DNA from: a virus
Taxonomy: Duplodnaviria; Caudoviricetes
Strand: one strand, 5' to 3'
Length of the DNA: 62,483 bases
IMG/VR virus record: IMGVR_UViG_3300036851_000016
Location: 1-62,483 of that record
Positions within the stretch are counted from its first letter, which is position 1. Each line of letters starts with the position of its first letter. Below, one piece after another: positions 1 to 62,483 of the stretch. The position numbers and the translations under genes are program-made. Below the pieces are notes generated by a model. That model was given only the letters and a program-made list of their open reading frames with translations. It was not told the DNA's origin and did not search any database.

Positions 1-127
1 AAGCTACTACTTATGTAGGTAATGGTGTAAATCCTCGTAATATTCCACTTACACCTACATCTGGTAGGATGCCACTATTTGTATGGGTTCAGCGTAATGG
101 TGGAAATGGTGTATTCCGTGACCCCTC
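1..127 (+). repeat. Exact 127-bp direct repeat of 46275-46401
   Basis: Identical up to position 128 (a) vs 46402 (c); near-identity continues for about 150 more bases. Confidence 0.95.
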
Positions 128-548
128 ACATGCTGGAGCTAATAGTTCTACTTCATCTAACTTTGGTAATACTGCTACAGGAATTACAGCGGTTGCAGTA
201 GACCAAATTACTGTTAGTTCTGATGTTAACGTAAATGGTCAGACATATACTGTTTGGGCTATTTGTGGTGCTGTTGGTGGAATGCTTAATGGAACATACT
301 TTCCTACATACTGTGTGCCTCCTGGCGGAACCCCTCCAGTTCCACCACAAGGAGATATTATTGTAGTGAGTGAGGGTGGCTTAATCTTTAATGGAACTAC
401 TCCATTATTGATGCTACAGAATATTTCTGGTATTTACACACTTCAACCTGGAAAATTGAATGATACACTATATGACCGTCAAACAGGTCAAACTAGTGTT
501 GAAACTCCAATTCTTCCAGTTGCAAAAACGGGGTATGTAGGTGGCTAG
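3..548 (+). CDS. C-terminal part of the large tail/virion protein (5'-truncated at window edge)
   Basis: Homologous to the C-terminus of 43952..46822. Confidence 0.85.
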   Translation, partial: ATTYVGNGVNPRNIPLTPTSGRMPLFVWVQRNGGNGVFRDPSHAGANSSTSSNFGNTATGITAVAVDQITVSSDVNVNGQTYTVWAICGAVGGMLNGTYFPTYCVPPGGTPPVPPQGDIIVVSEGGLIFNGTTPLLMLQNISGIYTLQPGKLNDTLYDRQTGQTSVETPILPVAKTGYVGG

Positions 549-849
549 AAAAGGAACAGGAACAGGCGTAGAATACGAACATCATGTTGTTGGCGTCAGA
601 TTGAGAGTAACTGGCGCAGGCAATCTACAATCTAGATTATCTGGACTGAATGACATTGTCCAAGATACACTAGAAGATATTCCCATGCAAGCTACTAATA
701 GACTTGAACCAACTGTATTAGCCAATATTCAGAATCAGAGAATTCGGTATGAATTATTTACTACTGAATTGAATGAAACGTTTGTTATTAAAAGAATCAT
801 TATCTATGCGAAGCCTGTTGCTACTGAATTTCCGGGCGGTGGTATTTAA
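541..849 (+). CDS. Tail-module protein, possibly detached C-terminal domain of the nozzle/stabilisation protein
   Basis: Conserved in B (46815..47105); beta-rich; tail context. Confidence 0.6.
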   Translation: MARKGTGTGVEYEHHVVGVRLRVTGAGNLQSRLSGLNDIVQDTLEDIPMQATNRLEPTVLANIQNQRIRYELFTTELNETFVIKRIIIYAKPVATEFPGGGI

Positions 850-1223
850 TGGCTATTATTCCTCAACTAGATAGACTAAAAGCACAACTTCTGACAAGTG
901 GATTAAGTCAGAGAAATAATGCTTTGTTTCAAGTCATTAATCAATTGATTGATGCTTTAAGACAGGGCATTAACGAGTTAGAAGGACAGATTACAATCAT
1001 CAATACACCATCTCCGGGTTCAGGTGGTGGAACTATCGTTACTAGTGCTGCACCGTTAGGTGATATTAATTCTAGTGATGAGAGTAACGATGATTGGAAT
1101 TGGGGTCCACAAGGAAAACAGGGTATTCAGGGTAACATTGGATTACAAGGACCACCGGGAATGGATGGCGAAGATTGTGAATGTGAATCTATGCCATTTG
1201 TAGGAACGAGTTTATATCCATGA
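849..1223 (+). CDS. Short tail fibre/adaptor with coiled-coil N-terminus and collagen-like G-X-Y repeats
   Basis: GPQGKQGIQGNIGLQGPPGMDGED; homolog at 47105..47479. Confidence 0.7.
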   Translation: MAIIPQLDRLKAQLLTSGLSQRNNALFQVINQLIDALRQGINELEGQITIINTPSPGSGGGTIVTSAAPLGDINSSDESNDDWNWGPQGKQGIQGNIGLQGPPGMDGEDCECESMPFVGTSLYP

Positions 1224-1651
1224 GTGGATTTTTTGGTCAATTAACATTTCCACAATTTGGATTATGGACTCCTGTAATAGGTGGTAGCACAGGAACATCT
1301 GGACAAACCTATACTAAACAGTTAGGAATTTGGGTGAAATGGGGCAAGTTAGTTATTGCTCAATTTACCGTAGCATTATCAAATAAAGGAGTAATTACAG
1401 GTTCTGCTCAAATCCAAGGATTACCATTTCCTAATTTAACTCTAGCAAATTGGGATGCTGTGGGTCTTATTGGATATTGGGCAAATTTGAATACCGCGTA
1501 TAATATGATTTCAATCATTTTCGGTAGCGGAACAGGTGCTACATTACTTGGAACTACAGGACCACAAACAACACTACCAGCAGTTCCTGTAGCTGATATA
1601 AGTAACACAACAGAAATGATTGGAATTGTTATTTATACATCAGATAATTAG
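1220..1651 (+). CDS. Tail fibre tip / receptor-binding-like domain
   Basis: WTP...Y..Q.G...K.GKLV...GLPF pattern typical of fibre C-terminal domains; strongly diverged from B copy. Confidence 0.6.
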   Translation: MSGFFGQLTFPQFGLWTPVIGGSTGTSGQTYTKQLGIWVKWGKLVIAQFTVALSNKGVITGSAQIQGLPFPNLTLANWDAVGLIGYWANLNTAYNMISIIFGSGTGATLLGTTGPQTTLPAVPVADISNTTEMIGIVIYTSDN

Positions 1652-1659
1652 AGGATAAC

Positions 1660-1986
1660 ATGGCAAAAGTTCAAGTAAGAATGGCTGGTCCGGCTCTAGT
1701 TTCTAATGCTGCCGCGACTAAGTATACAGTTCCAGCTAATCGTAGGGGAATTGTGAGGCATGTTCATGTCCAGAATCCATCGGGTTCTGCTGTTACTTTT
1801 ACTATGTCTATTGGTGCAGATGCTGCTGGCACAAGGATATTTGATGCTTTTAGCATTGGCGCAGGACAAGTTTTAGACCACTATTGTTATTACATTCTTG
1901 CGGCTGCTGAGATTATCCAAGCATTAGCAGGAACTAATAATATTCTTACTCTCACTATCGATGGTGACGAGGAAGTTCTTGCATAA
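1660..1986 (+). CDS. Small virion structural protein
   Basis: AGAGGA RBS; almost identical protein in B (47923..48249). Confidence 0.7.
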   Translation: MAKVQVRMAGPALVSNAAATKYTVPANRRGIVRHVHVQNPSGSAVTFTMSIGADAAGTRIFDAFSIGAGQVLDHYCYYILAAAEIIQALAGTNNILTLTIDGDEEVLA

Positions 1987-2461
1987 TTTCGATTTATTCT
2001 TCGACCGGCTTATAGGTCATGAAGGGCAATATAGTAATGACCCTAATGACCCCGGTGGAGAAACTAATTGGGGCATCTCTAAACGAGAATATCCTCACTT
2101 AAATATCAAGAAACTTACTAGAGCTAAGGCCAAAGAAATTTATCATCGAGATTTCTGGCTTAAAATTAAAGCAGATAAGTTACCAGATGGAGTTGCTTGG
2201 CAACTGTTTGACTTCGCGGTTAATTCTGGTATTCAAACTGCAATTCGATACTTGCAGCGAACTGTAAATGTGGCAGATGATGGATTTTGGGGTCCAATAA
2301 GTCAAGCTGCTGCTGATTCAATGAGTGAAACTGACATGATAATGAGATTAAATGCTGAAAGACTGGATTTCATGACTAAATTAAAGAATTGGCCTCATCA
2401 TGGTAAGGGATGGGCTAGAAGAATTGCTAACAACTTGAGATTTGGAGCAATGGACTCATGA
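1961..2461 (+). CDS. Endolysin, glycoside hydrolase family 108 with C-terminal peptidoglycan-binding domain
   Basis: HEG.YSNDP.DPGGETNWGIS, FDFAVNSG, DG.WGP, GKGWARR motifs. Confidence 0.9.
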   Translation: MVTRKFLHNFDLFFDRLIGHEGQYSNDPNDPGGETNWGISKREYPHLNIKKLTRAKAKEIYHRDFWLKIKADKLPDGVAWQLFDFAVNSGIQTAIRYLQRTVNVADDGFWGPISQAAADSMSETDMIMRLNAERLDFMTKLKNWPHHGKGWARRIANNLRFGAMDS

Positions 2462-2844
2462 TTAGCAGAGCATTAGTTCTTAAAGACTTAGAGAAAATTA
2501 AGAAACTGCATGAGCAGTATTATTCTGAATTTGATTTTCCTGAATTTTTCAGAATGTTAAACGCCTTTGTTATTGAAGATGATAAAGGTGAAATAATTAT
2601 GGCAGGTGGAGTAGAAGGAGTAGCTGAATCTGTATTAGTGACCGACAAATCTAAGAGTGCAATTACGATAGGTCGAGCACTAATAGAGGCTCAGCTAATT
2701 TCAGTTTGGACGTGTAAGAAATATGGAATTAAAGACCTTTACGCTTTTGTGAATAATGATAGCTACGCAAAGCATCTTATTCAACATGGCTTTTCTCCAC
2801 ATGGTCTTACGGCATTGAGTATGAGGGTGCCTAATAATGGGTAA
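2458..2844 (+). CDS. GNAT-fold-like protein preceding the ejection genes
   Basis: LYAFVNN..YAKHL..HGF; position analogous to podovirus gp13-like genes; homolog 48596..48970. Confidence 0.5.
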   Translation: MISRALVLKDLEKIKKLHEQYYSEFDFPEFFRMLNAFVIEDDKGEIIMAGGVEGVAESVLVTDKSKSAITIGRALIEAQLISVWTCKKYGIKDLYAFVNNDSYAKHLIQHGFSPHGLTALSMRVPNNG

Positions 2845-4114
2845 AAAGAAAGAAGAACAGAAAAAGGCTCCAGAACAAGTAATGCAGCAGGCTCAGCAGA
2901 GGTATGAAACTACCATGCAGCCTTCTGAAACTGAGAATCAACAATCTGCATTCGCACAGCAGATGCAAGACCAGTATAATCAAGCCAATCAACGACAGAT
3001 GGCTGATTATGGTAATGTAATGGGTGCGTATCAGCAGTTTAGAGAAGGACTTGGCGGTCCCTCTAATTTCTCATTTAAGAGTGTATCTGCTGAACGTCCT
3101 AAAGAATTAGGTAAAGCCTATGGATACCTTGATGAAGCTATGCCAGGGTATCGTGACTTTGCATCTACAGGTGGATACTCACCTACTGATATACAAGAGT
3201 TACGAGCGCGTGGAGTAAGTCCTATTCGTGCTGCTTATGGTAATACTATGATGCAGCTTGATAGGGCACGTTCATTAGGTGGGGGTGGTGGAGCACCTAA
3301 TTATATCGCTGCATTATCACGTGCGCAGAGAGAACTTCCACAGCAATTAGCTGATGCTACAACCAATGTGAACGCTGGTCTAGCAGATTCCATTAGACAA
3401 GGTAAAATGTTTGGTCTACAGGGAATTACTGGAACTGGTTCTCAAATGGGTAGTCTTGCATCATCTGAAGCTGGCAGAATGTTGCAAGCTGCATTAGCTA
3501 ATCAAGGTGCTGATTTACAGCGTCAAGGAATGGCTGAACAGTCCTTGCAAAATCTACGTCAGAATCAATTAGCATCTATGGGGGGTCAAGCTAGTCTGTA
3601 TGGAACTACCCCCGGACAATCTTCGATGTTTGGTAATCAAGCATTGAATGCTATGCAGATGAGACAAGCATCTGAACAAGCACGTAATCAATTTGGTCTA
3701 GGATTACTTGGTGCTCAGTTGCAGGGATATAATACTCAGGAACAGAATAAAGGAACACCTTGGTGGCAAACTGCTGCACAATGGGCAGGAACTGCTGCAC
3801 CATATGTTGCAATGGCTATGTCTGATAGGAATCAGAAAAATAGCATTGTCCCAATGGATGATAACCTTTACGCTGAATCTAGCAGAACTATTAAGAAACA
3901 TATTAAATCTGCTGGTAACAGTAACTTCACTAAGAAATTGAGAGAACTTCAGCTTTATACGTGGAAGTATAAGGATGATGATTCAGAGACTACACATCTT
4001 GGGCCGATGGCACAGGATTTCAAAAAGAAATTCGGCATAGGTGATGGTAAGACACTTCATCTTGCTGACGTTATGGGAGTAGTTCTAGCATCACAAAAAG
4101 AGGCGGTGAAATAA
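2837..4114 (+). CDS. Internal virion/ejection protein with C-terminal peptidase S74-like chaperone domain
   Basis: Q/A/G-rich helical body; SDRNQKNSI, YTWKY, HLGPMAQDF motifs. Confidence 0.75.
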   Translation: MGKKKEEQKKAPEQVMQQAQQRYETTMQPSETENQQSAFAQQMQDQYNQANQRQMADYGNVMGAYQQFREGLGGPSNFSFKSVSAERPKELGKAYGYLDEAMPGYRDFASTGGYSPTDIQELRARGVSPIRAAYGNTMMQLDRARSLGGGGGAPNYIAALSRAQRELPQQLADATTNVNAGLADSIRQGKMFGLQGITGTGSQMGSLASSEAGRMLQAALANQGADLQRQGMAEQSLQNLRQNQLASMGGQASLYGTTPGQSSMFGNQALNAMQMRQASEQARNQFGLGLLGAQLQGYNTQEQNKGTPWWQTAAQWAGTAAPYVAMAMSDRNQKNSIVPMDDNLYAESSRTIKKHIKSAGNSNFTKKLRELQLYTWKYKDDDSETTHLGPMAQDFKKKFGIGDGKTLHLADVMGVVLASQKEAVK

Positions 4115-5421
4115 TGCCTGATTGGATGCAGATGTTAAGACTTAAGAATCTATTTGGTATGCCAGATATTGCTGGTCCTCAACCTTCTATACCCGGTATA
4201 GCTGGTGGGGATTTCAGCGATATGTTTGCACCAAAATCTGACCCTTATGGTAATCTCTCATTTGGTCCACAACAAATAGAGAATCCACAAGCTATGGCTC
4301 AAATGAGTAGTCCACAACAGCCTAGTAATGTAATGGATATTGGCAGTATGATGGGTGAACTCTATAAACCCGAAACTGCTGCAACTGATAGATTTAATGA
4401 AATACTAGGACAATATCCTCAAATGGAAAAACCGGGATGGCTTAAAGTAATTGGAGCCACATTAGCTGATAGAGCTAGACCTGGAACTGGTATGTCAGTA
4501 ATAGAAGGTGATAGAGGTAGAAAACTTGCAGATTGGAAGAACCAAATTGGTCCCGCTCGAGATGCTGCAAGTTTAGAGAGACAGTCTAATGTCAATGAAA
4601 GAACAATGGCATATCAGACTATTTCTCAGCAATTACGTGCTAATGCAGATGAAGCACGCGCAAATAAGGATGAAGCACGGACTAAGATAATGGCAGACCG
4701 TGCTGAAGTTTATAGACTTAAATCTCTACGTGGTAATTTCAGATTCGACTTTAGTGGGCCTGAAGTTCTCATGGCTGACCCCAATACTGGTAAAGTTACC
4801 AGGACTGGTATTTCTACTGGTTCTCTATCTGAAGCTGATAAGATGGCATTACAGCAAGAGGATGCATTAGAACGTATTGGTGAGCAAGGTGCCCAAACTA
4901 GAAAGACAGAAGAATTACGTCAGACTGGTAGAGAAGGATTAGCAGAAACTCGTGGATGGACTGCATTCAATACTGCTGATGGTAAGACTATTCTTGTCAA
5001 TCAAATTACTGGTGAAACTAAACCTCTACAAACTGAACAAGTAGGACCATTAACTAGACCTACTGGTGCTAGAGGAACAGGTGTGGGGCAAACTCCAGCG
5101 GCATTAAAAGTTCAACAGTTTAATGCTGCTCGTGAATTTAAGCAAAGAAATCCTGACCTTGGTAAATACATTAAACTTGGTTCGGATAATAACTTTGATA
5201 TTACCACACCGGGTGGATGGAGCGGACCTACTAAAGAACAGTATGACCAGATTGTGGCTGCTGTTCATGGTGAAAATATTCCTATCAATCAACCTGGTAG
5301 AACAGGTGCAACTACTAAACCACAAGGTATCAGAGTTAGAGACCCTAAAACTGGTAAAACTGGAACATACACTGGAACTGCGGAACAAGCAAAAAAAGCT
5401 GGTCTTACAGTCATAGGATAG
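4114..5421 (+). CDS. Internal virion/ejection protein 2
   Basis: Position and composition; homolog 50300..51667. Confidence 0.6.
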   Translation: MPDWMQMLRLKNLFGMPDIAGPQPSIPGIAGGDFSDMFAPKSDPYGNLSFGPQQIENPQAMAQMSSPQQPSNVMDIGSMMGELYKPETAATDRFNEILGQYPQMEKPGWLKVIGATLADRARPGTGMSVIEGDRGRKLADWKNQIGPARDAASLERQSNVNERTMAYQTISQQLRANADEARANKDEARTKIMADRAEVYRLKSLRGNFRFDFSGPEVLMADPNTGKVTRTGISTGSLSEADKMALQQEDALERIGEQGAQTRKTEELRQTGREGLAETRGWTAFNTADGKTILVNQITGETKPLQTEQVGPLTRPTGARGTGVGQTPAALKVQQFNAAREFKQRNPDLGKYIKLGSDNNFDITTPGGWSGPTKEQYDQIVAAVHGENIPINQPGRTGATTKPQGIRVRDPKTGKTGTYTGTAEQAKKAGLTVIG

Positions 5422-5422
5422 T

Positions 5423-7393
5423 ATGCCTGAATTTATTCCAGATGAACCAGATGAACAGCCACAGTTCATACCTGATGATGAACCGGCTTTTCAACCATCT
5501 GTTCAAGCATTACCTACTGCGCCTCCATCATTCTTAGAAAGTGCATATAAGAATGTATTTGAAGCGCCTGAATTTATTACAGGTGCAGCCAGTAGATTTG
5601 CTGAATCTTTGACACCTGGTCCTACACCTACTGGTGGAATTATAGATGCATTCCGTGCAATACCTGATGTTGCGCGAGGAATGATTAATGAACCAGTAGC
5701 CACTATGAAAGGATTTCTAGGTGGTGCTACTGAAGGTGCAGCATCATTAGCTAGTCCTGCTAATATTGCTACGCTTGGACGGGGGAAATTACCACAAATT
5801 GCATCACAAGTATTGGGTGGTGCTCAGGCCATGCATGGTGCTGGTGAATTAATGGAAGGTAATGTTGGTCAAGGATTAGCTGAAATTGGTTTTGGTGGAA
5901 TGGGTATGAAACCCTCTCCTAAACCTATTGCACCTATGGCTCCTAAAGCAGTTGAGCCACCAATTACAGCAGAATCATTTGGACCTGATTTCTTTAAGCC
6001 TCCTGAGGCTACTACTGCTCCACCACAATCAGCATCTCAAAGGATGCTACCATTTAAGCCTATATCTACTCAGGCTGAACCTTTGCTCAGAAAAATAGTA
6101 GATAAAGAACCTGAGAAAGCTGGTCCAATTAGAGAGGCTTGGAACTTATCGCGAGGATTAATGGCAGTAGATTTGCCATTCATTACCTCTGCTGGATTCA
6201 GACAAGCACTACCTTTAATTGGAACTAAGAATTGGGCTAAAGCATGGATTCCATCAGTCCAATCTTATGGTTCTACGAAGGCATTTGAAGCACATCGTGC
6301 GATGCTTAATGCTGACCCATTAGTTCAGCGTAAGATTGTTCCTGTAATGAATCAAGAGGGTAAACAACAGATTCAAGCAGGTAGACCTGTATACAAGGAA
6401 ACTCCCTCAATTACTGAACAAGCAGGACTTAGATTTACTGACTTAAAAAATCTGTCTAGTCGCGAAGAATCTATACGTTCTACACTAGCAGAGAAAATAC
6501 CGGGTTGGGGTAAGGTAGTTAAAGCTTCTAATCGTGCATATACAGCATATCTAAATGACCTTCGTTTGGGTGCATTTAGGAATATGTATGAAGCTATGCC
6601 CGATAAGAATAATATGGTTGCATTGAAGCAATTAGGTGATGCAGTCAATACATTTACTGGTGCTGGTCCACTTAGAACTACGCTTCCCGGTGGTAAAGAA
6701 ATATCTGCTGAACGATATGTATCTGGTTTGAGCGAAGTTTTATTTGCTCCTAGACTTATCGCTTCAAGAATGCAGATGTTGAATCCTGCTAACTATACTA
6801 TGACTCAACCTCAAGTGAGGAAGGAATATCTTAAATCAGCACTAAGAACAGCAGGTGCGTGGACTAGTGTTGCTGGATTAGCATCTATGAGTGGAATGGG
6901 TGAAGTAACTCTTGACCCAAGGTCAGCAGATTTTGGTAAGGTTAGAATTGGTAATACAAGACTAGACCCTGCTGGCGGTTTCCAACAGTTTATGGTTCTT
7001 GCTGCGCGAATGGCATCTAATCAATTCACATCTACTATTGAGCCTCGTGAAACTCAAACGTTAGGTGAGGAATTTGGTGGTAAAACTCGCGGTTCCCTAC
7101 TACAAGATTTCGTGACCAACAAACTACATCCATCAGCTAAATACTTCTACGATTCTGTATTTGCTGATAGATACAAATCTTTTGGAGTGATGGATAGAGC
7201 TATTCAATTAGCCGTTCCCATGCTCAGTAAAGATTTGCTTGAAATCGCTAAAGAATCACCCGAACTATTACCCGGAATTGCAGCATTAACTAGTGCAGGA
7301 ATGGGAACTCAACACTATTCTGGTGTTGGAGAGTTTGATGCTCCACTAGTTCTTCCACGTGAATATGACATAGTATTAGGGGGTAGAGAATGA
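5423..7393 (+). CDS. Internal virion/ejection protein 3
   Basis: FIPDE repeat N-terminus, G/A-rich helices; homolog 51649..53790. Confidence 0.6.
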   Translation: MPEFIPDEPDEQPQFIPDDEPAFQPSVQALPTAPPSFLESAYKNVFEAPEFITGAASRFAESLTPGPTPTGGIIDAFRAIPDVARGMINEPVATMKGFLGGATEGAASLASPANIATLGRGKLPQIASQVLGGAQAMHGAGELMEGNVGQGLAEIGFGGMGMKPSPKPIAPMAPKAVEPPITAESFGPDFFKPPEATTAPPQSASQRMLPFKPISTQAEPLLRKIVDKEPEKAGPIREAWNLSRGLMAVDLPFITSAGFRQALPLIGTKNWAKAWIPSVQSYGSTKAFEAHRAMLNADPLVQRKIVPVMNQEGKQQIQAGRPVYKETPSITEQAGLRFTDLKNLSSREESIRSTLAEKIPGWGKVVKASNRAYTAYLNDLRLGAFRNMYEAMPDKNNMVALKQLGDAVNTFTGAGPLRTTLPGGKEISAERYVSGLSEVLFAPRLIASRMQMLNPANYTMTQPQVRKEYLKSALRTAGAWTSVAGLASMSGMGEVTLDPRSADFGKVRIGNTRLDPAGGFQQFMVLAARMASNQFTSTIEPRETQTLGEEFGGKTRGSLLQDFVTNKLHPSAKYFYDSVFADRYKSFGVMDRAIQLAVPMLSKDLLEIAKESPELLPGIAALTSAGMGTQHYSGVGEFDAPLVLPREYDIVLGGRE

Positions 7394-9024
7394 AGATTGC
7401 ATTGAAGGCATTTAATCAACTATATGTCTCCGCAGAATTAGGTGGGGGTATATATTTTGATAATGGCGAGGCAGTTCATTGTAATAGAGAAGTCCAGAAT
7501 ATATGGGAAGAACTTCAAGAGGTTCTTCTTGCAAATGGAAAGGTAGCTTTCCAAACATATTCTGGTAACTTCCTAACTGCTGAAGATGACAAGATTCATG
7601 TCTCTACTAACAGGGATGCTGTTGGTCCTTGGGAAGAATTTCAATGGATAGGTAAGAAATTAAAGACCCATCATGGAACGTTCCTATCTGCTAGATTAGA
7701 TAAAGAAAATGTTCCACTAGAACAGGTTCCTAATGGAGATATTTGGGAAGATTTCGAGAGAATTCCATTAGAAGTTCCTGTTCCTCCTCCTGGTGATACT
7801 AGAAAAGGATTAGTTCGTGCAGATGGTCGTGCAGTAATTGACGATACAGGTTCATTCCATCCACTTGGACTTACATTCTTCTGGGCACTATTTGGATGGA
7901 AGAATGAGAGAGATAGAATCCATCAACATTTGAGTTGGTTGCGCCAGTTCAAATATGACTATCTTCGTATACTATGTGAAGTCAATTGGGAAGGTCGTAG
8001 TATTGACCCTAATTGGCCTGACTATGAGACTATATTACGTGAGTTCGTAGATACTGCATACGACATTTACGGACTGAGAAGTGAACTAACTCTAGTAGGT
8101 GGCAAATATAAATCTGGCTTAGAACAGAAGGTCAGAAATGCCATGAGTGGAGCAGACCATAAAGTCATTCATTATGAAGTGGCTAATGAGTGGCAGAGAC
8201 TGGATAAAATCACTGAATCAGATATGGTTCGCGTAGGCAAATGGCTGCGCAACAATACTCCTAACTTAGTTGCATTATCTGGAAATGGTGGAATTGGTGC
8301 AATGAAGGATTTAGCTAAACAAGCTGGAACCAACATGCATACATTCCACACGCGCAGGTCATCGCATGATAACTATTGGTCTCATGTCCGACAAGGATAT
8401 GACCTTAAGGAATTTGAAAGTGTAACTTCAAATAATGAACCTCAGGGACCACAATCATCAGTTGCTGAGGATAGTAATCCATTAAGACTATCTATGGCTC
8501 GTGCTACTGGTATAGTCTGTAATGGTGCATTCTACGTTCTGCACGTAGGACAAGGCGTAACTGGTAAAGCTGACCCTAATCATGGTAGACCAGAGAATAT
8601 GTGGGAAGTTCCTAATATTGATTCAATAATGAAAACTGTTAGGGCAATAGATGTTACACTTCCTCCAGGAATTGAGAACTGGCAGGTAGTTAATAACGGT
8701 AGGAGTAATCACCCATTACCATTAGACCCTAGAGTTAATCATCCACAAGGTGGATTCTGGGAAGGTAACGGACCGGGTAGTGTTAATAAGAACTATGCCT
8801 GTATACAAGGCAATAAGTTTGTAATGATTTTGAATGGTGTCAAGAATCCAGTATTTCAAGGAATGACACTATGTGGGACTGCTAGGCAGAATTCTAATAT
8901 CAAGGTGTTTGATATGAGGAATGAAAAAGCGCCTATGCATACTAACGTGAACGCTGGTCAACAATTGTATCTTGAAGGTAGAAACGATACAATGGTGGGC
9001 TACGTTCTACAGGGGAACCTCTAA
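7390..9024 (+). CDS. Fascin-like beta-trefoil domain plus glycoside hydrolase-like TIM barrel
   Basis: IALKA..YVSAE.GGG and NRDAVGPWEEF repeats; HYEVANEW and NNEP candidate clan GH-A glutamates; absent in B. Confidence 0.6.
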   Translation: MKIALKAFNQLYVSAELGGGIYFDNGEAVHCNREVQNIWEELQEVLLANGKVAFQTYSGNFLTAEDDKIHVSTNRDAVGPWEEFQWIGKKLKTHHGTFLSARLDKENVPLEQVPNGDIWEDFERIPLEVPVPPPGDTRKGLVRADGRAVIDDTGSFHPLGLTFFWALFGWKNERDRIHQHLSWLRQFKYDYLRILCEVNWEGRSIDPNWPDYETILREFVDTAYDIYGLRSELTLVGGKYKSGLEQKVRNAMSGADHKVIHYEVANEWQRLDKITESDMVRVGKWLRNNTPNLVALSGNGGIGAMKDLAKQAGTNMHTFHTRRSSHDNYWSHVRQGYDLKEFESVTSNNEPQGPQSSVAEDSNPLRLSMARATGIVCNGAFYVLHVGQGVTGKADPNHGRPENMWEVPNIDSIMKTVRAIDVTLPPGIENWQVVNNGRSNHPLPLDPRVNHPQGGFWEGNGPGSVNKNYACIQGNKFVMILNGVKNPVFQGMTLCGTARQNSNIKVFDMRNEKAPMHTNVNAGQQLYLEGRNDTMVGYVLQGNL

Positions 9025-9036
9025 TTGGAGTTAAAA

Positions 9037-9237
9037 ATGCCACAGATTGCATGGAGAATCATTCTCGTCGTAATCGTCGCTGTGTTTCTCACACTACTAG
9101 TTCCACCAGTACTAGGACTATTGGGAATAACTCTAGCGGGTAATGCATATCAAATCATCAAGATTTGTCTTGCATTAATCGCAGTATTCTACATTATTTG
9201 GGGTGGTCCTGTAGCGTTTCCACCTATAAGAAGTTAG
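9037..9237 (+). CDS. Small two-TM membrane protein (holin candidate)
   Basis: Two hydrophobic stretches; near-identical in B (53790..53990); GGAG RBS before ATG 9037. Confidence 0.6.
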   Translation: MPQIAWRIILVVIVAVFLTLLVPPVLGLLGITLAGNAYQIIKICLALIAVFYIIWGGPVAFPPIRS

Positions 9238-9422
9238 TTCCTTTTTCGCTTTCGTTTGACTGTTAGAGGAGGATTTGCTAAGTCCTTAAATACAATAGCA
9301 AATTCCTCCGCTAACCTTCTCCACTGACGGCACCAGTAAACTGTCTCCTGATAGTTATGGTGCCGTTCACATTTCTGATTAGCTTCCACTTGGTCCAGTA
9401 GTTGTTGTATTGTCCTTACCAT
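9234..9422 (-). CDS. Hypothetical protein
   Basis: Fills the end of the leftward operon with overlapping start and stop. Confidence 0.5.
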   Translation of the reverse strand: MVRTIQQLLDQVEANQKCERHHNYQETVYWCRQWRRLAEEFAIVFKDLANPPLTVKRKRKRN

Positions 9423-9921
9423 GTTTAGTCCTTTGCAACTCTGCTAAGAAAGTAATCACAGCTTGTATATCATAAGGATGTAGGTTATTCGCGTGGCGAA
9501 GGAATCTATCTCTCAAGTCACGACTAGTAGTAGAAAATTCCTCTAGTTGAACCTTATTCAAGGCTAAACGACGGTCACGTCTATCAGCCATCCATAGTGC
9601 AGTAATAACAGCTATATCTCTTTCCGTGTCAGCGATGCTTTCATTTGCTGGAGTTTTGTGTGAACGCTCAAGGTTTGCGAGTCTGTATATCTTTTCAGCC
9701 AACCTACCAACGAAACCAGCATCGTCTGGAGAATGAGCAAACAGGCAAGCCAATTGACCTGCAAAGTGATAATTGCCACACGGATTCTCATTGGACGCAT
9801 AATCATGAGACTTCTTATCATGCGTATCAGCCATTTCTTCCAGTAGGGAATAGAAGGTAGGGCTTCCATGTCGTTCATATCCTTTACCATCTGGATACTC
9901 CTTGCTTCTGTAATTGTCCAT
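9379..9921 (-). CDS. DUF1599/Nmad1-like nucleotide-modification-associated domain protein
   Basis: THDKKSHDYA, RLAEKIYRL, NESIADT.RD pattern; homolog 53947..54402. Confidence 0.65.
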   Translation of the reverse strand: MDNYRSKEYPDGKGYERHGSPTFYSLLEEMADTHDKKSHDYASNENPCGNYHFAGQLACLFAHSPDDAGFVGRLAEKIYRLANLERSHKTPANESIADTERDIAVITALWMADRRDRRLALNKVQLEEFSTTSRDLRDRFLRHANNLHPYDIQAVITFLAELQRTKHGKDNTTTTGPSGS

Positions 9922-10090
9922 GATTATTTCTCCTTGGTGATGATGATTCTAGACCAGTCATACTTAATGTCACCCATCTGAATTTGAACAATAGTCATGA
10001 CTATATCAGTGTATGATTGAACAATAATCTCGAATGGTGCTTCAAGAGATTGTTCATCAGGTAGGTCTTTGAACAGTTGAATCTTGAACA

Positions 10091-10327
10091 TTAGCGTTTC
10101 CTTTTCATGAAGAAATCAGGAGTATTCTGATTCTTTGAAATAGAAATTGGACCAAAATAAATTTCGCAATCTACATCATGTAGATGCATATCCATTATTT
10201 CGGCCTTAAACATTTCCGGACTCTCACACTTGATTCTATATACATGACGTGATAGTCCTGCATCACCCTCTACAGCACCTACCATAGAAGTTAGAATCCA
10301 AGCAGTTCCAATGTAGTATTGTTTCAC
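10091..10327 (-). CDS. Conserved hypothetical protein
   Basis: Near-identical core in B (54485..54865). Confidence 0.75.
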   Translation of the reverse strand: MKQYYIGTAWILTSMVGAVEGDAGLSRHVYRIKCESPEMFKAEIMDMHLHDVDCEIYFGPISISKNQNTPDFFMKRKR

Positions 10328-10482
10328 TAGTCATCTCCCTCTTGTGCGAGCATGGGGTCATAGGACCGTTTACAGAGTGGACACTTATCGTCCTTCCAAT
10401 TTTTTGCGGGGGATTCTTCCTCGCAAAATTGACACTTGTATGTCAATACTTCCTTCGGTTTCTTAGTTGACTGCTTACTCAT
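10327..10482 (-). CDS. Small zinc-ribbon protein
   Basis: CQFC and CPLC; GGAG RBS before ATG 10482. Confidence 0.55.
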   Translation of the reverse strand: MSKQSTKKPKEVLTYKCQFCEEESPAKNWKDDKCPLCKRSYDPMLAQEGDD

Positions 10483-10483
10483 A

Positions 10484-10756
10484 TTAGCTCCATACACAAT
10501 CCATGCAGATGAATGTGGCTGCATTACCCACAAATCCAGTAAGTTTATCCTTACCACATTTAGTGCATTTCATTAACTTCTTATTGTCGGGGTCGTATCC
10601 CCTTCTATTTCTAATATCATTCATGAAGGAATCTTTCCTTACATTTTCAGTATTGCCATATCTATCTCTAGGTGGCATATCCCAACTACCTTCATAGAAT
10701 GGCCTTCTATTCTGAGCTTCCTGTTGTCGGCGCTGCCTAAACATTTCTTCAAACAT
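10484..10756 (-). CDS. Hypothetical zinc-ribbon protein
   Basis: CTKC and CMDC; operon context. Confidence 0.5.
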   Translation of the reverse strand: MFEEMFRQRRQQEAQNRRPFYEGSWDMPPRDRYGNTENVRKDSFMNDIRNRRGYDPDNKKLMKCTKCGKDKLTGFVGNAATFICMDCVWS

Positions 10757-11041
10757 TTCATCAGTAAAGATAGGATTTCCTGCACCCGATGGAGGTTTAG
10801 ACTTAAATTCTGGTTCAGGACTTCTACGAACATCATTCCATGTTCTTGCTTGATTGTGGAAATCCTGTTGTTTCTGAGTAGGTCTAAATCCTTCCCATGT
10901 TCCAGGTTGAGAACGGACTAAGTTTTTTATTTCTCAATCCTAAATCATGATGGATGTATCGTTCGCCTGATTCAGTATGTAGCCATAGCTCATACCAACC
11001 ATTACATCTTGAACATTTGTGTTCAGTGATATGGAAACTCA

Positions 11042-11425
11042 TTAGTTACCTTCTAGTATCTTACGTTCATTATCGAGGTTACGATTTAATGCATCATATT
11101 CAGTAAATCTATTAGGAAATCGAGCGCGAAGTTTCTCGATATTCCTATCTTGTGCTTCATCAGCAGTATAGTTACATGCAGTTTCAAGTAGTGAAAGATA
11201 CCATCTAAGGTCGCCATCTTCTTCTATGATGTTAGTGAAATCCAACGGCTTACCATAGATGAGATGCTTCTTCAGTTGGTCCATTAGTTCACCACATTCA
11301 GTAGTAATCCCCATCAATGCATGGAGAATGATTAGTGTCTGTCTATTGTCCAGCCTATTAGAGATTGGAACATAGGTTGGAACGTCAGTAGTCTTACACT
11401 GTTCTCTGTATTCCTCATTTGTCAT
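11042..11425 (-). CDS. MazG-like nucleoside triphosphate pyrophosphohydrolase
   Basis: ECGELMDQLKK, EEDGDLRWY, NIEKLRARFP. Confidence 0.85.
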   Translation of the reverse strand: MTNEEYREQCKTTDVPTYVPISNRLDNRQTLIILHALMGITTECGELMDQLKKHLIYGKPLDFTNIIEEDGDLRWYLSLLETACNYTADEAQDRNIEKLRARFPNRFTEYDALNRNLDNERKILEGN

Positions 11426-11688
11426 ATTGAATACTCCCAAGGAAATGGTTTCCATTCTGGTGGTCTTGGTGTTTTACAGTAGAAACATTGTTTCACCCTG
11501 CCATGCCACTTTAATCCTTTAGTCCACTTACCATTACAAGTGCATATCCAGGATGGACAGTTATCGAATAGTGCTACTCTACGATGGTCCTCATAAGGAG
11601 TCAGTCCAAAGGGTGGCTTATAGACTAATACCTTCTTTTCCTCTACTATTGGTTCATATTCAATAGTGGGAGGACCAATTAGAGGCAA
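11422..11688 (-). CDS. Hypothetical zinc-ribbon protein
   Basis: W.CTC and CFYC..PRP; distant homolog 55521..55802. Confidence 0.6.
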   Translation of the reverse strand: MPLIGPPTIEYEPIVEEKKVLVYKPPFGLTPYEDHRRVALFDNCPSWICTCNGKWTKGLKWHGRVKQCFYCKTPRPPEWKPFPWEYSI

Positions 11689-11919
11689 CTATTCATTCCT
11701 CGCAATCGCTGCATTAGCCCACATCACACAATCTTCCAACTGTGTGAATGCTACTGACTGTTCACGCGAAGCAGGAGTTTCTTCGTTGATAAGTATTGCT
11801 AATTCCCTAGCCTTATCACGAATACGCTCATATCTTTTCGCTTGGTCATTCTTGGGAGCGTGATATGTGAAATTGTTAGCAATTCGCGCTGCATTCTGTC
11901 CATTCTCATACATTGTCAT
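11689..11919 (-). CDS. Acb2/Tad1-like helical hairpin protein (candidate cyclic-nucleotide sponge)
   Basis: NNFTYHAP, SREQSVAFTQLED.VMWANAAIARN; resembles the Tad1 SRENACALTHVEEALMW helix; homolog 56182..56415. Confidence 0.6.
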   Translation of the reverse strand: MTMYENGQNAARIANNFTYHAPKNDQAKRYERIRDKARELAILINEETPASREQSVAFTQLEDCVMWANAAIARNE

Positions 11920-13210
11920 TGTTCCTACTCCTTTGTTTACCAGCCATGAATTGTTTAAGTTCTGCTACGTGTTCATCAGGCATCTCGTAGAGAATCTGAT
12001 TACCTACTGAACTAGTCTTGATTATTCCAGCAGCGTCAAATCCCTGCATTAAGTTATCAAATTCTTCAGGACTTTCATAATGCATCCACATCTTCTTCAT
12101 TAAGATAGGTCTGGATACGCTATGAGGTTCCCTGTTTAATAGTTCTAGGATAATCATGGTCTTAAGCTGAGCAGATTGACTTATACCCTGCTTACCAAGT
12201 GTAGTCTTACGAACATTACCTAATAGTTTCTCACAATCAGTAATCGCACTACGCATTGCATTCTCAGTTATGACTAGTCTAGGATGCTCAGCCAGTGAAA
12301 GTAACATAGCTACCTTTAATACTGAAGCATCGAATCTATTCATAGTTCCAGTATCATCCTTATTATTCACGTCCTTTTTCATTATAGAAAATTCTTCATA
12401 CCAGTCATCGAATATTAGTCCTACTTCATTGAACCAAATCTCTCTATTACCTTTCTTGCCCTTCTTGATTTTCTTCCAACGATAATCATCTGTTTTCTCA
12501 CTAACTGCGAGGGGCTTAAAAGGTCCACTTAACTTGGCTATTTCTTTCAGATAGTCAGCTACTCCCTTGTAATTGATTTCACTTTCAAGTGGATATATGA
12601 GAGAATTAACCTTATCGGATTCCTTCTCATATACAATGAAAGTTCTGGCGAAGTAACCACCCTGAATAGCAGACTTAGTAAAAAAGTCATCTGACATTGC
12701 TTCATTAGTGGCCGTTAACATTGTGATGGTTGGGTCTTTAAGAGTGAATGTTTCTTGCTTCAACAATGAACGCCATTCACCCTCATTGTAAATTCTATCA
12801 TAAAGGTCAGTGAGAATTTTGGTTGCAACTTTATCCTCTACGATAGATGATGACAATTCAGACGAACAGATAAATGCAACCGATTTGGATTGTATCTTTC
12901 CACCCGGTTGTGTAAATGCTGTTCCTAGTTCTTTCAGGATTCCTTGTATGGAACCCCTACCTGTAATTACACGAGTATTGTTCACCAACGTAACGAGTTT
13001 CTTAGCCATGTTAACTGGTGGACCCTTCTTTAATCCAGAGTCCGCGTGAAACATGGTGTAGATGTTAGGATATAGGTTGAATATTTGTTGATTCAACCAA
13101 ACTTGGTCCTTAACAACTGCTGAAATAGTCGTTATCGCCGACCATTTCCAGAAACTCTCAGGTGATTCTAACTCATGATGCAGGTCAACTATTTGTTGGA
13201 CCCAATTCAT
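11906..13210 (-). CDS. DUF3987-like ATPase/helicase
   Basis: ESPESFW.W, LYPNIY...HA.SGLKKG, LTDLYD, GGYFAR; homolog 56419..57711. Confidence 0.7.
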   Translation of the reverse strand: MNWVQQIVDLHHELESPESFWKWSAITTISAVVKDQVWLNQQIFNLYPNIYTMFHADSGLKKGPPVNMAKKLVTLVNNTRVITGRGSIQGILKELGTAFTQPGGKIQSKSVAFICSSELSSSIVEDKVATKILTDLYDRIYNEGEWRSLLKQETFTLKDPTITMLTATNEAMSDDFFTKSAIQGGYFARTFIVYEKESDKVNSLIYPLESEINYKGVADYLKEIAKLSGPFKPLAVSEKTDDYRWKKIKKGKKGNREIWFNEVGLIFDDWYEEFSIMKKDVNNKDDTGTMNRFDASVLKVAMLLSLAEHPRLVITENAMRSAITDCEKLLGNVRKTTLGKQGISQSAQLKTMIILELLNREPHSVSRPILMKKMWMHYESPEEFDNLMQGFDAAGIIKTSSVGNQILYEMPDEHVAELKQFMAGKQRSRNNDNV

Positions 13211-13409
13211 CCTTAATCCCGTCCATTACAAAGAATTTACTTACATCAGTAATGAGTGGCTTTCCACAAGCCTTACACTTAGCATCAGACTCATCACTGA
13301 CTACAGTTTTCTTGTAATCATTACACTTCTTCCAGTCACAGAATAGTTCTCTTGGCTTTAGATTAAAATGGGATGTCATCGTAGTCAATGTGGTCTGTTT
13401 TAACCTCAT
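13185..13409 (-). CDS. Small zinc-ribbon protein
   Basis: Cys pairs; positional counterpart 57686..57874. Confidence 0.5.
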   Translation of the reverse strand: MRLKQTTLTTMTSHFNLKPRELFCDWKKCNDYKKTVVSDESDAKCKACGKPLITDVSKFFVMDGIKDELGPTNS

Positions 13410-13566
13410 CTATTAATTTGCGGTGTAAGGATGCGATGACTATGTTGAACTTAGTCAGCAACTCAGTGAGTGATTTAGCTTCTATTACATCATGAGATAT
13501 AACATCCCAATCAGAAGCATCACTCTTGTAGTTAAGTGTTAGGATGAATTGTCTTTCTTTAGTCAT
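13363..13566 (-). CDS. Hypothetical protein with SSB-like DDIPF C-terminus
   Basis: Ends DDIPF in both A and B (57852..58076). Confidence 0.7.
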   Translation of the reverse strand: MTKERQFILTLNYKSDASDWDVISHDVIEAKSLTELLTKFNIVIASLHRKLIDEVKTDHIDYDDIPF

Positions 13567-16232
13567 ACTTCAAAGTCCCTGTAAGTTTTCTTGCGTTCCT
13601 CAGCCTCATATACCATTGAATCGAATTTGGTATCTTGAGGTAATGTATCCGCGAGGAATGCTTCAGTTACATTCTTAGGTGGCATCTTTAGTTCTTGCTT
13701 AGGTGCAGCAATGATTGGTAAGTCCTTGAATTTCTTCAAGTCTTTATAATTCTTACCAGTTTCAATGTCGCATGGTATAGCTAATGGAGAACGTGGTAAT
13801 GAACACTTAGAGAAATCAATTGGACGCTCCATTTCTTCCTTGATAATGGGAGTCCATATCAATAACTTAGATATTGGAATGCTGAACAAGAGTGCGTCAT
13901 GAGATTCCATGACAATCTTAATGGTAGGTATTCGTTCCCTAATCCTCAATGCTGCTGCTTTAGTGTTATCAGATACAGCGCGCTGAGGTAAGTAAGAGAA
14001 TCCTTGCCTAAACAGTTCTTCACCATATCGTTCGTAGAATGTTCTCCTACCCCCACATGGAGCATCGATACCATATGGTAATGGTGCGATTAAAGTCCTA
14101 CTTTTCTTCAAGCATTCAATTACTTCTGCCTGAAAGACTCGTTGTATCTTGGGTTGTTTCGCGTGAAATATCTGTAATGCTCGTTCTGCGATTGCCTCTG
14201 TAATGGCAATTGGAATCTTGTATTTACGTGCTTGGGTATTTAACTCAATACTAGCGCGGCGTTTACCAGCGCCCAAATGACCAGCATGACGTAATGTCTT
14301 ACCGGCAAATCGTATTGGATGCTCATATCCCAACACTTTTTTAGAATAATCACGTTCACTACCACCGAAAAACCAAGAAGCAGTCCATGCATGGTAGTCA
14401 ATTTCATCCACCAATCTTAATGCTTCTTCATCATTAGCTAGTTTCCAAACTACTCTAGCTTCAGCCTGACTACTATCTGCTTGGACGAATACTTCTTCTT
14501 CCATTAGATAGTAGTGTTCGTTATTGATTATCTCAATATGGCAATCATCAGGGATATACATACCACGTATATCAGCACCAATGTCACCATGTTTGGTCAT
14601 GGTTTGGAAAGCAGTTCCTAAAACTTTATCTTTCTTCTTTCCATTCTCATCTACTACTTCGACAGAGGGTCGTATAGGGGGGTCTTGCTGTCCTGTTGAG
14701 GTTCTACCTGTATCCAAACAAGGGAAATAGGTAGTCCGCATACGTCTATCATAGTCTGGGAGAGCCATAAGATAAGTGCTGATACTTTTCCGCACTCTAC
14801 GGTCTTCCAATATAAGCTCACAGATTCTACGGTGGGATTCTGGTCGCTTCGCCCACACAGTAGTCGAGTTAAGCAAAGCAGTAATATCTTCTTCCCCTGT
14901 AGTATCTTTCTTAGGGAACTTAAGGTTCTCCCAAAGGAGAAGGGCAATTTGCTTTGGTGAATTAACATTGATTTCTGTTCCTGTTAGTTGATACAATTCG
15001 TATCTACATTTCTCATCCCATTCAATGTATTTACGAATTAGTTTATCGCGTTCTTCATCATCTACCTTGAAACCTTGACGCTCTATATCCCAATAGAGGT
15101 TAGGTAACTTCATGAGGAAGTTTTCAAAGAATTCTCGTTGACCCAATTCGTCAACGTCAGAATCCATATTCTCATCTACCTCAAATGTTACACAAGCGTC
15201 TCGTCCACATCCGTTGAGTAAATCTTGTATGCTTCCATGATACATACCTTCATCTTTATAGAACGGTTCTTCTGTGAAGATAGATGTATTGAAGCCCAAG
15301 TTTTTAGGAAGCTCCGGATTGATTGCGTGAGCCTTGAGCATAATATCCGAGACGAGCTTACGGATAATAAACCCAAGTCTCTTGAGCTTATCTCTATCGT
15401 AATTAAAATTCTGCCCGATGATGAGCTTTTCATATAGAATCTCCGCGAGGATAATCCAAACTTGAACTAGGTCTGCATCTGGAATTGTAGATATACCGTC
15501 CACATTCCAGAGTGGAACTACCATCGCATGATTTCTACTAAGCGCGAGTCCCACGCACACTGGTATACAAGTTCCATTGGCTTCAATATCGACAGCCATA
15601 CGTAACTTATCTTTATACCTAGCACGGAACTCAGCGAGATGCCATGAACCTTTACAAATTTCAATTGTGCGTTGTGGTAGAAGTAATTCAGGAAAGCGAG
15701 ATTGTATTGCAGCACGCTTGAAATCGAATATCATTACCTGTCGATTCCAATATCCCTTAATCTCTCCACCAGAAGATTGGTGTAACAGGTGAGCAGGATG
15801 GTATGATGGAACAAACTTAGTTCCCATACCATGCATGATGGAACCGCGATATGAGCCTATCTTAGTCTTACCAGATAATGCCCATAACGCCGTGCCACCT
15901 AATGCTAGAATACAATTAGGTTTAATTCCATTTATTTCTTCTTGTAATTCGCGAAGCTGCGCCTCTATATCAATGCCATGATTCTTAGCTCTAACCGCGA
16001 AAGGAATCTTTTTACCTGGTAAATTGGGAGGCACTTCATACTTACAGACGTTAGTTATCCAACAGTTCTGACGCCTAATTTCGGAGTCATATAATAGTCT
16101 ATCTAGTTCTTTCCCAGATGGTCCTACGAACGGCTTACCAGCAGCAGTTTCTTGATATGATGGCGCCTCACCAAGTATCATTAACTTGGCACCCATAGGA
16201 CCATGACCGGGGACGTAAACGTGTTCACTCAT
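13563..16232 (-). CDS. polA: Family A DNA polymerase with N-terminal uracil-DNA glycosylase-like domain and 3'-5' exonuclease
   Basis: GEAP, PFVGPSG, SYHPA (UDG family 4-like); DIE and NFNYD exo motifs; DSSQAEAR motif A; HD motif C. Confidence 0.92.
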   Translation of the reverse strand: MSEHVYVPGHGPMGAKLMILGEAPSYQETAAGKPFVGPSGKELDRLLYDSEIRRQNCWITNVCKYEVPPNLPGKKIPFAVRAKNHGIDIEAQLRELQEEINGIKPNCILALGGTALWALSGKTKIGSYRGSIMHGMGTKFVPSYHPAHLLHQSSGGEIKGYWNRQVMIFDFKRAAIQSRFPELLLPQRTIEICKGSWHLAEFRARYKDKLRMAVDIEANGTCIPVCVGLALSRNHAMVVPLWNVDGISTIPDADLVQVWIILAEILYEKLIIGQNFNYDRDKLKRLGFIIRKLVSDIMLKAHAINPELPKNLGFNTSIFTEEPFYKDEGMYHGSIQDLLNGCGRDACVTFEVDENMDSDVDELGQREFFENFLMKLPNLYWDIERQGFKVDDEERDKLIRKYIEWDEKCRYELYQLTGTEINVNSPKQIALLLWENLKFPKKDTTGEEDITALLNSTTVWAKRPESHRRICELILEDRRVRKSISTYLMALPDYDRRMRTTYFPCLDTGRTSTGQQDPPIRPSVEVVDENGKKKDKVLGTAFQTMTKHGDIGADIRGMYIPDDCHIEIINNEHYYLMEEEVFVQADSSQAEARVVWKLANDEEALRLVDEIDYHAWTASWFFGGSERDYSKKVLGYEHPIRFAGKTLRHAGHLGAGKRRASIELNTQARKYKIPIAITEAIAERALQIFHAKQPKIQRVFQAEVIECLKKSRTLIAPLPYGIDAPCGGRRTFYERYGEELFRQGFSYLPQRAVSDNTKAAALRIRERIPTIKIVMESHDALLFSIPISKLLIWTPIIKEEMERPIDFSKCSLPRSPLAIPCDIETGKNYKDLKKFKDLPIIAAPKQELKMPPKNVTEAFLADTLPQDTKFDSMVYEAEERKKTYRDFEV

Positions 16233-16423
16233 AACTTGTCGTAAATCTTCTCTAGTATTTCACATTGTCTGTCACTCAAATTACCGCGTGACACATATTG
16301 TGATTTGATTGATTCGACAAAGTTATGTTCCCATTCAGTTAGCAAATCTTCCTTTGCATTTTCACATTCATCAATCATTCTTTCAATGATTGGTTTTCTT
16401 AGTGTTGGGTCAGTTGGTATCAT
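16229..16423 (-). CDS. Hypothetical protein
   Basis: LTEWEHNFVESI...LSDRQ...LEKIY; fused to the HTH gene in B. Confidence 0.7.
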   Translation of the reverse strand: MIPTDPTLRKPIIERMIDECENAKEDLLTEWEHNFVESIKSQYVSRGNLSDRQCEILEKIYDKL

Positions 16424-16593
16424 TTGCTTTTACACTCTCCACAAACAACAGTTCGATGCAATAATCCGGGTGTAGCTATTGCATCTCGCCATTCTTTACC
16501 ACATTTAGGACAAGTGTGCCAAGTTTCATTCTCAAATCTCAGCACTGTTAATGGAATAGTAACATCATCTTCCTTGGCGAACTTCCTTGCCAT
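16420..16593 (-). CDS. Zinc-ribbon protein (57 aa, not in ORF track)
   Basis: MARKF...CPKC...HRTVVCGEC; homolog 60742..60957; GGAG RBS. Confidence 0.7.
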   Translation of the reverse strand: MARKFAKEDDVTIPLTVLRFENETWHTCPKCGKEWRDAIATPGLLHRTVVCGECKSK

Positions 16594-16696
16594 CCTTAAC
16601 TCTCCTTATCCAATTCCAAATCTGCCAGCATTTCCAGCATTGTGTAGTTGGAGGATGAGTAGCGTCATAGTCAGGATGTGATTTACATTTATTCAT
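16565..16696 (-). CDS. Small Cys/His/Trp protein (43 aa, not in ORF track)
   Basis: MNKCKSHPDY...PP...CWKCWQIW; ATGA coupling with upstream gene. Confidence 0.5.
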   Translation of the reverse strand: MNKCKSHPDYDATHPPTTQCWKCWQIWNWIRRVKDGKEVRQGR

Positions 16697-16944
16697 TTGT
16701 AACCATTCAGTTTCTTAATAGCGTCCTGTCTGGTTTCACATTCAAGCATCTTAGGATTGATATGTATTGCGAGGGCTAATCGCAAATTTTCAGACACCAA
16801 TCCTATGCTAACACCAAAACTTTCTGCTGTTCTAGTGATAGTCCAGTTCTTAGACCTAGTGGACATGGCAAGGTGATAGATTTCCATAACCATCACCTTA
16901 CCGTGCCATGTAGTCTCAGAGTTATATCGTTCTACGAATGTCAT
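16693..16944 (-). CDS. Helix-turn-helix protein (ParB-associated HTH-like)
   Basis: WTITRTAESFGVSIGLVSENLRLA; homolog 60926..61378. Confidence 0.7.
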   Translation of the reverse strand: MTFVERYNSETTWHGKVMVMEIYHLAMSTRSKNWTITRTAESFGVSIGLVSENLRLALAIHINPKMLECETRQDAIKKLNGYK

Positions 16945-17279
16945 CCCGCATTGAACCCATCAGCGGGATTATTCTTAGGGTCAAGAACTCTAATCTTAAT
17001 GGCTCTCCACCCCTTATTCTCAAGTTCAATGGGAGTAAATTCTACTTTCATCCCATTCTTTAACTGTGGGAATCTGAGAGTGTCTTGCCTAAGAGACGAC
17101 CAATGGAAAAAGATACGAGTGAACTTAATATCCTTAGAGGATATAAATCCCCACCCCGCATCAGAAACTTTGATGATTTTGCCTACTACCCTCTTATCCT
17201 CAGGCTTAATAGGCGTAGTGTCTACTTCAGTTGGTGCCGCTTCTTTGTCGAAGAATTTCTCAAATGGATTGTTCATCAT
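16941..17279 (-). CDS. Cold-shock domain (OB-fold) protein
   Basis: GWGFI and IFFHWS (RNP1/RNP2-like); start moved to ATG 17279 by RBS and B homolog. Confidence 0.85.
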   Translation of the reverse strand: MMNNPFEKFFDKEAAPTEVDTTPIKPEDKRVVGKIIKVSDAGWGFISSKDIKFTRIFFHWSSLRQDTLRFPQLKNGMKVEFTPIELENKGWRAIKIRVLDPKNNPADGFNAG

Positions 17280-17301
17280 TCTGTCCTCTATTGAACGCGA
17301 A

Positions 17302-17494
17302 GTTAATGTTATTGGAGTGTCTGCCAAGCACTCATTTAGTAAATGGGCAGTAAATGGCGGGGTGGATACAATTGATACGTCACGAAGATACGTCTGTATC
17401 CACCCCTATCCATTGATAGCCTTTCACTCCCCGCTGGAGTATCTATAGTCATACTATACGTGATGAGCATGACTCCTATTCCAGACCATCAATG
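17302..17494. ncRNA. Candidate structured RNA cluster (pseudoknot plus two stem-loops)
   Basis: Covarying stem shared with B 62111-62142; 12-bp inverted repeat 17359-17370/17395-17406; nested stems 17411-17494. Confidence 0.45.
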
Positions 17495-17507
17495 AATCTA
17501 TTGCTAA

Positions 17508-17675
17508 CTAGATGTCTGCAATTTCTGAGTCAGGTTCCTTATCGGAATCTTCCTCAATCTCAGTGTCCTCACCAATAGTTGAATCAGGCTCTTTCTCTGA
17601 TTCTTCATCAATATGAACGTCCTGAGTCTTTTCCAGTTCGTCCATGTCTACCACTTCATCATTCTGGTCTACCAT
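17508..17675 (-). CDS. Highly acidic 55-aa protein (not in ORF track)
   Basis: AAGGAG RBS; 25 of 55 residues are D/E. Confidence 0.7.
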   Translation of the reverse strand: MVDQNDEVVDMDELEKTQDVHIDEESEKEPDSTIGEDTEIEEDSDKEPDSEIADI

Positions 17676-17716
17676 GATTAGTCTCCTTGTTATTCACCCA
17701 CAATTGGGTGTAATAG

Positions 17717-18133
17717 TTACGCAGCCGCCGTGACTTCAGTTCGTGGAGTGCGATACTTATGGTTCACCCTATTAACTTGGCGACCCTGATAAACATCGTT
17801 CTCCACATACACGTCAATTTCACGACCTTCTGCGCTCTTAAGGTCGAAACGTGTTCCTGCCTTTACTTCTACGCCGAACGCCTGAAGAAATCCAACAGCA
17901 AAACCAATAGCCTTACTGTTGAAATTCCAGTCTACAGGAACACCTGCAAACTGTGTGTCGCCGTTATCACCGTTGAACAGAATAGTAGCTTCAACGGGAT
18001 AGTTTGTGGATGGTCCCTTCTCAGATTGCTTAGCAGGAGCCTCACCCACATTTTCGATTTTGACACGATACCACGCGGGGTCAACAATCTTTCCGCGAAG
18101 CAGGTCACGATTTCCGAAGCTAATTACTGGCAT
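17717..18133 (-). CDS. Single-stranded DNA-binding-like protein (DUF669-like)
   Basis: Follows AAA ATPase; PAWYRVKIE, YQGRQVNRV; typical recombination module position. Confidence 0.6.
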   Translation of the reverse strand: MPVISFGNRDLLRGKIVDPAWYRVKIENVGEAPAKQSEKGPSTNYPVEATILFNGDNGDTQFAGVPVDWNFNSKAIGFAVGFLQAFGVEVKAGTRFDLKSAEGREIDVYVENDVYQGRQVNRVNHKYRTPRTEVTAAA

Positions 18134-18143
18134 GTAGTCTCTC

Positions 18144-19031
18144 CTAGGTTGTTGTGAATGGTGTTGTTGTTTTGGATGTTGTTTGTGTTTGTTGTGGTGC
18201 CTCTACGACGGGTGTGTTGTTCGCGATACGTTGCACAGGTTGCTCCTTGTGTAGCTTGATAATAGCAGGAGCAATCCACTTCTCATACAACGGTTCGCTA
18301 TTGAATGTAATCTTCCTCTCTAGTGGTAGAGATGTTCGAGCATAATCATTCCCTAAGTGCTGAGTGAATAGCTCAAATTCTCCATCACCTGAATCAGCGT
18401 CAAAACCAGTTCTGACGTTGAAGTGATAGACTTCCGTCATGTAAGATGCTATCTTACCGGAAATCTTATCGCCACCTGTTATGATGACTCTTGAATGATG
18501 AGTAAGTTTATTCTTATCATCATCTTTGCGCTGGCCTACGACATGGGCAATCAAAACGATATTCACTTTATGATACTTGTGAATATCCTTCAATCTTGCC
18601 ATGAGGTCTTGAAATCCTGATGCTTCTGCGTTGTATTCCTCTAATCCAGGAACATATATCGTTCCTATCTTCTTTCCACCACCTTCTGACTTCTTGTGTT
18701 TAATAGTCTGTCGATTCATGTTATCTCCAATCGAAGTAACAGAATCAACAACTATAGTCTTGTATGGACAGTTAACCTTAAACTGTTCTAACTTTGCGAT
18801 GGGACCATCCCAATCCGAAAAATCATCAAAATCTAAATGAGTTGGATTTTTACCCCATAAACCCCATCGCTTAGCTGGAAGTTCTAATGCTTCCATCTTT
18901 TGGTCGGTAGAAATCCAATACTGTCTACCCGGAAAACTTAACGCGCATGTAGACTTACGTGTTCCGGGTTCACCCTTTAACATTACAAACAAGGGCTTAG
19001 TTGGTGAACCAGTAGATTCAAGTGTTGGCAT
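18144..19031 (-). CDS. AAA_24/Sak4-like ATPase
   Basis: GEPGTRKST Walker A, IVVDS Walker B, LIAH. Confidence 0.8.
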   Translation of the reverse strand: MPTLESTGSPTKPLFVMLKGEPGTRKSTCALSFPGRQYWISTDQKMEALELPAKRWGLWGKNPTHLDFDDFSDWDGPIAKLEQFKVNCPYKTIVVDSVTSIGDNMNRQTIKHKKSEGGGKKIGTIYVPGLEEYNAEASGFQDLMARLKDIHKYHKVNIVLIAHVVGQRKDDDKNKLTHHSRVIITGGDKISGKIASYMTEVYHFNVRTGFDADSGDGEFELFTQHLGNDYARTSLPLERKITFNSEPLYEKWIAPAIIKLHKEQPVQRIANNTPVVEAPQQTQTTSKTTTPFTTT

Positions 19032-19038
19032 ATCTCTC

Positions 19039-19269
19039 CTAAATTCTGCGAGGGTCAGTTAATGATGCTTCGTATTGAACTAAGAGTATTTCATCATCAT
19101 GGCGACGAAGATGATACTCAGGATGAGTGCTATCAAATCTATCCAGCTTAAGTCCTTCCACATCCTTTTCCATACGTCTAATTCTTTGCGCATTGGGAAC
19201 TCTCCTTAGTGTGATTTCTAGTTGTTCGATTAGTTCGTTAACTGTCAGTTCCAGTTCTGCTACCGTCAT
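19039..19269 (-). CDS. Hypothetical protein
   Basis: Operon packing, RBS. Confidence 0.55.
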   Translation of the reverse strand: MTVAELELTVNELIEQLEITLRRVPNAQRIRRMEKDVEGLKLDRFDSTHPEYHLRRHDDEILLVQYEASLTDPRRI

Positions 19270-19355
19270 TTCGATATAACTCCTTTTCCATCCATGTATA
19301 ACTCATAGCCACACCGGGACCACGTTTATGCATGGATTTGAAACGAAACTTTAAC

Positions 19356-19661
19356 TCAGTTATCACGGCCCGATAGGAAATCAGCAATCGCTTGAGTGTC
19401 TGCATCATGCCTCTTTTTAACACAATCACCACAATGTGGCTTAGTCATAGGCTTACCACCAGAATGTCTAAGTATTGCCTTGGTGATAATCATAGGCTCG
19501 CCACACTTATTACATTCGCATAATTTACCTTCTGCGAGGTCCAAGCGAATGTAGTGTGAACATGCTGGCTTCATGCACTTGTATACAAGAAACTCTCCGC
19601 CGCTGCGCGACAGATTGATTTTCTTATAACGGTGCAAATGGTTAGCAGCTTTACTTGCCAT
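19356..19661 (-). CDS. Zinc-binding hypothetical protein
   Basis: HLHRY, CMKPAC, CNKC, CGDC. Confidence 0.65.
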   Translation of the reverse strand: MASKAANHLHRYKKINLSRSGGEFLVYKCMKPACSHYIRLDLAEGKLCECNKCGEPMIITKAILRHSGGKPMTKPHCGDCVKKRHDADTQAIADFLSGRDN

Positions 19662-19827
19662 TACTTACTCCCGTCAAACACAACGGTTCTAACAGACCTA
19701 ATGATGCGTAGAGGATAGCGCTCTCCACTATTTTCCTTTACATAGTGTAGAGCATCCACATGACGTTTGAATGATGCCTTTAATGTCCACTTACTTCCTA
19801 GCTTAATCTCCACATAGTAATTCTTGC

Positions 19828-20034
19828 TCATGGTTTTTCCTTTGGCATTTCATCCTGTATGATTTCCATCATAGCAGTTAATGCCCTTAACAGTTTGATT
19901 GTTAGTTCTGGTGAATAGCCAAGCATCTTAATCATGAATAGCATTTGCATCATGCATGATTCTTCTGCTTCACTAATCCCATACAGTTTCTTCAAGTCCT
20001 TGATTGCTGCGACAATCCTAGCATTCTGTTCCAT
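19828..20034 (-). CDS. Hypothetical protein
   Basis: Coupled stop and start in the operon. Confidence 0.55.
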   Translation of the reverse strand: MEQNARIVAAIKDLKKLYGISEAEESCMMQMLFMIKMLGYSPELTIKLLRALTAMMEIIQDEMPKEKP

Positions 20035-20225
20035 TAGTCATTCTCCTGTAAGTGATTTATTAGTTCATCTACTGCATTGCCTGAATACTCATCAGGTGGA
20101 CAGACTAATTCTCTTGAATCGTTGAATCCTGCAACAAATTGATGCCACCAAGTTCCTAGTAATATTCCAATGAATAAGAAAGGAATACTACTATACTTAC
20201 AGACAGTCAGAAAGAAATGTAGCAT
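20034..20225 (-). CDS. Small membrane protein
   Basis: N-terminal hydrophobic segment; TAATG coupling. Confidence 0.5.
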   Translation of the reverse strand: MLHFFLTVCKYSSIPFLFIGILLGTWWHQFVAGFNDSRELVCPPDEYSGNAVDELINHLQEND

Positions 20226-21226
20226 TATTCGTCTCCATCATTAGTTGGATTCCATTCAGGACCAACCATAAACAGTTTCTTTATTTCTTCCTCTCTCATT
20301 GCAGGGTCATGCTCGCAAACTTTCACGAACGCGCAGTTACCATACTTACCTTCACAGTGCGTATAGTTTGGAGGAAAATGTCCCGACTCAGCATAGGCGA
20401 TAAGCTGATACGCATAGAAAGGTAATGTTTCTGACTGCCATTCCAAAAGTCTAGGTTCTGAGTAACAGATAGGATTACGAGTAAACTTTTCCTCAGGTTT
20501 TAGACTAGTTTGGAATCCTACTTTGTTAATGAATACTTTCTTCGAGTTTGTGACAAGACATTGTCCTGTAAACTGATTGTTCAATGACAATGTATCTCGA
20601 CGTTGTTTCATAGTCTTATGGTCAACTGGATGTATACCCTGATTAGTATCTGTGAGGAGGTCCAGTTTAGCTTTCCACAAGACTCTAATCTCATCATCTT
20701 CGTAGAGAACTTTACCTTTAACATTCTCCACTTCCAATGGAACCCAATGGTCATTACGCCAGAAGGTATTGTACTGGTCGCATGTATCTAATACATACTG
20801 CCAACCAGTCTTATAATCTCCACTATCCTTAGGAGTATTCTTAACACCCGGATAGTCATTAGGCTTATGTCCACATTTGGGTTTAGGTTGTTCTTCTGTA
20901 GGTTGGAAATCAGTGCATTGTGGACAGCCACGAATATACAATTCAGCGGCAGCAATTCCAAATGCGAAGGCTTTCTCTTTATTCAGACCATGAATTATAG
21001 TCTGATAGTAGATTTCGAGGAACTTATGAACTATCGACCCACACTCAAGCGAATTACTTTTACCACTAATCGAGACTAAATTATGGTTAAAGCGAAAATC
21101 CGCGAGGCGAGGACAGGACATAAGGGTAGTAAGTAATGTAGCATCCATGACTACATTCTTCTTACCACCTGTAATCTTTTCTACAACGTTTTCTATTACA
21201 GTATCAGTCATTCCTATACCCTTCAA
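20225..21226 (-). CDS. PD-(D/E)XK exonuclease (Cas4/RecB-like)
   Basis: SCPR, GSIVH, LD.....VDHKT, C-terminal C..C...C cluster. Confidence 0.85.
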   Translation of the reverse strand: MKGIGMTDTVIENVVEKITGGKKNVVMDATLLTTLMSCPRLADFRFNHNLVSISGKSNSLECGSIVHKFLEIYYQTIIHGLNKEKAFAFGIAAAELYIRGCPQCTDFQPTEEQPKPKCGHKPNDYPGVKNTPKDSGDYKTGWQYVLDTCDQYNTFWRNDHWVPLEVENVKGKVLYEDDEIRVLWKAKLDLLTDTNQGIHPVDHKTMKQRRDTLSLNNQFTGQCLVTNSKKVFINKVGFQTSLKPEEKFTRNPICYSEPRLLEWQSETLPFYAYQLIAYAESGHFPPNYTHCEGKYGNCAFVKVCEHDPAMREEEIKKLFMVGPEWNPTNDGDE

Positions 21227-21407
21227 TCAATACCTTGTGAGTTACATTCAGATTCTGGTCAAAGAAATCTCTGACAAAACCTGATGCTAATAGTGAGCTT
21301 TCATCTTTATCCTCAGACTGGAGAACTACTCTTACTTCCACAATAGGAGTAGGTGTATCTTTTGTCATTGGAGTAAAGACAAATTCATGCAAGTAAATGT
21401 TAGTCAT
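21204..21407 (-). CDS. Hypothetical protein
   Basis: Operon packing. Confidence 0.5.
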   Translation of the reverse strand: MTNIYLHEFVFTPMTKDTPTPIVEVRVVLQSEDKDESSLLASGFVRDFFDQNLNVTHKVLIEGYRND

Positions 21408-21495
21408 TGTTTCACCTTTATGAGCATTGAATTACATCGACTGCATTTTTGTCCTTCTTTACCTTCAGCGTGACACCAAATGCATATCCATTTAA

Positions 21496-21726
21496 TCATT
21501 GTATTGTCTCGTTAACTATCACCAATCGTTGTTCTGTAGCCACTAACTGATACCAATCAGGCTGTAACTCACCACCAGAATCAGCTATTAATACTGGTTG
21601 TCCTAGATGATTCTCGTGGAAAATTACGAACGCGAGTCCCACACGTTCAGCGCCTTTATACACGATAAACTGTGTCATGACACCAGTTAGTGATTTTAGT
21701 TTCTTACGGGATGAATTCTTTGCCAA
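21496..21726 (-). CDS. Hypothetical protein
   Basis: Operon packing. Confidence 0.5.
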   Translation of the reverse strand: MAKNSSRKKLKSLTGVMTQFIVYKGAERVGLAFVIFHENHLGQPVLIADSGGELQPDWYQLVATEQRLVIVNETIQ

Positions 21727-22045
21727 TTCTAGTCCCCTTAGGGAAGTATATGCTATTTAATGCACAGTTTGGCAGTATATAGTTTACTTCTATCAGTTCT
21801 CTATCCACTACCAATCCATCTAGTGCCTCAGTGTAATCTCCACTATTCCACCTGCATGGATTAATTATTCCCATTACACACAAGGATAACTTTGCTGATG
21901 TTATCCCTGGGTAATTGTTTACAGTCGAAAAAATTATTTCGCGATAACTAGTTTTGTCCAGTTCCATCGTGGTCACACATGCAAAAGATAAAGCGTAGTA
22001 ATCCGGTTTGATTAATCTTGCCACACATACCACACTGCCATTCAA
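21704..22045 (-). CDS. Hypothetical protein, possible winged helix
   Basis: PGITSAKL...LD.LV...ELIEV.Y; start uncertain. Confidence 0.5.
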   Translation of the reverse strand: MNGSVVCVARLIKPDYYALSFACVTTMELDKTSYREIIFSTVNNYPGITSAKLSLCVMGIINPCRWNSGDYTEALDGLVVDRELIEVNYILPNCALNSIYFPKGTRIGKEFIP

Positions 22046-22350
22046 ATGTGATAAGTGATACTGCTGTCAGGAATATCAAGCATATTACCTGACCCAGAAT
22101 CAAACCAATACGTGAGAGAAATTCTATCATCGATTACGCTTCCTTGCAGCCTTAGCAAGTTTATTGCGTTTACGATTCTTTCTTACACGTTTATCAAATA
22201 GGAAATTCCATATTGGGTTGGGATTTCAATCTGACGATGTAAAGATTCTTACTTCTGACTCTACTGATGCAAGAAACATCTGTAGGGTCTACGAAGTGAT
22301 TACCTACTTTAATCAATAATGGCTTCTTTTTCTTAGGCATTAGTATCTCC

Positions 22351-24537
22351 TTATAATGTGGCCGCAGCAGTGATGTTAGTCTTAACTTCAGCTTTACCCT
22401 TCTTTACTTTCTTAACCTGATGTTTCTTGACGATTAAAGCAGCTAAAGCTTTCGCGAAGTCTGTCTCATTCCAACGTGGAACTTTACCCTTGTTCATTAC
22501 AATGTGATAACGTCCACGCTTTTCTTCTACTATCTGGTCTAATTGCTGGTCTATTGTTCCATCAGCCTCAGGCAATGTGATGTTAATAGTCTTAGCAACT
22601 TGACCAATACGTCTAAATCTACCGGGTGTAGCTTGGTCCTCATTCTGTGGATTCCACTGTCTCTCATGAAGGATACTATCTGCGCAGGTTTGCAGGTTTA
22701 ATCCTTCACCACAAGCCAGTGTAGATGCAATCATAATGCAGCGTTTAGTTGCATTAAATTGCTCTTGAATGTCATAACCTTCAGGTCTACCAGTGTGTGC
22801 TGATGTATACTGGAATATCCTGATTCCTTGTGCTTTTAATTCCTGTGCTAATTCATACCAATCAGGATTGGATTCCTTATCAGTATTAATCAGTGCATTG
22901 TGCATCAATTGCCCAACGTCTTTATGATGCACGAATACGACTAATTTCTTATCAGTATCTTCAATAAATTCCTCAATGAATCCTAATGTTGCAGGAATCT
23001 TAGCGAGGCCCGTAATATGACGCATACGAGCCATTTTCGCGAGGATTTCTATACCAGATACCTTATCTTCCTCTCCATTGATTACAAACTCATTATACCA
23101 TTTGACGAAATCCGATACTGAATCATCGTATGTATCTTGACTCAGTTCGTCTAACTGAACTGGCATTCTCATACGATTAATATCAGGAAATTCGTCCATT
23201 ACTTCTTCGTATTCTCTACGAATGATAATGTTTGAGGTATACTCCCTGAACTTCTGTGGGTTTCTAATTCCACCCATCTTACGCTTATTACCCTCATAAT
23301 AATATTCCACCCAATTATCAAGATATGCTTGATTGGAATGGAATTTAATGGGGTCAATAAGATTGAGTGCTGGAAAGAATTCTCCGCCTCTATTCTTCCA
23401 AGGTGTTCCTGATAGTTCTAATACCTTACAATCAGTATTAGCTCCAATCAGTTTTCTAACTTCCTGTGTTCTAGTTGAGTCAACATTCTTAATCTGTTGA
23501 ACTTCATCTAGAATTACTAACTTGAATCCAACCTTAATCAATTTCTCGCGTGGGAATCTACGCAACAGGTCATAAGGTATGATGTATACCTTTAGACCGG
23601 GCATAATGTAATCTTTAGAAGTGGAAATGATTTGTCCAATGAAATCTGGTCCAAGCCATCTAACAGCCTGTTGGAACCATTGGAATTTAATAGCAGACTT
23701 GGTTACAATGAGTGTTGGTGTGTATTTCTTATGATGATATTTGAGAATCGCGAGTCCTTGCACTGTTTTGCCAAGACCCATATCATCAAATATACCTACA
23801 CCTTTTTGCATTGCTAGACCAGTCTCAGCGAATCTAGCACCTATTACTTGGAAGTTGTAGAGTTTGAATTCTCCGCACTTATCACACTGATTCTTAGTCC
23901 AAGTGTGCTTACAATTCTTAACTTCTGGTTTCCAATCATTAGACACCATAGATTCAAATGGTGTGCCCTTAGGTATGACCTTCTTAATGATATGGAAACA
24001 TTCAAGAGTAATCAGTTTAATCTGATTACCTTCTTTATCTACAGACTCAATTGCGAATTTTTCGATTGCAGTTTTACCACACTCAGGGCATTTATCCTGT
24101 AATCTAGTTACCTTGTGTGTGACATTACGCACAACCTGTTCAATAACCTTTTCCTCTACCACAACCTCTACTGTATGCCCACTACGAATAGCATCAATAA
24201 CATGGTCAGGGAGTGTAAGGTTAGAACAAGGTGATGCTACATAGCATCCTAATTCCCTAGCTTTAGTAGCCCATACTTCATTATGACCTTGACCCGGACA
24301 TAATGCGTGAGCTACTTCGTGATAAATTGTATTGACAACATCCTTAACCGGATGAATGTCAATGTGATGGGCATTAAGCATTATGCATTTATCCTTATAC
24401 ATGCATAAGCCTAAGAATGGTAGGTTAGGGTCAGATGTTAATCTAACCTTCCATTCATGTAATCCATTATCATTCAGAACCTTGCGCGTTAAATCAGCCG
24501 CGCCTTTACGGTCCATAATGGTTTCACTGTTAGTCAT
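22351..24537 (-). CDS. SprT-like metalloprotease fused to a SNF2-family helicase
   Basis: HEVAHA...GH...W (HExxH); DDMGLGKT, ILDEVQ, LSGTP..N, GEGLNLQ, WNP..EDQA..R..RIGQ. Confidence 0.88.
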   Translation of the reverse strand: MTNSETIMDRKGAADLTRKVLNDNGLHEWKVRLTSDPNLPFLGLCMYKDKCIMLNAHHIDIHPVKDVVNTIYHEVAHALCPGQGHNEVWATKARELGCYVASPCSNLTLPDHVIDAIRSGHTVEVVVEEKVIEQVVRNVTHKVTRLQDKCPECGKTAIEKFAIESVDKEGNQIKLITLECFHIIKKVIPKGTPFESMVSNDWKPEVKNCKHTWTKNQCDKCGEFKLYNFQVIGARFAETGLAMQKGVGIFDDMGLGKTVQGLAILKYHHKKYTPTLIVTKSAIKFQWFQQAVRWLGPDFIGQIISTSKDYIMPGLKVYIIPYDLLRRFPREKLIKVGFKLVILDEVQQIKNVDSTRTQEVRKLIGANTDCKVLELSGTPWKNRGGEFFPALNLIDPIKFHSNQAYLDNWVEYYYEGNKRKMGGIRNPQKFREYTSNIIIRREYEEVMDEFPDINRMRMPVQLDELSQDTYDDSVSDFVKWYNEFVINGEEDKVSGIEILAKMARMRHITGLAKIPATLGFIEEFIEDTDKKLVVFVHHKDVGQLMHNALINTDKESNPDWYELAQELKAQGIRIFQYTSAHTGRPEGYDIQEQFNATKRCIMIASTLACGEGLNLQTCADSILHERQWNPQNEDQATPGRFRRIGQVAKTINITLPEADGTIDQQLDQIVEEKRGRYHIVMNKGKVPRWNETDFAKALAALIVKKHQVKKVKKGKAEVKTNITAAATL

Positions 24538-24829
24538 TCTTTAATCCTTCAATCAGTGAATTTTCAGTTACAGGATTTTTATTTCCTGAATATGAGTCAC
24601 ACTTCTTACAAATCTCGAAACAATCAGATTGTCCTTTATGTGACATAGCGTAATGGTGAGTGTATTCTTTACAGAATGCACAATAGAACCATCCACCACC
24701 TAACCACATATTAGGATTAACTTCTAATCCTACTTGTTCGAGAAATAGTCGAGAATAGATGATTACCATATTAACCCTCAGATTTAGCTGCTGCGATACT
24801 CTTTTTAATAATCTCAGCGGCAGCCTCAA
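24530..24829 (-). CDS. Zinc-ribbon hypothetical protein
   Basis: CAFC and CKKC; start uncertain. Confidence 0.45.
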   Translation of the reverse strand: MRLPLRLLKRVSQQLNLRVNMVIIYSRLFLEQVGLEVNPNMWLGGGWFYCAFCKEYTHHYAMSHKGQSDCFEICKKCDSYSGNKNPVTENSLIEGLKND

Positions 24830-25550
24830 CAGTTACGCCTTTAGCTACAACAATCTGTTGTAACATAAATTCGCTTATGCCTAGTTCAGTTGCATACTTC
24901 TTTAATGCAACCTTATCAATCTTCTTACTAGCGGGTTTTGCGATAGGTGCGAGTTTTGGCTTGGAAGGTTTAATTGCTGATGGATTGTAGTTAATATCAG
25001 CAATCTTGAGTTTTTCACGTTCTTCCTTGCGTAATTCATTTGCAAGGTTATTCATGTAGACTTGAATGCTACGAATTCTATTATTCGCGTCTACAATCTT
25101 TTCTTGTGACTGGAAGATAACATCCTTGAAATGTGATAAATCCTTCAGAAGATGTTCTGCGAGTGCGTAGGGTTTATTGGTAATTTCAGGGTTATCATCG
25201 ATTGTTTTCTTAACATCGATAATCGCCATAGTTCCTGCATTGAATACATCAGTGCGAACTTCTATGGCATCGTTTATCTTGCGAGCTTCATCAAGTAATG
25301 CAGCTTGTGCATTAAATGATTTCTCGCGAGTAACCATCTGACCATTACCGTCATTACCTACAGGTTCGATTTTCAGATTAGATTCGCGCGTCCAACATTC
25401 TGCACACATGAGAATATTACCATATCGGATTTCAACAGGACCGATATTAGGGCAAGTCTCACATTGTGCCTGTTCTGTATGTGCTAACATTGGATACTTG
25501 CACTTAGCACACTTATCAGAGCCAATACCAGCAATGAATGGATGATTCAT
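24771..25550 (-). CDS. Zinc-finger plus coiled-coil protein with C-terminal HTH-like segment
   Basis: Three CxxC pairs; YATELGISE. Confidence 0.7.
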   Translation of the reverse strand: MNHPFIAGIGSDKCAKCKYPMLAHTEQAQCETCPNIGPVEIRYGNILMCAECWTRESNLKIEPVGNDGNGQMVTREKSFNAQAALLDEARKINDAIEVRTDVFNAGTMAIIDVKKTIDDNPEITNKPYALAEHLLKDLSHFKDVIFQSQEKIVDANNRIRSIQVYMNNLANELRKEEREKLKIADINYNPSAIKPSKPKLAPIAKPASKKIDKVALKKYATELGISEFMLQQIVVAKGVTVEAAAEIIKKSIAAAKSEG

Positions 25551-25708
25551 TATGCCACCATCCTATCATTAGAATGACGGTAGCACAATCCAATACGCTG
25601 TTCTGCGGGAACTTCTTTAACTGGAAGATTGTTAGGTGTGGTCAGTTTGCGAGGATACTTACGCGCACGCTTGATTTTCTTGCATTTCTCACAATAGAAT
25701 CTTTTCAT
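25550..25708 (-). CDS. Small basic zinc-finger protein, first gene of the leftward operon (52 aa, not in ORF track)
   Basis: MKRFYCEKCKKIKRARKYP...CYRH; AAAGGA RBS; TAATG coupling to next gene. Confidence 0.7.
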   Translation of the reverse strand: MKRFYCEKCKKIKRARKYPRKLTTPNNLPVKEVPAEQRIGLCYRHSNDRMVA

Positions 25709-25743
25709 TGTATTCCGTCCTTTCGGAACTAGGAATTAATATT

Positions 25744-25912
25744 ATGTCCACTTATTTGGACATACACTTGGCACACTACATACTGCAAGACTCAGACCAA
25801 CTACTAATAGTGTCCACTTTTGAGGACACCACAAGCTGTAGTGTATGATTACAGTTTTGTTGTGGTATTTTTACCTCATGTGTGGTAATTTTACTACAGC
25901 ATTTTTACCACA
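25744..25912. promoter_or_regulatory. Array of TGT-N12-ACA-type palindromes (operators/enhancers)
   Basis: TGTCC-N8-GGACA at 25745 and 25811; TGTGGTA..TACC/TACT variants at 25861 and 25881; half-site TACCACA to 25912. Confidence 0.65.
25784..25799 (-). promoter_or_regulatory. Sigma54-type -24/-12 promoter
   Basis: TGGTCTGAGTCTTGCA (GG-N10-GC) about 75 bp upstream of the leftward operon. Confidence 0.55.
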
Positions 25913-26006
25913 GCGAATGGAAGGCGAAGATAATATTATAGTTTCGCTTTCTCACACTTATAATTCATTACCCTTATCAGAGTTATATTATTTTCACTTC
26001 CGACCT

Positions 26007-26405
26007 GATTCTAAGCAGATTCTAACCACATTCTAAGCGGATTCTAAGCGGTTTCCAACCAACTTTTTCGGCCTAAGTCGCTCTGCCTGAGTCACTTAGC
26101 CTTACCCCTAAGAGAGAGGGGGAGGGTGCCTATAACACTCAGACCGTCCTATGCAGGTGACACTATGTAGGGGTAGGGTTATATTATTATATATTATTAA
26201 AAAAAAAAAAAAAATAAAAAGAGAATACCTAAACCCACCTGAGCGGAAGTGTCCTCAGTCTAGGACGGTCTAACTCCCATAGGCAGGGGGGGACTCTCTG
26301 AGAGGGGTAGAGCTAAGTCTATGTCAGAGAGTCACTTAGGCCGAAATCGTCGGATAGAAACAGGTTAGAAACCGTATAGAACACGGATAGAAACTGGATA
26401 GAATC
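26007..26405. repeat. Gap-free ~400-bp interrupted inverted repeat with AT/A16 core; putative replication origin
   Basis: All complementary blocks have coordinate sum 52412; five 11-bp-period TTCTA/TAGAA iterons on each flank. Confidence 0.85.
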
Positions 26406-26568
26406 CGGTAATTTGGGGTAATATTATTATATCTTGTCAATATTTTTTCGCAGACTTATACTCTAGCGAAAGTGTTTTGACTAATATTGTTGTTGGATTA
26501 GGGAAAAGAGACTTCGCGCACGCGCGAACGATAACTGTTGGATTAGTGAATAGGGGAAATGAGGGGGA

Positions 26569-26742
26569 TTATCTCCCCCTCCGAATCTTGTAGTGTTTCT
26601 TGCAGTATTCAGACCATCCCTTTAATCCATAATTACGGATGGCGTCTAATTCTCCTGATGTAGTGAGAGTCATATCCTGAGACTTTTTCATCGCGAGTAA
26701 TTGCGATAGTCTCAATTCCATTTGCGCCTGAGTTTTATCCAT
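26569..26742 (-). CDS. Hypothetical early protein (57 aa, not in ORF track)
   Basis: AGGAG RBS; MDKTQAQMELRL...; stop lies inside the GC hairpin 26561-26581. Confidence 0.6.
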   Translation of the reverse strand: MDKTQAQMELRLSQLLAMKKSQDMTLTTSGELDAIRNYGLKGWSEYCKKHYKIRRGR

Positions 26743-26762
26743 AGTTTCTCCTGTTAGTTAGT

Positions 26763-26791
26763 GAGGGGTAAGTTTGCAGTCCTTACCCCTC
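26763..26791 (-). terminator. Stem-loop after early gene
   Basis: GAGGGGTAAG/CTTACCCCTC 10-bp stem; no clear U-tract. Confidence 0.4.
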
Positions 26792-26797
26792 AGATTG

Positions 26798-27142
26798 TTA
26801 CGCCTGCGACGCTGCGAGCAATGCCTCAACCTGCTTACGTGCAGTTTCCTCTGAGACACCAAGGCGGATATAGTCGCGGACCATACGCTCCTTAATATCT
26901 TCCGGGGAAACTTCCGACGGACGATACGGAAGCAATGCGGCCTGATAGGCATTACTACGCGCGTTAGCCTTCAGGTTATCGTTAACCATATTAACGATAT
27001 TCCACTTTTTCTCAGTAATCACTGAGAGTGCTTCCGCCTCACTTGATACCTGAGGATAATCGAAAGTCTTTTCGATTTTCTCTCCGGCCTGAGGATGACC
27101 GTCCGGGACTGCGAAACTGAATTTTCCTACTAGTGTCTGCAT
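26798..27142 (-). CDS. Hypothetical immediate-early protein (114 aa)
   Basis: AAAGGAG RBS before ATG 27142; sigma70 promoter upstream; the track's TTG start is the -35 box. Confidence 0.75.
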   Translation of the reverse strand: MQTLVGKFSFAVPDGHPQAGEKIEKTFDYPQVSSEAEALSVITEKKWNIVNMVNDNLKANARSNAYQAALLPYRPSEVSPEDIKERMVRDYIRLGVSEETARKQVEALLAASQA

Positions 27143-27182
27143 TGTGTCTCCTTTCGGGGAATGGCTACCCCATCTGAGAAAC

Positions 27183-27211
27183 AGTCTACCACGATACGCC
27201 GAAATTGTCAA
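27183..27211 (-). promoter_or_regulatory. Sigma70 promoter
   Basis: TTGACA-N17-TAGACT with extended TG and an upstream A-tract. Confidence 0.75.
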
Positions 27212-27300
27212 GCTATTTTTTCGGTGTTTTCTCCTTTCCCTTTCCGCCGAGTTTCGCGAGTAGTTCAGCGTATCGCGTGTCTGTCATGACCATACATAAA

Positions 27301-27315
27301 GCATAAGCCATACCA
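27301..27315 (-). promoter_or_regulatory. Sigma54-type promoter
   Basis: TGGTATGGCTTATGC (GG-N10-GC). Confidence 0.5.
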
Positions 27316-27341
27316 CTAGCGAACCTATAATATTATAACGC

Positions 27342-27449
27342 TAAGTCCTTTGTTATCAACAACTTACCTTTATGTAACCATCCTAATTATGACAATGATT
27401 GTCAAGAGTCATGACAATAAACGGCAACTTGTTTAGAATCAATAGTTTA
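27342..27449. promoter_or_regulatory. Two IHF-consensus sites flanking a TGACA palindrome
   Basis: TATCAACAACTTA 27354-27366 and AATCAATAGTTTA 27437-27449 match WATCAANNNNTTR; TGACAATGATTGTCA 27390-27404. Confidence 0.6.
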
Positions 27450-27508
27450 CAGGTGACATTTATTGTTATGTACCATACCGGTACACCCCTCTGTAGCTGG
27501 TCCCATCT

Positions 27509-27523
27509 TGGCATGAAAATTGC
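27509..27523 (+). promoter_or_regulatory. Sigma54-type promoter
   Basis: TGGCATGAAAATTGC, near-perfect TGGCA-N6-TTGC. Confidence 0.6.
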
Positions 27524-27859
27524 GGCCCATCACAATCACACATCTTAGGAAATAATTATTAAACCCAAAAATAAAAGGGACTCCTACATGGAACAAGTCC
27601 TGAAGTGTATATAGAAATATAATATTATCTGATTGGAATGGTCCCATCTGAGCATTCTATATACAGATAGAGGATACCCCGATAATAGCTATTAGGCTGT
27701 CTCTGGTGGACGAACGGAAGCGAGGCAGTATCGGAGGTCGTTTTTTGGTTTGCGTGGCTCAGCGAGGCTCTAATACGGTCCTAGAGGGTATTCTGAAATG
27801 ACGAACGAAAAGCGAAAATACGATTATTAATTTCCTAATATTATATACAAAAAGAAAAC

Positions 27860-27888
27860 TTGACTTTCAGTTCCACATATGGTAGCTT
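27860..27888 (+). promoter_or_regulatory. Sigma70-like promoter for the rightward (late) arm
   Basis: TTGACT-N17-TAGCTT, extended TG, AT-rich UP element. Confidence 0.55.
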
Positions 27889-27980
27889 GTGTCGGTCGGA
27901 CTACTATTAGTGGACTGAAATTCCACCTAATATTAGTCTAGTTATAGTCGAGGAAGCCAGAATCGGAGAAGGAGAACAGT

Positions 27981-28208
27981 ATGCCAGTTAATCTCACAAT
28001 CACTGCTAAGTCTGGTCCAGACAAGCAGAATACTGCTGCCGTATTTACAGGTAAGCCTGGTATTCTGTTTCTTCCAGACAGAAAGATTCTTCAACTGTTT
28101 GATGGTGGAGATACTAATTCTCCTCCTATTAAGGATTTCGATTTGACTGGTGTTACCACTGTTACTTGCACTATCACTGGTAACACTTACGCATTTACTA
28201 TTTCCTAA
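27981..28208 (+). CDS. Hypothetical protein
   Basis: AAGGAG RBS. Confidence 0.7.
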   Translation: MPVNLTITAKSGPDKQNTAAVFTGKPGILFLPDRKILQLFDGGDTNSPPIKDFDLTGVTTVTCTITGNTYAFTIS

Positions 28209-28246
28209 TTAAGTAGAATTGTAAACCTTAACATAGGAGATGTGAA

Positions 28247-28474
28247 ATGCCAGACCCTGTTCCGCCTGTTTCATCATCTACTCCTGTTACTGCATCTGCT
28301 AGTACAAAGACTACAGTGGATGTAGTAGCTGCGAGGAAGAAAGCTGATGAGAATGTCCAGCATAAACAGGATGCTCTCAAGAAAGCTAATGAAGCTGTTG
28401 CGCGTGCTCATGCAGAATTAATGCAGGCACAAAAAGAAGCAGCAGAATTTCCGGAAATTAAACCAGTAATATGA
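28247..28474 (+). CDS. Hypothetical coiled-coil protein
   Basis: AGGAG RBS. Confidence 0.65.
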   Translation: MPDPVPPVSSSTPVTASASTKTTVDVVAARKKADENVQHKQDALKKANEAVARAHAELMQAQKEAAEFPEIKPVI

Positions 28475-28580
28475 AATGGATTCAGTGGATAGTAATCGTT
28501 GGTTCAATAGCGTTTATTATCCACTGTCCAATCCTAAAATCTTGGTTTGGCTTTCGTAAACCGCGTGGTCATAATGGAAG

Positions 28581-28781
28581 GTGGTTTACTTAATGGCTAA
28601 GAAAAGAAAACCTCAAGATGCTACGATAAGAAATGTTCGTGCATCTAATAGACGAAGTAGTGATTTACTACTTAGACTACATGACCTTTCAACAAAGGTA
28701 AATGATATTCACAAACTAATTCTTGAACTGCAAGCTGATATGCAGAAACTGAAACCTCAAACGGAACGTCGTAAAAGGTAA
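28581..28781 (+). CDS. Small basic coiled-coil protein
   Basis: KKRKPQDATIRNVRA plus heptad pattern. Confidence 0.55.
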   Translation: MVYLMAKKRKPQDATIRNVRASNRRSSDLLLRLHDLSTKVNDIHKLILELQADMQKLKPQTERRKR

Positions 28782-28786
28782 ATACA

Positions 28787-29377
28787 ATGCCAATGGGAAT
28801 AGTTTCGGATAAAGAGTTTGATTCTGAATTGTCCAACGCAACTGGACAGAAGATACGTGAGGAATCAAACTCTACTCCGAAACCTCAACCAGTAACAGGC
28901 GAAGTATTAGACATGCCATCCAAAGGTAGAGGAAATGGTAATGTCGAAGTTCCAAATGGTTTGCGAAGGGTAATAGGTGCAACTGCTATTGAGGAAGGTA
29001 GAGATTCAGCATTAGACCTAGCTAAACAGTTTGGAATCTCCCCCTCATCAGTAGGCGCTTATACTTCTGGTGCCACAAGCACAGCATCTTATGAAGATAA
29101 GCCTAATCAAGATGTAATCAAATCAACTAAAGATAGAATTGGTAAAGTGGCGCGAGGCAAACTCATGAAAGCCTTGCGACATATTACTGATGATAAACTA
29201 CAAGAGGCTAAAGTAGGGGAAATCGCTGCCGTAGCGAAACAAATGTCTGGTGTTATTAAAGACATGGAACCTGAACAGCCTAAAGATAATAGTAATAGTG
29301 GTGGCCCCACCTTCATTTTTTACAGCCCACACTTTAGAAAAGAAGAAAATTTCGAGGTTGTATATGCGAAGGATTAA
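28787..29377 (+). CDS. Terminase small subunit candidate (HTH)
   Basis: LAKQFGISPSSV HTH plus helical C-terminal half; upstream of the large terminase. Confidence 0.5.
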   Translation: MPMGIVSDKEFDSELSNATGQKIREESNSTPKPQPVTGEVLDMPSKGRGNGNVEVPNGLRRVIGATAIEEGRDSALDLAKQFGISPSSVGAYTSGATSTASYEDKPNQDVIKSTKDRIGKVARGKLMKALRHITDDKLQEAKVGEIAAVAKQMSGVIKDMEPEQPKDNSNSGGPTFIFYSPHFRKEENFEVVYAKD

Positions 29378-29380
29378 CCA

Positions 29381-29632
29381 ATGGGACCATTTTCTTGGGC
29401 TGCTTTAGGAGTATTACTATCTTTCTCCGTTTTTCTATCAACTGTAATTTTTAAGATGGGTCAACTATCTGCTAGAGTTGAAGCATTAGAAAAATGGAGA
29501 TGGACTATGCGTGATGATATGCGTGAAATTTCAGATATTCTTACTAATATGAAATCTGAAATGGAAAGACTCTCCACTCTAATAGAGGAGAGAACAGAAC
29601 GTAGAGATTGGGCGACGAGGAAACAATCATGA
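29381..29632 (+). CDS. Membrane-anchored coiled-coil protein (holin/antiholin-like)
   Basis: N-terminal TM plus coiled coil. Confidence 0.5.
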   Translation: MGPFSWAALGVLLSFSVFLSTVIFKMGQLSARVEALEKWRWTMRDDMREISDILTNMKSEMERLSTLIEERTERRDWATRKQS

Positions 29633-29883
29633 CAGTTCCATACAAAACTCTTCTCTCTATTGGTTATGTTCAACCAATGATTCAGAATCAGATATACGCA
29701 TTACCATCTTCACGCTGTCTGTTATTCTGTGATACAGCCGCAGCTACATTCGAGCAATCCACAACCGAAGCATTCACATTAGCAGTAGCATTAACACCAG
29801 ATGCTAATGAACAGATTGAAGTAGGTGGTGGATTCATTCGTTGCACATCAGGTGATGTGAACGTAAAACTCAGTAAACTCTAG
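29629..29883 (+). CDS. Hypothetical protein
   Basis: ATGA coupling with upstream gene. Confidence 0.6.
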   Translation: MTVPYKTLLSIGYVQPMIQNQIYALPSSRCLLFCDTAAATFEQSTTEAFTLAVALTPDANEQIEVGGGFIRCTSGDVNVKLSKL

Positions 29884-29891
29884 AGGTAATT

Positions 29892-30272
29892 ATGACATTT
29901 CTCAAGAAACTTGGAGAGATAATCGCTCAGGGTTCTAAGATTGCTGGAATGATTCTTCCATTCATTCCGAATGTAAGGAATCTTCCTGTAGAAAGAATCA
30001 CTGATACACTGAATGCGATTATCAATGTAATCGTTCAAGTTGAAGCTATTGGCGCAGTATTCAACAAGAATGGTTCCGAAATGACTGGCGAGGATAAACT
30101 GAAAGCAGCTACTCCATTAGTTGCACAGATTATTCTCCAATCAGATGTAGTGTCTGGTAAGAGGATAGAAAATCAAACTTTATTCATGACTGGAGTTAAG
30201 AAAATCACCAATGGTGTTGTTGATGTTCTTAATTCTCTCAAGGATGAAGTAACTACCGAATCTACTTCATAG
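29892..30272 (+). CDS. Hypothetical, possibly holin-like protein
   Basis: GAGG RBS; amphipathic helices with G.DKL.AA. Confidence 0.5.
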   Translation: MTFLKKLGEIIAQGSKIAGMILPFIPNVRNLPVERITDTLNAIINVIVQVEAIGAVFNKNGSEMTGEDKLKAATPLVAQIILQSDVVSGKRIENQTLFMTGVKKITNGVVDVLNSLKDEVTTESTS

Positions 30273-30284
30273 TGATGATTGAGA

Positions 30285-32075
30285 ATGGACAGACGAGACT
30301 TCCTGAAAAGATTTGCTGCGGTTCCATTTGCATTAGGAATCGAGCTTCCATCTTTTCCTTTAACGAATGATGAACGGTCGATAGCGACAATGGCATTCGA
30401 TAAAGGATTTTGGAAACCAAATAAAAAGCAGGAACAATTCCTGTCGTTGCCTACCTCTATCTTTGAGGGATTCTATGGTGGTGGTAACGCATCAGGTAAA
30501 TCTGACGTTCTATTAGTTTATGGCTTAATCCATAGATGGCATGAGAATCCCCGATTCAAGCAAGTATTTTTGCGAAGAACCTTTCCTGAACTACGGAATG
30601 AGATAGTTCCTCGTTCACGAGAAATCTATCCTAAGTTTGGAGCTACATTTAATAAAACCGACATGGCTTGGACATTCCCTAGAATGGACCAGTATGGCGG
30701 AACTGGTATGGCTAATGGCGGTGCAATGATATTCCTCGGACATTGCGAGGAAGAAAATGATGTTCATAAATATGACTCAATGGAAATTAACTTATTCACT
30801 CCTGATGAGTTAACTACTTCCACTGAATATATTTATCTTTGGATTGGATTTACTAGAACAAGAACCAGTGACCCAAATCTTCCTGCTATTATTAGGGCAG
30901 CAGGAATGCCTGGTGGTATTGGACATACATGGGTTAAGAAACGTTTCGTATCTCCTTATCCTGAAGGTGGTAAGATTATCATCGGTAAGGGAAATGTTAA
31001 ACGTATCTATATCCATTCAACAGTTGCAGACAATCCTCATGCTGACCCTGCATATGCAGCGCGTCTCGATGGATTGGGTGATGCTGAAAAGAAAGCTCGT
31101 AAGTTTGGTGATTGGGATGCATATCAAGGACAAGTATTTGATGAGTTCCGGGATAAACATTATCCTGATGAACCAGAAAATGCTTTGCATGTAGTCCAGC
31201 CATTTGAAATTCCAGAATGGTGGCCGCGTATGATTATCGGCGATTGGGGTTTCGCCGCTATGAATTACGTAGGTTTCTATGCAATATCACCAACTAAACG
31301 TCTTTATCTTTACAAGGAATTGTATTGGTTAAAGACTAAGATTGAGGATTGGGCACCTGAAGTAAAGGATATTGCCGATAGAGAGAATCCTAAGATTGTT
31401 GCATGGTGTAAGTCTGTGTCTCAAGAGCGAGGCCAAGAACATACTATTCAACAACAGATTGAAAATGCAATTGGTCGTCCTATTGAGTTATCTAATAACT
31501 CTCCTGGGAGTAGAGTTGCTGGTAAGATTCTATTGCATGAATACTTACGTTGGAAAGCTAAGCCAGTAATTCCCCCACAGGATATGCCTACTTATTCTGA
31601 AGAATATGCCATGTGGCTTCTTCGTAATAAGGGCATGATTGATTACAAAGCGTATTTAGCTTTGTTTGACCCTCCAGAAGAAGAAACTAATATTCCTAAG
31701 CTACAGATATTCTGTTGCGAGGAAACTGACCATACTGGACACCCTAATTGCTGCCCTATCATGATAGATGCAATTAAGGCATGTTCTTATGACAAGAAAA
31801 CTAAAGATGGAAAGCCGGCTGAGGACGTGGCTGAATTTGATGGGGATGACCCTTACGATGATATTCGCTATGCTGTGGATAAAGCTGAAAGATATTTCGA
31901 CGAAGCGGGCAGAGAGTTTGCGAAAATACAACGCCAAGAACAACTTACGCAGGCGTTAGCACATTCGCAAGATTTCACAGCATTCTATAGGAACATGAAT
32001 ACTATAGAGGCTAGACCTCAAATGCAGGTCATTAGACCTTTTAATAATCGTTCTCGTAATAGGTGGAGAAGATAA
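30285..32075 (+). CDS. terL: Terminase large subunit with N-terminal twin-arginine-like extension
   Basis: YGGGNASGKS Walker A, LRRTFPEL, DE Walker B, PGGIGHTWVKKRF, DWGF nuclease, DDPYDDIRY. Confidence 0.92.
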   Translation: MDRRDFLKRFAAVPFALGIELPSFPLTNDERSIATMAFDKGFWKPNKKQEQFLSLPTSIFEGFYGGGNASGKSDVLLVYGLIHRWHENPRFKQVFLRRTFPELRNEIVPRSREIYPKFGATFNKTDMAWTFPRMDQYGGTGMANGGAMIFLGHCEEENDVHKYDSMEINLFTPDELTTSTEYIYLWIGFTRTRTSDPNLPAIIRAAGMPGGIGHTWVKKRFVSPYPEGGKIIIGKGNVKRIYIHSTVADNPHADPAYAARLDGLGDAEKKARKFGDWDAYQGQVFDEFRDKHYPDEPENALHVVQPFEIPEWWPRMIIGDWGFAAMNYVGFYAISPTKRLYLYKELYWLKTKIEDWAPEVKDIADRENPKIVAWCKSVSQERGQEHTIQQQIENAIGRPIELSNNSPGSRVAGKILLHEYLRWKAKPVIPPQDMPTYSEEYAMWLLRNKGMIDYKAYLALFDPPEEETNIPKLQIFCCEETDHTGHPNCCPIMIDAIKACSYDKKTKDGKPAEDVAEFDGDDPYDDIRYAVDKAERYFDEAGREFAKIQRQEQLTQALAHSQDFTAFYRNMNTIEARPQMQVIRPFNNRSRNRWRR

Positions 32076-32076
32076 T

Positions 32077-32505
32077 ATGTTTGGATGGCTAAGAGAACTA
32101 CTTGAAATTAAATATGAGTTTCGTGAGCGTCGCACTAGATTGACAACAGAAGTCAAGAAGGATGAAGTTATTTGTCAATCTTGTGAGACTCTTAAAACAC
32201 AACTAGAGATTGCTAATTATGAGAAATCTCAATTACTTGGCAAACTATTAAAGGAGCCTGAAAAAGAATCTGAAAGAACAGAAGCTCCACCAATGAATCA
32301 TGTTCCTCGTGTAGTGCCTTGGCAAGTTAGAAGGCAAATGTTAGAACGTGAGGATAGAGAGAAAGCTAAACTATTAAAGAATGCTCCTAAACCTGTAGTT
32401 GCTACAACTAAGGTTGAAACTGAAGAAGATAAGAAAGAAACGGAATTGTTTGAGCAGGAATTAAAGAATGCCGAGCAAGCAAGAGAAAGAACAGCGCAAG
32501 GTTAA
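32077..32505 (+). CDS. Hypothetical coiled-coil protein
   Basis: ORF with RBS between terL and portal. Confidence 0.7.
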   Translation: MFGWLRELLEIKYEFRERRTRLTTEVKKDEVICQSCETLKTQLEIANYEKSQLLGKLLKEPEKESERTEAPPMNHVPRVVPWQVRRQMLEREDREKAKLLKNAPKPVVATTKVETEEDKKETELFEQELKNAEQARERTAQG

Positions 32506-33055
32506 TACCCAACCTTCTCCAGGTTTATTGCAGAGGATATTTGGTTCCTCTGAATTTACACCTGAGATTGAAGAAGGTATTAATATCGCTAGGAAGGAAC
32601 ATCCCAATCTTGCGCCTGTTAAACCTTATGGTCCTCTTTCTCGAATGCTTATGTCACAAGCGCAGGGATTTACATCCCCTGCTAGGAATATTTATTTGAA
32701 CCCTACTCAGTTACAGGGTTCATCTCCACAGGATGTTGCAGATACATTAATCCATGAACAGACTCATGTTAATCAAATGGGTCCAAGTGCATTGATTAAT
32801 TTCTTGAAGACTTTTCAAGGTAGTGACCCCTATCATCGTAGACCTGATGAAATGGAAGCGTTCACTGCTGAGATAAATCGTCGTAATAGAATGGGGCGCT
32901 CACAAACAGCAGCACCTTCTTTTACGACTGGAGAATATTATGTCCCGAAAGGTGACATACATCTTCCTCCTGAAAAGGGTATTAAGGTTGGACCTACTTC
33001 TACTGCATTAAAGAAACAGGTCGGAAAGAAACAGGGAGTAAATAATGCCAATTAA
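32468..33055 (+). CDS. Zincin-like HExxH metallopeptidase domain protein
   Basis: IYLN, LIHEQTHVNQ, E.EA. Confidence 0.65.
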   Translation: MPSKQEKEQRKVNTQPSPGLLQRIFGSSEFTPEIEEGINIARKEHPNLAPVKPYGPLSRMLMSQAQGFTSPARNIYLNPTQLQGSSPQDVADTLIHEQTHVNQMGPSALINFLKTFQGSDPYHRRPDEMEAFTAEINRRNRMGRSQTAAPSFTTGEYYVPKGDIHLPPEKGIKVGPTSTALKKQVGKKQGVNNAN

Positions 33056-33800
33056 TACTGGTCCATCTTTCAATAGAATGCCTCAAATGCTACCGCCTGG
33101 TAATAGACAACCCGGTGGTATGGTTACTAGTCATGGATTTGACCCTAGTGTTTATAGGAGTGGTCTATCAGGCCAGAATAGACGAGATTTCGATGCATTA
33201 GGTCGAAATACTGGTGGTGATTATTCTGGCTGGGCTAAAAATGCAGGGTTTGGTAATGACCCCGCTAATGCATTTAATAGGCGATATGGAATGCCACAGA
33301 CTAATATGCCTGGAGTTAATTTTCAGGATTCCGGACATGGTAATGATAGATTGCCACATCAAATGGGAAGACAGCCACGTAGAACAGGTGGCGCTGGTGG
33401 TATGGTTGACCCATCATTTCGTAGTATGATGGCTATGAAAGCTGGACAACCTACTGCGGATAGACTTGCATCACAAGGTTTCAAAGTTCAAACTCCTAGT
33501 CCGGGAATGTTTCCGGGATTAGACCCATCTATCTTTTATCAGCACTTCGACCCATCAGGTAGGGTTAGACAACCACAACAGCAAATGGACCCTATGATGG
33601 GTGGAATAGGAATGATTAATACTGGTCCTAGTGACCAAATGATGCGTCAATTTAATCCCGGAATGATGGGTGGATTTGGCGGTGGTGGTGGTGGTATTTG
33701 GAATCCTGTTTATGACGGTGGTCCAGATACTAGTGGAATGATGGGACAAATGAGAAACCGCGGAATGGGCGGTGGAATGTTCGGTAGAATGGGTTACTAA
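33045..33800 (+). CDS. Low-complexity G/M/P/Q-rich disordered protein
   Basis: GGAG RBS; INTGPS and DPS repeats; coupled to the portal start. Confidence 0.65.
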   Translation: MPINTGPSFNRMPQMLPPGNRQPGGMVTSHGFDPSVYRSGLSGQNRRDFDALGRNTGGDYSGWAKNAGFGNDPANAFNRRYGMPQTNMPGVNFQDSGHGNDRLPHQMGRQPRRTGGAGGMVDPSFRSMMAMKAGQPTADRLASQGFKVQTPSPGMFPGLDPSIFYQHFDPSGRVRQPQQQMDPMMGGIGMINTGPSDQMMRQFNPGMMGGFGGGGGGIWNPVYDGGPDTSGMMGQMRNRGMGGGMFGRMGY

Positions 33801-36178
33801 TGGCTTATTCTTCGACTAAAGAAGTTCCGGAAGATTTACAGAAACTTCTTAAAGAAGTGGTAGACCACTTTGATAAGGAAGATGTAGCTATCCGTGAACG
33901 TCAAATAAGAACTTGTCGTCGATTAAAGTTGCTATGGGAAGGATTCCAGAAAGCATGGTATTCTGAAGTAGCACATGATTGGCGTATATGGGATGATGTC
34001 GATGAAGGTGGAGATACCGACCAAGCTTACTATGATAAGCCTGTTAACGTATTTAGGGCTTATCTTGAGTCTATTATTGCAGCATTATCTGTTACTGTTC
34101 CACCCGTCAAATGTTTTCCAGACGATGCTGACTCTACTCTTGATTTGGCTACTGCTCGTGCTGGGGATAAAATTGCATCTCTAGTCTATCGTCATAATGA
34201 TGTTCCTCTCTTGTGGCTCCATGCACTATTCATCTACATGACAGAGGGTATGACAGCTTGTTATTCATATCCTAAAGCAGATGAGAGTTATGGAACATAT
34301 GAGAAGAAAGAAACTACAGATGACTATGAAGAACATCAATATACCACATGCCCGAACTGTGGTTATCAAATGGATGATGAACTGGTCACTCCGGAAATGC
34401 AAGCGCAACAAGATGCAGTCCGGACACAACTAGGATTGAATGAAGATAAATATCAACCTGATGATTCTGATGTTCCTATTCAGGATTATATCAGTGAATA
34501 TGGGACTGAAGAAATCTGTCCTGCATGTGCGCAGACAATTATTCCCCAACTACAGAAAGAAACTCTTGTTGTTACACGTATAACTGGTATCACAAATGAA
34601 CCCAAGACTCGTATATGCCTAGAAGCGTATGGTCTGTTATATGTTAAAGTCGCGAATTACGCGAGGAAACAAGCAGACACCCCATACTTAATTTATGCAT
34701 ATGAAACACACTATGCAAATGCAATCGAACAATATGCACATTTGCATGGCGAAAAAGGCTTAACAGCCAACAAGATTAGAAGTTCAACAGGACCACGCGA
34801 CCCTTACGAGGAATGGGGAAGATTATCACCACAGTATCAAGGAGAATATCCTACTAATGTGGTGACAATTCGTAATTGCTGGTTGCGTCCTGCTGCATTC
34901 AACGTTCTCACTAATAAGGATGACGTTGATAAGTTAAAGAAGAAGTATCCCAACGGTGCTAAAGTTGTTTTGGTTAACGATTGCTTTGGAGAGGCATGTA
35001 ATGAATCCTTGGACGACTGCTGGACTCTTACTTATAATCCTCTCAGCGATTATATCCATCACGACCCCCTGGGACTTCTACTTGTTTCTATCCAAGAAAT
35101 CACTAATGACCTCATTAGTCTCACACTTCAAACTATTGAGCATGGAATCGGACAAACATTTGCCGACCCTGCTGTTCTTAATTTCAATGGCTACCGTCAA
35201 ATGGAATCGGTTCCCGGCGGTATATATGAAGCTACGCCGAAAAGTGGCAAATCTATTGGGGACGCATTCCATGAAGTAAAGACGGCTACACTTTCTCCGG
35301 AAGTTATGCCGTTTGCTACTAATATTCAATCACTAGGACAATTAGTATCTGGTGCATTACCTTCATTGTTTGGTGGACAGATTGAAGGTTCAGAAACAGC
35401 ATCAGAATATTCAATGTCTCGCGCGCAGGCATTACAGAGACAGCAGAATACATGGAAAATCTTTACCGTATGGTGGAAGCAAATCTTCGGTAAAGTTATT
35501 CCCATGTTCATCCAAGAAACTAAGGATGATGAACGTGAAGTTCAATATGATAGAGACAAGGGTTTCTTCAATGTCTTTATTCGTAAGGCTGAACTAGAAG
35601 GTAAGATTGGCCGTGTTGAATTGGAAGCTAATGAAAATCTTCCATTAACATGGAGCCAACAGAAAGATATAGTGATGCAATTACTTCAGGCAGCTAATCC
35701 TGAAATTCTTGCAATCATTGGTGCTCCTGAGAATCTACCCAGAATTAGAGAAGCAATCGGATTAACTGACTTCTATGTTCCGGGTGAAGATGATAGAGAG
35801 AAACAGCTAGACGAAATTAAACTATTACTGAATAGTGAACCAATGCCTAATCCGATGTTTAATCCTATGGACCCAATGTCAGGTCCACCAGAATTACCAT
35901 CGGTAGAAGTTGACCCAGATTACGATAATCACGATATAGAATTTCAAACAGTTCGTAAATGGGTAATTAGTGAAGCTGGTAGACAAGCTAAGACAGATAA
36001 TGAGCCTGGCTACCGTAATGTATTGTTGCATGGAAAAATGCATCAAATGATTGGTCAACAAATGATGATGCAACAGGCTATGGCTGGACAAGGTGCTAAT
36101 CCAGAACAGCCCACAGAACCAGAATTAAACCCAGAAGCACCCATAACTGGAGAAGAAAATGTTGGAACTATTCAGTAA
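33800..36178 (+). CDS. Portal protein with zinc-finger insertion
   Basis: 792 aa between terL and scaffold; SETASE...A.QR; CPNC and CPAC insert. Confidence 0.8.
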   Translation: MAYSSTKEVPEDLQKLLKEVVDHFDKEDVAIRERQIRTCRRLKLLWEGFQKAWYSEVAHDWRIWDDVDEGGDTDQAYYDKPVNVFRAYLESIIAALSVTVPPVKCFPDDADSTLDLATARAGDKIASLVYRHNDVPLLWLHALFIYMTEGMTACYSYPKADESYGTYEKKETTDDYEEHQYTTCPNCGYQMDDELVTPEMQAQQDAVRTQLGLNEDKYQPDDSDVPIQDYISEYGTEEICPACAQTIIPQLQKETLVVTRITGITNEPKTRICLEAYGLLYVKVANYARKQADTPYLIYAYETHYANAIEQYAHLHGEKGLTANKIRSSTGPRDPYEEWGRLSPQYQGEYPTNVVTIRNCWLRPAAFNVLTNKDDVDKLKKKYPNGAKVVLVNDCFGEACNESLDDCWTLTYNPLSDYIHHDPLGLLLVSIQEITNDLISLTLQTIEHGIGQTFADPAVLNFNGYRQMESVPGGIYEATPKSGKSIGDAFHEVKTATLSPEVMPFATNIQSLGQLVSGALPSLFGGQIEGSETASEYSMSRAQALQRQQNTWKIFTVWWKQIFGKVIPMFIQETKDDEREVQYDRDKGFFNVFIRKAELEGKIGRVELEANENLPLTWSQQKDIVMQLLQAANPEILAIIGAPENLPRIREAIGLTDFYVPGEDDREKQLDEIKLLLNSEPMPNPMFNPMDPMSGPPELPSVEVDPDYDNHDIEFQTVRKWVISEAGRQAKTDNEPGYRNVLLHGKMHQMIGQQMMMQQAMAGQGANPEQPTEPELNPEAPITGEENVGTIQ

Positions 36179-37550
36179 TCGACACAAGCTATTCTTTAGT
36201 CCTGACGCTCCTACTGGTGGCGGTGCTGCTAGTGGAACTGTTACACTTCCTGAAGGTAGTAGTAAGGAAGATTTGGCAGACTTTCTTCTTAAAGATGACG
36301 ATGAACCAGAAGTCATTGATTTGGAAGAAGGAAAAGGTAAGACTAAAGAGAAAGATAAGGAGAAGGATAAGACTCCTCCTAAGGATAAAGATAAAGACAC
36401 TGACGAAGAAGTAGATGAGGAAGAAACTGAGGAAGAAGAAACTGACGAACTAGATGAATTAGAAGAAGAATTACAGGGTCCAACAGAAGAACAATTGGAA
36501 CTTGTAACTCCAGTTCGTCGTAAAGAAATCCTTAAAAAGTATCCAAATCTTTTCAAGGATTTTCCATATCTTGAAAAGGCATACTTCCGTGAACAGCAAT
36601 TCACAGAACTATTGCCTACTATCGAAGATGCTAGAATGGCTGTAGAAGCTAAGGAAACTCTTGAGAGATTTGAAAGTGATATTCTCAGGGGTAATACTGA
36701 ACTTCTACTCAAGGCCGTTAAAGAAGAAAATCCACAAGGCTTCTATAAGATTGTGGATAATTATCTTGCTACGTTACAGAAGGTTGACGACAAGGCATTT
36801 TATCATGTCATGTCGAATGTAACTAAGCATACTATTATGAATATGGTGCAGGAAGCTAGAAGGTTGGGACTTGGAACTGCTGAAACACCAGGTCCGGGTG
36901 CTATCCTTCAAAATGCTGCACATATTCTGAATCAGTATATCTTTGGTTCTTCAGAATTTCAGCCTCCACAAAGGTTGTCTACTGAAGAAAAACCAGAAGA
37001 TAAAAGGAAAGATAATGAACTGGCGAGGCGTGAACAAGAATTTACGCAGCGACAGTTTGAAACTACTCGTAACGATTTGAATACTCGCGTCAATAATGCA
37101 ATCAAGAATACTATTGATGCGAATATCGACCCTAATAAAACTATGTCAGACTATGTTCGTAGAACTGCAACGCGAGACGCGCTAGAAAAACTCGAAAGTT
37201 TAATGTCTCGTGATGCTAGGTTCCGAGCATTGAATGACAAGTTATGGGAAAAAGCATTCCAAGATGGATTCACTCGTGAATCTGTCGATAGAATACGCTC
37301 TGCTAACCTCTCTAAAGCAAAAACACTGTTGCCGTCAGTCATTAAAACGGCCCGTAATGAAGCGTTGAGAGGTATGGGTAGAAGGGTCAGGGAAGATGAA
37401 GAAACGGCCGATAATAAAGGCCCAATTAAAGGTGGAAGGCCACGTTCCCAGGAATCTCAAAGTGAGAGACCACGTAGTAGTGGCAAGATTAAGGAAGCCA
37501 AGGATATACCACAAGGAATGACCACACTAGAATTTCTAAACTCGGATTAG
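36159..37550 (+). CDS. Capsid scaffolding protein
   Basis: Acidic N-terminus, coiled coils, directly before MCP. Confidence 0.75.
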   Translation: MLELFSNRHKLFFSPDAPTGGGAASGTVTLPEGSSKEDLADFLLKDDDEPEVIDLEEGKGKTKEKDKEKDKTPPKDKDKDTDEEVDEEETEEEETDELDELEEELQGPTEEQLELVTPVRRKEILKKYPNLFKDFPYLEKAYFREQQFTELLPTIEDARMAVEAKETLERFESDILRGNTELLLKAVKEENPQGFYKIVDNYLATLQKVDDKAFYHVMSNVTKHTIMNMVQEARRLGLGTAETPGPGAILQNAAHILNQYIFGSSEFQPPQRLSTEEKPEDKRKDNELARREQEFTQRQFETTRNDLNTRVNNAIKNTIDANIDPNKTMSDYVRRTATRDALEKLESLMSRDARFRALNDKLWEKAFQDGFTRESVDRIRSANLSKAKTLLPSVIKTARNEALRGMGRRVREDEETADNKGPIKGGRPRSQESQSERPRSSGKIKEAKDIPQGMTTLEFLNSD

Positions 37551-37569
37551 CCGAGAAGTAGGAGAAAAC

Positions 37570-38832
37570 ATGGCTGTAGTTGAAGCTCAAGTAGCGGCTT
37601 TGGAACTGGAGAAAGTCCTTCCAAAGATTCGCGTCGCTTTTGAGCGAGACGATAAATTCTTCGCCAACATTAAGAAACGTGATGTTGAGAAGATTTCTAA
37701 TCGTCAAATGCGAATTCCGCTTGAACTTCGACCGGGTGGAAGCTTTCAGTATTTTAATCCTGATGGCGGAGACTTGGGACGAGGTGGTGGACCTACATTC
37801 GACAAGGCAGTAGTTACTGCTGTCTTCATGTCAGAGAACATTGAGTATACAAAGCTTACTCAGTGGTCAACTGATGATGAGCGCAAGGCTATTACTAATG
37901 GTGTTCGCAGACTTACTGCGTCAGCATTAGATGAAATGCGCCGTCAACTTGATGCCCAGATGATGCAGGATGGAACTGGTGTCGTAGGCACCATTTCTGC
38001 TGTATCATCTGCTGGCGGTGTTGATACTTATACACTTGGTTCAGATGGTTTTGGTGCGAAACTTGTTCGTTTCGGCCAGACTATCCAAGTATTCGATACT
38101 ACTCTTGCTACCCTTCGTGGTAGCGGAGTTATCACTAAGTGGGACGTAGCAAACAAGGTTATCGATGTAACTCCTGCAATCGCGGGTGCTGTTGCAACAG
38201 ATAAACTTGTTGTTAACGGTATTTCCAATCCTGCTTCCTTGCCTGCATTGTTTGGTGTGCCATATCATCACTCTAATGCTTCAGCAGGAACATGGCTTGG
38301 ATTTAGCCGTAGCACTACTCCTGAAATTCGTTCAAACAGGGTCAATGGTGGTGGTGGTGCATTAGCACTTCCATTGCCACGACTTGCTGTTAATAGAATC
38401 GGTGACAGGATTGGGATTGATAATGATTTCAATCCTCGCGCGTGGATGCATCCTGCACAGGTTCAGGCTTATGAGGAAATCGGCCAGCTTGTTATCATGA
38501 TTCAGAAACAAGCTAAGGACGAATCCTTGAATATGTATTTTGGTAATGGTAAGGGTAATGGCATGTCGATGGCTGGCATGAACGTTACTGCTTCCTTTAA
38601 CTGGGATAGAACTAGAATTGACTTGGTCGTTGACCAATTGTGGGGTCGCGGTGAAATTCTTCCCATTGGTTTCTATACAACTGATGGTCGTAGAATTTTT
38701 GAAATCCGTGGTCCTTCGGGTGGTGTTGTTACTGCTGACATCTTTTATATGGTGTGTGGTATGCAGACGTTCGTCTCGAACCCTGCTGGCACAGCATATA
38801 TTGATAACTTGGCAGTTCCAACTGGATATTAG
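37570..38832 (+). CDS. Major capsid protein
   Basis: 420 aa, AGGAG RBS, position after scaffold, HK97-like composition. Confidence 0.85.
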   Translation: MAVVEAQVAALELEKVLPKIRVAFERDDKFFANIKKRDVEKISNRQMRIPLELRPGGSFQYFNPDGGDLGRGGGPTFDKAVVTAVFMSENIEYTKLTQWSTDDERKAITNGVRRLTASALDEMRRQLDAQMMQDGTGVVGTISAVSSAGGVDTYTLGSDGFGAKLVRFGQTIQVFDTTLATLRGSGVITKWDVANKVIDVTPAIAGAVATDKLVVNGISNPASLPALFGVPYHHSNASAGTWLGFSRSTTPEIRSNRVNGGGGALALPLPRLAVNRIGDRIGIDNDFNPRAWMHPAQVQAYEEIGQLVIMIQKQAKDESLNMYFGNGKGNGMSMAGMNVTASFNWDRTRIDLVVDQLWGRGEILPIGFYTTDGRRIFEIRGPSGGVVTADIFYMVCGMQTFVSNPAGTAYIDNLAVPTGY

Positions 38833-38843
38833 GGGGAAAAATC

Positions 38844-39164
38844 ATGCCATCAAAAGACCTTTTGGCACAAGATTTTTGCACCTTCCAGGTTGAAAATCAG
38901 CCAAAACCACCTACTATTGCATCAGCAGCAACTATTGTTCCTGTGCATGGTCTAACCGTTGTATCAGGAGTTGTTGCTATTGCTAATATCACTCCACCTC
39001 TGGATGGTTTCCATGTGTTGTGGTTTATTCCAACTGGTGCGCTTCCTGCATTTCTTTTGACAGGAAACGTCGTCAATGCTGGAGCAGTATCTACTGCGAA
39101 CGTTCCATTTGCAGCAGTATACAATCCAGTAACTAAGAAGTATCACATTATGGCGAAAGCCTAG
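38844..39164 (+). CDS. Capsid decoration/virion protein
   Basis: Small beta-rich ORF after MCP. Confidence 0.55.
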   Translation: MPSKDLLAQDFCTFQVENQPKPPTIASAATIVPVHGLTVVSGVVAIANITPPLDGFHVLWFIPTGALPAFLLTGNVVNAGAVSTANVPFAAVYNPVTKKYHIMAKA

Positions 39165-39184
39165 CAGTGTCTGCGCCTACTGTT

Positions 39185-39225
39185 GCGAGCCAGGTTATAT
39201 TTATGGGGGAATTAACTTGGCTCGC
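39185..39225 (+). terminator. Stem-loop after head genes
   Basis: GCGAGCCAGGTTA/TAACTTGGCTCGC with G-U on + strand; T-run at 39234-39238. Confidence 0.5.
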
Positions 39226-39249
39226 TTCAGAGGTTTTTAAGGAGTAATC

Positions 39250-39438
39250 ATGGAAACTCAAGTTCGTGCAGAATTAGCAGCATTAAAAGGTGACAAAGCT
39301 AAATTGTCACAGCAATATTCCAATAGAATGGCTGAAGTTTTGAAGTCATATGGTGGTAACATTAGTGACCTACCAATTGACCCTTCAAATGAATACTATC
39401 AGATTCAGTCAAAGTTAAACATTCTGAGCAAAATCTAA
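39250..39438 (+). CDS. Hypothetical protein
   Basis: AAGGAG RBS. Confidence 0.65.
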   Translation: METQVRAELAALKGDKAKLSQQYSNRMAEVLKSYGGNISDLPIDPSNEYYQIQSKLNILSKI

Positions 39439-40022
39439 TGGAATATCCGACTTTACCTCAAGATATACAAACGATTAACCAGCAATTGATAGACCACTTT
39501 GGTGTGGATACAATTACTGGTAAAGCTATGTGGCGTGTATCTTGGGCTGGCGACCAAACTGAGAAAAGACTAACCAAATATACTGACCAAGGTGTAGAGT
39601 TACTTTTTCCTGAAGTATTGGAGAAAGTAAAATATCCTTGGATTAAGGGTCGATGGATTCTCGAAAGGCTAGTATTGGTTCCGATTATCAATCAGGATGA
39701 AATTCCTGCGGACCCACAATCATACGAGTGTATGTGGATTTTCGAGAGTCCAATCACCAACGAAGCAATTCCTCCTATATTCACAGCATGTAAGTTTGTT
39801 GTGGATACTGTTTACGCTGCAATAGGTAAGTCGAGTATGGCGAAATACGTCGATGAAGAAGCTGCTAATCCTATCGAGGCAAAAGAGAAAAGGATTAATC
39901 AGCTAGTAGATGAACTATATGGGGAAGAATCTTCACTTCTGTTACGGACCAAGACAGGTGAAGCAGTAGCTTATACTGGCCCCACACCATTTGGTCCCAA
40001 TGAATCAAAGGAGCCTAATTAA
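39438..40022 (+). CDS. Hypothetical virion-morphogenesis protein
   Basis: TAATG coupling in the late operon. Confidence 0.65.
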   Translation: MEYPTLPQDIQTINQQLIDHFGVDTITGKAMWRVSWAGDQTEKRLTKYTDQGVELLFPEVLEKVKYPWIKGRWILERLVLVPIINQDEIPADPQSYECMWIFESPITNEAIPPIFTACKFVVDTVYAAIGKSSMAKYVDEEAANPIEAKEKRINQLVDELYGEESSLLLRTKTGEAVAYTGPTPFGPNESKEPN

Positions 40023-40765
40023 TGCCGCAAGCTACAGTCGTAGGACAATTCCCAACACATCGTAGGACTATTCGTGGACCTGTCAATCCATTGGATAAGT
40101 CAACTATTGTTTCAATCTTTCCAAAGGAAATTGAAGAAAGAAAACCGACCATTCAACCAGGAGTCTTTAAGATTCCTGCGGGTTCATACGAGAATCCTGC
40201 TATTCTTGTAGTGGGTCCGTCGTCATGGTGGAGAGATATTGACGAGGAACAACCGCTACTTGAAATTCCAGTTTCGAGTATTCAGATTGCAGATTCTGTT
40301 GTGAAGGATTATTGCAACGGAATTCTTGCATGTAATATGGATACTCACATGCCCGGTATGTTTTATGTTCCAGGTTCTCAGCAGGATTCTAAAGGTGTAG
40401 TTGACCATAAAGCTACACTGGAATGGATTAAGAAAAACTTTAAGGCTGAACTTGATGCCGCTAAAGTTAGACAGAATAATTGGTATTCACTATTGCTTAG
40501 ACTTGCTGATTCACTGTGGGCACGTTCTAATGGCAATCCTCTCGCTATCGCTGATGATATGCGATTGGCTGCTAAAGAACTGCAACAGGAAGGTAAGAAA
40601 GACTGGATGAAAGATTTCCAGATGGTTGATATGGTGCGTTGCAAGGCTTGTGGAAGTCTCAAGAATCCACAATTCCCTGTTTGTGCATCATGTCATTTCC
40701 CTGACCCTGAGCATCCATTGACAAAAGAAATTATGGCTGCTCGTAATAACATGCCAAAGGCGTAA
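40022..40765 (+). CDS. Hypothetical protein with C-terminal zinc ribbon
   Basis: CKAC and CASC; coupled start. Confidence 0.7.
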   Translation: MPQATVVGQFPTHRRTIRGPVNPLDKSTIVSIFPKEIEERKPTIQPGVFKIPAGSYENPAILVVGPSSWWRDIDEEQPLLEIPVSSIQIADSVVKDYCNGILACNMDTHMPGMFYVPGSQQDSKGVVDHKATLEWIKKNFKAELDAAKVRQNNWYSLLLRLADSLWARSNGNPLAIADDMRLAAKELQQEGKKDWMKDFQMVDMVRCKACGSLKNPQFPVCASCHFPDPEHPLTKEIMAARNNMPKA

Positions 40766-40767
40766 CA

Positions 40768-41484
40768 ATGTCAGCACCTGATTTAACAGCGGCGCAAGTA
40801 ATGAATCTTTCAGCAGCATTGCTGAATGACCCTAATAGGACTAAGTATACCTATACGGTTCAAATTCCTTACTTGCGTATGGCTATGCAAGAGTTGCAGG
40901 AACATTTTGAACAGAATGGTATACCTTCAACTAAGAAAGTCTCCGCTGTTATTCAGGTGAATGCCAACGTTACTGCTATAACCTACAATGCAGCAGGAAC
41001 CCCCACTAATCCTAGATTACCGGATGATATGGTGGAACCTGCTCAATTGTGGGAGCGTGCGCGAGGAATTGACCCATACGTTCCAATGACTAAAAGAGAT
41101 TATCTTCCACACGATTTGGAAGGTGTTCAAATCTCACAATTTCTATACTATACATGGAATGACCAGAAGATTGAGTTTCTTCCGGCCAATGCCAATAATG
41201 ACATCAAAATTGATTACATCAAGGAATTGTTTTCAAACATCAATTCGATTGATGAGAATACACAAATCAACATCATTAATGCAGCAACTTTCTTGGAATA
41301 CAGAACTGCTGCATTAGTTGCTGAGTTTATAGAAAGGAATAAAACAGCTTCTGATGGATTGAATGTATACGCCGTATTTGGTTCTGACAGAGTTACCAGT
41401 ATCGGCGTAAAGGGTAAACAGAATATCTTCACAAGGAGAAAACCATTTCGTTCTAGCTACAAACGTCGTGGTTGGGTAACTTAG
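40768..41484 (+). CDS. Head-tail adaptor protein (tail tubular A-like)
   Basis: Size, position, N-terminal helix LLND and LPDD pattern. Confidence 0.6.
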   Translation: MSAPDLTAAQVMNLSAALLNDPNRTKYTYTVQIPYLRMAMQELQEHFEQNGIPSTKKVSAVIQVNANVTAITYNAAGTPTNPRLPDDMVEPAQLWERARGIDPYVPMTKRDYLPHDLEGVQISQFLYYTWNDQKIEFLPANANNDIKIDYIKELFSNINSIDENTQINIINAATFLEYRTAALVAEFIERNKTASDGLNVYAVFGSDRVTSIGVKGKQNIFTRRKPFRSSYKRRGWVT

Positions 41485-41530
41485 TTTCTGTTCCTATCAT
41501 AAAGATAGGAATGTCCAAAAGGATGGAAAC

Positions 41531-42028
41531 ATGAGCTACAACAGAGGACAGGGACAGTTCGGGCGTGGTAATATTTGGACTATGATTCGTCAGTTAACTG
41601 ATGCACAGGGTTCTATTAACCCTTCAATGCAATCAGGTGCTGGCGGATTACAAACTGCAAAAGCTACCTATGATTTCGCAGTTGATGGTGGTGCAGTTGG
41701 CACCATTACACTGAAAAATTCTCCAGTAATTCCTGCCGGTGCTATCATTTTAGGTGGCATCGAACATGGTATTACACTTCCCACTTCAGGTGGTGCTGCT
41801 ACTATTGCCATTGGATTTGGTTCTGGTGCTCAGTCTGCACTATTGAAAGCTGCTACTGCAATCGCATCGTATGTAGCAGGAGTGCCCAGAGAATTAATTC
41901 CAAAGTGGACTTCGGCTACCATCTTCAAAGTCACTACTGAAGGTAAAATAACTATTACTGTTGCTACTGCTGCCTTAACCGCAGGCAAATTTGATATTCA
42001 CATTGTTTATGTGATGGGCGGTGAATAG
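41531..42028 (+). CDS. Virion structural/spike-base-like protein
   Basis: YDFAVDGGA, IPAGA.I, ALTAGK pattern. Confidence 0.55.
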   Translation: MSYNRGQGQFGRGNIWTMIRQLTDAQGSINPSMQSGAGGLQTAKATYDFAVDGGAVGTITLKNSPVIPAGAIILGGIEHGITLPTSGGAATIAIGFGSGAQSALLKAATAIASYVAGVPRELIPKWTSATIFKVTTEGKITITVATAALTAGKFDIHIVYVMGGE

Positions 42029-42030
42029 TA

Positions 42031-43545
42031 ATGTCGTTCAGGGACCATAATCCTATTGCTCTGGAAGAATTTAATGGTCTGTGGGACCAAAATGACATAG
42101 AGTCTACCCCACTAGACCATTTTTCTGAATGCCAGAACATTAAGTATATTGGTCCTCGCGCATTTGGGACAAGGGATGGAATCGCTAGACATCAGAATAT
42201 CGGTTCCCCCTTGTCCAACATACTACGAATGTATAACTATCCGACAACGGATAAAAATACATTACTCGTTCTAGTAGCTAATGGTGCTAATGGTGAGATA
42301 TATCATGTTGTGGATGAAACCACAATGTTTGGTCCTATTCTCACTATTGCAGGAATGACCGATTTTGGATTTGCTCCATATAACGGTCGTGCATACATTA
42401 CCCCTTTCTTCACGGAATTAATTGGGGGACTAAATCGTGAAAGAGGACTTCAGAATGAATTCCTCTATGTTTACAAAGGTGACGGAACTGCTGCTAGGAA
42501 AGCAGGGGGAAATCCACCCTCTTCAAATATTACTGTTACTAATGGTGCTGCTGGTCATACTGATGCTGGCGTGCATATATTTGGTTATGTATATGAAACT
42601 GATACCGGCTACCTTACTGCGCCCGGTGGTTTGGTAGCACATACTACTGCTGCATTACAAGAAGTAGATTTTACTAACGTAGCTAATAGCGCACAAGCAT
42701 TCGTAGTTAAGAAGCATATTGTTGCTTCTAAAGTAATCCAGAACTATAATGGAGACGTGAATGGATATACTCTCTATTTCATTCCCGGTGCAACTATACC
42801 TAATAACGTTACTACTAATCTTGACAATATCAGCTTTTTTGATGCTGATTTACTTTTGGACGCGAGTCATCTTGCTGATAATTTTGCAGAAATCAAAGCA
42901 GGAGTAGGACTCTGTATTTACCACAATCGTATGTGTTTGTGGACTGAGTATGACAATATCTCATTGATTCGCGTATCTGCTGTAGGTGAACCAGAAGCTT
43001 TTAATCAAATTGATGGCTTCTGTTTGTTCCCACCAGATGGTAATCCTATTACTAATTGCGCTGAGTTGAGAGATGTTCTCTACTCAATGAAACGAGCCAA
43101 AACCGTAGCATTTACAGATAATGGTGGTGCTCCTTCATCATGGCCTCTTACAGCAGTTGATAACGCTATGGGCTGTGGTGTTCATGGAATTGCATCCGTT
43201 ATCGATTCAGGTTCATCTAACGTAGATTTCCTGATGGTTTGCACATATACAGGTATTACACTATTTAATGGTAGATATATTCTACCAGAACTAAGTTGGA
43301 AAATTTGGAATCTTTGGCAGAATCAAACCTTCAAAACAGATAACAGAAGGATTCAAATTGTCAACGATTCTACTCAACAATTGATTTACTGTGTAATGAC
43401 TGATAGACAACTATTGTATGCTGACTATGCAAATGGATTAGACCCTAAGAAAATTCGTTGGTCGCCTTATACATTTGATGCATTTGTAAACACAATTGCA
43501 TTGTGGAAGATTAACGAGCTTTTAATTGGTGCGGACCAGACATGA
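42031..43545 (+). CDS. Tail nozzle/DNA stabilisation protein (P22 gp10/T7 gp12-like)
   Basis: EFNGL N-terminus, YHNRM...IRVS..GEPE.F propeller pattern. Confidence 0.65.
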   Translation: MSFRDHNPIALEEFNGLWDQNDIESTPLDHFSECQNIKYIGPRAFGTRDGIARHQNIGSPLSNILRMYNYPTTDKNTLLVLVANGANGEIYHVVDETTMFGPILTIAGMTDFGFAPYNGRAYITPFFTELIGGLNRERGLQNEFLYVYKGDGTAARKAGGNPPSSNITVTNGAAGHTDAGVHIFGYVYETDTGYLTAPGGLVAHTTAALQEVDFTNVANSAQAFVVKKHIVASKVIQNYNGDVNGYTLYFIPGATIPNNVTTNLDNISFFDADLLLDASHLADNFAEIKAGVGLCIYHNRMCLWTEYDNISLIRVSAVGEPEAFNQIDGFCLFPPDGNPITNCAELRDVLYSMKRAKTVAFTDNGGAPSSWPLTAVDNAMGCGVHGIASVIDSGSSNVDFLMVCTYTGITLFNGRYILPELSWKIWNLWQNQTFKTDNRRIQIVNDSTQQLIYCVMTDRQLLYADYANGLDPKKIRWSPYTFDAFVNTIALWKINELLIGADQT

Positions 43546-43952
43546 GCCTAATAGTTCCAAATGCGTTGGAAGTTGAGATTCTCACTGAGAAACTCACTCC
43601 AGCGTTAACCTTAAAGCTATATGGAAATAATGTCACTCCTACTGGTGCCAGCACCGCTGCATCTTTTACTGAAATAGCAGGTGGTGGATACGCAAGTAAA
43701 CCACTCACATTTGCTAATTGGGGTATTGTAGCTGGTGACCCTTCAATAGCAACTTACAATGCCATGCAAGAATGGACTTTTACTGGTGTCATTAATGCTC
43801 CAGGAACTATCTATGGCTATTTTGTAACTAGAAATAGTGATGGAAAGTTAATGTGGGCTGAGCGTTTTCCAGCAGCTAATGTTCCATTTGCACCAATTGC
43901 AGGAAGTTTAATTAGAGTGCTTCCGAAATTCACAGCGCAGAGTCAATTCTAA
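43542..43952 (+). CDS. Tail fibre attachment-like protein
   Basis: LKLY.N..TP...FTE..GGGYA...IYGYFV...L.WAERF. Confidence 0.6.
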   Translation: MSLIVPNALEVEILTEKLTPALTLKLYGNNVTPTGASTAASFTEIAGGGYASKPLTFANWGIVAGDPSIATYNAMQEWTFTGVINAPGTIYGYFVTRNSDGKLMWAERFPAANVPFAPIAGSLIRVLPKFTAQSQF

Positions 43953-46822
43953 TGGCCCAAATTACTGTCTACATGAACTACACGATATTTTTTCAGAGTG
44001 AATCTGATTATAATAGTGCTGTAGCTATTGCTGGCAGTCCCATTCTAGAAATGTGTCCTGCTGACGCAGCGGCACTTTTTGGAATACCTTACGGTCCACT
44101 TCCTTCTGGTGATTTAGATGCAATTCCAAAAGGAATGTATCAAGGTGGATGGAATCTTGAAGCTCCATTCACTGAGATAAAGTTTCCTAATCCTTCTGGA
44201 ATATTTGCTGATGCTTCGGTTAATTCTGTATTAGTTCCGGGTCAAGCAGGTAGTCCTGCATCTATATTTCCTGCCGGACCTGATGGATTACACGTATGGT
44301 CAGCAACCATTATTAGAACTAGGGCTGCTGGTGCAGGTATAAGTCCACCTGTTAACGCTATTTCACAACGGCGTTGGGTATGCGGATTTGAACATGCATC
44401 AGACTTAGATGGTTCGTCGAGTAATGCTGTTGGTGACTTTAGTAGAGATGCATCGCGCACATTAGAAGGATGTGGTTTGCGCGCGGGTGGTCCCAATAAT
44501 AGATTTCTAACTAATACGATGATTATGTTGAGGGGTGGAGCTAACCCCAAAACACATTGGGATAGATTTTACTTTAGAGCAAGATTTACTCCCCCTGCTG
44601 CATCTAGTAATATTGGAATGTGGCGTGCTACCTGTAGCCTTGGTTCTACTATGGGAGCACAATTAAATTATGAATCTTCTGGTAATATTGTTTTATATAA
44701 CATCAATAATGGTGGAGCTTTTTTCAATAAAGGAACTGTTTTTACTCCTGTTGTAAATCAATGGTATAGATTTGACGTTCTTACTCGGTCAGGTAATCCG
44801 GGTAATGGTGTAGTTCAAGTTTATATTAATGGAGTATTTGCACTAGGATTTACTGATAGCACAAATGAAGGTATAGGAACTGGTGGAGATTTAGTTTCAA
44901 TAATACTTGGTCAAAATGCTACCAATACAAATCTTGGTGAAATTGACCTTGATGATTGGATTGGTGCTGATTTACCAACTAATGTTGACGCTAATACATT
45001 AAATTTTGTTGACTCTAACTTTCCAATTGATTGGTTACTTGGTTCTCATGTTCGTAGACTTACTTCTGAATCTGCTTCATTAGTAAATTGGACACCTAAT
45101 TCATTTGGGTCGCTGAATGGAGATATTAATCCTACACGTTTTGATGCCTTAGGAATTCCTGTAGGATTAGCTAGTTCTACATCTGGTGCACAAATACAGG
45201 GTTTGACTGATGCTCCATTACAGAGTGTTCAAGATAGAATTGGACTCTGTTTAGGTGTTGCTTCAGGTGTTCTAACCATATATAGTAGAAATTCTGGTGG
45301 CAGTGATGGTCAACTTGGTTATAGATTAGCTGGTGGTGCAGTTGTTCAATCTGTAATCAATCAATTTCCGTCTAATAATGGAAATTTTGTTGGTTATCTT
45401 CCATCAGGTATGATTTTACCTGCTGAGGCATCTCCATTTTCAGTAGTTCATACTAAATCTGCTGATGCAAATACTGATACTACTTTTTGTTTAGCAGCTT
45501 GTGTTGAATATTTAGGAGTGTTTGGGCTAGAAGATGACCCTGTTATAACACTTCCAATGAATAGAAATCTTTTACATAATTGTAATTATCCAAATAGTGA
45601 ATTTGGATTTAGAGCATCACTTCCGGCTGAACCTGTATTTGCAGCAGGTGGAACTTATGTAGGAAATGGCACTACACAAAACATAATTACACCTGGTCCG
45701 GCTCATTTCATTTATATTCGTAGAACTAATAGCTCAAATGGTTGCATCTGGTTTGGAACCAGTTTAGGAGCTTCATTTATTGGTAGTAATGATGTGCTTT
45801 CATTCCTACGAGCAGGTTTTGATGCTGCTACTGGACAATATTTCTTTCAAGTAAACAGTAACAGTGCCGATATAAATCTAAATGCGGTTACTTACCAATA
45901 TATTGTATTTTGTGACCCCGGTGCGCGTTTCAACATTTGTGGTGTATACGCACACGCAAATGGTTCAGTAACGCCAAAAGCCAATGTTATACCACAAACC
46001 GGATTCCTACCTGATTTTGGATTTATTCAGGATAATTTAATCCAATCAGGTGGTGGAACTGGTAATGGTATTTGGTTTAAGGGACCGGGTATTACTGCTA
46101 ATGCTGCCATCAGACTTGCCGCTGATGGAAATAATAACAACGTAATGAATTTTGCATCAGGAATACTGAATACATTTTCTGATGTTCATAATATGGGCAA
46201 TCGAAATAATTGGGTATATTCACTTTGGAGAACTGCTGATAGTGGTTCTGGTGGATGTGCTAATGTAATGATTCAAGCTACTACTTATGTAGGTAATGGT
46301 GTAAATCCTCGTAATATTCCACTTACACCTACATCTGGTAGGATGCCACTATTTGTATGGGTTCAGCGTAATGGTGGAAATGGTGTATTCCGTGACCCCT
46401 CCCATGCTGGAGCTAATAGTTCTACTTCATCTAATTTTGGTAATACTGCTACAGGAATTACAGCGGTTGCAGTAGACCAAATTACTGTTAGTTCTGATGT
46501 TAATGTAAATGGTCAAACATATACTGTTTGGGCTATTTGCGGTGCTGTTGGTGGAATGACTAATGGCACATATTTTCCAACATACTGCGTTCCTCCGGGT
46601 GGAACTCCACCAAGTCCACCAGAGGGTGATATTATTCTTGTAACTGAGGGTGGATTAATCTTTAATGGAACTACTCCATTATTGATGTTACAAGATGTAG
46701 GGGGTATCTACACATTAGTTCCTGGCAAGCTGAATGATACGCTACAGGATACTCAAACAGGGCAACCTAGTGTAGATGTGCCTATTTTACCTATAGCGAA
46801 AACGGGGTATATAGGTGGCTAA
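43952..46822 (+). CDS. Large tail/receptor-binding protein with lectin (LamG)-like region; spans the A/B junction
   Basis: 956 aa G/N/S/T-rich; NQWYRFDV, VQVYING; repeated TYVGNG. Confidence 0.7.
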   Translation: MAQITVYMNYTIFFQSESDYNSAVAIAGSPILEMCPADAAALFGIPYGPLPSGDLDAIPKGMYQGGWNLEAPFTEIKFPNPSGIFADASVNSVLVPGQAGSPASIFPAGPDGLHVWSATIIRTRAAGAGISPPVNAISQRRWVCGFEHASDLDGSSSNAVGDFSRDASRTLEGCGLRAGGPNNRFLTNTMIMLRGGANPKTHWDRFYFRARFTPPAASSNIGMWRATCSLGSTMGAQLNYESSGNIVLYNINNGGAFFNKGTVFTPVVNQWYRFDVLTRSGNPGNGVVQVYINGVFALGFTDSTNEGIGTGGDLVSIILGQNATNTNLGEIDLDDWIGADLPTNVDANTLNFVDSNFPIDWLLGSHVRRLTSESASLVNWTPNSFGSLNGDINPTRFDALGIPVGLASSTSGAQIQGLTDAPLQSVQDRIGLCLGVASGVLTIYSRNSGGSDGQLGYRLAGGAVVQSVINQFPSNNGNFVGYLPSGMILPAEASPFSVVHTKSADANTDTTFCLAACVEYLGVFGLEDDPVITLPMNRNLLHNCNYPNSEFGFRASLPAEPVFAAGGTYVGNGTTQNIITPGPAHFIYIRRTNSSNGCIWFGTSLGASFIGSNDVLSFLRAGFDAATGQYFFQVNSNSADINLNAVTYQYIVFCDPGARFNICGVYAHANGSVTPKANVIPQTGFLPDFGFIQDNLIQSGGGTGNGIWFKGPGITANAAIRLAADGNNNNVMNFASGILNTFSDVHNMGNRNNWVYSLWRTADSGSGGCANVMIQATTYVGNGVNPRNIPLTPTSGRMPLFVWVQRNGGNGVFRDPSHAGANSSTSSNFGNTATGITAVAVDQITVSSDVNVNGQTYTVWAICGAVGGMTNGTYFPTYCVPPGGTPPSPPEGDIILVTEGGLIFNGTTPLLMLQDVGGIYTLVPGKLNDTLQDTQTGQPSVDVPILPIAKTGYIGG

Positions 46823-47105
46823 ATCAGGTGGAGTTGAATCAGAACATCATGTTGTAGGTGTCAGATTGAGAGTAACTGGTGCTGGAAATTTACAGCATAG
46901 GTTATCTGGACTTGATGACATTATACAGCAAGATTTGGTTCCTATGCCTATGACAGCTACTGCTCGTATTGAACCTATGCGTCTGTCTAATATACAGGGA
47001 CAGAGAATTCGATACGAATTGTATACGACTGAATTAGATGAAACATTCCTGATTCGTCGTATCATCGTTTACGCGAAGGCTGTGGCTGTTGAATATCCAA
47101 CATAA
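46815..47105 (+). CDS. B homolog of 541..849
   Basis: EHHVVGVRLRVTGAGNLQ shared. Confidence 0.75.
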   Translation: MAKSGGVESEHHVVGVRLRVTGAGNLQHRLSGLDDIIQQDLVPMPMTATARIEPMRLSNIQGQRIRYELYTTELDETFLIRRIIVYAKAVAVEYPT

Positions 47106-47479
47106 TGGCTATTATTCCACAGTTAGACCGTCTACAGGCTCAGCTACTTACATCTGGTTTAAGCCAGAAAAATAGTGCTTTATATCAGGTCATTGACCAA
47201 TTAATCAAAGCATTAAGACAGGGAATAAATGAAGTAGAAGCTCAAGTAATTGCTATTACTCCTGCGCCTAGTGGTGGTGGGGGTGGTGGAACTATTATCA
47301 CTAGTTCAATGCCTATGGGTGATATTAGTGATGGAAATGAGGATAGTGACTGGAATTGGGGTCCACCTGGATTAAAAGGTGATACAGGCGCGCAAGGATT
47401 ACAAGGACCACCGGGAATGGATGGCGAAGATTGTGAATGTGAGTCTATGCCATTCGTAGGAACAGTGTTGTATCCATAA
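47105..47479 (+). CDS. B collagen-repeat tail protein
   Basis: Homolog of 849..1223. Confidence 0.75.
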   Translation: MAIIPQLDRLQAQLLTSGLSQKNSALYQVIDQLIKALRQGINEVEAQVIAITPAPSGGGGGGTIITSSMPMGDISDGNEDSDWNWGPPGLKGDTGAQGLQGPPGMDGEDCECESMPFVGTVLYP

Positions 47480-47913
47480 TGGGACCATTAATTACTCCCT
47501 TATATGGTAACTGGACACCCGTTCTAACATTTGAGACTCCGGGTGATTTAAGTGTAACTTACACTGTTCAATTAGGTAGGTTCATAAAAATAGGAAAGTT
47601 AGTAATTCTAACTGGACAAATTTCAACTTCTGCATTTACTCATACTACTGCAAGTGGTGATGCACGTATCACTGGATTACCATTTACTTCAGCTAACGTA
47701 GCAAATCTTGTTCATACTGGAACATTTCTTTATGAAGGAATTACTAAAGCCGGTTTTATGGCATTTTATCCCGAAATTACGTCGAATGTGGCATATATAG
47801 AATTTCGAGCTGTAGGAACTGGAGTTTCACTCGGTGCTATTCAAGCAGGAGATTTACCATCGGGTGGTTCTGTAACCTTTAGATTCGAAATTGTATATAT
47901 GGCAGCATCTTAA
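47479..47913 (+). CDS. B fibre tip domain (divergent allele)
   Basis: WTP, QLG, GKLV, GLPF shared with 1220..1651. Confidence 0.65.
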   Translation: MGPLITPLYGNWTPVLTFETPGDLSVTYTVQLGRFIKIGKLVILTGQISTSAFTHTTASGDARITGLPFTSANVANLVHTGTFLYEGITKAGFMAFYPEITSNVAYIEFRAVGTGVSLGAIQAGDLPSGGSVTFRFEIVYMAAS

Positions 47914-47922
47914 GAGGATAAC

Positions 47923-48249
47923 ATGGCAAAAGTTCAAGTTAGAATGGCTGGTCCCGCACAAGTTTCTAACGCTGCTGCGACCAAATATACAGTTCCTGCT
48001 AATAGGAGAGGAATTGTAAGACATGTGCATGTGCAGAATCCCTCTGGTGCTGCTGTAACATTCACTATGTCTATTGGTGCTGATGCTGCTGGCACTCGTA
48101 TATTCGATGCCTTTAGCATTGGTGCAGGACAAGTTCTAGACCACTATTGTTATTATATTCTTGCTGCTGCTGAAATCATCCAAGCATTAGCAGGAACTAA
48201 TAACATTCTTACCCTCACTATCGATGGTGATGAGGAAGTGCTTGCGTAA
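47923..48249 (+). CDS. B small virion protein
   Basis: Nearly identical to 1660..1986. Confidence 0.75.
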   Translation: MAKVQVRMAGPAQVSNAAATKYTVPANRRGIVRHVHVQNPSGAAVTFTMSIGADAAGTRIFDAFSIGAGQVLDHYCYYILAAAEIIQALAGTNNILTLTIDGDEEVLA

Positions 48250-48599
48250 TGAAACTACTTCAAAAGCAGTTTGAATTTGGTTTATTGTTACCTCTACTCT
48301 TGGCGAAAGCAACAGAGTTGGGGTATCAATATACTATGGGTGAAATTTTACGCTCACAAGAAGAAGCTAATAGATTAGCTAAACTTGGTGTAGGGAGTAA
48401 AAATTCTGTCCATAGGCTCAAACTTGCTGTAGACCTAAATCTTTTTAGAGATGGTGTCTACCAAACTAGTTCCGAGGCTCATAGAGCATTAGGAACTTAT
48501 TGGGAAAGTTTGAGTGCAGGTAAAGATTTTACTACTCATTGGGGTGGACATTGGGGAGATGGTAATCATTATTCCATAGGTCATGGTGGAGTAAAATGA
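48249..48599 (+). CDS. Endolysin, peptidase M15-like
   Basis: RS.EEA, S.H.LKLAVD, WGG, DGNHYS motifs. Confidence 0.85.
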   Translation: MKLLQKQFEFGLLLPLLLAKATELGYQYTMGEILRSQEEANRLAKLGVGSKNSVHRLKLAVDLNLFRDGVYQTSSEAHRALGTYWESLSAGKDFTTHWGGHWGDGNHYSIGHGGVK

Positions 48600-48970
48600 A
48601 GTCTCGTCCCTTTACTACTCTTGATTATTGGAAAGTAAAAGAACTACATAATAAGCATTATCCCGAATTTGAGTTTCCTCGATTCGATGAAATGCTTAAT
48701 GCCTATGTTATTGAAGATGAAGAAGGCATTATAATGGCAGGTGCAATAGAAAATGTGGCTGAGGCTGTATTAGTCACAAATAAGGACCGCAGTAGGGTTA
48801 CTATTGGCCGCGCACTTGTAGAGGCCCAGTCAATCTCGTTGTTCACTTGTAAGTCGTTTCGCATACATGACCTTTATGCATTCGTCAATAATGATGAATA
48901 TGCGAAACATCTTATAAAACATGGGTTCCGAGAGCATGGCTTAACTACATTAAGCATGAAGGTGCCATAA
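48596..48970 (+). CDS. B GNAT-like protein
   Basis: Homolog of 2458..2844. Confidence 0.6.
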   Translation: MKSRPFTTLDYWKVKELHNKHYPEFEFPRFDEMLNAYVIEDEEGIIMAGAIENVAEAVLVTNKDRSRVTIGRALVEAQSISLFTCKSFRIHDLYAFVNNDEYAKHLIKHGFREHGLTTLSMKVP

Positions 48971-50307
48971 TGGGAAAGAAAAAGCAAGAAGAAAATCCTG
49001 CATCACAGGTAATACAACAGGCTCAAACTGCGTATCAGAATACGCAACAGCCTACCGCTAATGAGGCTGCATTTGGGCCTATTAGTGACCAGTTCATGAA
49101 TAACTATAATACTGCTGTAGGTCAGAATACAGCAGATTATGGTAATATCATGGGCGCTTACCAACAGTTCCGCGAGGGACTTGGTGGACCTTCTAAATTT
49201 TCATACAATAAGGTTTCCGCTGAACGTCCCAAGGAATTAGGCAAAGCATATGGATATCTCGATGAAGCAATGCCGGGATATCGTGATTTTGCTGCTACAG
49301 GTGGATATTCTCCCACAGATATTCAAGAACTACGTGCGCGTGGTGTAGCTCCAATACGTGCTGCGTATGGAAACACCATGATGGAACTTGACAGAGCAAG
49401 GTCATTAGGTGGTGGGGGTGGCGCACCTAATTATATTGCTGCTGCAAGTCGCGCACAGAGAGATTTACCCGGTCAAATGGCTGATGCTATGACTACGGTT
49501 AACGCCGGTCTAGCAGATTCTATTCGACAGGGTAAACAATTTGGCCTATCAGGAATCAGTAATACTGGTTCTACAATGGGTGGACTTGCGAGTAACGAAG
49601 CAGGTCGTATGTTACAAGCTGCACTAGCTAATCAGGGTGCAGATTTGCAAACTCAACAAATGGGAGAACAATCCCTACAGAATCTCAGACAGATGCAATT
49701 AGCTGGTCTGGGTGGACAAGCATCACTGTATGGGACTACTCCTGGAATGTCTTCAATGTTTGGTAATCAAGCATTAAATGCGTGGCAACAGCGCGCAGGA
49801 ATGGAACAAGCAAGAAATCAATTTGGTATGGGATTACTTGACGCACAACTTCGCGGTTATGGTAGCCAAGAACAGAATAAGGGCACACCGTGGTGGCAGA
49901 CTGCATTAAGTGTTGCAGGAACAGCAGCCCCATATGTTGCTATGGCTATGTCTGATAGAAATATGAAACAGAATATTGAACCTGTAAATCCAAACTATCA
50001 GTTTGGTCAGGTTAACTTAAATCAACCTAGCACGGATAATCTTTTCACTTATTCCAGCAGGTTGATGAAAGATAACATCAAACCAGTTGGTAGAGGTTCT
50101 ACTATTAAAGGTAGCCCCTTCACTAAGAAACTGAATGAACTTCAGTTATATACTTGGAAATATAAGGGTGACGATACCAAGCATTTCGGACCAATGGCGC
50201 AGGATTTCAAAAAGAAGTTTGGCATAGGTGATGGTAAGACTTTACACCTTGCCGACGTTATGGGAGTGGTTCTTGCGTCTCAGAAAGAACAGGTGAAGAA
50301 TGCCTGA
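48970..50307 (+). CDS. B ejection protein with S74-like domain
   Basis: Homolog of 2837..4114. Confidence 0.75.
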   Translation: MGKKKQEENPASQVIQQAQTAYQNTQQPTANEAAFGPISDQFMNNYNTAVGQNTADYGNIMGAYQQFREGLGGPSKFSYNKVSAERPKELGKAYGYLDEAMPGYRDFAATGGYSPTDIQELRARGVAPIRAAYGNTMMELDRARSLGGGGGAPNYIAAASRAQRDLPGQMADAMTTVNAGLADSIRQGKQFGLSGISNTGSTMGGLASNEAGRMLQAALANQGADLQTQQMGEQSLQNLRQMQLAGLGGQASLYGTTPGMSSMFGNQALNAWQQRAGMEQARNQFGMGLLDAQLRGYGSQEQNKGTPWWQTALSVAGTAAPYVAMAMSDRNMKQNIEPVNPNYQFGQVNLNQPSTDNLFTYSSRLMKDNIKPVGRGSTIKGSPFTKKLNELQLYTWKYKGDDTKHFGPMAQDFKKKFGIGDGKTLHLADVMGVVLASQKEQVKNA

Positions 50308-51667
50308 TTTAATGCAGTTTCTGAGATTGCAGAATTTATTCGGTGCTCCGCAAATTACAGCACCGGGTATAGCTGGTGGTGATTTTATGCCACCACAAGA
50401 CTTTTCGCAGGCATTTTCACCACAGCCTGACCCATATGGAAATATATCATTTGGGCCAGCTACACAACAGGCTATGCCCGCGCAAACTCCTATGTTACCT
50501 ACACAAGCTCAGCCTACAGGTGGGTTTGATGTAGGTGCCAGAATGCGAGAACTCTATCAGCCAGAAACTATGGCTCAAGATAGATTTAATACTATGCTCG
50601 GTGAATATCCCGAAGCTACTAAACCCGGATGGCTTAAAGTAATTGGAGCCACACTTGCTGATTTAGCAAGACCCGGAACTGGTATGCAAGTTGTCGAAGG
50701 TGGTAGAACAAGGAAAGTTGCAGATTGGAAGAATAAGATTGGTGCTGCTCAGGATGCGGCAAGTTTAGAGCGACAGACTAATGTTAATGAACGTCAACTA
50801 GCAGGAACTATTGCAACACAAGAAAGACTATCAGCAGCAGACCAAGCGCGTGCAGAAAAGGATGCTGCTAGAACTAAGATAATGCAGGACCGTGCTGAGG
50901 TATATAGACTCAAGTCTCTGAGAGGAAACTTTAAGTTTAATTTCAGCGGTCCTAAAGTTATCATTACGGACCCTGCTACTGGTAAAGTTGAACAGACAGA
51001 CATTGATACAGGTTCATTGTCTGATGCTGATAAGATGGCACTATCTCAGGATAATGCTCTTGAATTAGAGGGCGTTAGACAAGAAGGTCGTGAAAGTCTC
51101 GAAGGTATTAGACAGGGTGGTAGGGAATCCTTAGCTGAAACTAGGGGTTGGAAAGAAGCAATAGTTCCTGACCCTGATAATCCCGGTAGACAGATAGCTA
51201 TTCTGTATAATCAAATAACAGGCGAATCCAAACCGCTTCAATTTGGTGGTAAGTCTGTTACTGGTATGAATAAGCCCGGCACACAAACTGGTGGAAGGTC
51301 GGGTGAATTACCCACACAGACTAAAGTTAGACAGGCTACGGCTGCGAGGGAATTTGTAGCCAAAAATCCTGCTCTTTCTAAATATGTTCAATTTACCCCT
51401 GGTAATGAATTCTCAATTACGCCTCCTGCTACTGGTAGATTTTCTACTGGGCCAAGTCAGGATGATTATAACAAAATAGTGAAAGCAATATATGGAGATG
51501 ACCTTCCTATCTCAGCTACTAGGACTGGTGATACAGGAACTGGGACACCAACACTTACCACTAAATTTAATCCTAATAATCCTAACCACAAGCGTCAGAG
51601 AAGTCCTAGCACTGGTAAGATTCGTGAGTCTTACGATGGTGGTAAAACATGGCAAATCGTCAACTAA
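50300..51667 (+). CDS. B ejection protein 2
   Basis: Homolog of 4114..5421. Confidence 0.65.
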   Translation: MPDLMQFLRLQNLFGAPQITAPGIAGGDFMPPQDFSQAFSPQPDPYGNISFGPATQQAMPAQTPMLPTQAQPTGGFDVGARMRELYQPETMAQDRFNTMLGEYPEATKPGWLKVIGATLADLARPGTGMQVVEGGRTRKVADWKNKIGAAQDAASLERQTNVNERQLAGTIATQERLSAADQARAEKDAARTKIMQDRAEVYRLKSLRGNFKFNFSGPKVIITDPATGKVEQTDIDTGSLSDADKMALSQDNALELEGVRQEGRESLEGIRQGGRESLAETRGWKEAIVPDPDNPGRQIAILYNQITGESKPLQFGGKSVTGMNKPGTQTGGRSGELPTQTKVRQATAAREFVAKNPALSKYVQFTPGNEFSITPPATGRFSTGPSQDDYNKIVKAIYGDDLPISATRTGDTGTGTPTLTTKFNPNNPNHKRQRSPSTGKIRESYDGGKTWQIVN

Positions 51668-53790
51668 CCGAACCTGACGATTGGGAAGATGTTAGTGATT
51701 GGGAAGACGATACACGTCCTACACTAACTGTTCCTTCTCAGACACCTGCACCTACACAACAGCCTTCTATGTTAGGGGGAATATGGGATGCTATATCTCA
51801 ACCCCTAACTACGTTGCCATCTGAATTCGCTGATACCATTGCGAATTACATCGATAGACCTTCATTAGAACGTAGTCCGCTACGTGCTCAAATTGAAGGT
51901 TTTGGCGCTGGTGCTGTTGAAGGATTAGGGGATGTAATTTCAGGATTAACATCTCCTATAGACCTAGCTATTACTGCTTTAACAGGTGGAAGTAGTATGG
52001 CTATGAAAGCTGGTCTACCAGCTATAGCTAAAGGTCTATCTATAGCTGGTAAAGGTGCTGGTGGATTAGTTGCTGCGCATGGTGCGGGTAATGTATTCTC
52101 TCCAGAATCTACACTTGCAGAAAGAGGATTTGGATTAGCAGAAATGGCGGGTGGTGTAGGGGGTATGACTCATACTCCAAAAATATCAGCCATTGGTGAT
52201 TCTGTTAAAACTGGTAAGACTCCGCCTATTACTGCTGAATCATTTGGACCGGGATTCTTCAAAGGTGGTGGTCCTGAGAAAGCAGCCGAAATAGCTAAGG
52301 GTGTAACTAAAAAGGTTGAAACTCCTGCACCTAAAGTAGAAGGTGATATTATCGATAAATATGCCAAATTGAGAGCAGTTCCAGTAGGAACTAACTATAC
52401 AGTCAGTGCCTCAAGTATGACGCGTAGGCAGTTGACTGATGCTATTAAACTAGGATTTGATTATCAAGAACTGGCAGGTGATGGAAGCAAGATAATAATG
52501 AAAAAGGTTAGGGAATCACCCCAACCTAAAATGCCAGAACCACCGGAAGTGGAAACTAACGCACTATTGGATGCTGCTAATATACCACGCACCATTATGG
52601 CGTCAATGGATATGTCCGCTCCACTTAGACAGGGGATTGGACTTGTCCATCGTAAAGAATTCTGGAATGCCCTCCCTGATATGTTTAGAGCATGGGGTTC
52701 TGAGGATGCTTATAAATCTATTCAGAAGGGTATTACCGATGACCCAATTTTCAAGAAAAGGGTAACTGCTGATGGTCAGGTAAAACCATCATTTGCAGAG
52801 GATGTGGGTCTAAAACTTACTGACCTTAATAATTTTACTAACAGGGAAGAAACTATGCTATCAACTATAGCGGAGAAGATTCCTGGTGTGCGTAGGTCTA
52901 ATAGAGCGTATACAGCTTTCCTGAATAAGTTGAGAGCAGATACGTTCCGACAGATGACGCAGGACTATGGTGTCGTATCTGGCACCAATATGCGTAATAA
53001 TGTCAAGCTTGGTAAAGAGATTGCTGAGTTTGTAAATAACGCTACAGGTCGGGGTGATTTAGGTAAGTTAGAACCATCTGCTAAGGCTCTATCTACTGTA
53101 TTGTTTTCACCCAGACTTATAGCTTCGCGCTTAGGTATGATGGCTAAGGGAACACAAGCACTATTTAGTCCCGAAGTCTACACAATATCCCAACCATCAG
53201 TGCGTAGAGAATATCTGAAATCTCTAGCTGCTATTGCTGGCACAGCAGGAACCTTTACACAGTTAATGAGACTGGGTGGAGCTACTGTAGAAACAGACCT
53301 AGCATCTAGCGACTTTGGTAAACCTAAGATTGGGAACACCAGAATTGACCCCTATGGTGGTTTCCAACAATATGTTGTATTAATGCAGAGGCTGATGCCT
53401 CAATTAGATTTAAGTTCTATGGGATTAGGTGAGATTGGTGGGAAGATGAAATCTACCACTACAGGTCGTGAATATGACCTTGCTAATCCTCAATTTGGAC
53501 AATCGGATAAAGCTGATGTTTTGAACAGATTTATCCGTTCCAAGACTAATCCCATAATCAATTTCGCGTGGGGAATGATGTCTGCTCAGAAGGAAATATC
53601 AGGGCAGAAAATGGATGTAACAAATCCAAATCCAATGGAGAATGCTATTGCTCAGAGATTCATACCCATGCTAATTCAAGATGTGTATGAACTTGTGAAT
53701 GATGAAGTTACACCACCACAAGCAAAAGCTCTAGCTACGTTCCTCTCCACCTTTGGTATGGGTTCACAAACTTATGGGGGTAGACAATAA
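51649..53790 (+). CDS. B ejection protein 3
   Basis: Homolog of 5423..7393 (SNRAYTA, APRLIASR/SPRLIASR, DFGK). Confidence 0.65.
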   Translation: MANRQLTEPDDWEDVSDWEDDTRPTLTVPSQTPAPTQQPSMLGGIWDAISQPLTTLPSEFADTIANYIDRPSLERSPLRAQIEGFGAGAVEGLGDVISGLTSPIDLAITALTGGSSMAMKAGLPAIAKGLSIAGKGAGGLVAAHGAGNVFSPESTLAERGFGLAEMAGGVGGMTHTPKISAIGDSVKTGKTPPITAESFGPGFFKGGGPEKAAEIAKGVTKKVETPAPKVEGDIIDKYAKLRAVPVGTNYTVSASSMTRRQLTDAIKLGFDYQELAGDGSKIIMKKVRESPQPKMPEPPEVETNALLDAANIPRTIMASMDMSAPLRQGIGLVHRKEFWNALPDMFRAWGSEDAYKSIQKGITDDPIFKKRVTADGQVKPSFAEDVGLKLTDLNNFTNREETMLSTIAEKIPGVRRSNRAYTAFLNKLRADTFRQMTQDYGVVSGTNMRNNVKLGKEIAEFVNNATGRGDLGKLEPSAKALSTVLFSPRLIASRLGMMAKGTQALFSPEVYTISQPSVRREYLKSLAAIAGTAGTFTQLMRLGGATVETDLASSDFGKPKIGNTRIDPYGGFQQYVVLMQRLMPQLDLSSMGLGEIGGKMKSTTTGREYDLANPQFGQSDKADVLNRFIRSKTNPIINFAWGMMSAQKEISGQKMDVTNPNPMENAIAQRFIPMLIQDVYELVNDEVTPPQAKALATFLSTFGMGSQTYGGRQ

Positions 53791-53990
53791 TGCCGCAAAT
53801 TGCTTGGAGAATCATCATCGTCGTAATCGTCGCTGTGTTTCTCACCCTACTAGTTCCACCAATATTGGGACTATTGGGAATTACTCTTGCGGGTAATGCA
53901 TATCAAATCATCAAGATTTGTCTTGCATTAATCGCAGTATTTTACATTATTTGGGGTGGTCCTGTGGCATTCCCCCCACTTCGTAGTTAG
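53790..53990 (+). CDS. B small membrane protein
   Basis: Near-identical to 9037..9237. Confidence 0.7.
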   Translation: MPQIAWRIIIVVIVAVFLTLLVPPILGLLGITLAGNAYQIIKICLALIAVFYIIWGGPVAFPPLRS

Positions 53991-54402
53991 GGAAACCTTC
54001 CCAAGTTCCCTCTCTCATCTGACGCTGTAATTTTTCTTTTATGGCGTCAGATTTACTCCTTCTATCCCGCCTATCTGCCATCCACAAAGCTGTTATTACA
54101 GCAATGTCTTTTTCTGTATCAGCAATTGATTCATTTCTCGGAGTCTTTTGTCCACTTTCCAGATTCGCGAGTCTGTATATTTTCTCAGCGAGTCTGCCCA
54201 CGAAACCAGCATCTTCTGGAGAGTGACTAAACATTGTAGCCATCTGACCTGCAAAGTGATAATTACCACTCGGATTCTTATCGGACGCATAATCGTGAGA
54301 CTTAGCATCATGCGTGTCAGCCATTTCTTCCAGTAAGGAATAGAAGGTGGGGGAACCGTGGCGAGATTTTCGTTCAGGAATATCCATCCTATACCCTCGC
54401 AT
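53947..54402 (-). CDS. B DUF1599/Nmad1-like protein
   Basis: Homolog of 9379..9921. Confidence 0.65.
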   Translation of the reverse strand: MRGYRMDIPERKSRHGSPTFYSLLEEMADTHDAKSHDYASDKNPSGNYHFAGQMATMFSHSPEDAGFVGRLAEKIYRLANLESGQKTPRNESIADTEKDIAVITALWMADRRDRRSKSDAIKEKLQRQMREGTWEGFPNYEVGGMPQDHPK

Positions 54403-54484
54403 CTATCGCAGGTTATTTTTGGATGAAAGACGGATAACTGCTTATATCCGTCTCCACCACACTTGATACACTTGTAAGAGTGTG

Positions 54485-54865
54485 TCATCTTCTTTTCCTA
54501 AAGAAATCAGGAGTTCTCTGATTCTTTGAGATTCCAATCGGACCAAAGTAAATTTCGCAATCTACATCATGTAGATGCATATCTCTTACTTCAGCCTTGA
54601 ACATTTCAGGGCTAGTAGTTTTGATTCTAAATACGTGACGCGATAATCCAGCGTCACCTTCTACAGCACCTACCATAGAAGTTAGAATCCATGCAGTCCC
54701 GATGTAGTATCTCTCTACATCGTCAGAGTCTAAGTAATCTTTCGAGAACATCATTGGGTGTATACCCCGTATATTTAGGTGCCTTAGGTAAGGCGATGAC
54801 ATTGGCAAGTTGCCAGTATTTGTTAGGAATATGGTAACTAATATCCCATCTTTCAGGTGGCTCAC
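54485..54865 (-). CDS. B conserved hypothetical protein (true start probably downstream)
   Basis: Homolog of 10091..10327. Confidence 0.65.
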   Translation of the reverse strand: MSHLKDGILVTIFLTNTGNLPMSSPYLRHLNIRGIHPMMFSKDYLDSDDVERYYIGTAWILTSMVGAVEGDAGLSRHVFRIKTTSPEMFKAEVRDMHLHDVDCEIYFGPIGISKNQRTPDFFRKRR

Positions 54866-55244
54866 CTTCCACGAAAGAGGGTTTAGTATAGGTCATTCCC
54901 AGTAAAAACCAACCAGGATAATCTGACCCATCATCATGTAATCTTGATTTCCAACACACTACCTGACACCGCATGGGTGTTATGTAGTTATCGTAAATCT
55001 TAACGAGTGCGAGGTAGAGTCTGATGCGATGTTCATACAGTTCATCCATTGTGTGATGACCGTCTGATACAGAATCAGCTTCTACCTCTAATACTTCTGG
55101 TGTTTCGTTTTCTATTTCATTCGCTTGTAATAGCCGAGCATTCTTGAGTAAGTATCTACTCATTGAATGGCGCTCTTTCAGGAAATCCATATTCAATAGA
55201 TTTTTGGTCAAATACCTCAGCGAGTATTCGCGAGGCATCAACAT
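54723..55244 (-). CDS. WDGH-like phage domain protein
   Basis: SDGHHTMDELYEHR, WKSRLHDDG, GWF, ISYH, DVLERL; absent in A. Confidence 0.65.
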   Translation of the reverse strand: MLMPREYSLRYLTKNLLNMDFLKERHSMSRYLLKNARLLQANEIENETPEVLEVEADSVSDGHHTMDELYEHRIRLYLALVKIYDNYITPMRCQVVCWKSRLHDDGSDYPGWFLLGMTYTKPSFVEGEPPERWDISYHIPNKYWQLANVIALPKAPKYTGYTPNDVLERLLRL

Positions 55245-55536
55245 CTATTTCAGCTAGTATGATTAGTCCATAGATAATAGAATCAGCTATCTCTATAGCT
55301 AACTTCTGTTTCAATTCAGAAAGATTGTTCTTAGATAATCCGGCTTCTTTATTAGGTAAGCCTTGATTAAGTCTGCGAATCTTTTTAGCTACATTAGCAG
55401 CTTCGCCAGATTCACCACACATTGCACCCGCCCATTCAAGTAGTGTCCAATTAGTTTGACCATTATTGTGCCAACGAATAGCACGTATAGCGTTAATCTC
55501 CTGAAATTTGCTAATGTCCATTAGTCTACCTTCCAA
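55156..55536 (-). CDS. MazG-like pyrophosphohydrolase (different subfamily from A)
   Basis: GESGEAANVAKK, EIADSIIY. Confidence 0.75.
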   Translation of the reverse strand: MEGRLMDISKFQEINAIRAIRWHNNGQTNWTLLEWAGAMCGESGEAANVAKKIRRLNQGLPNKEAGLSKNNLSELKQKLAIEIADSIIYGLIILAEIDVDASRILAEVFDQKSIEYGFPERAPFNE

Positions 55537-55802
55537 GGATTGAAATCATTACCCGGTTTTGTGGGGTCGCCCATCTTATAGTCAGCAGGTCGTATACCAT
55601 CACAGGGAGGACTTTTGCATATCCTTCCTACACATAACTTCTGACGACCAAAATTGACTATCCCACATTTACATTTCCACGGAGGAACATTACCATATAT
55701 TTGACTTCGACGATATTCTTCCCAAGTGTGAATTTTTTCAGGATTCTTCGATTCCTCTTGGGGGTCTATAGTCATGTCGTCCGGTGGTAAGATAATTGGC
55801 AT
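55521..55802 (-). CDS. B zinc-ribbon protein
   Basis: WKCKCG..N.....C; positional homolog of 11422..11688. Confidence 0.55.
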   Translation of the reverse strand: MPIILPPDDMTIDPQEESKNPEKIHTWEEYRRSQIYGNVPPWKCKCGIVNFGRQKLCVGRICKSPPCDGIRPADYKMGDPTKPGNDFNPWKVD

Positions 55803-55936
55803 AACGCTCCAATGCGATTAGCATCATCCTCTGTTTATCTTGTTTGTTCCACTCCACCCAACGGTCTTTATATTCAGCATTCCACATTGGATAGGGGCAA
55901 TGTTCTATATCCCCTATTGTCCAATAGTCATAAGGG

Positions 55937-56182
55937 TCAAACGGCTTGATTCGGGAAATCCGTTCTTTTGACATTGGCAGCGCGTGGACCCTTAGGAGAC
56001 TTAACAATGTCGAATTCAAGTTCGATGAATTCTCCCTTCTTTCCACGCACTTTCTCGAAATCGGATTCCAAGTCTTCCCAATGCCCATTGAAATCTGAGC
56101 GATGGAAGAATATTTCAGAACCATCGGCTTTAATAAAACCGAAGTTCTTCTGTGGAATTATGTTCTTGAGTTGTCCCTTCAT
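55937..56182 (-). CDS. Second cold-shock domain protein (B only)
   Basis: KNFGFI, IFFHRS, KGPRAANV. Confidence 0.85.
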   Translation of the reverse strand: MKGQLKNIIPQKNFGFIKADGSEIFFHRSDFNGHWEDLESDFEKVRGKKGEFIELEFDIVKSPKGPRAANVKRTDFPNQAV

Positions 56183-56415
56183 TATTCGTTCCTCGCAATC
56201 GCTGCATTTGCCCAGAAGATAGCTTCTTCCAGTTTGGTAATAGCAAGAGATTGCTCTCTTGAAGGTGGGGTATTCTTCACGATGTTGTAGGCTAATACCC
56301 TAGCCTCATCGCGCAGGAAAACATATCTTTCCTGTTGGTCATTCTTGGGAGCGTGATATTGAAAGTTGTTTTCAATCTGTCTTCCCATCTTGGTTTCGAT
56401 TTCGTAATTGTGCAT
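56182..56415 (-). CDS. B Acb2/Tad1-like protein
   Basis: SREQSLAITKLEEAIFWANAAIARN. Confidence 0.6.
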   Translation of the reverse strand: MHNYEIETKMGRQIENNFQYHAPKNDQQERYVFLRDEARVLAYNIVKNTPPSREQSLAITKLEEAIFWANAAIARNE

Positions 56416-56418
56416 CTC

Positions 56419-57711
56419 TCACTCCTTTACAATTTTCCCCATTTTACCTGTCATGAATATCTTCATTTCGTTGGCTTGTTGTTCCGGCATTGTGTAGAGA
56501 ATCTGATTCCCTACGCTATTAGTTTTAATCATTCCTGATGCATCAAAACCTGCCATCATATCATCGAATTCCGTAGCATTTTCATAATGCTGCCACATCT
56601 TCTTCATCAACACTGTTCGTGTCACTGAATGTGTGTCTCTATTAAGGAGTTCCATGATAATCAAAGTCTTAAGCATTGCAGATTGACTAATACCCTGCTT
56701 GCCAAGGGTAGTCTTACGGACGTTTCCTAGTAGTTTCTCTGATTGAACTATGGCTTCATGCATAGCCTCAGGACTTATCACTAGTTTTGGATTACGTGCG
56801 AGGGATAGCAGCATTGCTACCTTTAACACACTATCACCAAATCTATTCAGTGTGCCAGTCTCATCCTTCTCAGATGTTTTGATTAATTCTTTGAAGTTGT
56901 CATACCAGTCATCGTATATGATTCCAACTTCATTGAAATATAGTTCGCGTGAACCACGCTTTGATTTCTTAATCTTACGATACTTAAACTCATCGGACTT
57001 ATCACCTTCCATCGGTGCGAATGGTCCGGAGAGTTTAGCTATTTCTCTTAAGTAGTTTGCCGAATTAGCGTAATTGGGAGGATTCTCCAATCTATATATG
57101 AGAGAATTTGAATTCTGTCCCTCTTTCTCATATATGATAAAAGTGCGCGCGAAGTATCCACCCTGAATTGCGCTTCGGGTAAAGAAATCCTCACTCATAG
57201 CTTCATTCGTCGCTGTGAGCATGGTTATCGTAGGATTCTTAAGTTCAAAAGTCTCCATCTTTAATAGAGACTTCCACTCTCCTACGTTATATTGTCTATC
57301 ATACAAGTCAGTGAGGATTTTGGTAGCGACCTTATCCTCGACAATTGACGATGATAGTTCTGAGCTACAAATGAACGCTACAGATTTAGTCTGAACCTTT
57401 CCGCCTGGAACTGTATATGCTGTGCCTAAATCTTTCAATATACCCTGAATTGATGACCTACCGTCAATGATACGTGTGTTATTGACAGGTCTAACCAATT
57501 GCTTTGCCATACTGATAGGTGGACCTTTCTTTAGTCCAGACTCAGCATGTAACATCACATAGATGTTAGGGTATAAATTGTAGATTTGTCTATTCAGCCA
57601 TACTTGGTCTTTGATAACTGCCGACATTGCAGCTATCGCGCTCCAATACCAGAATGATTCAGGACTCTCTAGTTCATTGTGTTGCTCAACTATTTCCTGA
57701 AGCCAATTCAT
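56419..57711 (-). CDS. B DUF3987-like ATPase
   Basis: Homolog of 11906..13210. Confidence 0.75.
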   Translation of the reverse strand: MNWLQEIVEQHNELESPESFWYWSAIAAMSAVIKDQVWLNRQIYNLYPNIYVMLHAESGLKKGPPISMAKQLVRPVNNTRIIDGRSSIQGILKDLGTAYTVPGGKVQTKSVAFICSSELSSSIVEDKVATKILTDLYDRQYNVGEWKSLLKMETFELKNPTITMLTATNEAMSEDFFTRSAIQGGYFARTFIIYEKEGQNSNSLIYRLENPPNYANSANYLREIAKLSGPFAPMEGDKSDEFKYRKIKKSKRGSRELYFNEVGIIYDDWYDNFKELIKTSEKDETGTLNRFGDSVLKVAMLLSLARNPKLVISPEAMHEAIVQSEKLLGNVRKTTLGKQGISQSAMLKTLIIMELLNRDTHSVTRTVLMKKMWQHYENATEFDDMMAGFDASGMIKTNSVGNQILYTMPEQQANEMKIFMTGKMGKIVKE

Positions 57712-57874
57712 CTGGCATCACACTGTTAACGACCGTTATGGCCGGAATTAGACAATCGGGACACTCTGGTCTCATATCGTCTGTGACCCAATGTTGTTTA
57801 CAACGTAGACACTTTACTTCACGAGATTTCATGTTGTGGTCTTTTTCCTTGCTAGAAGGGGATATCGTCATCAA
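57686..57874 (-). CDS. B small zinc-ribbon protein
   Basis: CLRC and CPDC. Confidence 0.5.
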   Translation of the reverse strand: MMTISPSSKEKDHNMKSREVKCLRCKQHWVTDDMRPECPDCLIPAITVVNSVMPDELASGNS

Positions 57875-58076
57875 TCACCTGCAATTCTGTCTTAATGTCA
57901 TTCACAATACGCTTGTGAACTCCAGCTAAGACGATTAAAAATTGACCCAATAACCCGGTTAGGTTACTGTCCATTACAGTATCAATAGATTTGCAGTCCC
58001 ACATAGTTTCACCTTTAGAGTTTACTACTTTGGACTCAGTTCTGCAAACTAGTGTAAGCTCGAATTGTGCCTTCAT
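57852..58076 (-). CDS. B DDIPF-tail protein
   Basis: Homolog of 13363..13566. Confidence 0.7.
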   Translation of the reverse strand: MKAQFELTLVCRTESKVVNSKGETMWDCKSIDTVMDSNLTGLLGQFLIVLAGVHKRIVNDIKTELQVIDDDIPF

Positions 58077-60742
58077 TCGACCTCGAATCTTTTGAGAGTC
58101 TTGTCATGATTGTAAATGATATCAGTCAGTTTCGTGTCAGGTGGTATGACTGACGCGAGGAATGATTCAGTTACAGTCTTAGGTGGCATGTCTAGTAATT
58201 CCACAGGTTCACCGATAATCGGTATATCCTTAAACTTCTTGAAATCCCTATAGTTCTTACCGACTTCGACTTCACATGGAATCTTTAGTTTGTGTCTACG
58301 TAGTGAACATTGACTGAAATCAATTGGTCGTTCCATCTCCTTTTTAATAATGGGAATCCATTCCGCTTTCTTACTCACCGGAATTGAGAATAAGAGAGCG
58401 TCATGTGATTCCATAACAATCTTGATGTGTGGTATCCTTTCGCGTATACGTATAGCAGCAGCCTTAGTGTTATCAGACACAGTTCTCTGAGGTATATAGG
58501 AGAATGCTTGTCTGTTAAGTTCTTCTCCCCAACGCTCAAAGAATGTTCTCTTACCACCAGCAGGTGCATCTACTCCATATGGCAATCCTGCAACTAGCTG
58601 TCTATTCTTACGTAGGCATTCGACAATACCAGCTTGGAACACTTGCTGTATTCTAGGCTGCTTACTGTGGAATATCTGTAAAGCTCGTTCTGCAATTTGT
58701 TCGTCAATTGCGATGGGAATCTTATATTTACGCGCTTGGGTATTGACTTCGATAGCAGCACGTCGTTTACCAGCGCCAAGATGCCCCGCGTGCCTGAGAG
58801 TTTTACCGCAGAATCTAATAGGATGCTCGTATCCAAGTTTCTTTTTGTCATAGTCAAATAGTTCTGCATTCTTACCGAAGAACCATGTTGCTGTGAATGC
58901 GTGGTAATCAATTTCATCGACTAGTCTTAATGCTTCATCGTCATCAGCTAATAGCCACACAACTCTAGCTTCTGCCTGTGAACTATCAGCCTGAACGAAT
59001 TCTTCTTCCTCATCAATCCGTTGTATTATTTCATCAATAGTCTCGAAATGGAAAGTATCTGGCACATACATACCACGTATGTCTGCACCGATATCTCCAT
59101 GTTTCGTCATTGTCTGAAATGCCGTCCCAAGAACCTTGTCTTTTTTCTTACCGTTTTCGTCAATAACTTCGACAATTGGTCTAATGGGTGGGTCTTGTTG
59201 TCCTGTGGAGCTTCTACCTGTATCCAAACAAGGGAAATAGGTAGTCCGCATACGTCCGTCATAATCTGGGAGAGCCATAAGATAAGTCGAGATAGACTTC
59301 CTAACTCGACGGTCTTCCAGTATAAGCTCACATATTCTTCTGTGGGACTCAGGACGTTTCTTCCATACGGTAGCCGAGTTAAGCAAAGCAGTGATATCTT
59401 CCTCTCCCGTAGAATCTTTACGAGGGAATTGAAGGTTTTCCCAGAGAAGAAGTTGAATTTGCTTTGGTGAATTAACATTAATCTCTGCTCCTGTTAGTTT
59501 GAATAGTTCATACCTACACTTTTCATCCCATTCAATGTATTTCTTTAATAGTCTATCCCTTTCCTCATGGTCTACTCTAAAGCCCTGTTGTTCAATAGAC
59601 CAATACAAGTCAGGGAACTTCATTAGGAAATTCTCAAAGAATTGACGCTGACCTAACTCATCCAGGTCTGCATTCATATTCTCATCTACTTCAAATGTTA
59701 CGCAAGCATCTCGCGCACATCCCAGTAGAAGGTCTTCGATTTTTCCTTTATACATGCCCTCATCTTTATAGAATGGTTCTTCTGTAAAGAGTGAGGTATT
59801 GAACGCGAGTCCCTTAGGTAACTCAGGATTAATCGCGTGAGCCTTGAGCATTACATCCGATACAAGCTTTCGGATAACAAACCCAAGTCTCTTAATCTTG
59901 TCTCTATCGTAGTTGAAGTTCTGTCCTACGATTTCATTTTCCCATAGCATTTCTGCTAGGATTAACCACATTTGAACTAAGTCACTAGATGGTATGTTAC
60001 AGATACCATCAGTATTCCATAGTGGCACACACATTCCGTGGTGCTTATTAAAAGCCAGCCCAATACAAACAGGGATACAGGTTCCATTAGCTTCAATGTC
60101 CACAGACATTCTAAGCTTACCTTTGTATCGCTGTCTGAATTCGGCTAACTGATGGGAATTTCTAGCAACTTCGAGGCTACGTGATGGGAGAATTAATTCT
60201 GGAAATCGACTTTGCGCGAGGGCACGCTTAAAGTCGAATGCCATTATTTGTCTGTTCCAGTATCCTTTGAATTCAACGTCTGTCGCGTGCCATGACAAGT
60301 GAGCTGGATTATAACTTGGGACGAATTTAACTCCCATGCCATGCATGATACTTCCACGGTAGTTGCCAATTTTAGTTTTTCCAGAGAGTGCCCATAAAGG
60401 GGTTCCGCCAACAGCCAAAATACAGTTGGGTTTGATTGCATTAATTTCTTCCTGTAGTTCTGCTAACTGTTGTTCTATATCAATGCCAGCATTCTTGGCA
60501 CGGACGGCGAATGGTATTCTTTTCTTTCCAGTATTGGGTGGAACCTCATATTTAGAAACAGTAGTAAGCCAGCAATTCTCTTTACGAATGCCAGCATCCA
60601 TTAGCAATTGGTTTAATTCCTTACTGTCTGTGAATGCTTTACCAGTAGAGGAATCTTTATAGGTAGGGCAGTCCCCTAGAACCATTAACTTAGCTCCTAG
60701 GGGACCGTGACCTGCTACGTATTTCTTTTCAATTTCACTCAT
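58073..60742 (-). CDS. polA: B family A DNA polymerase with degenerate UDG-like domain
   Basis: Homolog of 13563..16232. Confidence 0.92.
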   Translation of the reverse strand: MSEIEKKYVAGHGPLGAKLMVLGDCPTYKDSSTGKAFTDSKELNQLLMDAGIRKENCWLTTVSKYEVPPNTGKKRIPFAVRAKNAGIDIEQQLAELQEEINAIKPNCILAVGGTPLWALSGKTKIGNYRGSIMHGMGVKFVPSYNPAHLSWHATDVEFKGYWNRQIMAFDFKRALAQSRFPELILPSRSLEVARNSHQLAEFRQRYKGKLRMSVDIEANGTCIPVCIGLAFNKHHGMCVPLWNTDGICNIPSSDLVQMWLILAEMLWENEIVGQNFNYDRDKIKRLGFVIRKLVSDVMLKAHAINPELPKGLAFNTSLFTEEPFYKDEGMYKGKIEDLLLGCARDACVTFEVDENMNADLDELGQRQFFENFLMKFPDLYWSIEQQGFRVDHEERDRLLKKYIEWDEKCRYELFKLTGAEINVNSPKQIQLLLWENLQFPRKDSTGEEDITALLNSATVWKKRPESHRRICELILEDRRVRKSISTYLMALPDYDGRMRTTYFPCLDTGRSSTGQQDPPIRPIVEVIDENGKKKDKVLGTAFQTMTKHGDIGADIRGMYVPDTFHFETIDEIIQRIDEEEEFVQADSSQAEARVVWLLADDDEALRLVDEIDYHAFTATWFFGKNAELFDYDKKKLGYEHPIRFCGKTLRHAGHLGAGKRRAAIEVNTQARKYKIPIAIDEQIAERALQIFHSKQPRIQQVFQAGIVECLRKNRQLVAGLPYGVDAPAGGKRTFFERWGEELNRQAFSYIPQRTVSDNTKAAAIRIRERIPHIKIVMESHDALLFSIPVSKKAEWIPIIKKEMERPIDFSQCSLRRHKLKIPCEVEVGKNYRDFKKFKDIPIIGEPVELLDMPPKTVTESFLASVIPPDTKLTDIIYNHDKTLKRFEVE

Positions 60743-60957
60743 TATTGACCCGGATACCTTGTTCCTGTTCTGAAATATCTATCATCTGCTTTACATTCTT
60801 CACAGATAATAGTCCTGTGTATTACTCCCTTTATAGGAGGAATAGTTTCCCAGCTTCTATGACACTTAGGACAGGAATTGAATGTTTGTCCTTCGTGAAG
60901 TGGGCTAGTAATATCATCAGGTTTATTAGGAGGTTTTGTCCGCATATATAGATTCAA
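60742..60957 (-). CDS. B zinc-ribbon protein
   Basis: Homolog of 16420..16593. Confidence 0.65.
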   Translation of the reverse strand: MNLYMRTKPPNKPDDITSPLHEGQTFNSCPKCHRSWETIPPIKGVIHRTIICEECKADDRYFRTGTRYPGQ

Positions 60958-61378
60958 GTTTCTTTTCTTGAGTCTCTGTTAGCGGCCACTTATTGTTGAC
61001 ACGAACATTCATGTCTTCAATAAACTTAGTCTCCCAATCATTTAAGTCATCTGAAGCTTCTTCGAGAATGGCATCAATCCATCCTCTTAAAACTTCATAG
61101 GGTTGAGGTTGCCACATTTTCGCCATTTTACCGTTCAACCTTTTCAATGCATCCTGTCTAGTCGGAAGGGTGGAGAGAGTAGGGTCAGTGTGTAATAGTT
61201 CGGCTAGTCTGAGGTTTTCAGAAACTAGACCTATACTGCATTGAAAGTATTCGGCAGTTTTGGTTATGGTCCAATTCTTAGACCGCGTAGTCATAGCAAG
61301 GTGATATATCTCTATTACTATCACCTTACCAAACCACGTCGTCTCAGAATTATATCTGTCTAGGAACGATACGCCCAT
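60926..61378 (-). CDS. B HTH protein fused to the homolog of 16229..16423
   Basis: Two domains that are separate genes in A. Confidence 0.7.
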   Translation of the reverse strand: MGVSFLDRYNSETTWFGKVIVIEIYHLAMTTRSKNWTITKTAEYFQCSIGLVSENLRLAELLHTDPTLSTLPTRQDALKRLNGKMAKMWQPQPYEVLRGWIDAILEEASDDLNDWETKFIEDMNVRVNNKWPLTETQEKKLESIYADKTS

Positions 61379-61523
61379 TTATTCCATCTGCCCCACTACT
61401 GATTGGATTTGGTCTTTGATGTATTTCACTTGAGTAAGTATAAGTGTTTTACCTATACCTCTCAGTTGTTTGGCTTCGTATTCTATCTTCTTGATAGAAT
61501 CCCACATCTTGCACCATTCATCT

Positions 61524-61778
61524 CTAGTTAGAGACATCTATTTTCTCCTTACTCAATATGCGATAGAAGGTATCATCACGCTCAAATAGACTTGCTATTT
61601 TGGGCGCAATTCTAGCCATTTCTAGCGCAATGATTTGTGATTCAGTTAGTCCACGATGGACTTTAGTTGGAAGGAATATAGTCTTAGAACCCGGCACCCA
61701 GAGTAATCGGTCAATATCTAACTCATGACCGACTACCCCAAGTGCGAGGATTCGTAGAAAAGCTCTACGATTCACCAT
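61524..61778 (-). CDS. Twin-arginine-like peptide fused to an MCP N-terminal-like segment
   Basis: NRRAFLR; ESQIIALEMARIAPKIASLFERDDTFY resembles the MCP start. Confidence 0.7.
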   Translation of the reverse strand: MVNRRAFLRILALGVVGHELDIDRLLWVPGSKTIFLPTKVHRGLTESQIIALEMARIAPKIASLFERDDTFYRILSKEKIDVSN

Positions 61779-62073
61779 CTTTCAGCACCCGAATCTTGAT
61801 TGCACGCCAGCCTTTGTCTGCAACTTCAACTGGTGTGAATTCCACCTTCATTCCGTTTTTTAGTTCCTGAAACTTGAGAGTATCTTGTTTCAGTGAAGTC
61901 CAGTGGAAAAAGATTCGAGTGAATTTGATATCCTTGGAACTAATAAAGCCCCATCCATCCTCGGATACCTTAATAATCTTACCTTTCACCCGTTTTTCGT
62001 CAGGCTTAACAGGTGTAGTGTCAGGTTCAGTGGGAGCGTCCCCCTGAAAAAACTTCTGAAACGCATTTGCCAT
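61765..62073 (-). CDS. B cold-shock domain protein
   Basis: Homolog of 16941..17279; AGGAG RBS. Confidence 0.85.
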   Translation of the reverse strand: MANAFQKFFQGDAPTEPDTTPVKPDEKRVKGKIIKVSEDGWGFISSKDIKFTRIFFHWTSLKQDTLKFQELKNGMKVEFTPVEVADKGWRAIKIRVLKDGES

Positions 62074-62163
62074 TACTTCACTCCTGTTTAGAAAGTAGTT
62101 GATGTTATTGGAGCATCTGCCATATGCTCTTTTAATGGGCAGTCATTTCAAAGTAGCATCCCA

Positions 62164-62358
62164 TTACTGGGACTGTTTCTTACCCCACTTCTTCGCCATA
62201 GTCTCAGCGTATTTCTTGTGCTGAGCCTTTGTCCATTTCGCCTTCCGGAATTTCTTCTTCGGCTTTACTTGTACCTTCGGTTTAACCTTGGTGGACATAC
62301 GCTCCAACAAAGTTTCCAGTCCAAGATTAATCAGAAACAACTCGTGTTTACGATTCAT
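62164..62358 (-). CDS. Small very basic protein
   Basis: AAAGGA RBS; K-rich, KWT..QH.K....M.K.W. Confidence 0.6.
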   Translation of the reverse strand: MNRKHELFLINLGLETLLERMSTKVKPKVQVKPKKKFRKAKWTKAQHKKYAETMAKKWGKKQSQ

Positions 62359-62483
62359 TTTTTTTCCTTTCGATGTATTTGGGACGCCTCATCCCAAAGT
62401 AGTCAATAATAACTTTCTCTAACACCCACGAAAGAGACTTGTTCTCAGAAGCTGCAATCTTACGCAGCCCTGCTTTTATTTCT

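Follow-up and report, generated by a model that had tools for sequence, protein, structure and literature searches.

SaPI replication origins are described as sites of about 300 bp in which short iterons are oppositely disposed around an AT-rich centre and in which a self-loading Rep, of the SF3 or MCM-like class, binds the iterons through its winged helix, presumably with one hexamer on each side (bioRxiv 10.64898/2026.10.17.759575; PMC9371898). How two hexamers associate with the SaPI origin is unknown, according to the authors of one of these accounts (bioRxiv 10.64898/2026.10.17.759575). Phage DUF3987 proteins have been described as MCM-related helicases with a C-terminal wHTH (PMC4889955), and one DUF3987 protein is reported to have been shown to be a helicase (PMC11724360). 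A second design of interest is R1 parC, where, in the published description, each iteron is occupied by one small protein dimer (PMC2241845). Here we describe a 400-bp dyad in a soil podophage which, from its sequence, a structural model and analogy, we tentatively read as the phage's bidirectional replication origin, or the core of it, built like a SaPI origin; we put this reading just short of an even chance.

The locus lies in a window of 62,483 nucleotides, the whole stretch of DNA analysed. When every axis in the window was scanned without gaps, coordinate sum 52412 gave 123 complementary pairs among 200 mirrored positions, compared to an all-axis mean of 51.1 pairs (standard deviation, 6.4) and 80 pairs at the runner-up axis. 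Thus, the original prediction of a 400-bp dyad on this axis was borne out, and the complementary blocks it had named were all found where it had placed them, matching paired runs of 13, 11, 7, 7, 7, 6, 6, 5, and fewer positions. Between 26003 and 26198, 126 of 196 positions are complementary to their mirror partners. The axis falls, as had been proposed, within A16 at 26199-26214, the sole homopolymer of at least 10 in 62.5 kb. A repeat search returned inverted-repeat arms at 26003-26084 and 26328-26409 and two arrays of 11-bp period at 25998-26061 and 26351-26407. The palindrome CTAAGT-N15-ACTTAG, termed M1, occurs exactly twice in the window (0.01 copies expected by chance). The parts of the element are as follows.

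25982..25999, no strand: outer-left ATAATATTAT-like box (GTTATATTATTTTCACTT), a member of a repeat family; close relatives have a box at the matching relative position
26003..26063, no strand: left array of five 11-bp iterons, core TTCTA (TTCCA in the fifth unit) (repeat search and axis alignment)
26073..26099, no strand: left M1 palindrome, CTAAGT-N15-ACTTAG (pattern count)
26100..26133, no strand: left purine-pyrimidine blocks TACCCCT, AGAGAG, a G-run spacer, and TGCCTAT (axis alignment)
26141..26166, no strand: inner-left AGACCGTCCTA...GGTGACAC, TGTCC-N8-GGACA-like, hence M2-like (repeat search and axis alignment)
26157..26185, + strand: sigma-70-like promoter GTGACA-17-TATATT, aimed into the A-tract (promoter match, 10/12)
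26179..26220, + strand: 42-bp pure A/T core comprising A16 (26199-26214), T, and A5; proposed unwinding element (A/T-run scan)
26250..26267, no strand: inner-right M2, TGTCC-N8-GGACG, at tract offset +51 and mirroring 26141-26166
26276..26312, no strand: right blocks ATAGGCA, a G-run spacer, CTCTCT, and AGGGGTA, G-rich on the + strand (axis alignment)
26313..26339, no strand: right M1 palindrome, CTAAGT-N15-ACTTAG (pattern count)
26351..26409, no strand: right array of five 11-bp iterons, core TAGAA (repeat search and axis alignment)
26418..26430, no strand: outer-right ATAATATTAT-like box (pattern search)

The spacers between paired blocks had been said to keep their length and, in some cases, to resemble one another in direct orientation. 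Spacer length is indeed equal in both arms of the window phage, and of the 70 mirror positions that mismatch, 36 have the identical base on the same strand. The label gap-free holds for the window genome but fails in relatives, where indels distinguish the left arm from the right. The 42 bp at 26179-26220 are the sole pure A/T run of at least 15 in the window; the centre is 96% A+T, compared to 46 to 47% in the flanks and 59% in the genome, and this A/T-rich part takes up 42 of the 287 bp separating the two iteron arrays. The right half of the inner-left M2-like site (26141-26166) also serves as a −35-like hexamer, and the ATAATATTAT boxes are clustered, with 8 of 13 window matches falling within 25736-27844.

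The window contig joins two strains of a ~46-kb soil podophage, a chimera that had gone unnoticed in the earlier work; its record is scored "100% complete" yet contains 1.36 genome units drawn from two strains. A 1.8-kb segment (26229-28037) is common to both strains, and its left border in the probable source sample lies at the tract. Among the contig pieces listed, none bridges 26182-26228, a stretch skipped as a repeat. The chimerism, together with the breaking of contigs of the probable source run at the tract, could indicate that the dyad is an assembly artefact in which the ends of two strains were fused through the A-tract, an explanation that we regard as almost certainly wrong. Depth steps in the same sample place the strain switch inside 26229-28037, away from the tract, and complete dyads lie within seven other independent contigs (L004, L006, L010, L011, L012, L020, and L266), with G001 having both arms, one at each contig end. 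Altogether, 13 related contigs (those eight plus L005, L007, L009, L095, and L096) carry the architecture in whole or in part, so the element is genuine despite the chimera, and the artefact reading is refuted for the element as a class. For curators of viral contigs, it is relevant that the A-tract and adjacent G-runs break assemblies and that the shared 1.8-kb segment creates strain chimeras.

The architecture shared by these contigs consists of five 11-bp iterons and one M1 palindrome per arm, purine/pyrimidine blocks, TGTCC-N8-GGACA sites, and one central tract of A13-A34, and the helicases of the element-bearing relatives range from 74% down to 32% identity to that of the window. The relatives' arrays have 5 to 6 units of differing sequences with a common TTYC-like core, and the inverted two-array arrangement recurs in L004, L006, G001, and L266. 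M1 lies at about −106 to −149 and M2 at −51 to −69 from the tract. The tract has the form A13-16-T-A5-8 in constant orientation in all relatives; A13TAAAA marks one tract per genome in five of five records, with no control matches. Even distant relatives have a complementary pair of C-rich and G-rich blocks beside the tract, and the right block, as read by eye, is G-rich on the + strand in seven of the eight relatives with a full right arm. The distant contigs L010 to L012 keep the tract and the purine blocks and have no obvious 11-bp iterons.

Helicase relatives numbered 856 at E ≤ 1e-20 among 8000 scored candidates, none of them cultured, and a metagenome scan with the helicase alignment retained 80 loci, including three true relatives (L094 to L096). 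The metagenomes with matching runs are soil-type by label. A DNA search of GenBank phages with 25700-26700 gave no match, nor did the exact right-arm site pattern in viral contigs. A looser 14-base pattern gave at least 119 stretches, nearly all due to chance; among 80 loci examined, only L266 had an A/T run of at least 12, and L205, judging by contig name, is the end of G001 already known.

Comparison of block with spacer conservation, which had been suggested as a check, was carried out on the arms of nine relatives. Positions paired in the window are 50% conserved, compared to 29% for unpaired positions, and none of 195 circular shifts reached this difference. Arms within one genome are 53 to 63% alike, while orthologous arms from different genomes are 37 to 56% alike, G001 and L095 being the sole exception at 75%. 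Judged by these sequence comparisons, the left and right arms of a genome undergo concerted evolution. The proposal of a nucleoprotein site with two-fold symmetry, helical phasing, and an A/T core is supported: paired blocks are conserved and spacers are not, the arms change together, and the A-tract is unique and oriented.

The same data bear on a second proposal, that the element is a rod-like RNA, or an ssDNA or cruciform hairpin, with symmetric internal loops, which now appears very improbable. The 423-nt fold beats shuffled sequences both as RNA (−174 kcal/mol; z, −9.0) and as DNA (−80.9 kcal/mol; z, −8.1); however, every inverted repeat folds in this way. The mismatches show no G-U excess on either strand (7 versus 9.3 expected and 11 versus 12.2 expected), the arms differ by indels in relatives, and the M1 and M2 palindromes inside each arm, which are typical of sites for dimeric DNA-binding proteins, would compete with long-range pairing. 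Rfam covariance models at the gathering score gave no matches in the whole window, and terminator-like hairpins at 26513-26581 stand between the region and the − strand genes upstream. Thus, the rod gained no specific support, and paired-position conservation, within-genome arm likeness, and the lack of G-U excess fit phased protein sites on duplex DNA instead.

For the origin reading, a candidate motor protein is encoded by the phage itself. The feature is as follows.

11906..13210, − strand: DUF3987 protein of 434 aa with an MCM-fold AAA+ core and a C-terminal winged helix; candidate initiator-helicase (Pfam and AF2)

The second strain's copy lies at 56419-57711. The protein scores 29.1 bits against PF13148 (DUF3987), above the Pfam cut-off of 27, and seven of seven aligned relatives match (best E, 1.4e-11). 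An AF2 model built with a 74-sequence alignment has a pLDDT of 93.5 and supersedes a run with 7 sequences, in which the ATPase core reached a pLDDT of 51. The model matches MCM AAA+ cores with Z scores of 18 to 20 and rmsd values of 3.2 to 3.7 Å over ~265 residues, and the Mcm5 alignments extend through the winged helix, residues 345-409 having H-E-H-H-E-E topology. The MCM N-terminal domain is absent, as residue 1 of the model already aligns with the beginning of the AAA+ core, and there are no staphylococcal Rep chains among the structure matches listed. By sequence, the best PDB matches of the family profile are Mcm7 and the RPA32 winged helix, both weak (E, 0.002 to 0.04); PDB searches with the single protein or the 7-sequence profile gave nothing meaningful. 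The Walker A region, read by eye, is SGLKKG, which is non-canonical. Given the modelled fold, the statement that no known initiator gene could be recognised is outdated, as the DUF3987 protein is a credible initiator-helicase candidate. O-, RepA-, and DnaA-like families were absent among the ORFs scanned.

The winged helix is near-identical across phages with different 11-mers (TTCTAAG, ATCCCAAG, and AATCCGCCC). It may therefore read a short shared core only, or may not be the iteron binder. The idea of a winged helix co-varying with the iterons was rejected, since no co-variation was visible. Among the loci searched, only L012/G006 has a stand-alone winged-helix paralogue next to the tract.

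At the centre of the dyad, a tract-directed promoter-like match occurs at the equivalent position in 8 of 11 elements, compared to 28 of 378 background windows. Measured from the tract, the −35 of this conserved element lies between −42 and −31, and its −10 ends between −13 and −2. There is no credible ORF 3′ of the central promoter, and the next 1.8 kb of that strand is antisense to two well-formed genes. A G-rich block lies ~80 to 95 nt downstream on the RNA-like strand.

If the dyad is an origin, the two inverted arrays of five 11-bp units would align copies of a single DNA-binding protein along the same helical face to the left and right of the 42-bp A/T island. By structural modelling and analogy, the likeliest iteron binder would be the DUF3987 helicase with its MCM fold, which would contact the DNA by its C-terminal winged helix. 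As has been proposed for SaPI Rep, each arm would receive one helicase ring directed towards the centre. Transcription from the sigma-70-like promoter at the A-tract would help to open the duplex or would prime the phage family-A polymerase. The M1 and M2 palindromes may be bound by phage regulators, which would tie firing to the early programme. Several observations weigh against an origin. The gap of 13 kb between helicase and dyad is unlike SaPI, Walker A is non-canonical, the winged helix and the 11-mers do not match in their variation, and L010 to L012 lack obvious iterons. Moreover, only 42 of 287 bp are A/T-rich, contig ends near the tract are also expected of a physical genome end, and two sets of five 11-bp iterons around a promoter are also the design of an operator or centromere, as in R1 parC.

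The surroundings of the dyad contain further copies of its motifs, as follows.

25745-25762 and 25811-25828, no strand: two more TGTCC-N8-GGACA palindromes in the leader of the leftward gene block (repeat and pattern search)
26569..27142, − strand: two-gene operon encoding 114 aa (26798-27142) and 57 aa (26569-26742), with Shine-Dalgarno sites on both genes and no family match
27332-27359, − strand: strong sigma-70-like promoter TTGATA-16-TATAAT (promoter match)
27341-27367, no strand: third, imperfect M1 (CTAAGT-N15-ACTTAC) over the −35 and spacer of the 27332 promoter (pattern search)

A TAAGT-N15-ACTTA site had been predicted once in each arm and again near 27342. It is present once per arm, and the third site is real but imperfect, and it is not conserved in L004, L006, and G001. 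The two-gene operon is 73 to 74% identical at the nucleotide level in L004 and L006, and its 114-aa and 57-aa products are candidate site-binding regulators. Pfam and PHROGs searches of the small ORFs around the dyad at E ≤ 1 gave noise-level matches only, including an HTH at E 0.1 to 0.3 in a 196-aa protein. ESM Atlas gave no usable lead for the 259-aa and 114-aa proteins, PDB sequence searches with the 259-aa and 196-aa proteins gave nothing meaningful, and a related-locus search with the single 259-aa protein found no relative. We rejected the notion that the 259-aa N terminus is a hypervariable specificity domain, because close relatives match the protein from end to end at 41 to 54% identity. 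A tRNA scan of the window yielded nothing. Cumulative GC skew has its minimum at 24 to 28 kb, which is not independent evidence because it coincides with the switch in gene orientation.

This setting raises the alternative of purely transcriptional control, in which the central promoter lies between two arrays of operators along which a small repressor of the phage polymerises, following parC/ParR logic without partition, and the other palindromes are operators of an early/late switch. R1 parC likewise has two sets of five 11-bp iterons around a promoter, and its iterons are described as operators (PMC2241845). The promoter-like element is conserved at the dyad centre, a small two-gene operon adjoins the element, and the same motif types recur at nearby promoter-like sites (M1 at 27341, M2 at 25745 and 25811, and the clustered ATAATATTAT boxes). 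Nonetheless, we judge this alternative unlikely. The central promoter lacks a credible downstream ORF, the arrays are inverted and 287 bp apart rather than direct and 39 bp apart as in parC, and partition ATPases, actin-like or otherwise, are absent from the ORFs scanned. Nor does this alternative account for the A13-16-T-A5-8 tract, with its strict conservation and fixed orientation, or for the GC-rich clamps. Transcriptional control would, furthermore, be compatible with origin function.

A different function for the dyad, which lies upstream of a block containing the large terminase gene (30279-32075), would be that of a cos- or pac-like packaging or terminus site. Oligomers of the terminase small subunit would sit on the phased repeats, cleavage by the large subunit would fall within or next to the A-tract, and the arms would be the ends of virion DNA. 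Phased repeats beside a cut site occur in pac and cos regions. Consistent with such a cut, of 14 contigs extending to the element, 6 terminate within ~105 nt of the tract, and the ~49-kb G001 spans exactly from tract to tract. The left border of the strain-shared segment in the probable source sample is the tract, and G001 and L095, whose left arms are 75% identical, have seemingly unrelated sequences to the right of it (by eye). This border and this mosaic suggest frequent breakage or exchange at the tract. On the other hand, contigs that read through have short tracts (A13-A19 in eight contigs), whereas L005 stops inside an A-run of 34 or more, L007 crosses an A27 tract and ends ~105 nt later in a G-rich stretch with a G20 run, and L095 crosses an A18 tract and ends 73 nt beyond in G-runs. 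The contig ends are thus explained by assembly breaks in longer A-tracts or homopolymer-rich sequence. Furthermore, three relatives yield circular assemblies whose ends overlap by an identical 123 nt, at a different map position in each, and the element is internal in all three. The large terminase is 3.9 kb and ~10 small ORFs away, and a conserved promoter aimed at the tract and operator-like palindromes are unexpected at a packaging site. Altogether, we consider a packaging role quite unlikely.

Returning to the origin reading, we can extend it to a composite form, which we place on the unlikely side: soil podophages of a widespread lineage would have a composite symmetric origin at which a minimal MCM loads itself as two opposed rings, the tract promoter licenses firing, and regulators at the mirrored palindromes gate the site. 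A host-polymerase transcript would start in the A13-A34 tract and enter the G-rich block, causing melting or providing a primer for the UDG-fused family-A polymerase. Such a site would represent, in a bacterial virus, the equivalent of symmetric loading of MCM double hexamers, combined with T7/ColE1-style transcriptional activation. If the dyad is an origin, it locates the origin for a phage group common in soil metagenomes and offers a defined substrate of ~400 bp for duplex recognition and two-orientation loading by a loader-free MCM-fold helicase.

Compared to known systems, the dyad differs in layout from the iteron origins of lambda and plasmids, whose direct iterons of about two turns lie in or beside the initiator gene with the A/T-rich stretch to one side; the phage has 11-bp units in two inverted, non-coding sets. 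It resembles pac and cos regions in having phased repeats on both sides of a central site upstream of the terminase-bearing block, with clustered contig ends, but differs in that these ends are better explained by homopolymer breaks, in its 3.9-kb distance from the terminase, and in its promoter and operators. With R1 parC/ParR it shares two sets of five 11-bp iterons with a promoter between them. However, parC has direct sets separated by 39 bp, with parM and parR adjacent, whereas those of the phage are inverted and 287 bp apart, the ORFs scanned contain no actin-like or ParA-type ATPase, and there is no sign of a plasmid lifestyle. The 114-aa product may nonetheless have a ParR-like fold. 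Searches of 43, 19, and 50 ORFs with Pfam found no integrase, recombinase, partition ATPase, or protelomerase.

Archaeal origins have inverted ORB elements around an unwinding element and use Orc1/Cdc6 and MCM. The phage site is similar in that inverted putative initiator sites flank an A/T-rich candidate unwinding element and the predicted motor has an MCM fold, but no Orc1/Cdc6-like gene was found in the phage and its protein lacks the MCM N-terminal domain. T7 primary and ColE1-type origins have a promoter followed by an A/T-rich or hybrid-forming region. The phage site likewise has a promoter leading into an A/T-rich stretch, a predicted transcript that a family-A polymerase could extend, and a G-rich block ~80 to 95 nt downstream, while the T7 and ColE1 origins have neither two-fold symmetry nor iteron arrays.

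SaPI origins offer a close parallel, with differences of arrangement. They lie directly downstream of rep and have closely packed iterons of 5 to 7 nt, whereas the phage helicase gene is ~12.8 kb from the dyad, with some 25 ORFs between, and the phage units are 11 bp apart. The phage A/T core occupies 42 bp within an otherwise GC-rich centre of 287 bp that bears two kinds of palindromes and a promoter-like element, and the carrier is a lytic-looking tailed phage rather than a satellite. The likeness, as far as the text descriptions allow comparison, is that of a non-coding site of ~300 to 400 bp with five to six short repeats per side in opposite orientation around an A/T-rich centre. Both systems would further share an element-encoded hexameric helicase of the SF3/MCM-like class with a C-terminal winged helix, in the phage as predicted from the AF2 model.

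The dyad at 26003-26409 was present as originally described. When all candidate dyad axes in the window were scanned without gaps, coordinate sum 52412 gave 123 complementary positions of 200, compared to a mean of 51.1 (sd, 6.4) over all axes and 80 for the second-best axis. Between 26003 and 26198, 126 of 196 positions were paired, in blocks of 13, 11, 7, 7, 7, 6, 6, and 5; the spacers between them were unpaired and, as described, had the same length on both arms. Both arrays with an 11-bp period were recovered in a repeat search, as were the long inverted arms. The palindrome CTAAGT-N15-ACTTAG (M1) occurs once per arm (chance expectation, 0.01), while the third site that had been reported is present at 27341-27367 as an imperfect copy. 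As claimed, the axis falls inside A16 (26199-26214), the only homopolymer of at least 10 in the window, which is enclosed by a 42-bp pure A/T run (26179-26220), the only such run of at least 15; this A/T-rich core is 96% A+T, versus 46-47% in the flanks and 59% in the genome. ATAATATTAT is a perfect palindrome, and 8 of its 13 window matches (≤1 mismatch) cluster in 25736-27844; several of these boxes overlie −10-like hexamers of one strand or of both, and their distance from the A-tract is constant in close relatives. Palindromes of the form TGTCC-N8-GGACA (25745-25762, 25811-25828, and 26250-26267), which are also present in most relatives' control regions, L020 and L011 included, look like the operator of some dimeric regulator; one was also scored as a terminator-like hairpin.

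When the element was sought in related contigs and loci, as had been proposed, it was found whole or in part. Full dyads lie inside L004 (89/200, z about 6) and L006 (90/200), two loci fetched with the SprT-SNF2 helicase alignment, and a pattern scan yielded a further one in L266. The left arm is present in L005, L007, L009, L095, and L096, and the 49,058-nt relative G001 has its right arm at one end and its left arm at the other. L010, L011, and L012 (46-50% helicase identity) and L020 (32%) carry a single A13-16-T-A5-8 tract in the same orientation, with complementary C-rich/G-rich blocks about 90-110 bp on either side of it; no clear 11-bp iterons were seen in L010 to L012. A13TAAAA occurred once per record in five of five records, and a control pattern had no matches. 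In the closer clade, the elements follow a fixed order from the outside to the center:

1 (outermost), a ATAATATTAT-like box
2, five or six 11-bp iterons
3, the M1 palindrome
4, a purine/pyrimidine block
5, the TGTCC-N8-GGACA site
6, a second ATAATATTAT box, on the left side only, immediately ahead of the tract

The iterons vary among phages (TTCTAAG, TTTCTAAC, ATCCCAAG, TTTCCGG, and AATCCGCCC), with a TTYC-like core common to all versions, and both arms agree within each phage. We consider the dyad a genuine nucleoprotein site with two-fold symmetry that is under strong selection and serves as a hallmark of a large lineage of uncultured soil phages; that it is an assembly artefact is extremely improbable.

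The window corresponds to an entire IMG/VR virus record, which is classed "linear" with a CheckV completeness of 100. Its positions 1-17351 and 46275-62143 hold diverged copies of the same genes in direct order, with 68-89% nucleotide identity. The relatives' genomes are 44-49 kb (IMG/VR relatives, 44,297-49,058 nt); among the 120 helicase clusters listed, the longest contig was 44.3-49.5 kb in 28, and none was longer. The depths of Logan contigs, taken over 16200-36199 only and from the run probably behind the contig, step at about 26200 and 28037:

16200-26181, depth 70.7
26229-26933, depth 190
26904-28037, depth 173
28018-36162, depth 81.5

This pattern indicates at least two strains with a near-identical 1.8-kb segment in common, inside which the assembler switched strain; despite its completeness score, the record therefore combines two strains and amounts to 1.36 genome units. 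Of the two arms, the right one is part of the common segment, and the left one is the first strain's. The two strains also differ in their cell wall hydrolases at the equivalent map place (1961-2461 versus 48249-48599), with Glyco_hydro_108 in one and a weak, below-cutoff Peptidase_M15_4 match in the other; this difference is a module swap. The second strain's early block encodes a cold-shock-domain protein (61765-62073, minus strand) and a WDGH-domain protein (54723-55244, minus strand).

Block versus spacer conservation, a check that had been suggested, separated the two classes: across the arms of nine relatives, the window base was kept at 50% of paired and 29% of unpaired positions, a difference equaled by 0 of 195 circular label shifts. 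Within a genome, the left arm and the reverse-complemented right arm were 63% (window), 62% (L004), 58% (L006), and 53% (G001) identical; orthologous arms of different genomes were 37-56% identical, except for the close pair G001/L095 (75%). The element had alternatively been viewed as a rod-like ssDNA or RNA. It does give strong folding z-scores, but these are obtained because any inverted repeat gives them, and wobble-compatible mismatches were not in excess on either strand (7 versus 9.3 expected and 11 versus 12.2 expected), so that a rod is very unlikely. Taken with the local palindromes in each arm, the block/spacer, concerted-arm, and RNA comparisons thus point to protein sites on duplex DNA, with the same proteins on both arms at fixed spacing.

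Fourteen contigs reach the element. Eight traverse it (the window, L004, L006, L010, L011, L012, L020, and L266), all with tracts of 13-19 A, and the other six end in the tract or no more than about 105 nt from it, as would suit a packaging or terminus site. The L005 end lies in an A-run of 34 or more, G001 has both ends in the tract, L009 ends at the tract start, and L096 ends within the left arm; L007 passes an A27 tract and ends about 105 nt on, in a G-rich stretch including a G20 run, and L095 passes an A18 tract and ends 73 nt on, in G-runs. These last two segments (L007 1-105 and L095 1-73, locus orientation) have long G-runs and low complexity, unlike other right arms, and probably reflect read-quality collapse after a homopolymer rather than true sequence. 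Three complete relatives classed "direct terminal repeats" share an identical 123-nt end overlap at differing map positions, with the element internal, and are circular assemblies. Given the tract lengths and these circular relatives, homopolymer-induced breaks account for the contig ends better than physical termini, and a packaging or terminus function is unlikely.

A replication block occupies the minus strand left of the dyad, and a small operon lies to the right:

left of dyad, minus strand, 259-aa zinc-ribbon protein
22351-24537, minus strand, SprT-like metalloprotease domain fused to SNF2 helicase (SprT-SNF2), an unusual fusion; a PF14528 domain is present in some helicase relatives (1046-1052 aa)
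left of dyad, minus strand, PD-(D/E)XK nuclease
left of dyad, minus strand, Sak4-like ATPase
13563-16232, minus strand, family-A DNA polymerase with a fused UDG-superfamily domain, an unusual fusion
11906-13210, minus strand, DUF3987 protein
11689-11919 (second strain's copy, 56182-56415), minus strand, protein with an Acb2/Tad1 hairpin domain (E, 1e-20 and 2e-16)
left of dyad, minus strand, MazG
right of dyad, minus strand, two-gene operon (114 and 57 aa) with good ribosome-binding sites

The DNA right of the dyad also contains sigma-70-like promoters and hairpins of terminator-like form; the operon is followed by small plus-strand genes, the gene for the large terminase, a gene resembling that of a major head protein, an SU10-adaptor-like gene (a weak match below Pfam's cutoff), and tail genes. 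In both strains, the Acb2/Tad1-like gene, whose product is likely a sponge for defense-signaling nucleotides, is immediately downstream of the DUF3987 gene. There is no close cultured phage (polymerase identity, ≤27%; terminase, ≤34%), and a 792-aa ORF (33800-36178) had no match in the search for cultured-phage relatives. No integrase, recombinase, partition ATPase, or protelomerase was detected among the window ORFs scanned.

A predicted sigma-70-like promoter, GTGACA-17-TATATT (26157-26185), is aimed into the tract. Identical criteria gave a match in 8 of 11 elements; relative to the tract, its −35 lies between −42 and −31 and its −10 ends between −13 and −2. Of 378 background windows of 70 nt, 28 matched. 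Leftward matches from the right flank were found in 0 of 11 elements, and two distant relatives have one in the left flank. By eye, the RNA-like strand shows a G-rich block roughly 80-95 nt further downstream; this holds for the window and for seven of eight relatives whose right arm is complete. Promoter and block would fit opening or priming aided by transcription, as happens at the T7 primary origin or in ColE1. A promoter controlled by the flanking arrays would fit equally well: in R1 parC, a plasmid partition centromere and operator, the published account places a promoter between two sets of five 11-bp iterons (PMC2241845), and the phage element likewise has five 11-bp iterons on either side of its promoter-like element. 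However, no ORF follows the central promoter-like element on its strand, the next 1.8 kb being antisense to the small operon, and a purely transcriptional operator array seems rather unlikely. We tentatively favor, at somewhat less than even confidence, a bidirectional replication origin built like that of the Staphylococcus aureus pathogenicity islands (SaPIs); an MCM-fold DUF3987 helicase would serve it, and transcription would probably assist.

The original statement that no known initiator gene was recognized holds for classical initiator families, which were absent from the ORFs scanned; the DUF3987 protein, which the same account mentioned, is a candidate initiator. This protein (72% identical to the second strain's copy) and seven of seven aligned relatives score above Pfam's cutoff. 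The AF2 model (74-sequence alignment; pLDDT, 93.5; pTM, 0.85) had only MCM subunits as top Foldseek matches (E, 2e-8 and weaker) and aligned to MCM AAA+ cores in VIA-align with Z of 18-20 and an rmsd of 3.2-3.7 Å over about 265 residues. Mcm5 alignments continue across residues 345-414, modeled as a helix-strand-helix-helix-strand-strand winged helix; against PDB, the best matches of the family profile were weak (Mcm7, E 0.002; RPA32 winged helix, E 0.04). The predicted MCM-like fold and winged helix agree with a published description in which phage DUF3987 proteins are helicases related to MCM that carry a wHTH at the C terminus (Kazlauskas et al. 2016, PMC4889955), and DNA unwinding is reported as demonstrated for one DUF3987 protein (PMC11724360). 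A free-standing 81-aa paralogue of the helicase's C-terminal winged helix, 46% identical to it, is encoded in L012 (5528-5770; the same as 15159-15401 of G006), on the helicase side of the A-tract and about 490 nt away, and no other searched locus yielded it; this single case hints at a link between domain and site.

Three features argue against a simple transfer of the SaPI system: 13 kb separate the phage helicase gene from the site, the phage winged helix is nearly invariant although the 11-mers differ among phages, and the Walker A region of the phage DUF3987 protein is unusual. Nonetheless, the SaPI origin is the known system that matches both the protein class and the DNA design of the phage element. 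It spans about 300 bp, with short, oppositely disposed iterons around an AT-rich center, and the iterons are bound by the winged helix of Rep, the self-loading SaPI helicase, which requires no loader, presumably with one hexamer on each side (bioRxiv 10.64898/2026.10.17.759575, PMC9371898).

Follow-up and report, generated by a model that had tools for sequence, protein, structure and literature searches.

An accessory phage gene that joins a twin-arginine module to a copied segment of the major capsid protein: a candidate early decoy

Capsid, terminase and portal proteins are ligands of bacterial innate immunity. Lit acts with the Gol peptide of the T4 major capsid protein (MCP), and the MCP sensors, Lit with its Gol peptide as well as CapRel, are switched on by their ligand. 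The sections of PMC13728456 drawn on here describe CapRel as sensing an MCP and mention an antitoxin mimic among anti-defence proteins, while those of PMC7677548 present T4 Spackle as a periplasmic protein that is made early and has a virion protein as its ligand. The gene analysed here, an 84-aa open reading frame (ORF84) in a stretch of DNA of 62,483 bases that is a whole viral record (the window), combines a Tat-like twin-arginine (RR) module with a copy of the N-terminal arm (N-arm) of the MCP from the same record. Its location and length, given in a preliminary description as 61524..61778 on the minus strand and 84 aa, were confirmed. The features concerned are as follows.

61524..61778, minus strand: ORF84, 84 aa, an accessory gene made of the RR module and the MCP N-arm copy
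61668..61778, minus strand: N-terminal module of ORF84, aa 1-37, with R4 and R5, an uncharged stretch and then DIDRLLWVPGSKTIFLP
61527..61652, minus strand: MCP N-arm mimic of ORF84, aa 43-84, predicted to be helical (H46-66, H68-75)
36159..37550: gene for a 463-aa protein, located between those for portal and MCP
37570..38832, plus strand: MCP, 420 aa, an identity that rests on phrog_14242 ('major head protein', E 6.7e-7)
37570..37740, plus strand: the MCP segment copied, residues 1-57, as matched by the ORF84-family profile

ORF84 begins with MVNRRAFLRILALGVVG. The ungapped match of 14 in 27 residues to the start of the MCP, reported in the preliminary description, was reproduced by a recount on both sequences; the end given there for ORF84 (...TFY) was wrong, and 12 more residues follow. 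With these included, BLASTP aligned ORF84 aa 43-84 to MCP aa 2-44 with 17 of 43 positions identical and one gap (E 2e-9). The proposed check against shuffled sequences was run: the Smith-Waterman score of 89 between ORF84 and the MCP was reached by none of 5000 ORF84 shuffles (28.3 +/- 4.2, maximum 53; z 14.4), and when the 72 window ORFs that have 100 aa or more were scored against ORF84, the MCP came first and the runner-up reached 39. Searched against the proteome of its own record, ORF84 matched the MCP at E 5.9e-8. Further, a profile of 44 ORF84 homologues matched MCP aa 1-57 (E 1.3e-13) and, in a search of the whole record, found nothing besides ORF84 and the MCP. These 44 homologues, collected from a large protein collection at E<=0.01, are 75-143 aa long and 54-100% identical; about half of them reach approximately 100 aa, their extra residues prolonging the MCP match. 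Because these longer homologues continue to match the MCP (to aa 57 in the family profile), ORF84 can be regarded as a short form. The match covers just MCP aa 1-44 for ORF84 and aa 1-57 for the family profile, well short of the MCP fold, and ORF84 is thus a copied MCP fragment and not itself an MCP. In an AF2 model (pLDDT 63), which served for secondary structure only, aa 41-70 formed a block with pLDDT 69-83, while aa 31-38 fell below 50, the conserved block there being predicted unstructured. The AF2 model of the MCP had a mean pLDDT of 48.9 and was confident only at about aa 135-222, and a complex prediction of the MCP with ORF84 scored 0.00, which says nothing either way.

The record holds two related, distinct genome copies (A, 1..28500, and B, 28700..62483) with 70-93% DNA identity over shared blocks, for example 13650-16012 and 58154-60523. 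Relatives measure about 44-48 kb, which makes it likely that the 62.5-kb record, labelled 'complete', does not represent a single genome and was assembled from two strains or in a concatemer-like way. ORF84 lies in B, and its reported absence from A was borne out both by the flanking blocks and by a family-profile search of the record. Specifically, the flanks 16822-16938 and 16992-17222 of A match 61250-61366 and 61792-62022 of B, so that B carries approximately 370 extra bases; these separate a cold-shock-domain gene from the conserved gene that follows and contain ORF84 together with a 52-aa ORF. In A, the cold-shock-like gene and the one after it are directly adjacent, and ORF84 and the 52-aa ORF are both missing. 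Repeats flanking this indel were not evident in the A/B comparison, where the alignment is poor. The neighbouring features are these.

61379..61537, minus strand: 52-aa ORF, within the extra bases of B, overlapping the end of ORF84 by 14 nt
61765..62073, minus strand: cold-shock-domain gene (PF00313, E 3.7e-10), upstream of ORF84 and overlapping its start by 14 nt; present in both copies, with the A homologue at 16941..17327
58073..60742 and 13563..16232, minus strand: 889-aa ORF, one in each copy, located among replication-type genes and taken as DNA polymerase from its position and size

Homologues of the 52-aa ORF adjoin module genes at nine loci, and in one rhizosphere contig the stretch of this ORF (61393-61500) is swapped for 127 other letters while ORF84 is retained. 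A portal-like zinc-ribbon minigene was also considered in A (16420-16593; phmmer E 0.016) and was set aside, its B homologue being unconfirmed (BLASTP E 0.86). The strands and neighbours agree with the earlier placement of ORF84 on the strand opposite the structural genes and among replication-type genes. In the window's lineage, the gene has the DNA polymerase within 3 kb at 24 loci, a P-loop ATPase at 22 and the cold-shock-domain gene at 19; across distant lineages, neighbour clustering found no gene kept beside the module. From the strand opposite the structural genes and the replication-type neighbours, we infer early or middle expression of ORF84.

Whether a copied segment of this kind is retained by selection can be judged from its relatives. 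Median pairwise dN/dS was 0.20 for the first 37 codons, which make up the module, and 0.37 for the C-terminal part (C-part), and both halves are thus under purifying selection. The C-parts of the ORF84 family are about 40% identical where the corresponding MCP N-arms are 75% identical; even so, the copied helix retains the residues that are most conserved in the MCP N-arms of the lineage, for example LFERDD.FY, while the rest drifts. Such retention of conserved residues amid drift is the putative signature of a mimic that still fits the ligand of the arm. Co-evolution of the C-part with the MCP of its own genome was unconvincing within the window's lineage, as C-part similarity was 0.385 to the own MCP arm and 0.370 to foreign arms (permutation p 0.066). 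The gene is accessory: the module profile matched 21 of 21 positive records and none of 10 near-complete relatives, which have a completeness of 96-100% and share 71-77% MCP identity with the window. Among 185,579 species genomes, only four loci were found, all on MAG contigs, which argues for a family of free phage genomes rather than prophages. A tblastn search with ORF84 and the MCP against 50,697 GenBank phage records returned no match, and thus no cultured relative among them. ORF84 has no family in Pfam, PHROGs or NCBIfam; a single weak match in NCBIfam, NF041845, was dismissed at 17.5 bits against a cut-off of 35. The ORF84 stretch recurs in soil and rhizosphere metagenomes, where one contig bridges the gene with few differences, and a 199-nt contig from a soil RNA library spans 61665-61844, which is not a demonstration of transcription.

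Beyond the capsid-like half, the module has a much wider distribution of its own. A scan of viral contigs gave 57 loci, in many of which the match was confined to residues 2-38, and the ORFs at these loci share a common 36-aa N-terminus followed by very different C-terminal parts. In an alignment of 43 modules, R3, R4, D20, W26, P28, G29, K31, F34 and P36 were invariant, and the identical copy of ORF84 among them (L005) has all of these residues. The order is constant: a twin arginine at residues 3-4, approximately 15 uncharged residues and an invariant W-x-P-G-x-K-x-x-F-x-P block, which in its 17-aa form after the uncharged stretch reads D-x-[DE]-x-L-L-W-V-P-G-x-K-x-I-F-L-P and stays constant in phages whose G+C content spans 34-68%. 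A search of 1.84 billion cluster representatives with the module profile gave 3188 matches at E<=1e-3 and 679 at E<=1e-10. Almost all of the 3188 module-headed clusters are small proteins (56-194 aa among the best 150 of the 3188). The module is far commoner than the capsid-like half, and the small phage proteins that share it form, as judged from the profile matches, a very large family. Pfam, PHROGs and NCBIfam contain no model for it, giving only weak matches to Tat signals, and the full-text literature, covered outside subscription journals and supplementary files, returned no description of such proteins.

The earlier characterization of the module as 'Tat-like' is supported at the level of the motif (R-R-x-F-L, with TIGR01409 matched in four of five distant members tested); ORF84 itself lies below every cut-off. 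Tat signals follow a (S/T)-R-R-x-F-L-K-like consensus near the N-terminus, and an invariant twin arginine at the extreme N-terminus, combined with x-F-L and an uncharged stretch, is defining for them. ORF84 has N-R-R-A-F-L-R at residues 3-9, and the RR pair is invariant in all 43 aligned sequences. Among the 144 motif-bearing proteins of the best 150 of the 3188, RR falls at residues 2-7 in 142; position +2 is F in 126 and position +3 is L in 134, often with K or R next. The stretch that runs from RR up to the first acidic position measures 15 aa in 120 of the 144 (mean Kyte-Doolittle 1.44), and in 126 the uncharged stretch carries no charge past its fourth residue; an A-x-A-like small/small pair at -3/-1 before the conserved acidic residue occurs in just 34. 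TIGR01409 (cut-off 16.7 bits) was matched by L033 (18.5), L049 (19.3), L055 (16.7) and L031 (17.1), with no match for L044; ORF84 matched neither TIGR01409 nor PF10518, and the PF10518 matches of relatives were weak, under the 22.7-bit cut-off. The sole PDB profile matches were weak (E 0.14 to 7.4) and fell on the N-termini of a 28-residue CueO chain, a thiosulfate reductase and a sulfide dehydrogenase, which we take to be Tat substrates, and the ESM Atlas look-alikes below 0.9, leads only, were proteins with Tat signals.

The module resembles the Tat signals of TIGR01409 and PF10518 in its N-terminal R-R-x-F-L and subsequent uncharged stretch and differs from them in that this stretch is short, that an A-x-A is usually lacking and that the invariant 17-aa block is absent from the Tat models. 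The usual Tat cargo is a cofactor-bearing enzyme, whereas the module carries a segment of 40-100 aa copied from a viral head protein, a candidate for export. On these motif-level features, the module probably engages the Tat machinery, and the invariant block, unlike an ordinary signal-peptide c-region, may have a partner of its own. The same block gives rise to a different and rather unlikely reading, in which the RR helix and W-x-P-G-x-K together would be a cytoplasmic linear motif that recruits a host machine, such as a chaperone or protease, and the protein would act as an adaptor bringing this machine to the binding partners of the MCP or to the MCP itself. A block that is invariant at 34-68% G+C is what would be expected for a universally conserved host partner, its predicted lack of structure (pLDDT <50, aa 31-38) suits a linear motif, and the position of ORF84 under the Tat cut-offs and the minority of A-x-A-like sites point the same way; against it stand the invariant twin arginine at the extreme N-terminus, the x-F-L, the fixed length of the uncharged stretch and the four of five distant members that pass TIGR01409.

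What the module carries could be traced by comparing each C-part with all ORFs of its own record in 20 phage records with a module gene. The own MCP was the only significant match in 13 of the 20. Specifically, the C-part matched the N-arm of the own MCP in ten records (G000-G009, E 5e-7 to 5e-16), MCP aa 226-247 in G010 (E 5.6e-6) and the mid region of an MCP of the P22-coat type in G012 and G018 (aa 291-344 and 244-306, E 1e-6 and 2e-10); the latter two MCPs were recognized by phrog_283 (E 1.7e-74 and 1.3e-48) and PF11651. The C-parts of the other seven had no significant match in their own record, and in three of these records the P22-type HMM found no MCP. We then considered 145 representatives among the best 150 of the 3188, the remaining five having been in the first alignment. 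With an HMM of the window-type MCP, 29 of them gave a match at E<=0.01, which fell on the N-arm in 19 and on positions 219-254 in 10; with a P22-type HMM, for which seven P22-type MCPs from the fetched records were used, 27 gave a match (12 at the N-terminus, 7 at 242-307 and 8 at 328-405). In an independent PHROG scan, 11 of the 145 were matched, 10 of them by 'head and packaging' families (8 major head protein, 1 large terminase in P0131 and 1 portal in P0189) and the eleventh by a family of unknown function. Altogether, the assignable C-parts, found in 58 of the 145, are all head proteins, namely 56 MCPs, 1 large terminase and 1 portal, while in 87 the C-part matched no head protein or other assignable source.

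Some C-parts are composite. P0104 and P0147 join two non-adjacent pieces in one protein, and in P0131, P0171 and P0095 the C-part opens with a Walker-A-like Y-G-G-x-A-G-G-G-K-[TS] piece, the terminase match of P0131 (phrog_979, E 7.7e-4) lying around this region. After the Walker-A-like piece, an MCP-like piece reading G-[IV]-P-[YW] can be seen by eye in both P0131 and P0171, and that of P0171 also matches the window-type MCP HMM at positions 225-247 (E 7.3e-5); the two would be chimeras of two different head proteins.

These data bear on another account of ORF84, a recombination relic or chance similarity without function. A gene that sits in an indel between two strains and has no family in any library could be read in this way, but none of the 5000 shuffles reaches the score, the 44 homologues show dN/dS <1, the same module recurs in 3188 clusters and MCP pieces have been captured repeatedly from two unrelated MCP types. 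Taken together, the comparative data make it appear practically excluded. Likewise, the preliminary description had named a one-off fusion as the outcome that would refute it, which does not fit a module that heads 3188 clusters and matches the own MCP in 13 of 20 records, and the undescribed system of twin-arginine-tagged virion-protein fragments that it had suggested is strongly supported as an architecture.

Module genes are accompanied in some genomes by further small genes of related design. A second class of minigene has an RR peptide and an uncharged stretch, lacks the W-x-P-G-x-K block and copies the MCP C-terminus or a mosaic of MCP pieces, and G010 has a mosaic without an RR leader.

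G011, 49796-50119 (also given as L164:9796-10119): RR minigene copying the MCP C-terminus, E 4.8e-10, 1.3 kb from the module gene
G017, L180:14582-14872: RR minigene, a mosaic of four MCP pieces, E 5.3e-6, approximately 7 kb from the module gene
G003, L197:3772-4206: RR minigene copying the MCP C-terminus, E 0.004, 0.2 kb from the module gene
G010, L157:15221-15544: 107-aa ORF without an RR leader, made of two own-MCP pieces, aa 62-72 and 362-391, E 9.4e-9

The 107-aa mosaic of G010 is a kind of mini-MCP; it adjoins a gene resembling the C-terminal half of the window's 150-aa protein and shares its part of the record with the two RR-start genes of G010. Some genomes have two module genes, adjacent in G011 (L164:11415-12041) and 39 kb apart in G007 (L151:574-864 and L152:19410-19679), where the second has a degenerate N-arm copy. 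The number of RR-tagged genes per genome ranges from one to three. The N-arm, the mid region and the C-terminus are thus three coat-protein zones from which copies arose again and again, and this holds for two MCP types, the window type and the P22-coat type, that have no detectable sequence similarity to each other.

An RR peptide also occurs on the large terminase of the window, as the preliminary description had noted; it is real, the frame reading MDRRDFLK... from the ATG at 30285.

30285..32075, plus strand: large terminase (phrog_979, E 2.8e-32)
30285..30389, plus strand: RR extension of the terminase, 35 aa, preceding the conserved core start MAFDKGFWKP (30390)

The frame begins with MDRRDFLKRFAAVPFALG..., and a stop lies 12 nt upstream of the ATG. 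A search for homologous proteins with terminase residues 1-40 gave no matches, and a scan of viral contigs was used instead: of 80 loci, 67 were usable, 13 lacking the core motif, and these yielded 37 distinct N-termini. Of the 37, 11 have the extension, in which M-x-T-R-R-E-L-L-x-R-F-A-A-[VI]-P-F precedes a variable linker, and the other 26 begin straight at the core; it is also found on 4 of 10 terminases of the fetched records, and its presence in these relatives argues that it is real and conserved in a sub-lineage. Given the conserved internal Met after the extension, two terminase isoforms are possible. Homology between the extension and the N-terminus of ORF84 lacked statistical support (Smith-Waterman 23 vs 18.1 +/- 3.7, with 557 of 5000 shuffles reaching the score); phmmer aligned terminase aa 3-26 with three module variants only at E 0.01-0.04, which is a lead.

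The terminase extension touches on a role as a non-essential helper in building the phage's own heads. In P22 and T7, HK97-fold coat proteins use their N-arms for contacts with the scaffold and with neighbouring subunits, and an RR tether at the membrane or Tat site, with the copied segment docking on the MCP or scaffold, could localize or time procapsid assembly or cap an interface, while the RR extension of the terminase would bring packaging to the same place. That all copied pieces come from head and packaging proteins, and that one sub-lineage conserves the RR extension on its large terminase (in 11 of 37 distinct N-termini), would suit such a helper. However, neither copy A nor any of the 10 near-complete relatives has the gene, which makes a core assembly role less likely; moreover, it lies away from the structural module on the other strand and evolves much faster than the MCP arm, and the terminase extension is absent from most of the lineage (26 of 37). 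We regard this role as doubtful.

A gene that is dispensable, varies in number, evolves fast and sits among small accessory genes fits conflict genes better than core assembly factors. Together with the mimic signature and the fact that all identifiable cargo comes from MCP, terminase or portal, these conflict-gene-like traits lead us to favour a competitor or bait: ORF84 would be an early, RR-routed bait, most likely a decoy for a host factor, a reading to which we give a probability of roughly 0.35. ORF84 would be made early in infection, and the RR module would bring it to the Tat translocase or the inner membrane, where it would be exported or docked. The copied helix would compete with the real MCP N-arm for binders of that arm, the likeliest target being a host factor that recognizes or attacks conserved head proteins, and ORF84 as a decoy would titrate or remove this factor before the late proteins appear. 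Family members that carry a terminase piece, a portal piece or more than one MCP piece would amount to polyvalent forms of this device. Against a decoy, a secretion signal is odd for a protein aimed at cytoplasmic sensors. In addition, the known MCP sensors are activated by their ligand, so a decoy would have to bind without activating or else remove the sensor.

Removal could take a specific form. Tentatively, the Tat signal and the pieces of the phage's own capsid, terminase and portal could serve to capture the binders of head proteins and to export them or pin them at the Tat translocase. This would amount to a 'hitch-hiker' removal of host sensors in soil phages before the real late proteins appear, in which an RR-extended terminase isoform might also take part, a possibility that we hold just as tentatively.

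The conflict might instead be with other phages. Exclusion genes typically have a secretion-type leader, a replication-type neighbourhood, a small size and a patchy distribution, and ORF84 has a leader of this type, replication-type neighbours, a small size and a patchy accessory distribution. In superinfection exclusion or phage competition, an early exported or docked protein would bind proteins of a related phage and block entry or assembly, the candidate targets being ejection proteins, which sit in the virion against the capsid interior or portal, or the head proteins of the competitor. T4 Spackle, as presented in the sections of PMC7677548 drawn on here, offers a precedent, this early periplasmic protein having a virion protein as its binding partner. 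Since the mimic retains the most conserved MCP residues (LFERDD.FY), it would recognize partners common to the whole lineage. Nevertheless, the Walker-A-like pieces of terminase (P0131) have no obvious role outside the cytoplasm, and a mimic that poisons assembly would strike the own MCP too, because it is equally similar to own and foreign MCPs. Exclusion is possible, if not probable, and a decoy for a host factor remains our preferred reading.

If this reading is correct, phages would routinely encode tagged copies of conserved segments of their own head proteins, which would represent a new principle of counter-defence or inter-phage competition and a pointer to the surfaces of capsid, terminase and portal that matter to other players. 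It would also mean that small phage proteins use the Tat route, an instance that was not found in the literature searched. Regardless of mechanism, the 36-aa module is a tag by which small phage genes without annotation can be recognized in their thousands, and the variable parts behind it provide a natural map of three recurrent HK97-fold coat zones (N-arm, mid region and C-terminus) that is bench-testable in P22-type phages.

Among known systems, pilus chaperones, which are essential and conserved, act by donor-strand complementation and offer a works-like analogy, in that an element of contact between subunits is provided in copy by another protein; there is no homology, and the ORF84 gene is accessory. 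In Lit/Gol and CapRel, the latter within the sections of PMC13728456 drawn on here, a defined part of a capsid protein is recognized by a host protein, as would be the case for a decoy, but the trigger there is the full, late MCP, whereas ORF84 is a separate gene that has the segment only, with a secretion-type leader and replication-type neighbours. T4 Spackle resembles ORF84 as a small protein with a signal-type leader, and also in early timing, which for ORF84 is suggested by its neighbours; no sequence relation was found between the two (ORF84 has no PHROG or Pfam match), and Spackle is not described as a copy of a phage structural protein in those sections of PMC7677548. Mimic-type anti-defence proteins, such as DNA and antitoxin mimics, are likewise small accessory phage proteins that imitate a ligand. 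They imitate host or nucleic-acid ligands, whereas what the ORF84 family copies, behind a Tat-like leader, is head proteins of the phage itself. By analogy, early periplasmic exclusion proteins such as T4 Spackle and mimic-type anti-defence proteins come closest to ORF84 in logic.
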